Of a DNA stretch of 35,206 nt, positions 1 through 35,206 are shown one piece after another. The translations under genes were made by a program, and so were the position numbers. The stretch is taken from positions 186,704 to 221,909 of the forward strand of contig JAKMXF010000341.1 of assembly GCA_024704765.1 (NCBI GenBank), written 5' to 3'. The DNA comes from Oopsacas minuta (Eukaryota > Animalia > Porifera). Numbering within the stretch: the stretch's first letter is position 1; each line of letters starts with the position of its first letter. The notes below the pieces were generated by a model. It saw only the letters and a list, made by a program, of their open reading frames with translations, was not told the origin of the DNA and did not search any database.

Positions 1-2
1 CT

Positions 3-161
3 AATCTTATTCAACATGATATCGTTGTGTATGCAAAGAGTGGGGATTCAATGGAATGGCTTACATACCCTGCATCTTTTACATTGACAGAAACAACAGA
101 AACTGCATTGTATCTGGAAAATTTAGCTGAACACTTCAACGTAGTCATTAATATACAATGA
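3..161 (+). CDS. 3' end of a probable OTU-like cysteine protease (5' part outside window)
   Basis: Own translation, frame open from nt 3: NLIQHDIVVYAKSGDSMEWLTYPASFTLTETTETALYLENLAEHFNVVINIQ* (TGA 159-161). The IvVY..W..Y..LYL.N..HF.VV pattern resembles the C-terminal strands and catalytic His of OTU domains. The catalytic Cys is not visible. Confidence 0.5.
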   Translation, partial: NLIQHDIVVYAKSGDSMEWLTYPASFTLTETTETALYLENLAEHFNVVINIQ

Positions 162-281
162 TACTAGAAACATAGACAATATTTTCCTATCTGTTCATTA
201 GTACCATAGATTCATTATTGTATTAGCAGATGATTTAAAAGAACTATTAATCACTATAATCTCATTGGAAATATTTACACA

Positions 282-443
282 GGGTATAAACTAGGCTAGG
301 CTAGTTTATACCCAGGGGGTTAATTTGGGCTAGGCTAGTTTATACCCTGGGGGTTAATCTAGGCTCAGAAGGTATAATCTGGGCTAGCCCAGATTATACC
401 CGGGTATATTCTGGCGGGAGGTTAATCTAGGCTGCTACACCGG
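282..443. repeat. Palindrome-rich transposon-like terminus or MITE relic
   Basis: 13-bp perfect stem GGGTATAAACTAG (282-294 / 301-313). Perfect 30-bp palindrome GGTATAATCTGGGCTAGCCCAGATTATACC (371-400). Direct repeats of CTAGGCTAGTTTATACCC(A/T)GGGGGTTAAT and GGTTAATCTAGGCT. Ends GCTGCTACACCGG. Confidence 0.65.
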
Positions 444-616
444 TCCCTCATTTGCTTGATATTTCTTACATATTTAACCTAATACACTATGATATTGTCT
501 GTTTTCTAAATATTAAATTAGCTATGAATTCAATCATTTACTGAGTTATGTAGACCTCTGGAACTGGGCCAAATATTTACGTCAAAATGTCGAGAAAATT
601 GTTAATTTGAATATTC

Positions 617-645
617 TATATTCCCTACAGCTTAAGATTAATCCT
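617..645. repeat. 29-bp inverted repeat partner of 8182-8210 (probable transposon TIR)
   Basis: TATATTCCCTACAGCTTAAGATTAATCCT matches the reverse complement of 8182-8210 at 27/29 positions. Confidence 0.7.
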
Positions 646-675
646 GAAAGATATCTCGTTTTCATGACGAGATAC

Positions 676-3470
676 GATATTCTATAACGTGGGAAGTCGG
701 TTGATTGTACCAAACGGATGGTTTGAGACCATCAACCTACCTCCCACTGAATAGATTATGGTTAATTACCAATACTTGCCAACCTTCCTAGATCCCTGGC
801 GGATAAAGCTGAATTATTCCGAGATTTTATATCATATTCAGGGAAAATTTTGGATATTTCTAGTGAATTTTCTGACAGATTAGTGAAAAATTCATTTTAT
901 TTGCATATAACATTTTGCGAAATCCCCGATTAGGGAATAAATACAAATCCGGAAAAAGTTAGAAATTATACTTCTAACAATTCTTACATTGACTTTTTAG
1001 TGCAGCTCATATAGGCAAATCTAATAGCATGAATAATGTGCTATGTCCGTCCACGCGCTGTGCGAAATCTAGTTTTTGTCTTCAAGTCAATGTAAGAATT
1101 GTTTATTCGAATTTCCCATATATAATAATCGGATTTTACTGTGCCATAGCATAGTGGCTCAGTTCTAAAATGGTTGGTTTTCACACCCTTTGACACCTCT
1201 GTATTTTAGCCCAATCAGATTGTAGGGTTTTACAATTATGCATAAATGCATAAAATTAGTTCTGGTGGAGTGTTTGTAATTTAATTAGCACTGTAATGTA
1301 TTTGTATTGATGTAGACTGTAATTCTATCGGTCAATACATTCTATTATATATATATATACATACTGATTTATCATATAATTAATCATATTTTCACACCTT
1401 TTGATGAACATTTCAAAATTATCCTAGAGATTAGCTTCCACTTGTTAAATAGGAGTAAACAGGGATTTTTGGCTATCCAAGGTTCCCTAAACGGGCGTAC
1501 ATAGTGATCCAAAAATCCGATCACACCAGCAGCAAGGAGCAAATTATAAGATTGTATTACCCATCCTAATTACATTCAAACGCCTTCTGTGGTGAAACTG
1601 GAGATGCGATTTCGCTTTTGGGTCGCTTTACAACACTTTCTGAGTTGTTTTAATGCTTGAATGTATCCTACCACCACAAATTCCTGGATCCGCCACTGGA
1701 AACGACACTATTCTATTGGTCGGATATATTTTCTAGTGGCAGTTAACTGGCAAACCGGCGGTTTACCGAACCTAGCCCTGCCCAGCTGAAAGTTTATATC
1801 CATTTAGAGATCTCTATTTAGAATGTGTTTATATTCCTACTTTCTGTCAAGATGTTTGTTCCTGATACTCATCTCTATAATCTTCTGGCCAACATCTCTC
1901 ACACAGTGTAACACTGAGTTACCTGATAACTCTAAAGTTATACTGGATTCTAATACTTATCATACAGTAGATAGTGGTGGGGTAATACAACCTGAAACTT
2001 TAGGATGGGGCAATGTTCAAGTAGATAGTATAGTATATACTATTGGTACTTCATCTAATACTTTTGATGATAATTTAGGCTGGCGACCAGCTATATTAAA
2101 GACAGGTTCATGTGGACCTGAATACGAATCTTGCTTTCAATCAACACGTGTACTTTATGCATCAGTGGATATAGAAGGAGAAATGAACTGGCTAGTTAGT
2201 AGTTATTATCAGACATTAGCTAATGCTATTTTCATCAGAATTACTTGTGAAAGAAATACAAATTATGAAACAGATTGTCTTAAAACATTTCAAATATTCT
2301 ACTACGAGTCTGACACGAATATAATTCTAACAGAATCTCTCCTCTCTCAATTCCTGCTTGCTGATAATTCTACTAATCAGCTGATGGAAGGAGGAGGAGT
2401 TGTAGTAGCTTCATTCCCAAGATCTAAGAATGGATTCTATATAGGATTATTGAATCAGAATCCTTGTGCTGATCTCACTGAGTTCCTTTTCTACTACTAT
2501 GAGTGTCCTGCTACAAATTCTACTTCTGGTATCTACTCTGTATCTGCTATGCTATCTCCTAGTCCAGCTGATGAAGTTATCCATGTTAATATTACCAATG
2601 TTAGCTGTATTCTCCCGTTTGTGAACAGAGACCCTCTTAATCTGAGAGCAGAATGCTACTGGAACGGTACATGGAGTCTGCCTGAAGAGGATTTGTGTGT
2701 TTGTATGTCAGGTTACTACATGTTGACAGACAGCAGCAGTAGCAGCATTATATCGTGTGTTTTGTGTCCTTATAAGAGCAATACAGGTGGAGATATAGGA
2801 GCTGTTGAGTGCTCGTGTGAAGATGACTGGTATAGAGGAGAGGGAGAGAGCGTGAGTGAGAGTTGTGGACAGAGTCCTTCTGCTGTTGAGAATGTTCGTG
2901 TGGATATATCAACTAGTCCTTTGGAGATGACAGTTGAGTGGGATATTCCTGTGTATTTGGGGAATCGTAATGAGAATCAGCTGCACTACATTGTGAGTTA
3001 TTATGAGGTTGTATCTCCAGAGAGTAAGAAGGAGATAATGAATTTGAAAGAGAGACAGTTAGTACTGAGTGATGTATCAGAGAGTACAGAGTATGTTATT
3101 ATAGTGACGTCATTGAATGGAGTGAGTTCAGTGTCTGATGTGTATAACAGAGTTAATATAACTGTGTTGTCTTCTTTTCCAGATATTGATTCTATCAGTT
3201 ACAACAGTGGTATTCTGGAATGGAGCTACACTTTGTATGGCCAGAGAGAATATGTGTTTGAATTGAGTTACTTTTTTGTAGAAGATGATACAACTTGTGT
3301 ATTACACGTGAACAGTAGTGAGTGTGAGTGTACAGGAGGTTACACCTGTGTGTGTACTGTGAATGTTACTGATTTGGATTCTTCTAAATCAATCAGTTTT
3401 CAATTATTCTCTGATAATTCAGGTATATTAATCGCTACTAATCTTAGTTATACAATTAATCTCTCAGATA
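676..3470 (+). repeat. Tandem duplication copy 1 (upstream region plus Eph ectodomain)
   Basis: Collinear blocks shared with 7866-11403: ~676-965/7866-8135, ~1073-1120/8237-8285, ~1125-1180/8587-8657, ~1386-1460/8661-8735, ~1641-1660/9076-9096, and a near-identical ~1664-3470/9603-11403. Confidence 0.9.
1664..1698. mobile_element. Transposon terminus relic (hAT-like TIR, reverse complement CAGTGGCGGATCCAGGAATTT)
   Basis: AAATTCCTGGATCCGCCACTG ends at 1698, 124 bp upstream of the Eph ATG. The same terminus occurs at 9636. A CAG-starting GC-rich end is typical of hAT-like TIRs. No partner end or TSD found. Confidence 0.5.
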
Positions 3471-4825
3471 CACCTACACCTCAACCAACTGATATTACTC
3501 TAGTCCTGGTGATAACAATTGGAGTTGTTTTGATTGTAATAATTGTATTTATTATTGTAAGTATCATTCTCTTCTTTTTGATTTTCTTCTGTTCTCGCAG
3601 TATAATCGTTCGTTCAAAATTAAGTCATAAAGACACTCCGCTGATGGAGTCAGAAGCTCAAACCCCTGCCCAAATACTGCATGACCAATTGTACCAAGAT
3701 CCTAGTCATTTTGAGGTTCTCAATAAGGCTATTCGGACCTTCACCAAAGAGCTAGATCAGAGGGATATCGATGTAGCCTCTGTGATTGGTAATGGTGAAT
3801 TCGGAGATGTTTGTAAGGGGACTCTCAGAATTAACAACAGAATCGTTCCAGTAGCAATAAAAACTCTCAAAGTTTCTTCCAGTGAGAAGAACAAGGAAGA
3901 TTTCTTCAAAGAGGCCTCTATAATGGGACAGTTTTCCCATGAGAATGTGATCTATTTATACGGAGTAACTCTCTCTAAACCTGTAATGATAGTAACTCCT
4001 TTTATGGAGAATGGTTCTTTGGACAAATTCCTAACCACCAACTCTGAAACCCTGAATTTATTTGATTTAGGCAAGATTTGTCTTGGGGTAGCTAAAGGCA
4101 TGAATTATCTCTCTAATGTAGGCTATGTACATCGTGACTTAGCAGCTCGTAATATCTTAATTGATTCAGACTTTACTCCAAAGATAGCTGATTTTGGATT
4201 GTCTCGGATAACACATGAAAACGTGTATGACGTGAAATCAGGCGGGAAGATTCCTGTCAGATGGACTGCACCAGAAGCAATTCTATATCGTAAGTTTAAC
4301 ATGGCTTCTGATGTGTGGAGTTTTGGTGTTTTGATGTGGGAGGTTATGAGCCGTGGACAGATTCCTTATGGAGATGTTGACAATTACACATTACTGGAGC
4401 AGATACAACAAGGATACAGATTACCACAGCCAGAAGGATGTCCTTACATGTTACACGCCCTTATGATCAGATGCTGGGATACAGTACCAGAGATCAGACC
4501 TACTTTCTCAGAGCTTCATTGTGAAATCTCTGAAATGGTTGACAATAACTTTAATCCTAGACCGAGGAGTCGCTTTTCCAAATCATTCGCTCATAGTCCT
4601 CTTGACTTCACTTCTATTGAGGATTGGCTAACTTCTCTCAAGTTGGAGCGCTACGCTACTAACTTCACCAAGAATGGATTTGCTAACTTATCGAGTGTAT
4701 GGCATATGTCAGAGCATGATCTCCTAGCTATTGATATCATACCTGTAGGTCATAGGAACAAGATAATGACCAGTATACATAAAGCTAATAACAAGCTATC
4801 TCGTACTTACTCAGTACGTGTGTGA
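1823..4825 (+). CDS. Eph: Eph receptor tyrosine kinase, 1000 aa, single exon
   Basis: Signal peptide. Eph ligand-binding motifs NWLVSSYY, CLKTFQIFYYESD and SKNGFYIG..C....FYYYECP. Cys-rich sushi/EGF-like region, FN3 and a divergent second FN3-like unit, TM. Juxtamembrane YQDP..NKAIRTFTKELD. Kinase motifs GNGEFGDV, VAIK, HRDLAARN, DFG, IPVRWTAPE, SDVWSFG. SAM domain (SIEDWL..GHRNKIMTSI). C-terminal YSVRV. Confidence 0.96.
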   Translation: MCLYSYFLSRCLFLILISIIFWPTSLTQCNTELPDNSKVILDSNTYHTVDSGGVIQPETLGWGNVQVDSIVYTIGTSSNTFDDNLGWRPAILKTGSCGPEYESCFQSTRVLYASVDIEGEMNWLVSSYYQTLANAIFIRITCERNTNYETDCLKTFQIFYYESDTNIILTESLLSQFLLADNSTNQLMEGGGVVVASFPRSKNGFYIGLLNQNPCADLTEFLFYYYECPATNSTSGIYSVSAMLSPSPADEVIHVNITNVSCILPFVNRDPLNLRAECYWNGTWSLPEEDLCVCMSGYYMLTDSSSSSIISCVLCPYKSNTGGDIGAVECSCEDDWYRGEGESVSESCGQSPSAVENVRVDISTSPLEMTVEWDIPVYLGNRNENQLHYIVSYYEVVSPESKKEIMNLKERQLVLSDVSESTEYVIIVTSLNGVSSVSDVYNRVNITVLSSFPDIDSISYNSGILEWSYTLYGQREYVFELSYFFVEDDTTCVLHVNSSECECTGGYTCVCTVNVTDLDSSKSISFQLFSDNSGILIATNLSYTINLSDTPTPQPTDITLVLVITIGVVLIVIIVFIIVSIILFFLIFFCSRSIIVRSKLSHKDTPLMESEAQTPAQILHDQLYQDPSHFEVLNKAIRTFTKELDQRDIDVASVIGNGEFGDVCKGTLRINNRIVPVAIKTLKVSSSEKNKEDFFKEASIMGQFSHENVIYLYGVTLSKPVMIVTPFMENGSLDKFLTTNSETLNLFDLGKICLGVAKGMNYLSNVGYVHRDLAARNILIDSDFTPKIADFGLSRITHENVYDVKSGGKIPVRWTAPEAILYRKFNMASDVWSFGVLMWEVMSRGQIPYGDVDNYTLLEQIQQGYRLPQPEGCPYMLHALMIRCWDTVPEIRPTFSELHCEISEMVDNNFNPRPRSRFSKSFAHSPLDFTSIEDWLTSLKLERYATNFTKNGFANLSSVWHMSEHDLLAIDIIPVGHRNKIMTSIHKANNKLSRTYSVRV

Positions 4826-6299
4826 ACTGTTATAATTATAGATTTATATATTGTGACTTGCTTTTTATAGCCTCGAGTTTGAATTTGTTTACTATTTTTG
4901 ATTATTTGTAGATATTGTTGACATTATTTATTAATACACGAGTTGTTTATATTACATGCTCTAATGTGCTTTTTGAACTGTGTATATGCTTGAGTATTCG
5001 AGTAATATGTATAATTGTATATTCTGTTATGTTAGAGTGAGTAAGTCATCAAACCTGTATTTTCAGTCGGTGTGTGGCTGGGTCACAAAAATACATTTCC
5101 AGGAAAACTTAGAATTACACTAGACAAAGGTTAATAGCCTTACTTCGGGGGTTATTTTGGTCAGATTATGCTGAGTAAAAGTGATGGCATGATTATACAT
5201 AACTTATATGTGAAAACGCCGTATGATGGTAATTGCAACTCATTGGCTGTTAAGCAATGCTTTCCATAACTGTATGATTTCGAAAACATTAGAAACGTTA
5301 TTTTTGGTGTATTTAATTGTTAACGGAAGATTATTGCCTACTACTTTTACAACACAATTATTTTTCGGAACAAAACTGATTAAAGCAAAATCTTAAAAGG
5401 GATCAGCATGTACTGTACTGAAGCTATAGACACATTATTGAATAATATTTCATCCCAACTATAGAACACTGATTATAAGTCAAATATACTGTATTTATTT
5501 TCATATTCGATCATTACAGAATATCATTTAGCAGTATGCATTATTTGCATCTTTCAAATTCACTTATAACTATTTGAGATGAATTATGTATCCATGGAAT
5601 CCCTAGAAATCAATTTGTTTCTGGACATTATAATCTCAACAAGGTCTTGCCTCCCTAATTACCCATTTAGTAAAAGCTCCAGGAAGCTAGGTCTGAGATA
5701 TCGCCGTCGCCGTAAGCGTAGGCGAGGCGAGAAAAGAAAGGTAAAGGAATGGAAACAAGAGTTTCATCAGATAATTCAATTACTTTTATTCAATTTGCAT
5801 ATTTGTTTTAATGGACAATGCTCCAAACAGTGCAAGTATTATTGCAATTGCAATACAAACTGAGTAGAGATTCGTTTGTCTATTTATCTTATCCACTTTA
5901 TATATATCGACATATGTACATCCTTGAAGGCGTCAGCCACCGAAATTATATTGTGAGATCAGCAAAAGAAGACTTAATGAAATATTTTATTACCCGCATG
6001 ATATAGGACAACTATGAGAATGTATTACGAAATTTTATGCTTTTGGTTTCAAGATATACTGAAAGAATATAGACTTACTGACTTATGGTATGTGACTAAT
6101 TCATTTTCTAGAATAAATTTTAGAGAATATGAACAAAATCCCTAAATATGTAGTGTGAAGCAAAGTGAAACCGTTCGAACCGTATACTCGGTTTAGAAAA
6201 TTATTACTATACATTAATCGAGGGACTCAGTGCCTAGATGAATATCGAACCTAGCATTGAAGCACACTAGCTATTTAATAATCTGTCTAGTTTTGAACC

Positions 6300-6354
6300 A
6301 AATAATTATCGCATACACCACCAAAACCTTTGGTGATGTATGCGATAATTATTT
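6300..6354. repeat. Foldback hairpin, 26-bp stem, 3-nt loop
   Basis: AAATAATTATCGCATACACCACCAAA - ACC - TTTGGTGATGTATGCGATAATTATTT, with one mismatch. Confidence 0.85.
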
Positions 6355-7327
6355 AGGGAAAACAGGGTTATTATTATTAGTTGTGTACAGTGTAAGTCAT
6401 TGTGCTTTATAGTTTTGTATAACAGACATATCAGGGGCAATGGGAGCAGTTATTAGCAACAAGCATTGATCCTGATTTATATTACAGTGATCGAGTCCAG
6501 TCTATTCAAATGAACAGGCCAAGGCAAAAAGTGATGAGACCATGGCCTCGCAATCCTGGCCATTTACGCTAACTTCCTTCCCGATTCAAGCAATCGTGTA
6601 TATAAAGAACTTTCTGCTAAATTTATTACAAATTCTTCTACTGAATCTGGTCTCAAAATATTGCTAACCGAGAATTCAACGAATACATTATTTTCTTGAA
6701 TATTTTCTACACAAAATCATATTACTAAATATGTTTCAATCCAACTACACATCTGAATAATAGTATATAGACCCTAGGTGTAACTAGGAATCATAGAGCA
6801 AGGAGGCAAGTATGAATATTTCCTCAATAAAATGTAGATTACAATAGTGAGATGAGGCAATGGGTGAAAGGCGAGGAAGCAAATGCCTCTTCTGAATAAA
6901 TACTAATTTCCTCCTTTTCCAAAATTCAGACCGTAAAACATAATGGACGTGATTTTTATCATGTCCTTTGAAATTTTAGTGTATTTTGGTAATAGCTTGA
7001 TAAAAATGTCCCCCTATAATACGAGATAACAGACGAACAACAATGTTCATTAGGAGAATGTATTCTATATCATAGCACGAGTTTATGTATCCACACAGTG
7101 ATTCATTTCAATTTTCAAAGCTTTAAAGTTCAAATTTAATAAAGAACTTTAGATCCATTTTGGGATAATTATTAAACCCACTTTATAACAAGTTATCGAT
7201 CATTTAATACTTTCACGAATTATCTACAATTTGCAATAGACTTGTTTCATATTGTTAACATATAGATCTCCTGAGTCATTAGTCTGTTGGAATATATTGA
7301 CTTATGTTCTGATTGCTTAGTCTAAAC

Positions 7328-7791
7328 CAGCGGTCGGCAACTGGCGGCCCGCGGGACAAATTCGGCCAGCAAAAACATTTTCATGGCCCGCCGAAGAATG
7401 GGCTACAACCTTATTATATTACCATAATTTTCTACTTACGTATATATTCATTGATAGCATTAGAAATCTGCTCATAACTTTCATAAATTTTCCAACACAA
7501 AAATATTCCTACCCAGATACTCCTTTTCATTACCTACTTTTTTTATTTGTTATACAATTTTTTTCATTAGATTACGAAACGATTAAGCTCCATCACTATC
7601 CTGTCCATTCGTAGTAGTAGCAGCAAGAAAAGAAAATTGACTCTGAATAGATACATCAATTCCTTCAAGGACTTTTGTAGACTTAGTGGATATTCACCAT
7701 ATATGTACATCAACAAATAGTCATCTAGTGGCCAGCACATCTATGAAAAGAGTTTATATGGCCTGCACTCAAATAAAGTTGCCGACCCCTG
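7328..7791. mobile_element. Non-autonomous hAT (Charlie/SPIN-like) MITE, 464 bp
   Basis: 14-bp TIRs CAGCGGTCGGCAAC / GTTGCCGACCCCTG (1 mismatch). Perfect 8-bp TSD GTCTAAAC at 7320-7327 and 7792-7799. Subterminal GGCCCGC motifs. No transposase ORF. Confidence 0.93.
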
Positions 7792-7865
7792 GTCTAAACT
7801 GTCTTATCCAATTCAACATATCCCTGTACACTTATGGTATAATTATAGTAGCAATATTTGTGTAA

Positions 7866-10800
7866 GATATCCTATAACGTCGGAAGTCGGTTGATTGTAC
7901 CAAACGGATGGTTTGAGACTATCAACCGACCTCCCACTGAATAGATTATGGTTAATTAACCATACTTGCCAACCTTCCCGGATCTCTGAATCCAGGGATA
8001 TATTGGATATTTCTAGCAAATTTCTGACAAATTAGTGAAAAATTCATTTTATTTGCATATAAAATTAGAAATCTCCAGAATTTTTACAATCCCATGATTC
8101 CGAGGTATACACCTATCCAGAGAATAGTTAGAATTTAGGAACGGATGGTAAGTATGGTCACCATCGAGCGATTTATCTCTTAGGATTAATCATAAGATGT
8201 AGGGAATATACTAATTAATGCAGTTGTAATCGGGTTTTTTGTTGTCAAGTCAATGTAAGAATTGTTTATTCGAAATTCTTATATAAGGCCATGTAAAGTA
8301 ATATACTTGTTTCTCATCCCCACCCGCCCCAAATTTTATCCCCCGTCCGGAAAGATTTTATTTATATTTTTCCAAATTATGGATAATTCTTTGGCCACAG
8401 AGTGTGCAATCCACATTTACTAGTTGTATAGTTGAAAAATTCAATATTTTTAGTGCCCAGAGAGAATGTGACGAGATAATCGAAGGGTCAAAATATTTTA
8501 TATATTAACTGACCTATAAATAATACCGTGGCAGTTTCCGAAGAAATTCCGGATGAGAAACAAGTAATTAATTCTACATGGTCTAAAATAATCGGATTTT
8601 ACTGTGCAGGCTAATAAACTAGTACTTAGTATAGTGGCTCAGTTCTAAAATGGTTGACTGTATATTTTCACACCTTTTGGTGAACATTTCACAATTTTCC
8701 TAGAAATTAGCTTCCACTTATAAATAGGATAAACAGTGACGTAGGATTTGACATTTTAATGTCTAACAAGATTAGTAAAATTCAATTTCATCTTTCATTG
8801 CTAAAATGGATATTTAGTAAAATAATATAGTTTCAATAATCCATAAAATTTATTTGGTAATATTTAAGTCGGCACAGACGGCGATTTGAGATTTTTTCTT
8901 GTTTACGAACTGATCACTATATTTTCAATTAACAATCTTCACAACACAAAATTCACCGAGGCGTAGTCAAAGAATTACAGGTACATTATTAACCATTTTC
9001 ACAAATTATACTTCATAAAGTAGAGTTTATGATTAAAGTGATATATCTGACCATGAAACAGCTATTCCGTATTTCTGAGTCGTTTTAATGCTTGATATGC
9101 ATGTATATAACTAATCATACGTCAGTGAGAATGCAAGATGCACCCAAAGGGTGCCACCCGAGAAATGTCCACGTACCCCCAGCGTGAGTAAGCGAAGCTT
9201 GCTTGTATGAGTGATTTTTCAAAATACTGGATTAGTACATGCCTCAATTACTAGTAAATCTAACTTAATATACGTAGGGTTTAGTATCGAAACCATTATA
9301 GAAATCTTCCCATTGTATTTCATTTTAGAGAATTAAGTGTTTGATCTTCATTTATACTCAACATTTCCACTTAACTTGTACATGTATGCAACATATTCAT
9401 ATTTACAACTGTCAGCATAGCTAATCGAAAATTTTTCCGAATGAAACGTGTATTACACAGCTAAGCGAACTTATTTCGAGATTCGAAGCTATTTGACGGT
9501 ATAGAAATACTTATGTTTTAGCAATTATAGCTGATCGTGCAGGGAGAGCTCTGGACCCCATTGGGGAGTTACAGCGCCTCCCAGACACACAATTGGATGA
9601 TTATCCTACCTCCACAAATTCCTGGATCCGCCACTGGAAACGACACTATTCTATTGGTCGGATATATTTTCTAGTGGCAGTTAACTAGCAAAAGCGGTGG
9701 TTTACCGAACCTAGCCCTGTCCAGCTGAAAGTTTATATCCATTTAGAGATCTCTATTTAGAATGTGTTTATATTCCTACTTTCTGTCAAGATGTTTGTTC
9801 CTGATACTCATCTCTATAATCTTCTGGCCAACATCTCTCACACAGTGTAACACTGAGTTACCTGATAACTCTAAAGTTATACTGGATTCTAATACTTATC
9901 ATACAGTAGATACTGGTGGGGTAATACTACCTGAAACTTTAGGATGGGGCAATGTTCAAGTAGATAGTATAGTATATACTGTTGGTACTTCATCTAATAC
10001 TTTTGATGATAATTTAGGCTGGCGACCAGCTATATTAAAGACAGGTTCATGTGGACCTGAATACGAATCTTGCTTTCAATCAACACATGTACCTTATGCA
10101 TCAGTGGATATAGAAGGAGAAATGAACTGGCTAGTTAGTAGTTATTATCAGACATTAGCTAATGCTATTTTCATCAGAATTACTTGTGAAAGATATAGAA
10201 ATTATGAAACAGATTGTCTTAAAACATTTCAAATATTCTACTACGAGTCTGATACGAATATAATTCTAACAGAATCTCTCCTCTCTCAATTCCTGCTTGC
10301 TGATAATACTACTAATCAGCTGATGGAAGGAGGAGGAGGAGTTGTAGTAGCTTCATTCCCAAGATCTAAGAATGGATTCTATATAGGATTCTTGAATCAG
10401 AATCCTTGTGCACTTCTCACTGAGTTCCTTTTCTACTGCTTTGAGTGTCCTGCTACAAATTCTACTTCTGGTATCTACTCTGTATCTGCTGTGCTATCTC
10501 CTAGTCCAGCTGATGAAGTTATCCATGTTAATGTTAGCTGTATTCTCCCCTTTGTGAACAGAGACCCTCTTAATCTGAGAGCAGAATGCTACTGGAACGG
10601 TACATGGAGTCTGCCTGAAGAGGATTTGTGTGTTTGTATGTCAGGTTACTACATGTTGACAGACAGCAGCAGTAGCAGCATTATATCGTGTGTTTTGTGT
10701 CCTTATAAGAGCAATACAGGTGGAGATATAGGAGCTGTTGAGTGCTCGTGTGAAGATGACTGGTATAGAGGAGAGGGAGAGAGCGTGAGTGAGAGTTGTG

Positions 10801-11403
10801 GACAGAGTCCTTCTGCTGTTGAGAATGTTCGTGTAGATATATCAACTACTCCTTTGGAGATGACAGTTGAGTGGGATATACCTGTGTATTTGGGGAATCG
10901 TAATGAGAATCAGCTGCACTACATTGTGAGTTATTATGAAGTTGTATCTCCAGAGAGTAAGAAGGAGATAATGAATTTGATAGAGAGACAGTTAGTATTG
11001 AGTAATGTATCAGAGAGTACAGAGTATGTTATTATAGTGACATCATTAAATGGAGTTAGTTCAGTGTCTGATGTGTATAACAGAGTTAATATAACTGTGT
11101 TATCTTCTTTTCCAGATTTTGATTCTATCAGTTACAACAGTGGTATTCTGGAATGGAGCTACACTCTGTATGGCCAGAGAGAATATGTGTTTGAATTGAG
11201 TTACTTTTCTGTAGAAAATGATACAACTTGTGTATTACACGTGAACAGTAGTGAGTGTGAGTGTACAGGCGGTTACACCTGTGTGTGTACTGTGAATGTT
11301 ACTGATTTGGATTCTTCTAAATCAATGAGTTTTCAATTATTCTCTGATAATTCAGGTACATTAATTGCTACTAATCTTAGTTATTCAACTAATCTCTCTA
11401 ATA
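7866..11403 (+). repeat. Tandem duplication copy 2 (upstream region plus Eph ectodomain)
   Basis: Collinear with 676-3470, with extra sequence between blocks (e.g. ~9097-9602). Similarity ends abruptly just after AATCTCTC at 11398/3465. Confidence 0.9.
9545..9636. mobile_element. Transposon end relic (same terminus as 1698, longer subterminal part)
   Basis: GC-rich GGACCCCATTGGGGAGTTACAGCGCCTCCCAGAC followed by CCTGGATCCGCCACTG, resembling invertebrate hAT-like MITE ends. Family assignment not verified. Confidence 0.5.
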
Positions 11404-11549
11404 CTTTTCCTATTCCCTCTGTTCAGTACACAATTGCAACGATTTTATTGGTATTTATTGGTATTTCTTACTTTTTGTTTGTGTTTTCTCTGACAGCTTT
11501 TATTATTGTTTATTTACTATTTTGGATGTTTAAGAAATGTATAACTTGA
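9762..11549 (+). CDS. Kinase-less Eph paralog (ectodomain + TM + 5-aa tail), 595 aa
   Basis: Intact ORF, about 95% identical to residues 1-550 of the upstream Eph. Then an unrelated ~35-aa hydrophobic stretch and KKCIT*. No kinase or SAM sequence between 11549 and CDC27. Confidence 0.9.
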   Translation: MCLYSYFLSRCLFLILISIIFWPTSLTQCNTELPDNSKVILDSNTYHTVDTGGVILPETLGWGNVQVDSIVYTVGTSSNTFDDNLGWRPAILKTGSCGPEYESCFQSTHVPYASVDIEGEMNWLVSSYYQTLANAIFIRITCERYRNYETDCLKTFQIFYYESDTNIILTESLLSQFLLADNTTNQLMEGGGGVVVASFPRSKNGFYIGFLNQNPCALLTEFLFYCFECPATNSTSGIYSVSAVLSPSPADEVIHVNVSCILPFVNRDPLNLRAECYWNGTWSLPEEDLCVCMSGYYMLTDSSSSSIISCVLCPYKSNTGGDIGAVECSCEDDWYRGEGESVSESCGQSPSAVENVRVDISTTPLEMTVEWDIPVYLGNRNENQLHYIVSYYEVVSPESKKEIMNLIERQLVLSNVSESTEYVIIVTSLNGVSSVSDVYNRVNITVLSSFPDFDSISYNSGILEWSYTLYGQREYVFELSYFSVENDTTCVLHVNSSECECTGGYTCVCTVNVTDLDSSKSMSFQLFSDNSGTLIATNLSYSTNLSNTFPIPSVQYTIATILLVFIGISYFLFVFSLTAFIIVYLLFWMFKKCIT

Positions 11550-12000
11550 ATTGTTCTCAGACTGTCTTTATTGTGTTTTATAGTTTTACTAACTTGTGAA
11601 ACTGAATTATGTTTGGAGAATATTTGTTTGTTAATTTATCATCGATATGATATTATTTTGAAGAAATTTTTTTATAATATTATTGTTATTGTTTGTTTGT
11701 AATAATGAATTTTCACCACATAGTTGTCAACTTTGTAGACATATATCCGGGAGATTTCCTTAGTAACAGTTGAATTTCGCAAGTTTTTGATGTGAGATGG
11801 ATGGCTGATAGGAATTCTACCCACCCTAGTAGCGTATAAATGTCTAGCCTATTTTTCCTAAAAATCAAAATTGATGACATAGGCACTAGTAGATAATTCA
11901 TCCCTGCTTAATGGACCCTATTTCATGGCTTATTTGGCCAATATATGTTGACATTGCTAATGACTAAAATACATTTCCACTAGTATATACGTGATACGTA

Positions 12001-12083
12001 CCAAATTTCCCTGATTGAGCGCGCTGGGGTATTCACCCGCACGAAATATATGAGCACCAGGGTGCTTTTTCAGGGAAATAGGG
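12001..12083. mobile_element. 83-bp Tc1/mariner-type MITE
   Basis: TA|CCAAATTTCCCTGA ... TCAGGGAAATAGGG|TA: 14-bp TIRs with 2 mismatches, flanked by TA. Lies 67 bp upstream of the CDC27 ATG. Confidence 0.65.
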
Positions 12084-12150
12084 TATAGTACATAAACATA
12101 TGCACATTGATTTACTAATTTACTTGTATTCATAGTGTCTACTGTATTTT

Positions 12151-14751
12151 ATGCTATTCAGTATTCAAGAACCTGTATCAGGTGCTATATGGCATCTACT
12201 CAATCACTACTGTATAGAAGATGCTATCTTCTTAGCTGAAAGGTTACATGCTGAGGTTTGTTCAGAAGAGAGCTCATTCCTTCTAGCAACCTCTTACTTC
12301 AGAGATGGACAGATTATCCACGCTATACACACTCTAGAAAAACTAAAGTGCCCGACGAATATGAAATGTAGAATATTATTAGCTCGCTGCTGCCTAGAGC
12401 AGAAGGAGTACAGAAGAGTACAGCATATCCTGTTAGGTAATTCTGAGATATCTAATGAACAGGTACCTCGTGTGTATCAAAATGATGCAGGTGTTGTATT
12501 CTGGCTAATAGGTGAGTCTCTGAGACGGTGTAATCTTCCTGCAGAATCTAAAGAGTATTTCCTACTAAGTCTGAGGTATAACCCTTATATGTGGTCCTCA
12601 CTACACGCATTATGCGAGATAGGATGCCGAATACAACTAGACCATATATATACAGTGAATAATATTCCTGTGTTTTATAACGAAGCTCCATTTATGGCTA
12701 TATCCCGTGCTTACCATCCATCTGAGTACTGTGATAGGATGGATATACAGGAACAGCAAGTACTGGTGCAGGCCCCTAAACCAAAGATCCGTGTACCTCC
12801 TATTCCTCTCCAACAGTGTACAGATATAACAAGAGTAACTAGGAAGACTAATCTTAGCAAAGTATGCATGAAATTATCATTTGATTCAGCTGCTTATGCA
12901 GAGAAGAAAGTACCTAAAAAAAGCACTATAGACTCTACAGTAGGATCTCCTGCTACTCCTACATTTGGTACTCTACCTATGCTCACTACTCCTGGCTGTG
13001 AGCAGGATCCCGGGATATTAGAGAGGAGTGGTAACGTGTCCTGGTTATTCCAACAGTTAAAAGACACCCATCTGTTTTCCTCATACAAGACACCCTCTCC
13101 TCAGCCATTCTCTAGAGAGAGTAGTCTCTCAAAAGCTCCAGTCATCTCCAAGGAGTATTTCACCGCATACAAACAACCTTCTAATATGATCAGGTCCCTC
13201 CTTGCTCCTGACTCTGTTCAGAATCTGAACTTTGTGAGTCCAGGCCCTCTTCCCCCCAGAATAACTCGTAAGAGAGGTACCCGCTACCTAGCAGCTACAG
13301 CTGAGGACTCTGAACCTAGGAGCAAGATCAGAAGACAAGACCCTATCTGTATAGATAGTAGTAAACCAGAGAGACCTGTAACCCGATCCTTTCTCAGACA
13401 GGAACCCTTGTCCTCAAGCTCCTCTCAAGCTCCTACCCCGCCCCTTGCTGTCCGTACAGATTCTAAACTACCTGTGCCATCTAAACTACACACCAGAATT
13501 CGTAGAGATAAACCTACAGAATCTAAGACACAGAGTAAACTCACTCAATCAATATCTAATATAAATATCTGTCAGCCCTCTCCTGCAGCAGACTCTCCTG
13601 TCCCTGCTGGTGATACATCTACCCTACTTGATTCTACACAAACAGAAGAGTTCAATTCTGCACTTAAGTCTAGTATACAGTCAGTAGTGAATCTATTACT
13701 ACAGCTAGCTACTGCATACACACATCTGTTTAAATTCGAATTGTCATCTGCTGTCTCTGCTTTCGAAGAACTCCCAGATAACCAATTCCAGACTCCCTGG
13801 GTATTGTGTCAGCTCGCTAAGGCGCATTTTGAGCAGGCAAACTACCAGACAGCCTGCGACCTGTTTGAGGATGTCCGTACCCTAGATTTTGATCACGTCA
13901 CAGATATGGATATATACTCCACAGCTCTCTGGCATTTACAGAAGGACGTAGAGCTGTCTGCTCTCTCAGAGGAGTTAGCTAACTCATGGCAACAATCCCC
14001 TCAGGCATATTGTGCTAGAGGCAATTGTCTCAGTCTGAATAAGGAGCATGAAGATGCTATTAAGTTATTCAAACGTGCAACACAGCTTGCACCTAGATTT
14101 GTGTACGCATATACCCTGTTAGGACACGAGTACCTGTGTACAGAGGATCTATCTAATGCTAAGAAGAGCTTCCGCACAGCTGCTACTATCAACCCGAGAC
14201 ACTACAATGCTTTCTTTGGACTAGGGATGATATCACTGAGAGAGGAGAACTTCCAAATGGCAGAAATACACTTCAATAAAGCTCACATGATTAACCCCAG
14301 CAGTTGTATAATTTGTAGTAGATTAGCTAAAGTTAAGCATTCTCTCCGTCGATCCTCTGAGGCTCTGACCTACCTGGAGAGAGCTCGTAAGCTGGACCCT
14401 AAGAGCCCGGTCCCTCTCTACCATAAAGCTAGTATCCTCCTGGATCTGAACAGACCACAAGAAGCCCTGGATATCTTAGAGGGCCTCACTAAGATGGTCC
14501 CCCGAGAGGCTCTGGTCCACTTCCTTATGGGTAAGGTGTATCAGAAGCTGGGAAAGAGGTATGAGGCTAAACTCAAATATTCCTGGGCTCTGTCTATTGA
14601 TCCTAATAACAGGGAGATTAGAGATGCTCAGAATAGTCTCAATCAGCCCTGTTCTAACCATGACGAGGGTACACCTCCTAACTCAGGATTTGATATATTT
14701 ATTGATCCTATGCCAGAAGCTCCTACCCCAGATGAGAACAATCATTCTTAA
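12151..14751 (+). CDS. CDC27: Anaphase-promoting complex subunit 3 (CDC27), 866 aa, single exon
   Basis: N-terminus IQEPVSGAIWHLLNHY..DAIFLAERLHAEV.SEES.FLLA matches CDC27. Long S/P-rich linker. C-terminal TPR array (YSTALWHLQKD, GNCLSLNKEHEDAIKLFKRA, YAYTLLGHEY, RHYNAFFGLG). Confidence 0.96.
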   Translation: MLFSIQEPVSGAIWHLLNHYCIEDAIFLAERLHAEVCSEESSFLLATSYFRDGQIIHAIHTLEKLKCPTNMKCRILLARCCLEQKEYRRVQHILLGNSEISNEQVPRVYQNDAGVVFWLIGESLRRCNLPAESKEYFLLSLRYNPYMWSSLHALCEIGCRIQLDHIYTVNNIPVFYNEAPFMAISRAYHPSEYCDRMDIQEQQVLVQAPKPKIRVPPIPLQQCTDITRVTRKTNLSKVCMKLSFDSAAYAEKKVPKKSTIDSTVGSPATPTFGTLPMLTTPGCEQDPGILERSGNVSWLFQQLKDTHLFSSYKTPSPQPFSRESSLSKAPVISKEYFTAYKQPSNMIRSLLAPDSVQNLNFVSPGPLPPRITRKRGTRYLAATAEDSEPRSKIRRQDPICIDSSKPERPVTRSFLRQEPLSSSSSQAPTPPLAVRTDSKLPVPSKLHTRIRRDKPTESKTQSKLTQSISNINICQPSPAADSPVPAGDTSTLLDSTQTEEFNSALKSSIQSVVNLLLQLATAYTHLFKFELSSAVSAFEELPDNQFQTPWVLCQLAKAHFEQANYQTACDLFEDVRTLDFDHVTDMDIYSTALWHLQKDVELSALSEELANSWQQSPQAYCARGNCLSLNKEHEDAIKLFKRATQLAPRFVYAYTLLGHEYLCTEDLSNAKKSFRTAATINPRHYNAFFGLGMISLREENFQMAEIHFNKAHMINPSSCIICSRLAKVKHSLRRSSEALTYLERARKLDPKSPVPLYHKASILLDLNRPQEALDILEGLTKMVPREALVHFLMGKVYQKLGKRYEAKLKYSWALSIDPNNREIRDAQNSLNQPCSNHDEGTPPNSGFDIFIDPMPEAPTPDENNHS

Positions 14752-14848
14752 CACTTAATTAGTTCTCTAACTACTATTCCTGTATGGTTTATTGCTGTGA
14801 TAATCTAATTAAGAGATGATTATTACATAATATTGTTAAAATAATTTA

Positions 14849-14965
14849 CAGCAAGCTCTTGCTATAACGAAGTGCTGGGACTCAGATTCCATTTCGTTAT
14901 ATGTGGAGTAAAATTAATTACTTTCACCCTACAGGGGTCCGACTGATCATAACGGGAGTTTACTA
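14849..14965. mobile_element. Degenerate Tc1/mariner-type MITE
   Basis: Left CAGCAAGCTCTTGCTATAAC versus reverse complement of right end TAGTAAACTCCCGTTATG; several mismatches. Confidence 0.35.
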
Positions 14966-15295
14966 CAGTGGGTCCTCTCTAATTGTCAACTTGTTCATTC
15001 GTTTTTATCTGTTAGAATCTGTAATTGTCCATAGGGTTCTCTAATTGTCCACTTCGAACCTCAAATGTAGACTTTTCTAATCAGAAAGATTTTGTGCTAA
15101 TTCCTCTACTCAATGAAAGGCTTGATTTACTGGTTGGATCATTTCTTATAAATGTAAATGATAACTAAAGCATGAAAACCTCTACACGTTGTGTTTGTAA
15201 CAAATACAATCCCTGTTAGACAAGAGGATACTTTTGAACATTTCATTGAGTAGTGGAAATGCACTGATCCTTATGAATCTTGTATTATCAACTAG

Positions 15296-15877
15296 ATGGC
15301 TACCCCTTCTAATATTTTGCTACTAACCCTGAGGCCCAGGGTATTATTCTGGGTACCAGGATATTCACAGAGATGGCTGTCCTCTCCTAAACCTAAATCT
15401 CGTCGTCAACCTGCTAAACTAGACAAAGAAAAGAATATAAGATTACAAAAGAAATTTCAAGTTGCTGAGTATAAGAAGCAGTTACAAGATGAAGCAAAGA
15501 AGGTACATTGTATGAAAATAGCACTCAGGGGAGAAGCTCTGGACCCAGAGGCTCTCAATCCAATCAGAAAACGTCCCCTTAAGGTATACACCCCAGAAGA
15601 GATTGACCAGCAGATTACTATAAAGAAGGAATGGTCTTCTTACAAGAACAGGCAATCTGCTGAAACTTTTCGTCAACTTAATAACCTTCTTAAAAGCAGA
15701 ATAAAGGCTATGAGGGAGTTGAAGAAAGCTTCTCCAGCTTTATACGAGGCAACACTGAGAGCAGATCCAGAAGCTTGTCTCCCTATAGAGATAGATCCTA
15801 TACCTGAGTATCCTGCTAGGGAGGGGTATGAGGCACCTGAGCCTTATGATAAACTATTCCCTGACAAGAAAACCTAA
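15296..15877 (+). CDS. MRPL40: Mitochondrial ribosomal protein mL40, 193 aa
   Basis: Basic/hydroxylated presequence-like N-terminus. EWSSYK..Q..AMRELKKASPALYEA..D..P...P.YP..GYEAP matches the mL40 family pattern. Confidence 0.82.
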   Translation: MATPSNILLLTLRPRVLFWVPGYSQRWLSSPKPKSRRQPAKLDKEKNIRLQKKFQVAEYKKQLQDEAKKVHCMKIALRGEALDPEALNPIRKRPLKVYTPEEIDQQITIKKEWSSYKNRQSAETFRQLNNLLKSRIKAMRELKKASPALYEATLRADPEACLPIEIDPIPEYPAREGYEAPEPYDKLFPDKKT

Positions 15878-17477
15878 GCAAATAACCTTAACTAAGATTA
15901 ATGACTGATTTAATTTCTGTAAAATTATCACTTCATAAGTAGTTTTTTGAATTTATTTGCATTAAATTTTAATGAATTAACCACTGTAATATTACCTCCT
16001 CTTCTAACACGTGTAGAACTGTAGATATTGTGTGGAGTATGTTAATGAATTTATTAAGATAATTCAATCTATTACAAATACAATTACAGCAAATCATTCA
16101 GCACTGTTAATCTCAGAATTTATTGGTTTCCCTTTATTAATGAAGTTTCGTGTTTAATTAATAGCTACTGGAATTATATAATTAATCATTAATGCAAACA
16201 AGTAGCATAATGAAGGAATCCTTATTTTACACTGTTCTTGTTGAAACTTGGTTAGTGCTAGTTTTGTTGCAAATCAGGTTTTACATGTCTCACTATATGC
16301 AATGCCTCTGTTAATTGTAAATTACATATAACAGCTAGGCAGGATGTAGTTGTAGATATTACATAATAGAATTGTTAATAATAATTCGTATTAGTTCTTT
16401 GAAGTAGCATACAGCTTACTGATGCATGGTGTGTTACATAGTCATGCCCATATACACACGCCATACGAACCTGTTAGCTATCAGCTGTGTAATATGATTA
16501 TTATCCTATTCATCTGGCTCTCAACCAGAAACCACTATTCTGCTCTTTGTGTGTATCCTCTTGATCTCATTGTAGAGCTACAATAATGAAATGGTTTATG
16601 TCACACTGTATTATTCCCTTTGATATTATTTGATAATTCTAATCATTATATTGTTATATTATCTCACACGATCTGTGTCAAAGATATCTGGCACACTTCG
16701 TGATATGTAGTCGAACTGTAATTAATTGTCAAATAATTACAACAAAAGTCTTGTGGGATATAAAATATATATTTAATCCCTCAGTATTTGGAACTTTGTT
16801 ATCAGATAAGTCCAATCAAGTTAACACAGGTGTATCTATTCTAAAAGAATAGATATGACTCATGGTGAAATTTCAGTGATGGCGATGTTGTCTATATATT
16901 GGATAAGATGAATAATTCCGCGATTTATCTCAGGTTTCTAATTATTGTCCTGAAATAGGCTTTATTCTTGTCTTACCTTTGATATTGATATTGTTAAAAT
17001 ATGTCCGCCCCATGTATCAATATTTATATAAACCTTTCTCCTGAGATTTGAAATATGTCCGTGTTATATACTGTTTTTCAATTTATAAATAATTGCAATT
17101 ATTACTATATAGCTCGTTAATTGAATTGTGTATATATATTCTCACTAGATTCCTATTATGGTAACTTCAATCAAATGTTATACAATCTTATTTCATTTGA
17201 ACTCTCCAATAATTTGTGTATTCTCATTCCACAAAATTGTCTTACAACAGTATTTCGCTATTGCACGTTATTGCCGGTAGTAGTAATGATTATGTGTGCG
17301 TTACAGCTGACGCAGGCGTAAGGTCACTACTCAATTCGAATTAGTTGCATATTGCCTTAGATCTAACTTTATTAGGTGCTGTAGCTTGTATTGCAGTCTT
17401 TATATTATATTTATACACGAATTCAGTCCACTTTTTCAAGTAGTATGTATTTTAGTTTTGATTTATAAAATTATAAA

Positions 17478-20400
17478 ATGTCGAAAAACGTTGTTTCACG
17501 CAAGGAGAGTCGAATCAAAGGAATATTCAGTTCCAAGAAGGTTCCCGTTGAGAAGAGACTCGAAATTTCCCCTCCCACTTCAGGCTATCGGCCCGGACAT
17601 TCAAGTTTGGCAACGACAGACATCAATACAATTATACCCCCTATCCCTCGTCTCCCTACCTCCCCTCCCTCTCTGGCAACCATTAATAATGCTCCAACCT
17701 ACCATCGGGATAAGCAAATCATCCCGTTATCCAACAGAGAGTCTTCTAAGTCTCTGATGAGTTCTATGGACACTATTCCTTTCCCTCAGTACGATAAGCC
17801 TCCTCCTTCTAATCTTACTCCATCTAATCACGCTGGATCTTTTCATGATCTCATCCTAAACTTCAATTCCAGTCCCCGTACCCCGCTTCGCTACCAGTCC
17901 CGTCTCGAGCTGGACCTGGTTTCCAGAGATGTGCACGTGGAGCCTGAACAGGTCGGACAGACCGTGGAGGTAGCACCACGGTCTGTTATACTCTACAAGA
18001 GTGCTACAGGGGACTTCGGCTTCTCCATGAACAGATGTGCTCCTGATGAGATCCCTCTGCATATCTTAGAACCCCGTAACACCAACACAACACAGAACGG
18101 ACTAATATCTGGTGACAGATTGGTAGAAGTGAATAACTACAATGTAGAGCAGTGTACACATGATCAGGTGGTAGATATTATACGTAACTGTGGAGACTCA
18201 GTAGAACTACAGGTTGTAGCACCTCCTGAATTGTATGAGCTAGCTATCAGAGGAGCACTAGTACCTCTCACTACACAAGCTAAGAAAACCTCTACTTCTG
18301 CTCCTCTCAGACGTAAGAGCTTCCATCAACGTACTGTACACTCTAATTTTATCGGTCGTATGCAGAAGAAATCAGCCCTGCGTATACGTAACTCAATCAG
18401 AGAGCCTTCTGACACCACAGGGCTACACTGGTTGGTTCATAAGGCAGGTTATTGTGGAGTTATACCAGTAGATGACGTCACATCTACATCCAGTAATCCT
18501 CCGGGTATGGGACGGTATAGCGATCTAAAGCGGAGTGTATCCGGTCTAGTGGATGGGTATAGGGTTAAGGTAGCAGAGACAGGACAGGTATTGTCAGTGG
18601 ATCATGATGACGTAGAACCAGCTCAGAACATAGTACAGGGTATTGAGAATCTAGCAGAACTGACATACCTGAATGAAACTAACTGTATACACGTACTACG
18701 TACTCGCTATAACAATTCTTTAGTACACACCTATGCAGGTAGACATCTTATTGTAATAAATCCTATCCGTGAGTTGAAGTGCTTCAGTGAGAGAGTAATA
18801 GAAATGTTTCGGGGCTGTCAGAAGGATGACATGCCTCCACACATATTCGCTGTAGCTCAGACTGCTTATAGCGAGATGAGATTCTCAAGACAGGACCAGA
18901 CTCTGGTAATGCAGGGTACTTCAGGCTCCGGTAAGACATATAATGCTCGATATGTGTTCGGATATCTGAGTACAATAGCAGCTTATCCACATAGTGAGCT
19001 AACTAAGGAGACGTTCTTCGCTGCAGAAGTACTACTGCTGTCAATGGGGAGTGCTTCTACCCGTCTCAACGGACAAGCTACTCGCTTTACTAATTTCACT
19101 TCTCTACAATTCGACTCTTTGGGAAGACTAGTATCAGCTGTCATTACTCCCTACCTCCTAGAGAGGAACCGTGTAGTAGAGCCTCCCCCCGGAGAGCAGA
19201 ACTATAATATATTCTATCAGCTGTACTTCTCAGCTGAGGAACAGCTGAGTGCTGACCTGTTACTAAATCAGAACTACTCTAATGATAAACCACATCTAAA
19301 CTTCAGTGACATATCACTAGACTCAGCTGAATACAACTTCCTGTGGAATCTTATCCAGCACTCTCTACAGCTATTGGATATATCAGAGGAGGAGGCACGA
19401 GGTATATGGAGTCTGCTAGCTGCTGTATACCATCTAGGACATGCAGGTGCGACTGTAACACCTAAGGGGACAGGGAAGTTTAACGACCCAGTAGCTGCAC
19501 AGAATGCTGCTACTACTCTAGGAACTAATGTAGATACTCTCCAGCAGGAGTTATTCTATCACATGAATACAGCTAGGACAAGCTACTCAAGTAGTGTAGG
19601 ACTAAACTCTCCTTCTGCTTCCATCAACTCTAACAGCTCAGCATCTAGCTCTCTCTCCCCAGCTGCTAGAGCACAAGCTGCTGTCAAATGGTTCATGATA
19701 GGTCTGTATGAGCATGCCTTCCATGCTATGGTACTTCTGATCAACAGAGCTCTCAGAGGAGTTAGCTCTCATAACAAGTCTAACGTAACCTCTATCAATG
19801 TACTAGATACTCCAGGTTTCCAGAATTACAGTATTGCCTCAGAGACTGCTTCATTTGATGATCTCTGTCATAACTACACACAGGAGAGACTACAGATGTT
19901 ATTCTTTGATTACTCATTCACACAGGAACTGGATAGGTATATGGAGGAGGAGGTGCCATGGACATTCTCAGAGACCCCTATGAGTCCCTTACGTATCATA
20001 GATGCTATAGATAAGAATTCTTCTCAGCCTAAGTACTCTACTGATCATAAGAACGAGGGTATAGATAGTAAAGGGTTGTTCTGGATACTAGACGAGGAGT
20101 CTTCATTCCCGGGATCTTCTGATCAGATGTTAGTTGAGAGGATTAAGATTAACTTTAATGGTAACATGCAGTCACACAGTAGATCTGCTCCGCCGCTACA
20201 GGTCCAAGGAGAGAGCAAATTCCTGATATCTCACTTCCAGAACAGCTACCCCGTAACATATCACGTCACTAACTGGCTGGAGAGGGTGAGAGAGAACCAT
20301 TCTATCCGGTCCGTACCCGCCATACTCTCCTCCTCCAAGAGACCTCCAATCGCTGCCATCTTCCAGGGGAAAGGTATAGCCTCTGCTTCTCTTAATCTCA

Positions 20401-23400
20401 GTTCACAGGATGGTCCACTCGCTAAGCGTTACAACACCAGGAGGAAGAGTCAGGTAATCCCTGGTATAGCCTCAACAGCTAAGAAGAGCTCTGTACCTCT
20501 ACTGACTAAGTTCTATCTGGACTTCATAATGGATGAAATCAGGAAATCAAACCAGTTCTTTATCTGCTGTATAGTCCCCCATCCTCCAGAGATGTTACCA
20601 TTAGTTGCTAACTCTAGTGAGTTTAATGTACCGTTAGATGACTTTAATATTCCATTCGTACGCAAACAGCTCAAAGCAGGAGAGCTGCTTAAAGCTACTC
20701 GTATCTTCAAGCAGGGCTATCCGGAGATGATGCACTACTCAGAATTCCTGAGGAGGTTCGGGATACTTGAACAGGGGAAGAACAGGGTACAAGAGTACCG
20801 CAGTCAGAAGGAGCATGCAAAGGAACTACTAGAAGGATTTTTGGGACTTGACAAACTGAAGTATAAACTAGGACAATCCAAGGTATTCTTCCGTGTGGGT
20901 ACTCTTCATCAGATAAACTCTGTGCTAGAGGACAAGACAAACCAGACTCTGATTAACCTACAGACTAGATGTCGGGGGTATCTAGCACGACAACACTTCA
21001 AAGACCTGAAGGTACAGGAGCTAGCGATCAAATGCATACAAAGGAATGTTAAAGTGTTCTTTGATCTGAAAGGGTCTATGTGGTGGGACCTGATGAACGA
21101 AATGAAACCTGTACTAGAAATGAAGAAGACAGAAGATGAGAACAGGAAGCTACGTGACAAGATAGAAACCCTCACTCAGAAACTAGAGCAGTCAGATAAA
21201 GAGCTGGCTATCAAGAGAGAGAATGAAGATCTGCTAGAAGAGAGAATTGTAGCTATGACACAGGCTCTTACGTCAGAACGTGCTCACTCTACAGAGTTAC
21301 AGAATCTACAATCTGCTGAGCAGCTGGCTAACAGAGAGCTCCTAGAGAAAGTATTCAGTCTACAGAAGAGTTTGCAGGTAGCAACAGCTGATTCTGATTC
21401 TCTTAAAGATGAGAATGCTAAATTGTTAGTGAGGACAGAATCTGGCAGAGAAGTTTTTCAATATAACTCTACATCTGCTAATCAAGAGGTGGAGGCTCTG
21501 AAACAGAAGGTATCTCAGTACAAGATTGAGTTGGAGGAGACTTCTATAAGGAAGAAGAAGCTAGATTCTCAGTTTAGAGCTCTTGAGAAGGAGAGAGATG
21601 ATTTCAGCGATAGTCTAGAGCAGTTCAGACGGAGATTCAATAAGGTCAATTCTGAGCTGACGGATGCTCGTATTCATGGAGAGGAACAAGCTTCTAAGTA
21701 CTCAGAGCTTGACAAGAAACAGAGGAAACATGAAGCTGAGTTATCAGTGTTTAAGGAAGCAGCAGCCTCTGAGAAACAGTCCCGTGAGAAGTTGACAAGA
21801 GAGAAACTGACACTAGATGTAGAGCTTGAGAATCTACAGAGTACCTACAAAGCTATGGAGGATCAGTGTAATAAGTTGAAGAAGGCTAATGAGGAAATGC
21901 AGCTCTCTACCAGCACTAATGCTACACATGACCAGCACGAACTATCAGAGCTGAGGAGACAGAGGAATGCTCTGGAGCTACAATGTACTGACCTGGAGGA
22001 GGAGAGAGACGAGATGAGTATACAGTCTGAGAGGCTCGAGCAGGAGAAGCAGCGTCTAGAGTTGGAAGTACAAACTATACGGAGACAGGCCTTGAGAGAG
22101 ACAGAGGGGTTAGAAGATGAAATAGAGAAGACACGAGCTTCATACAACAAAAAGGTTAAGAACCTGGAGCAGCAGATCGAAGAGGAGAGAGAAGACAAGA
22201 GTGCTCTGCTACGAAATAAACGTGACATGGAAATTGAGTTACAACAGCTGAGATCTGAGCCTTCGTTTGATTCAGTAGCAATGCAGAAATTAAGGAAGAA
22301 ACTCATCTTAACCAGAGCTCTCCTAGATGACTCACAATCTGAGATTAAGAATGAGAGAGACAAATCTCAGAAAGCTAAGTCTTCTTACAAGAACATTGTA
22401 TGTCAAATGGAGGAGGGACAAACACAGGTACAGATACTTACTCGTAAGCTACGTAACCTTAACCTAGAGGTAGAGGATAGTAAAGAGAGTAATGAGAAGA
22501 TGCATATGAATATTATTGATCTGAATAAACAGCTGACTGAAGTGATTCGTAACAAGGAAGAGGCAGAAACACAACTTGAAGAGATGGATGAAGATTATAA
22601 GGAGGACAGGATCAAACTGAATAGTGCTACCCAGCAGCTGAGGATATCACAAGCAGAAGTATCCAACCTCCAAGAGAATATACTATCTCTAGAGGACGAT
22701 AAGAAGAGACTAGAAACAAAGATATACGATCTGGAACAACAACTCAAAAAGGAGACTGATGCAAAACGGAAGAGTAGTAATCCTGCTAACGAAACTAGAT
22801 TGCGTGAGTCTGAGTTGAGAGTAGAGCAGGAGATCAGTCACAAGAAGAGAGTACAAAATACGAATCACCGCCTGCAATCACAGCTAGATAAGGTACAAAC
22901 AGAACTAGACCAGCTGAAGGAACATGACCTAACCAAGAAGCTACAGACTGATATTAAGAAGCTACGCAATACTCTCCAGGAGTCAGAGGAGAGAGAGGAG
23001 ATAGCTGTGAAGAAGAAGAGAGAGTTAGAGAGACTGGTAGATGAGAGGGAACAGGACTTAGAGGAGAAGAACGATCAGCTGAGATCTCTGCAACAGCGAT
23101 CTGAAAAACTTAAGAAAACAATGGAAACAGATTTTGATGAAGACCTCTCTCTCGATGATGAAATGTCCACATCCTTTGAGGACTCCCCTCAAATACCCAG
23201 ACACTACCCATACAGTAGAAAATCTAGCTTAGGAGTACAGCACGTGATTGATAATGACTTTGACTTTCCGCGCCATAGCAACCACAAACACGCTTCCTCT
23301 GACTTAATAGACTCAGATGATAATCAATCTGTTCGTAGTTCTCACAGTAGGAATAGCAGCAGGTTTGATTATGATGTCACCATGAATAATAATACTCATC

Positions 23401-23921
23401 GTAAGTCTCATCTAATGCATGAAGATGACGTCACAAAATCAAGTTCCCTACTAATACACTCACGACACTCTCCTACCGACTTCCTGCCTTCCAGGAGTAG
23501 GAATAAGAGACCTGTCTATGAGAATACGCTTGATGAGACATTGACCTCTAACAGAACTAGTGAACTCATCTCCAAATACGACTCATTAGAAGAGATAAAC
23601 AAGATAGGACTAGGGAATCGGCCTAACAGCTCTGCTAGCTCACGAACTCGCAGTATACAAGAGAAGAACTACGGAAGTACGGGTAATGCACAAAAACGCA
23701 ACAAATCAGATCTTCAATTCAGTGACACTGATAGCGTGAACTCAGCTGTTTCCTCTCGGACAGGTCAGCCTGAACCTATGGACGAATCTATAATCTCCCC
23801 TCGAGAGCAGAATCCCTCAGCCACAGGGAAATCCACGAAAGAGAAATTATTAGCCAAACGTCAGAAGAGGAAAGATCGAACTTTTCAACAAGAACAAGTA
23901 TCCACGAGCAATGTTCTTTAG
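17478..23921 (+). CDS. MYO18: Unconventional myosin-18 (PDZ + motor + IQ + coiled coil + Ser-rich tail), 2147 aa, single exon
   Basis: PDZ with TGDFGFSM and GDRLVEVN. WLVHKAGY and VDHDDVE before the motor. Class-18 variant motifs GTSGSGKT, NGQATRF, DTPGFQN. IQ-like LQTRCRGYLARQ. About 650 aa of heptad coiled coil. Confidence 0.95.
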   Translation: MSKNVVSRKESRIKGIFSSKKVPVEKRLEISPPTSGYRPGHSSLATTDINTIIPPIPRLPTSPPSLATINNAPTYHRDKQIIPLSNRESSKSLMSSMDTIPFPQYDKPPPSNLTPSNHAGSFHDLILNFNSSPRTPLRYQSRLELDLVSRDVHVEPEQVGQTVEVAPRSVILYKSATGDFGFSMNRCAPDEIPLHILEPRNTNTTQNGLISGDRLVEVNNYNVEQCTHDQVVDIIRNCGDSVELQVVAPPELYELAIRGALVPLTTQAKKTSTSAPLRRKSFHQRTVHSNFIGRMQKKSALRIRNSIREPSDTTGLHWLVHKAGYCGVIPVDDVTSTSSNPPGMGRYSDLKRSVSGLVDGYRVKVAETGQVLSVDHDDVEPAQNIVQGIENLAELTYLNETNCIHVLRTRYNNSLVHTYAGRHLIVINPIRELKCFSERVIEMFRGCQKDDMPPHIFAVAQTAYSEMRFSRQDQTLVMQGTSGSGKTYNARYVFGYLSTIAAYPHSELTKETFFAAEVLLLSMGSASTRLNGQATRFTNFTSLQFDSLGRLVSAVITPYLLERNRVVEPPPGEQNYNIFYQLYFSAEEQLSADLLLNQNYSNDKPHLNFSDISLDSAEYNFLWNLIQHSLQLLDISEEEARGIWSLLAAVYHLGHAGATVTPKGTGKFNDPVAAQNAATTLGTNVDTLQQELFYHMNTARTSYSSSVGLNSPSASINSNSSASSSLSPAARAQAAVKWFMIGLYEHAFHAMVLLINRALRGVSSHNKSNVTSINVLDTPGFQNYSIASETASFDDLCHNYTQERLQMLFFDYSFTQELDRYMEEEVPWTFSETPMSPLRIIDAIDKNSSQPKYSTDHKNEGIDSKGLFWILDEESSFPGSSDQMLVERIKINFNGNMQSHSRSAPPLQVQGESKFLISHFQNSYPVTYHVTNWLERVRENHSIRSVPAILSSSKRPPIAAIFQGKGIASASLNLSSQDGPLAKRYNTRRKSQVIPGIASTAKKSSVPLLTKFYLDFIMDEIRKSNQFFICCIVPHPPEMLPLVANSSEFNVPLDDFNIPFVRKQLKAGELLKATRIFKQGYPEMMHYSEFLRRFGILEQGKNRVQEYRSQKEHAKELLEGFLGLDKLKYKLGQSKVFFRVGTLHQINSVLEDKTNQTLINLQTRCRGYLARQHFKDLKVQELAIKCIQRNVKVFFDLKGSMWWDLMNEMKPVLEMKKTEDENRKLRDKIETLTQKLEQSDKELAIKRENEDLLEERIVAMTQALTSERAHSTELQNLQSAEQLANRELLEKVFSLQKSLQVATADSDSLKDENAKLLVRTESGREVFQYNSTSANQEVEALKQKVSQYKIELEETSIRKKKLDSQFRALEKERDDFSDSLEQFRRRFNKVNSELTDARIHGEEQASKYSELDKKQRKHEAELSVFKEAAASEKQSREKLTREKLTLDVELENLQSTYKAMEDQCNKLKKANEEMQLSTSTNATHDQHELSELRRQRNALELQCTDLEEERDEMSIQSERLEQEKQRLELEVQTIRRQALRETEGLEDEIEKTRASYNKKVKNLEQQIEEEREDKSALLRNKRDMEIELQQLRSEPSFDSVAMQKLRKKLILTRALLDDSQSEIKNERDKSQKAKSSYKNIVCQMEEGQTQVQILTRKLRNLNLEVEDSKESNEKMHMNIIDLNKQLTEVIRNKEEAETQLEEMDEDYKEDRIKLNSATQQLRISQAEVSNLQENILSLEDDKKRLETKIYDLEQQLKKETDAKRKSSNPANETRLRESELRVEQEISHKKRVQNTNHRLQSQLDKVQTELDQLKEHDLTKKLQTDIKKLRNTLQESEEREEIAVKKKRELERLVDEREQDLEEKNDQLRSLQQRSEKLKKTMETDFDEDLSLDDEMSTSFEDSPQIPRHYPYSRKSSLGVQHVIDNDFDFPRHSNHKHASSDLIDSDDNQSVRSSHSRNSSRFDYDVTMNNNTHRKSHLMHEDDVTKSSSLLIHSRHSPTDFLPSRSRNKRPVYENTLDETLTSNRTSELISKYDSLEEINKIGLGNRPNSSASSRTRSIQEKNYGSTGNAQKRNKSDLQFSDTDSVNSAVSSRTGQPEPMDESIISPREQNPSATGKSTKEKLLAKRQKRKDRTFQQEQVSTSNVL

Positions 23922-24650
23922 CCTTTGTTGTTCATAAACTAAAGCTGTCAATTCCTTGTTGTAATCTGTGTTTGATTATACTGTGAATTCTTAGATTTAA
24001 TCATCAGCAATTATTTACATGTGCACTGCCAATCGAGAACGGTGGACCAGCCTTTGATCCTTCTTGTATTATGCATACAATTTGATAATAAGTATATATT
24101 TTAATGTCGCCTGTTTCTTTTTAGCTTTAATCTGTATCACTCTGTTCTAGAATTATACCCTTTGTATAATTGTATCCTCTAATGTCTCTAATCAGCTAAA
24201 TAAATATCTACCTACTTCCCATCCTTAGTCTGTAATGAGGTTACTTTGAGATTAACCGAATACGGCTGGGAAAATGTGTGATTTTATGACGTAATAAGGT
24301 GCTGGAATCTCGATTTGAGTGCGGGAATTAGATAAAACGAAGTGGTAAAATTACGTGTTCCTTTTTGTTACGAAAGTAACACTTCGGCCGTAATCGGTTA
24401 ATCAATTGATTTTGAACTCAGTTATTCTCCTATCATAATCACAATATTCACATTAACGAGCCTGCCGCTCAATCATTTCGCAATAATAAATTGTCCCCTC
24501 CCCCAATTATTCTCCCCCCCGCCCCCTGTAAATTTACATGTAAGTATTATTAGCTTTATTAAATTTATATTCACAAATGATATTTACAAAAGATCATTCA
24601 GTCAATTAAATATAAATATACCCCTGATTATAATTCAAATCTAGCAATGA

Positions 24651-24720
24651 GGATTTGAATCAAGGCCTTTCGGATTAAATACAAGTATGTAATTAATTGC
24701 AAATTGAACGCGCCACATAC
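24651..24720 (-). other. Possible decayed tRNA-derived sequence (tRNA pseudogene or SINE head)
   Basis: The minus strand reads GTGGCGCGTT...TAATCCGAAAGGCCTTGATTCAAATCC, resembling an A box, variable loop and TTCRAATCC B box. No full cloverleaf. Confidence 0.25.
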
Positions 24721-25671
24721 GCCTGGATAACACCCTAGACTATGCATACATAGCAAAGCTACGGTGCATACTATATGGTGCAACCCCTAGGTAGGGTACG
24801 TATGTATACATTTGGTCCACCCCTTGTTTTCTAGATATAATATTCTATAAATTTCAATAAATAACAGAAATCCTTGGATTGGATTGTATAAACAGAGGAT
24901 CAGTAAATAGGATTGTGAACCCCTAAGAGACCAAAATATTACTCATAATACATAATACACGGTAGCAGTATACTAAAAAGGCCTGAGACGGAAAATTTAT
25001 CCCTTCAAAAATAGGGGTACCATGCAACCAATATTTTCATATAAATTGGTTGTGAGGTGAAGAAAATTGCTAAACCAGTTAATGTGTTAATTTTGGGATC
25101 AAAGTTTTAGTGACTGCATGGACTGGAAAAATAATGGTAAATGATATAAATCCACCAACTAATGATAGTATGAAAAATCGAAAGTACAAAAAGAATCTGA
25201 AGTAAATATAAATCAGTTATTTCGTATAATAATTGGAAGTCAGCAATAGATATATTATCACCAGCAAGGAATTTATTATCCTTCAAAGTATGTCGGTCTT
25301 AGCCTGTCTAATATCGTGATGGAGGCTATTAATAATTACATCCGGATGCGGGATGAGTAACTACCTTTGGGAGAGGATCAGTCTCTTTATTTACAAAATC
25401 TTTGATGTTGGAACTGGCTATGGTTCCGCATGCTGATTTAGAATTTAAACAGCTCATGTGGAGTCTAGAATCACTCAAACCCGCATGCCTAGGACCCCCG
25501 CATGATAAGATTTCCTGCAAAATTATTTAAACGAGGCTTGGTATTTTGGAGAGAGACTCAATTTCGTGTCAAGCACGAATGGTATTTTTATAGTGGGCCA
25601 ATATCGGATTTCTGTGGCGGAATTCACGTTAAGGAATCTGGTAGTGGTAGTAATATATGATTTATGGGTGA

Positions 25672-25905
25672 GGCATTGAATCGTATTTGAAGAAAAACAT
25701 CGACTTTCAGGATATCATTGATGACTTTGCAAAAATGACATCAAGAAAAAGGTTAATTTGACGGATATGTGATAATGCATTTATCTAATTACTTGTATAC
25801 TACATATTGAATGTATTTTCATACAATTGTATTTAGTCTTAATGGAATACGTAGGGCCCGCCAAATGTATGGCCTAGGGCCCCGAAAAGTCTTAATCCGG
25901 CCCTG
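25672..25905 (+). mobile_element. 5'-truncated hAT transposon relic (transposase C-terminus plus right end)
   Basis: 25672-25761 translates GIESYLKKNIDFQDIIDDFAKMTSRKRLI*, typical of the hAT dimerisation-domain end. It is followed by GGGCCC subterminal motifs and CTTAATCCGGCCCTG (TIR CAGGGCCGGATTAAG) ending at 25905. Confidence 0.8.
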
Positions 25906-26159
25906 CACATAATCTATACAGTGGGTATCGCTGATAAGAACACAGGTGCACAGTGAATTCCCTCTAACATTATTCACTAGGGAATTGGTTCTACCCAATG
26001 TTCCCCTCTGGTGAATAATATTTCCTGAACATATATAATTCAGTAGGGAATATGACTCCCCAAACATTAATCTAGTCTCCAGAAAATAGGATTCCCTAAT
26101 CCTTGTAGTTAGTGTTAAGTATTTCGTTGAAACATTATAACATAGGTTTATACGTTCAA

Positions 26160-27659
26160 ATGCAAAATCTCTCTAACAGTCCTACACAAGCTAGACTCTT
26201 GTCTGATATGGAAAAGTGCAGTGAGATTGTATACTCACTGCTGGAAGTAGATCAGAAGCAGAGCGAGCAACATTCTCGTAAACACGTCCTGAATGAAGCT
26301 AAGCTCCCAACCACTGTTAAGACTTCAAGACATCGTAAGAAGATGGCTGTCACTCAGAATCCTCCTCCTGCTAAGAGACATGCTACTAATAACACTAGAG
26401 TAGGAAATAAACAGAATTCCACCACCCTCACTAAGAAAGATAAACCCGATGACTTACCTACTAAACTATCAGCTAGTCACTCTGACGTCACGCTGAGGTC
26501 AACTACTACAGATTACACACTACCTCCCACCTCCTCTATTACATCACCAGCTGTTATCAGCACAGTTCCTGCCTACTCCTCTCAGACCAGTTCTCATCTC
26601 CTTTCTCTAGCTACTCAGAGACTAATGCAGTCTCTAGCTCATAGATTAGACCCCTCCAGGAGCTCTCACTTATCTCTTCCCTACGAATGTCAAGGTCTGT
26701 TACCCCAACTGATGGCGGTAATTCAGCTCCTAGACTCAACTAATCCAAACCCCCTCCCCCTCCCTCCTGCCCTCTCCTCCACCTTCTCCTCTGATCTAGG
26801 TCCTCAGGTGAAACCTCTCTCTACTTCAGACCTCAAAGCTTACAGTCATTCCCTCCTACCAATACGACACGAGGTAGGAACTAATACTGAAAATCCTACA
26901 GCCAGTCGAGCATCCTCTGAGATAGATCAGCTGAGATCTGAGGTGACTAGATTGAAGGATGACAGATGTCGCTTGTCAGAACAGTGTCAACGGTTAGAGA
27001 ATTGTCTACGGAGACTGAGAACTAACAGAGACGAGCTAGCACACCAGTTGTCACAGACTACACGACAGCGTAACAGTCTTAACTCAGCACTACAGCAGCT
27101 GAAAGGTGACCTCAATGATTTTGAAGAGAGAAACAGGATATTTTCTTCAGAACTAGAGAGAGGAAATGAGCTATACAGCTCCTCTGTACGCTCTCTGAAT
27201 AGTTCTATACATCTACTGGACCCTGCTGTCACTCATAGTGCTGAGTTAGATAGTTTAAGTGTAGGTACTCACGTATCTGAGACGATTATAGCTAAGGAAG
27301 CAGAGTTACGGAGAGTGAAATCAAAGTGTGGAGAGTATAAGGATATCTTACTGCACACACACAGGAACTTACTCAAGAGCATGAGAGATACCAACTCTTC
27401 TCAACCTGTGTGTATAGCTGAGACAGTTAGAGAACTAGAGAACTTTGTTAAGCGAGATAAAATCATAGATTCATCAGCTGTTAGTTCTGTCAATAGCTAT
27501 GTCAGACAAACACCTGAGAAACCATCAGCATCGAATGTAATGCCTGTATGTAGTACTCTGACTAATGAGTCAGCATTTGAGGACAGGTTGTACCAACTGG
27601 ATGCACAGATTAGTAAGCTACAGCTTAACATTAATCAAAGCAGAGATCAGTTACATTAA
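26160..27659 (+). CDS. Coiled-coil protein, ~499 aa, tentatively CCDC14-like
   Basis: First ATG at 26160; the ORF track starts at a GTG at 26112. S/T-rich N-terminal half, central heptads (EIDQLRSEV..LKGDLNDFEERN), C-terminal FEDRLYQLDAQISKLQ reminiscent of the CCDC14 C-terminus as I recall it. The CDS is solid; the identity is weak. Confidence 0.75.
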   Translation: MQNLSNSPTQARLLSDMEKCSEIVYSLLEVDQKQSEQHSRKHVLNEAKLPTTVKTSRHRKKMAVTQNPPPAKRHATNNTRVGNKQNSTTLTKKDKPDDLPTKLSASHSDVTLRSTTTDYTLPPTSSITSPAVISTVPAYSSQTSSHLLSLATQRLMQSLAHRLDPSRSSHLSLPYECQGLLPQLMAVIQLLDSTNPNPLPLPPALSSTFSSDLGPQVKPLSTSDLKAYSHSLLPIRHEVGTNTENPTASRASSEIDQLRSEVTRLKDDRCRLSEQCQRLENCLRRLRTNRDELAHQLSQTTRQRNSLNSALQQLKGDLNDFEERNRIFSSELERGNELYSSSVRSLNSSIHLLDPAVTHSAELDSLSVGTHVSETIIAKEAELRRVKSKCGEYKDILLHTHRNLLKSMRDTNSSQPVCIAETVRELENFVKRDKIIDSSAVSSVNSYVRQTPEKPSASNVMPVCSTLTNESAFEDRLYQLDAQISKLQLNINQSRDQLH

Positions 27660-27965
27660 TACAGTCTACTGATCAGATGTACTTTTCTCTTTTAAAGGTT
27701 TAACTTCCATAACTGAATATTCTAGCTCTGCTATGTTGCGTTATTGGATTCAATTTATTGTCAGATTAGTAGTAATAATACATTCCATTTTACCACACAT
27801 GTAGCTAGGATTTATATAAACATTTTCGAAACTGTATGACATATTTCTAGCAATCGAAATATATTAGTTTTCGATTTATTTTCAGCAATTCCGTACTAAC
27901 ATTCCTCTGAATTATATTGTTACCATGATGATAATTCACCTTAGTATATCACGTTGAAGTATTGT

Positions 27966-30914
27966 ATGGAAGGATTCCCTGCACCAACAGAAGGCCACAC
28001 ACCTCTAACTTCAAGTCTACACTCTCTATCTGATGGAAATCTCCTCTCTGAGCTGGACTCTTTGGGCGAGGTTGACGGTACTGTATTTGAGATAAATGAT
28101 TTTACAACAGTCACTCCTTGGGAAGTGTTTATTTCCGCATTAGACGCTACTCTACAGGAATGGAGCAAAATGAATGTAACTCAAAACACGAGTATAACAG
28201 GTACATTTCTATCTACCACTATATCTTATAACGAAGTTATGTTCTCTCTATCATTCTACATGCATGGAGACCATCAAAGTCATACTCTCATTCCTCTCTG
28301 CTCCTATCCTCACGAGATGATGTCAGAGGATCCAGCTGGAGATTTCCCTATGCGTGCACACCCTGTCACCCGCTGGTACGGAGTCAAGAACTTTGCCCTC
28401 TTAGCCCCACACGATCCGAGACACCAGCAAACCTGGACCCTGTCTCAAACCAGGTTCCTATTCAGCTCTCTTCTCCCAGCGATGGACGCCTCTCACTACC
28501 AACTGCCTATCTTCTTTCGGTCTCAGGAGGGGGACAGACAGATGTATGTAGGGGTAGGGCACTACGATCACAGACGGACATGGTTTGAGATGGTACACAT
28601 CCGTCAGGTGCCGCCTAACCTCCAATACTTATCTGGTTTAGTAGAGCTCCTTAAAGGCAAGCTATCTCCCACCCCCTCTCTCCCTAGTCTCAAGATGCAA
28701 GTCTCAGTTAAGAATACCTACCGGGGAGATTGTACCTCTCTCATGCGATTCTTCCCTTGTTCCCACCCCTCCCCCTCCAAATGGGACCGTCTGCCCTATG
28801 GGTCTAAGACTTCTCCCATCTCTACTCTAACACTCAGTGTCTGCTGGCCTACACAGGATGAATCTCTTATCAGAGATAACCAGTCATTCTCTGATCTTAA
28901 CCCTCTAGAAGCTAATCGATGGTTTGTCTCATGCTCCGCTCCTGGAGACAATGAGTGCTACCTATCCAGCTCTCTAGAAACATTCTCCACACTTTTCAAG
29001 CACACAGACTCCATCTCCTCTCTCCTGGACAAGTTGGTACCCGGTGCCTACCTTCAAGCTAGTGAGGAACAAGCCAGATTTAAGAACGCTCTCAAACACG
29101 TGACAGGTAGAACCGAGCCTCGTCCTCGTTCCCTCAAAGACACAGACACACCTCTCAAACTAGGCATGCTCCAGCACATGATGAACTACCTCTTTAATCG
29201 TTCAGTCTCCCCTCCTTTTCCATCCAAGTCCTGTAAGTACAAGACATCTCCTCCTGGTAGTCTAACAGAGCGGATATGTATATGTGCTAGTGCTGTAGTG
29301 TTTAGTCACGGGGGACTATCGGGACTACTGCAGCTCTGGCATGACGTCATATCTGAACTTCGTCGTGCCTGGGAGAACGGAGAAGAGCTACCGGATATAG
29401 ACGGGGAGATACCAGATTTCCAATTTGGCCTATTACATCAAAAGCTACAAATGCTACAGTGCTGTATCCGACATAAGACACTAGCCTCATCTCCCAGACA
29501 ATCTCTCACTTCAGATGTCAGGTTTGATAAGGAGGAGGGTACGGTACATATAGGATCCCCCGCTACGTCAGATTCAGATGAATTCTTTGAAGCTAGTGAC
29601 GGTTTGAGTTCCCGGGAACTGGATTCTGAGGGGGACGATGTATCAGTTAGCATGTACCAGAGCTGTTCCTCTCTAGAGGGGACTGGGAGACTCAAAGATT
29701 CCGGTATGATCCTGATGCTGACTGGTGATCCTATGTACATCCCTGTCACACAGGAGCAGGCCCCTCTAACAGAAGATGCCCTCCTAGAGCAGACTAACAT
29801 CTTGAGTCAGCTGGGATGCTCACAGGAAGCTTCTCTCCTTAGAGCATCAATGCAGAGTATGACTCTACGCTCTGATATGTCTGCTTTCAAGGCTGCCAAC
29901 CCGGGGTGTGTCCTGGAGGATTTTATCAGATGGTACTCCCCTAGAGACTTCATTCCTGTAGAGAGTATGTTCTCTTCAATGGACCTGCAATCTCCTATGG
30001 ATTCAAATTCTACCCCCTCTACCAACTTTGAGTCTGTTTTCAGCAGTTTAGACACTCCCACTAATGAGCACCCTATGATATGTAGAGATACTACTAGTTA
30101 CGTGCAAGGTAAGCTCAGTACTCGTATCAGAGGTAGTGACAGTACTTGGCTACAGGCATGGAAGGATGCAGAGTCTGTACCCTCTAGCAGACAGAAACGA
30201 TTATTTGATGATACCAAAGAAGCGGAGAAGATACTCCAGTTCTTCTCCACACTCAGTCCCAGTCAGCTAGCTTGTCTCATCTTCCCTAATCTCCTCCAAG
30301 TAGCTCTTAACCATTTCTCATCTCTACCTGTTGCATGTGACAGACGGTGTAGTGAGCACTTAGGAGAGCTGGAGGCTAAACTGGAAGAGGTAGAACAACT
30401 GAAGAATAATTACTCAGATTTATCAGTCAAATTCTGTACAGATTGTCTCCCATTACTAGCTCGTATTGACGCACACTTCTGCTCTGTACAGGCTATATAC
30501 CATTACCTCATGCATGGATACCATGTGTTCAATGATCTGGAAATGCGTACTCACTTCCAAGACGTGAGTGCTGAGCTATTAGGCTTAGCTGCCCGTCTAC
30601 AGAAGACAACCTCTGAGGGCATACAGATTGAGGGTGCAGCTAACTCTGTACAGGGGCAGGCAGTACGTGGCGTGTTTAAATCAATTCTCTCCAGTCATAG
30701 TCCTTTCAAACGGAAAATGGGATTAGATGGAGGTGGGATACATTCTTCTCAACCCTCATTCGGGAAACCTGTTTTCAGAGAATATGTGTTACGGACAATA
30801 TGTCCCAATCCACAAGGTTACTCTACTACATGTCATCACAGACTGTATGCTGGATTGTCACAAGATGAGACTCGTATAGCTACAGCTATTTCAGAAGATC
30901 TGAGACTCTTCTGA
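27966..30914 (+). CDS. RAB3GAP1: Rab3 GTPase-activating protein catalytic subunit, ~982 aa, single exon
   Basis: VFEINDFTTVTPWE.FIS, DFPMRAH..RWYG, YIPVTQE.AP.TED, SDMSAFKAANPGCVLEDFIRWYSPRD, LSTR (catalytic Arg position, codon 30123-30125), RLFDDTKEAEK. First ATG at 27966; the track starts at a TTG at 27954. Confidence 0.95.
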   Translation: MEGFPAPTEGHTPLTSSLHSLSDGNLLSELDSLGEVDGTVFEINDFTTVTPWEVFISALDATLQEWSKMNVTQNTSITGTFLSTTISYNEVMFSLSFYMHGDHQSHTLIPLCSYPHEMMSEDPAGDFPMRAHPVTRWYGVKNFALLAPHDPRHQQTWTLSQTRFLFSSLLPAMDASHYQLPIFFRSQEGDRQMYVGVGHYDHRRTWFEMVHIRQVPPNLQYLSGLVELLKGKLSPTPSLPSLKMQVSVKNTYRGDCTSLMRFFPCSHPSPSKWDRLPYGSKTSPISTLTLSVCWPTQDESLIRDNQSFSDLNPLEANRWFVSCSAPGDNECYLSSSLETFSTLFKHTDSISSLLDKLVPGAYLQASEEQARFKNALKHVTGRTEPRPRSLKDTDTPLKLGMLQHMMNYLFNRSVSPPFPSKSCKYKTSPPGSLTERICICASAVVFSHGGLSGLLQLWHDVISELRRAWENGEELPDIDGEIPDFQFGLLHQKLQMLQCCIRHKTLASSPRQSLTSDVRFDKEEGTVHIGSPATSDSDEFFEASDGLSSRELDSEGDDVSVSMYQSCSSLEGTGRLKDSGMILMLTGDPMYIPVTQEQAPLTEDALLEQTNILSQLGCSQEASLLRASMQSMTLRSDMSAFKAANPGCVLEDFIRWYSPRDFIPVESMFSSMDLQSPMDSNSTPSTNFESVFSSLDTPTNEHPMICRDTTSYVQGKLSTRIRGSDSTWLQAWKDAESVPSSRQKRLFDDTKEAEKILQFFSTLSPSQLACLIFPNLLQVALNHFSSLPVACDRRCSEHLGELEAKLEEVEQLKNNYSDLSVKFCTDCLPLLARIDAHFCSVQAIYHYLMHGYHVFNDLEMRTHFQDVSAELLGLAARLQKTTSEGIQIEGAANSVQGQAVRGVFKSILSSHSPFKRKMGLDGGGIHSSQPSFGKPVFREYVLRTICPNPQGYSTTCHHRLYAGLSQDETRIATAISEDLRLF

Positions 30915-31181
30915 TCTATCTTGAGAAAATCTATTGTATTAATTCAGTTTAATGTATTATTTGTGTAAATGTTTGTTACTCCAATATAATTTTACACTGA
31001 TACATATATATTGATAATCTTATTATTGTTGCCCTCAAGATACTTATCGCGGATCTGATATATAGCAGTACTGCATGTATATCCTCTCGGATGGATTCGT
31101 AACTAAGTGTTATATGAGAAAGGCTTAAATTAGAATATTTTTAACTCTTGCAACTTAATTAGCATTATTAGTGGTCATAAC

Positions 31182-31595
31182 ATGTCATTATTGTTACGAT
31201 TACTCATAAGAATATTTCCTATGGAGCTCTCAATCATAGCTCCTTCTCTTGCTGCAGATCCAACTAACACACTATCTCCTCCAGGAATTATCTGGGCGTA
31301 TGCTCCCAAACAGAAATCATTGAAAAGCCGCACTAAGCGACGAGAGCTTAGATATATTATTCCCCTGAAGACAGGGATCACAGGATGTCCTACTTGTGGG
31401 CACCCAATCATGTTTCCTAAACTCTGTGCTAACTGTTTAAGAGTGGTATTATCCTGTGAATGGGATTATAGACAGAAACATTACACTAAAGATAGGTTAG
31501 CGATATGGAAGGAGAGGTGGGAAGCAATGAAAGATGAATGGATTCCTTTAGCTATAGAAGAGCCTAAGGCGCCTCCAGTAAAAGATTCTAGTTGA
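31182..31595 (+). CDS. MRPL32: Mitochondrial ribosomal protein bL32m, 137 aa
   Basis: IIWAYAPKQKS...CPTCGH....KLCANC: APK start of the mature domain plus a CxxC-CxxC zinc site. Confidence 0.85.
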   Translation: MSLLLRLLIRIFPMELSIIAPSLAADPTNTLSPPGIIWAYAPKQKSLKSRTKRRELRYIIPLKTGITGCPTCGHPIMFPKLCANCLRVVLSCEWDYRQKHYTKDRLAIWKERWEAMKDEWIPLAIEEPKAPPVKDSS

Positions 31596-32228
31596 ATTAT
31601 TTCACTTATAATTTATCTTATTTCGAATCAATTAAACAGATATAAAATTCAGTCAGGGGTTGCTTTCTTTCATGGTTAGTTAGTAGTTAAAGTTTCCAAT
31701 TAAATACGTAAATATAATTATTATTAAATGGACTAGCAGCATCATGACTGCATACTGGACCATACATGATTTTTCTTAGATTGTCCGACTGGATCAGTCG
31801 AACCCTCATAAGAAATCAGGTAAAATATTAACGGTATTGAAAAGTTCACTCAGAGACGACTACCCCAATGAATAAGCTCTATGAACAAAATCTCACTGGC
31901 CACTTTGTGCAGTTACCAGCTTACAACCCTTTATAGGAGCTGCACTAAATATTTTTAATTAAGAATACAGGGCCTGAAATCACAATCATTCGTCAATCTG
32001 ATTTCATGATATCTCAAAAAATGTTTATTCACTGATTCTAGAGCTGTAATACTATCCTAAACCAACATGCAAGTGTGCAATAACGAAGTGTGTATTTGCA
32101 TAGATTCTAGAATCTAGATTGATTGTATTATAAATATTTTCATAGACCTTTCTAACGAGCAACCTAGGTTGCTGGATAGAAAATCCATTTTCCATATATT
32201 CCTTAGAAAATATTTCTATATTTTAGAA

Positions 32229-33403
32229 ATGATCCAGTCAGTCATTTATAAGTATAATTGTATTGGATGATTAACTCCAGTTCAAATTATGAGAGAGTGT
32301 TGGACAGTTTAATCGATGTTGATGATACAACTTATTACATCGGTCAGGTGTTAGGACTAATGTACACTCTACTATGCATCTCGTGGTTAGTTTATGTCTT
32401 GAGTAGCATATACTCACAGATACGGAATACAAAGAGACTTGTAGCTTTGATGGATTCAGATAGTAGCAATGATTATACGGATCGCCTCTTTATGCAAAAC
32501 GAAAACCTATTTCGGTATTTTATATTTCTCATATTTCTATGTTCTGAGCTGACGACAGTTCATTTATAAATATATACGGAGTCATGTTATATCCAATCCA
32601 TAAGGTGAGTGTTATCTCAAATGATCCAAACTGTACAGCATATACTAACTCATTTATCGGGATTTTCTATAAAAACAAGCCCTCTACTATTCTTCAGTAA
32701 GTCCTTTCGGTCTTTGGTTGTTTTCCATTTTCCATGATGATTTGGTTATTCTGTGCATCTCTTCTCCATTTGAGTTTTGCTGCTAGAAATGAACTGAAAG
32801 TGAGAACAATTATTCGATTCATCATGTTAGGAGTGGTGATCTATTTGATCATGATAATATCCCAGTTTATCCCATACATTAGCATATTTGTTTCTATCGC
32901 CCAAAGTTTCATGGGTCAAATAAGCCTCTTTATTGTGTTCTATATTTCTAAGAATAAATTCTTTCCTGCCATGAATAGTCGTGTTATAGATGCGTACCAT
33001 TTCCATAATCTTAATGTATATATGCAACAGAGAGATTGTTGAAACAATATAAAGTACTTGTTTGTGTATTCTTATTTATTTTAGAATTATATATCTTGAA
33101 GAATATTATATTATTCATTTGTATACAATATTCCAATCGATTTACTACAGTCCTTGCTGGTATTATACATCTTATCACATCTTTAATTTCAGAATACCTG
33201 AAGATACCACACGGATTGTTCTCGGTGAAATCAGCTATTACCTTTTGGTATTTGATCACTTTATTAATCTAGTTGTGTATTTTAATTTGATTGTGATTAA
33301 TTTGAACATTTTGTATGTCACTGTTCGGAGAAGTCTGAAGATATGGTTATATAGCAATAGAAGATATCGTTATAAAGTGTGTTCTGATCCTTTGTTGTCG
33401 TGA
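32229..33403 (+). pseudogene. Disrupted 7-transmembrane membrane protein gene (~380 aa if repaired)
   Basis: Four ORF-track fragments join with frameshifts near 32560, 33038 and 33118, one in-frame TAA (32698-32700) and possibly another shift near 32255. The repaired product has seven hydrophobic segments. Confidence 0.75.
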
Positions 33404-33469
33404 TCAAGAGTAGTTCGATTATATATGTATAATTACACGTTTGAATGTTCATATTTGTGGTGACATAAT

Positions 33470-33506
33470 TACTGGCCCGACTGTAGTATAGTATAGTGGG
33501 CCAGTA
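33470..33506. mobile_element. Collapsed MITE / inverted repeat
   Basis: TACTGGCCCGACTGTA ... TATAGTGGGCCAGTA: 9-bp perfect outer inverted repeat, with TA at both ends. Confidence 0.5.
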
Positions 33507-33761
33507 TATTCTCATGAACTGTAATCATTATAATTTCATATACACCAAAGTATTGAATGATGATTGTTAGTTCGTTACATGGACATTCCTAATTCTCTCA
33601 CTAGTATATGTTAGCGCTTTGTAGTTTTGTAAGAACACATATGTAATTATTATCTCTAATAGTGTGGGATAAGCTATTATAACGTCCACATGACATGATA
33701 TAGAAAGTGATACAGTGCATATTTATCTAGTATTGTGTACGGACCACTAAATCATAGGACG

Positions 33762-33923
33762 GTAGACTCCGCTTAAAAGGGTCACATCGGGACGAGGCTA
33801 TTTAGACCCGATTAAGCGGAAAAAGGTGTTAGCACGATTAATCGAAGTAATTTAGCATTATTTGTATAGTTCTGTTTCTGGCCAAGAGACCCGATTAACT
33901 GTGGCTCTATGAGCGGAGTCTAC
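33762..33923. mobile_element. 162-bp MITE-like element
   Basis: Perfect 12-bp inverted repeats GTAGACTCCGCT / AGCGGAGTCTAC. Internal direct repeat AGACCCGATTAA at 33804 and 33887. TSD not resolved. Confidence 0.6.
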
Positions 33924-33962
33924 TATATATCGAAGTTTTAATTTAACAATAACACCTGTCTT

Positions 33963-34685
33963 TTACGACCACTCGGCGTTGTGAAGAATATTGTAATAAA
34001 TAACAGGTGATCGCTGATTTGATACTATGGTATAACGTATATTATCCATATAGTAACTACAGTATACCAGAAACCCATTTGAAATTAAGTGCAACAGAGT
34101 AAGATTGTAGTATACTAGCCCACTAACTACACTGCTATCCAGACATAACACGCCTCCAAACCCGGTGTCACTATTCAATCCTTTTAATACTCCTGTTATC
34201 AAGATTCTTAAACTCTTCAATTCAGTAAAAGATGGAGAGAAGGAAAATTGAAATCTAGCAATCATAATAGCTGTTGAGATATTCTCGAAATATTGGAAGA
34301 ATGTTAATTTTTCAGTACCATCTATATCCTGTTGGTTCTGTAGTTTTATTGTACCTCCACCAGCTAATGTTAATGCAGTCATGTTAACTGGTACAGACTC
34401 AATATCTAGCATTACTATAGAGTTTTCCAGTACAATTATCCACAACTGTACTAAGCTGTAGGTTATGTTAGTCAGGTCTATGGTTAATATCAACTCGTCC
34501 CTCTGGCTACAATTCTATAATGATTCTTGCATAAGTCCTGTATTATTGATGATGGTACATCGAGATACTAAGTTCGTAATTGTACAATTTACATCTTGGT
34601 TAGCTATACAGCTTCCATTTCCTGCATGCACAATTTAGTAAATTAGCAGTGATGATAATAACAGAAAAACTTTGTTGCTGCTCAT
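33963..34685 (-). pseudogene. Pseudogene of a secreted or surface protein, possibly LRR-type
   Basis: The track ORF extends in frame to an ATG at 34685 through two stops (TAA 34637-34635, TAG 34517-34515): MSSNKVFLLLSSLLIY*IVHAGNGSC..C..C..*NCS. It has a signal peptide, a Cys-rich cap, many N-x-S/T sequons and LRR-like spacing (FTELKSLRILI). Confidence 0.6.
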
Positions 34686-35123
34686 TTTATTAAAGTAGCT
34701 AGCTAGTGCAATACTCCAGCTATTAAACAGTTAGTTTTGATTGTGGGATTACGTAGCTTCGTACGACTATATTTTAATTTGTATTTAGTTTGTCTTCTTA
34801 GAGATATTACGAACTTTCAACATTGATTAATTTTTAAGTGAACTTTCAAAGAATATTATCTAATTAACGATTTGTGTTGATATGTCCTCAGGGAATATAT
34901 TATTTGGATCTTTCCGTAATTATTTCTCTGTTATCAGATTCTAATTACACAATTGCACAAATATATTTAAGAATTTGATTTGTTTTACAGATTTACAAAT
35001 CAAATTTATAAAAGAATTATGATTGTTACACTAATGTAATGGTGGAATTTGTCAAAATACTTCAGCTTTGTTTATTCATTATAATTCTGTAATTTATGAA
35101 AGTTTTATGAAATTTTTGTTTAA

Positions 35124-35206
35124 CTGTCATGTGTAGTCATTAATTTGTTATCTGTCATGTGTAGTCATTAATTTGTTATCTGTCATGTGTAGTCATTAAT
35201 TTGTTA
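35124..35206. repeat. 28-bp minisatellite, 3 copies, runs off the window end
   Basis: CTGTCATGTGTAGTCATTAATTTGTTAT at 35124, 35152 and 35180 (last copy cut at 27 nt), all identical. Confidence 0.95.

Follow-up and report, generated by a model that had tools for sequence, protein, structure and literature searches.

A tyrosine kinase Eph receptor gene and its kinase-less neighbour in Oopsacas minuta form a pair whose extracellular halves have been kept alike by gene conversion, and the kinase-less member belongs to an old family of glass sponges, as was shown by comparison of genes within and between assemblies. Both genes lie in the window, i.e., the stretch of 35,206 nucleotides analyzed here, to which all positions refer unless a contig is named (Table 1). 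Hereafter, K designates an Eph gene with a kinase and S an Eph gene without one; copy 1 is the K member of the pair and copy 2 the S member.

Table 1. Coordinates of the features discussed in the text.
Feature	Positions	Strand	Description
Copy 1 upstream flank	673..1462	+	Collinear blocks, 90.8% to copy 2 flank; older duplication trace
Homogenized tract, copy 1 side	1664..3465	+	159 nt leader and codons 1-548 (signal peptide, LBD, Cys-rich, two FN3)
Copy 1	1823..4825	+	Eph receptor tyrosine kinase, full-length, 1000 aa
Kinase-type-specific part, copy 1	3466..4825	+	Stalk end, TM, juxtamembrane region, kinase, SAM, PDZ-type C-terminus
Kinase, copy 1	about 3773-4525	+	
SAM, copy 1	about 4604-4783	+	
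Copy 2 upstream flank	7863..8736	+	Counterpart of 673-1462, 90.8%
Dispersed repeat, ~310 bp	8283..8590	.	Inserted in copy 2 upstream flank
Homogenized tract, copy 2 side	9602..11398	+	DNA homology to copy 1
Copy 2	9762..11549	+	Eph-ectodomain membrane protein without kinase, 595 aa
S-type stalk end, TM helix (LLVFIGISYFLFVFSLTAFIIVYLLFW), short basic tail (KKCIT)	11399..11549	+	Conserved tail family
Short 3' flank common to C43 copy	11550..11586	+	
ANAPC3/CDC27	12151-14751	+	Synteny anchor
MRP-L28	15296-15877	+	Synteny anchor

A previous sequence-only reading had described a signalling-competent Eph receptor next to an intact, kinase-less, membrane-anchored twin, and both open reading frames (ORFs) are as it described them, with 1000 and 595 aa. 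Copy 1 matches the Pfam families PK_Tyr (8.5e-91), SAM_1 (4.4e-13), EphA2_TM (29.8 bits, cut-off 28.9), Ephrin_lbd (1.6e-5) and fn3. Its kinase is intact, with the VAIK, HRD, and DFG motifs all present; the EphA2_TM match, which is above the cut-off, corresponds to an Eph-type transmembrane (TM) helix and juxtamembrane region, and the protein terminates after the SAM domain in VRV, a PDZ-type C-terminus. Another tandem kinase gene is located upstream (contig C341:178210-181314). The same reading had assumed an intronless genome, which does not agree with the 1.59 introns per gene of O. minuta (PMC10280926); the Eph genes studied here are single ORFs.

Copy 2, a separate locus 4.9 kb downstream that has a 5' region of its own, shares the 5' leader, the signal peptide, and the ectodomain of copy 1, and has a TM helix that is different and conserved. 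An ephrin-binding domain (Eph LBD) was identified in the two copies, with Ephrin_lbd E-values of 1.6e-5 and 2.5e-5 and scores of 25.5 and 24.9 bits that are under the curated cut-off of 27, and phmmer against the PDB retrieved Eph ectodomains only (EphB2 7s7k, 1.5e-14; EphA4; EphA2), in alignments that start at the LBD and reach into FN3. The fn3 match is at the cut-off (25.0 bits) and the alignment with the EphB2 ectodomain spans the Cys-rich region and FN3, which is consistent with a Cys-rich region followed by two FN3 domains, the second of them predicted from length and conservation. Past the breakpoint, copy 2 consists of ~33 hydrophobic residues followed by KKCIT and a stop. Pfam searches found no EphA2_TM match in it; the ORF, which ends five residues past the TM, has no kinase domain, SAM domain, or PDZ-binding end, and no kinase coding sequence is present within the 600 bp between its stop and the next gene. 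Two alternative roles of the tail were rejected: (i) a di-lysine ER-retrieval signal, the lysines of KKCIT being away from the canonical -3/-4 positions, and (ii) a GPI signal, the basic residues being conserved after the ~33-residue hydrophobic stretch, an arrangement to which a TM anchor appears better suited.

The sequence-only reading had considered the TM of copy 2 to be new. However, judging from its relatives, this TM and its tail are old. About 11 kinase-less proteins of 593-635 aa share them; these proteins come from four or more further assemblies, which are deeply diverged and probably those of other glass sponges; further S matches beyond four ENA assemblies were counted with no assembly assigned. 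In O. minuta itself, a third copy with the same tail and the same stop is carried by another contig, C43. A profile constructed from the foreign tails only gave 39.8 bits for copy 2 and 45.2 bits for the C43 copy, compared with at most 5.5 bits for all K-type TMs and at most 8.5 bits for 200 shuffles. The same profile reached at most 7.4 bits in all frames of 3301-9600, and a derivation of the tail from the kinase gene, as a piece that is frameshifted or lies downstream, was thereby rejected. That the foreign tails are contaminants from O. minuta is excluded by an identity of 44-61%. The S proteins have a common layout (signal peptide, Eph LBD, Cys-rich region, two FN3, a TM helix carrying the family signature IG-x-S-x-x-LF, and 5-15 residues of cytosolic tail). 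The survey for other kinase-less Eph genes that had been suggested thus yielded, in addition to these proteins and the C43 copy, a second S lineage on contig C330, whose tail is unrelated to the copy 2 family and which otherwise follows the same pattern. Several S genes are present per genome, in two separate tail families; no disabled gene was found among those seen, all of their ORFs being intact, and the DNA downstream of the S genes examined contains no kinase exon. In public annotation, S copies are labeled "Eph receptor B2b isoform X1" and "TYRO3-like."

In a tree of ectodomains, the sister of each S is a K of its own genome; such K/S pairings number about nine and come from five or more genomes, and 11 changes of the K/S label are required. 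The AU test rejected S monophyly (delta lnL 2833, p 1e-54) for an S group that was defined after the tree had been seen. Since each S groups with a K of its own genome and S monophyly is rejected, in conflict with the tail family, these comparisons show that S and K ectodomains have been homogenized by recurrent gene conversion. For the ectodomain, identity is 0.89 inside K/S pairs and 0.54 between S of different clades; the corresponding TM values are 0.31 and 0.35. A K partner is present in the same genome as each S, and in the pairs with positions read it is on the same contig, at 5-85 kb. In the pair separated by 85 kb, DNA identity is 95.8% over 1885 bp and the tract starts at -155; the C330 pair has 96.5% identity and a pair in assembly L023 94.1%. 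The conversion tract, which in two of four tracts read begins about 155 nt 5' of the ATG, ends shortly before the TM. It has been overwritten repeatedly between partners, and the ectodomains are therefore ~90-97% identical in DNA, whereas the TM and cytoplasmic parts of the partners have stayed unrelated.

Copies 1 and 2 have a tract of this type, with 96.9% identity over 1806 bp (43 mismatches), which begins 159 nt 5' of both ATGs and stops at codon 548, with no detectable homology beyond. The previously noted sharing of signal peptide, LBD, Cys-rich, and FN3 regions with in-frame indels only was borne out: copy 2 has gained 3 nt (an extra Gly) and lost 9 nt (ITN), and no other coding indels separate it from copy 1.

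With regard to function, we consider it moderately probable, for the hypothesis as a whole, that this old S family, its ectodomain converted with that of a K partner, serves to tune or dampen K signalling. In the proposed mechanism, S would be located in the same membrane as K, with which it shares a 5' leader, and would bind whatever K binds. It would then enter K clusters via the Eph clustering contacts of its ectodomain and contribute no kinase, so that forward signalling from K-S clusters would be tuned or dampened and adhesion favored, as with the spliced EphA7-T1 of mice. Matched ectodomains would be what makes S an effective partner. A role of S as decoy or modulator is suggested here by analogy with known receptors.

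It has also to be considered that S signals itself, either because its TM, with Ser, Pro, and aromatic residues, recruits a membrane partner, in the way that adaptors are recruited by activating members of vertebrate paired receptors, or because S, like a ligand, presents an Eph ectodomain for reverse signalling in adjacent tissue. This alternative, which we regard as unlikely, would account for a TM signature conserved beyond the needs of a plain anchor, and conversion of the ectodomain follows the pattern known from paired receptors (PMC6288428). However, the TM of copy 2 has no charged residue, its five-residue tail contains neither a signalling motif nor a tyrosine motif, and no adaptor was identified. 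Ephrins of hexactinellids have been reported (PMC6485061); the six-frame genome search for ephrin (PF00812) returned no match, and its controls matched nowhere either.

Copy 2 is very probably functional, because conservation of the S class extends to deeply diverged assemblies. In copy 2 and the C43 copy, all five indel events are in frame, and the copy 2 branch, with 8 synonymous and 11 nonsynonymous changes, has an omega of ~0.38 (p 0.035). Variants in read-derived contigs leave the CDS without stop or frameshift, and single-base indels occur in the flanks. Constraint on the ectodomain nevertheless appears weak, since omega among recent paralogs is 0.4-1.0, with 0.9 on the C43 branch. Between copies 1 and 2, nonsynonymous and synonymous changes number 13/2 in the LBD vs. 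9/12 elsewhere (p 0.014). As a general feature, positive selection concentrated in the LBD was rejected because the pooled p for the two K/S pairs tested is 0.15, the excess being absent from the other pair; comparisons of C43 with copies 1 and 2, and of S with S, show it only weakly and without significance.

The one RNA-like run, X3, covers ANAPC3 at a depth of 680-1340 and the spacer 11496-12133 at 0-8. Its ectodomain coverage, in assembled contigs, mixes paralogs and is not assignable to one copy. At 11487 and 11531, in the S-specific tail, X3 has no coverage, where assembled contigs prove presence and not absence. An exact-protein contig look-up for the copy 2 and C43 proteins found nothing on record.

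The omega values of recent copies, the C43 branch in particular, and a copy 2 tail transcript not seen in X3, within what contigs can prove, would be compatible with S genes that are functionless passengers, their ectodomain ORFs open only through overwriting by selected K partners, and conversion from a selected K could indeed keep an ectodomain open without selection on S. We consider this improbable. The TM and tail are outside the tracts, yet their sequence, length, and stop position are conserved over a divergence at which ANAPC3 is 61% identical in protein at the syntenic locus; ANAPC3/CDC27 and MRP-L28 establish that the copy 1 locus is orthologous to a K-type Eph locus in assembly L027, and this identity gauges the depth of the divergence. 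The number of S genes, several in each genome and divided between two tail families, with none seen to be disabled, also speaks against it.

The two genes had also been credited with a shared promoter. This is correct for the noncoding 159 nt of the tract (5 mismatches, about 97%) but not beyond, where there are only collinear blocks of 90.8% identity, broken in copy 2 by a ~310-bp repeat that is represented in the genome by 445 or more candidate copies and has raised depth in all read runs. These blocks (33 mismatches per 358 aligned nt) are more diverged than the neutral sites of the tract (p 0.002). The near-identity, previously understood as the plain trace of a recent duplication, is thus attributed to gene conversion between long-separate gene types. 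A fresh truncation, in which copy 2 would have arisen from copy 1 by a recent, incomplete tandem duplication with loss of the 3' half and would run by chance into unrelated DNA that supplies a new TM, as a nascent decoy or a young pseudogene, would explain the high ectodomain identity to the neighbor, the abrupt end of homology at 3465/11398, and the distance of only ~600 bp from the copy 2 stop to the next gene. However, it is very improbable, as the tail and stop recur on C43 and in deeply diverged assemblies and the flank divergence (9%) is older than the tract divergence (3%).

The DNA of the copy 2 tail was found only at the copy 2 locus and on C43, where the tail segment is at 42236-42430. 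Homology of C43 to copy 2 is limited to the segment from -37 of the ATG through +37 past the stop, and the flanks of C43 bear no relation to those of the window. Such a span fits an mRNA-sized unit, as in a retrocopy; neither a poly(A) tract nor a target-site duplication was seen. The C43 copy is also a mosaic, its first ~170 nt being 96% identical to the upstream tandem kinase gene and ~88% to copies 1 and 2.

The copy 2 locus also withstood the artefact check. Read-derived contigs from three DNA-like runs, which were produced in the study that also yielded the assembly, span the breakpoint (11329-11563), link the copy 2 tail to the next gene (11534-12440), and tie the start codon to the unique DNA that precedes it (9213-9857); because they bridge its junctions, the locus is not an assembly artefact. 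That alleles of a single gene were mis-assembled into the two or three copies, as the high similarity of these copies, the short C43 contig (54 kb), and the position of the window at a contig end might suggest, has a negligible probability given these bridged junctions, the unrelated C43 flanks, and the orthologous arrangements in other assemblies.

Eph receptors are among the oldest cell-contact signals of animals. The S genes constitute a conserved, separately encoded class of kinase-less Eph in an early-branching animal, whose recognition half evolves in concert with the K partner. If S acts as proposed, receptor modulation by a matched kinase-less twin would prove to be ancient and capable of being hard-wired in the genome, and a "paired receptor" architecture maintained by gene conversion would not be an invention of vertebrate immunity. 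The gene pairs can be used to study the strength of Eph signals in a syncytial animal, and annotators should be aware of the names that S copies bear in public annotation. More generally, it may tentatively be hypothesized that glass sponges apply a genome-wide paired-receptor logic, for Eph with two independent S lineages, in which each kinase receptor has a kinase-less partner with a recognition surface matched by gene conversion. This logic could provide tunable or counter-balancing recognition, perhaps in tissue fusion, self/non-self discrimination, or syncytium boundaries, and would have arisen independently of vertebrate immune paired receptors. Nothing tested gave any indication of an immune or recognition role.

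The S proteins resemble EphA7-T1/T2 and TrkB-T1, which are membrane-anchored, have the ectodomain of the full-length receptor, and have no kinase. EphA7-T1 binds full-length EphA7 and reduces its phosphorylation (PMC7717530), and by analogy sponge S would be expected to act likewise, forming heteromers with the full-length receptor, lowering its phosphorylation, and shifting the response from repulsion toward adhesion. However, the vertebrate forms are splice products of one gene with an identical TM, whereas sponge S is encoded separately by an old gene and has a conserved TM of its own; ectodomain identity is due to shared exons in the EphA7 and TrkB isoforms and to gene conversion in the sponge pairs. 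EphA10 and EphB6 are also Eph paralogs that are unable to phosphorylate and that modulate active Ephs, as S may do by analogy, but they retain a full pseudokinase and SAM, while S lacks the whole cytoplasmic region, and they have been traced only to jawed vertebrates (PMC6993872). In sponge transcriptomes, partial Eph models without intracellular domains were treated as incomplete (Krishnan et al., 2019, PMC6485061); in contrast, the genomic S ORFs end in a conserved TM and stop, with no downstream kinase exon.

An architectural parallel is found in the Siglec-5/14 and Siglec-11/16 gene pairs, which also combine near-identical ectodomains with different TM and cytoplasmic parts and undergo concerted evolution by gene conversion (PMC6288428). 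Two features of paired receptors are thus found in the sponge genes: similar ectodomains joined to different TM and cytoplasmic parts, and a similarity kept by recurrent gene conversion. KIR, LILR, and SIRP are also paired immune receptors of vertebrates. The modules differ, since the vertebrate pairs oppose an ITIM to a charged TM residue that recruits the ITAM adaptor DAP12, an opposition not found in the sponge pair, which instead sets a tyrosine kinase and SAM domain against an uncharged TM with a five-residue tail.

At the end of contig C341 of the 61.5 Mb assembly, the window carries two tandem Eph receptor genes, one kinase-bearing (K, copy 1) and one kinase-less (S, copy 2). Copy 1 has a signal peptide, a weak Ephrin_lbd match, fn3 and EphA2_TM matches, a strong tyrosine-kinase domain, VAIK/HRD/DFG motifs, a SAM domain and VRV at its C-terminus, and the solved structures closest to copy 2 are all Eph ectodomains (top EphB2 7s7k, 1.5e-14). 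The two copies are homologous in DNA (1664-3465 and 9602-11398, 96.9% identity; one +3 and one -9 indel) and show no relatedness past codon 548; copy 2 ends in a hydrophobic helix of ~33 residues followed by KKCIT. Farther upstream of both copies lie collinear blocks of 90.8% identity, and the repeat interrupting them in copy 2 has 445 or more candidate copies genome-wide (77-92% identity). Every junction of copy 2 is bridged by read-derived contigs from three DNA-like runs, which contradicts a possible assembly artefact. ORFs, domain matches, DNA homology and bridged junctions thus confirm the pairing observed in the sequence-only reading. The third tandem gene of the contig has an N-terminus like those of copies 1 and 2 and, when the ends are compared, the C-terminal VRV of copy 1.

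Coordinates of the Eph genes and the dispersed repeat (C341, C43 and C330, contigs of the glass sponge Oopsacas minuta; L numbers, locus handles; positions with no contig name are those of the window)
Feature	Coordinates	Size	Description
Copy 1	1823-4825	1000 aa ORF	K-type Eph
Copy 2	9762-11549	595 aa ORF	Ectodomain matches only
Dispersed repeat	8283-8590	~310 bp	SINE- or MITE-like; interrupts collinear blocks in copy 2's upstream flank
Third tandem gene	C341:178210-181314 (L015:1507-4611)	1034-aa open frame	~5.4-8.5 kb upstream of the window
C43 copy	C43:40605-42387 (L003:1501-3282)	593 aa	Kinase-less, dispersed; named 'Eph receptor B2b isoform X1' in the annotation
C330 Eph cluster	C330:122948-148085 (L005, L006, L007)		Two kinase genes and one kinase-less gene

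The TM and tail of copy 2, previously taken as new, are shared with other genes. A whole-genome search identified the C43 copy, an ORF that shares copy 2's TM and KKCIT tail, and no further occurrence of this tail DNA in the genome. This copy is not a haplotig, because its homology to copy 2 is confined to the stretch between -37 of the ATG and +37 beyond the stop, and the flanks are unrelated. This stretch is an mRNA-sized unit; no poly(A) trace was seen. In other ENA assemblies, a protein search with copy 2 retrieved K proteins of ~1000 aa and S proteins of ~593-635 aa (44-61% identity), the latter ending in a TM and tail of the same kind. A profile built from these foreign S tails, with the O. 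minuta sequences left out, scored 39.8 bits on copy 2 and 45.2 bits on the C43 copy, compared with at most 5.5 bits for all K-type TMs and at most 8.5 bits for 200 shuffled versions of copy 2's tail; it had no match in any reading frame of the 3' half of copy 1 and the spacer. No kinase coding sequence was found downstream, on the same strand, of any short gene examined. One foreign assembly contains a syntenic locus (L027) with a kinase Eph followed by ANAPC3, MRP-L28 and myosin; its ANAPC3 protein is 61% identical to that of the window, and the two lineages are therefore deeply separated. Window 12151-23921 and L027:16510-23126 share, downstream of the kinase Eph, the order ANAPC3, MRP-L28 and a very long ORF (myosin in that assembly). 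Three foreign assemblies have an EF-hand gene ahead of the kinase Eph.

A second S lineage is represented by the C330 cluster, whose S gene (623-aa ORF, 'TYRO3-like' in the annotation) carries another tail, scoring -1.7 bits against the first profile and conserved in two foreign short proteins (motif FLSSLILxLLYFxP). One foreign short protein of this type is 87.9% identical to a K protein of its own contig and only 71% to the other short protein.

The ectodomains have a different history. In their tree, each S is sister to a K; of the ~9 pairings of this kind, O. minuta contributes two, and one foreign genome likewise has two separate ones. Enforcing S monophyly cost 2833 log-likelihood units (AU p 1e-54); the effect is very large, though the group was named post hoc, with the tree already seen. 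K/S partners share a mean identity of 0.89 over the ectodomain and 0.31 over the TM, whereas between clades S-S identity is 0.54 and 0.35, respectively, and S-K identity in the TM is 0.21. The tracts of near-identical DNA are sharply bounded: one (95.8% over 1885 bp) begins at -155 and stops shortly ahead of the TM in genes 85 kb apart, the C330 pair of O. minuta, 20 kb apart, shares 96.5% over 1623 bp, and a tandem K/S pair at locus L023 shares 94.1%. Neutral sites of the window tract (159 noncoding nt plus synonymous sites) differ at 20 of 511 positions, against 33 of 358 in the older flank blocks (p 0.002), and are thus the less diverged. The first ~170 nt of the C43 copy are 96% identical to the upstream tandem kinase gene and only ~88% to copies 1 and 2; judged by these identities, they are a second mosaic tract. 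As read from the sequences, a tail of single old origin can be reconciled with species- and locus-specific ectodomains only if K and S genes have repeatedly undergone gene conversion or an equivalent form of recombination with each other.

When C43 serves as third taxon, synonymous and nonsynonymous changes number 8 and 11 on the copy 2 branch (omega ~0.38; neutrality test p 0.035), 7 and 12 on the copy 1 branch, and 11 and 36 on the C43 branch (omega ~0.9). Each of the five indel events of the two S copies leaves the reading frame intact, and read-derived contig variants include no stop or frameshift in the copy 2 CDS, while its flanks do show single-base indels. These patterns point to a modest constraint on the ectodomain, part of which could be accounted for by gene conversion; conservation of the tail, outside the tracts, is the stronger argument for S function. 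At window 11487, where the assembly reads T, all three DNA-like runs have C; this difference, due to polymorphism or to an error in the assembly, changes Ser576 to Pro (S576P) in the kinase-less TM; Pro is the residue of the C43 copy and of several foreign kinase-less tails. Between copies 1 and 2, the ligand-binding domain (1934-2500 vs 9873-10436) differs by 13 nonsynonymous and 2 synonymous changes, compared with 9 and 12 elsewhere (p 0.014), a clustering that does not recur in the second K/S pair tested and is weak in paralog comparisons.

Expression across the window was assessed with contig-level data. Depth of the RNA-like run X3 is near zero in the spacer and rises sharply 17 nt ahead of the ANAPC3 start codon. 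Over 8793-9776, unique DNA leading into the copy 2 start codon (~970 nt), it is moderate (~123, against 0-8 in the downstream spacer), which points to either a long leader or transcription reading through from the repeat region. Depth is high on the ectodomain, where the signal mixes paralogs, and X3 gives no contig-level coverage of the S-specific tail at 11487 and 11531.

Since leader, signal peptide and ectodomain are common to S and K, S should arrive in the same membrane as K, bind K's partners and join Eph clusters via ectodomain contacts while adding no kinase, and its presence there would set signal strength or favor adhesion. S is probably a modulator of K signaling, by analogy with mouse EphA7-T1, which binds the full-length form and reduces its phosphorylation (PMC7717530). 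Ser, Pro and aromatic residues are conserved in the S TM, which leaves room for an alternative role in partner recruitment.

The premise that O. minuta has an intronless genome fails, because its genome paper, in which Ephs are not discussed, reports 1.59 introns per gene (PMC10280926). Partial Eph models in sponges were earlier treated as incomplete (PMC6485061), and kinase-dead Ephs have been traced to jawed vertebrates only (PMC6993872). Truncated RTK isoforms are the functional analogue of the sponge S proteins. Although the opposing ITIM/adaptor modules of vertebrate paired receptors are absent from the sponge K/S pairs, the evolutionary architecture is the same, as in Siglec-5/14, whose ectodomains undergo concerted evolution by gene conversion (PMC6288428).
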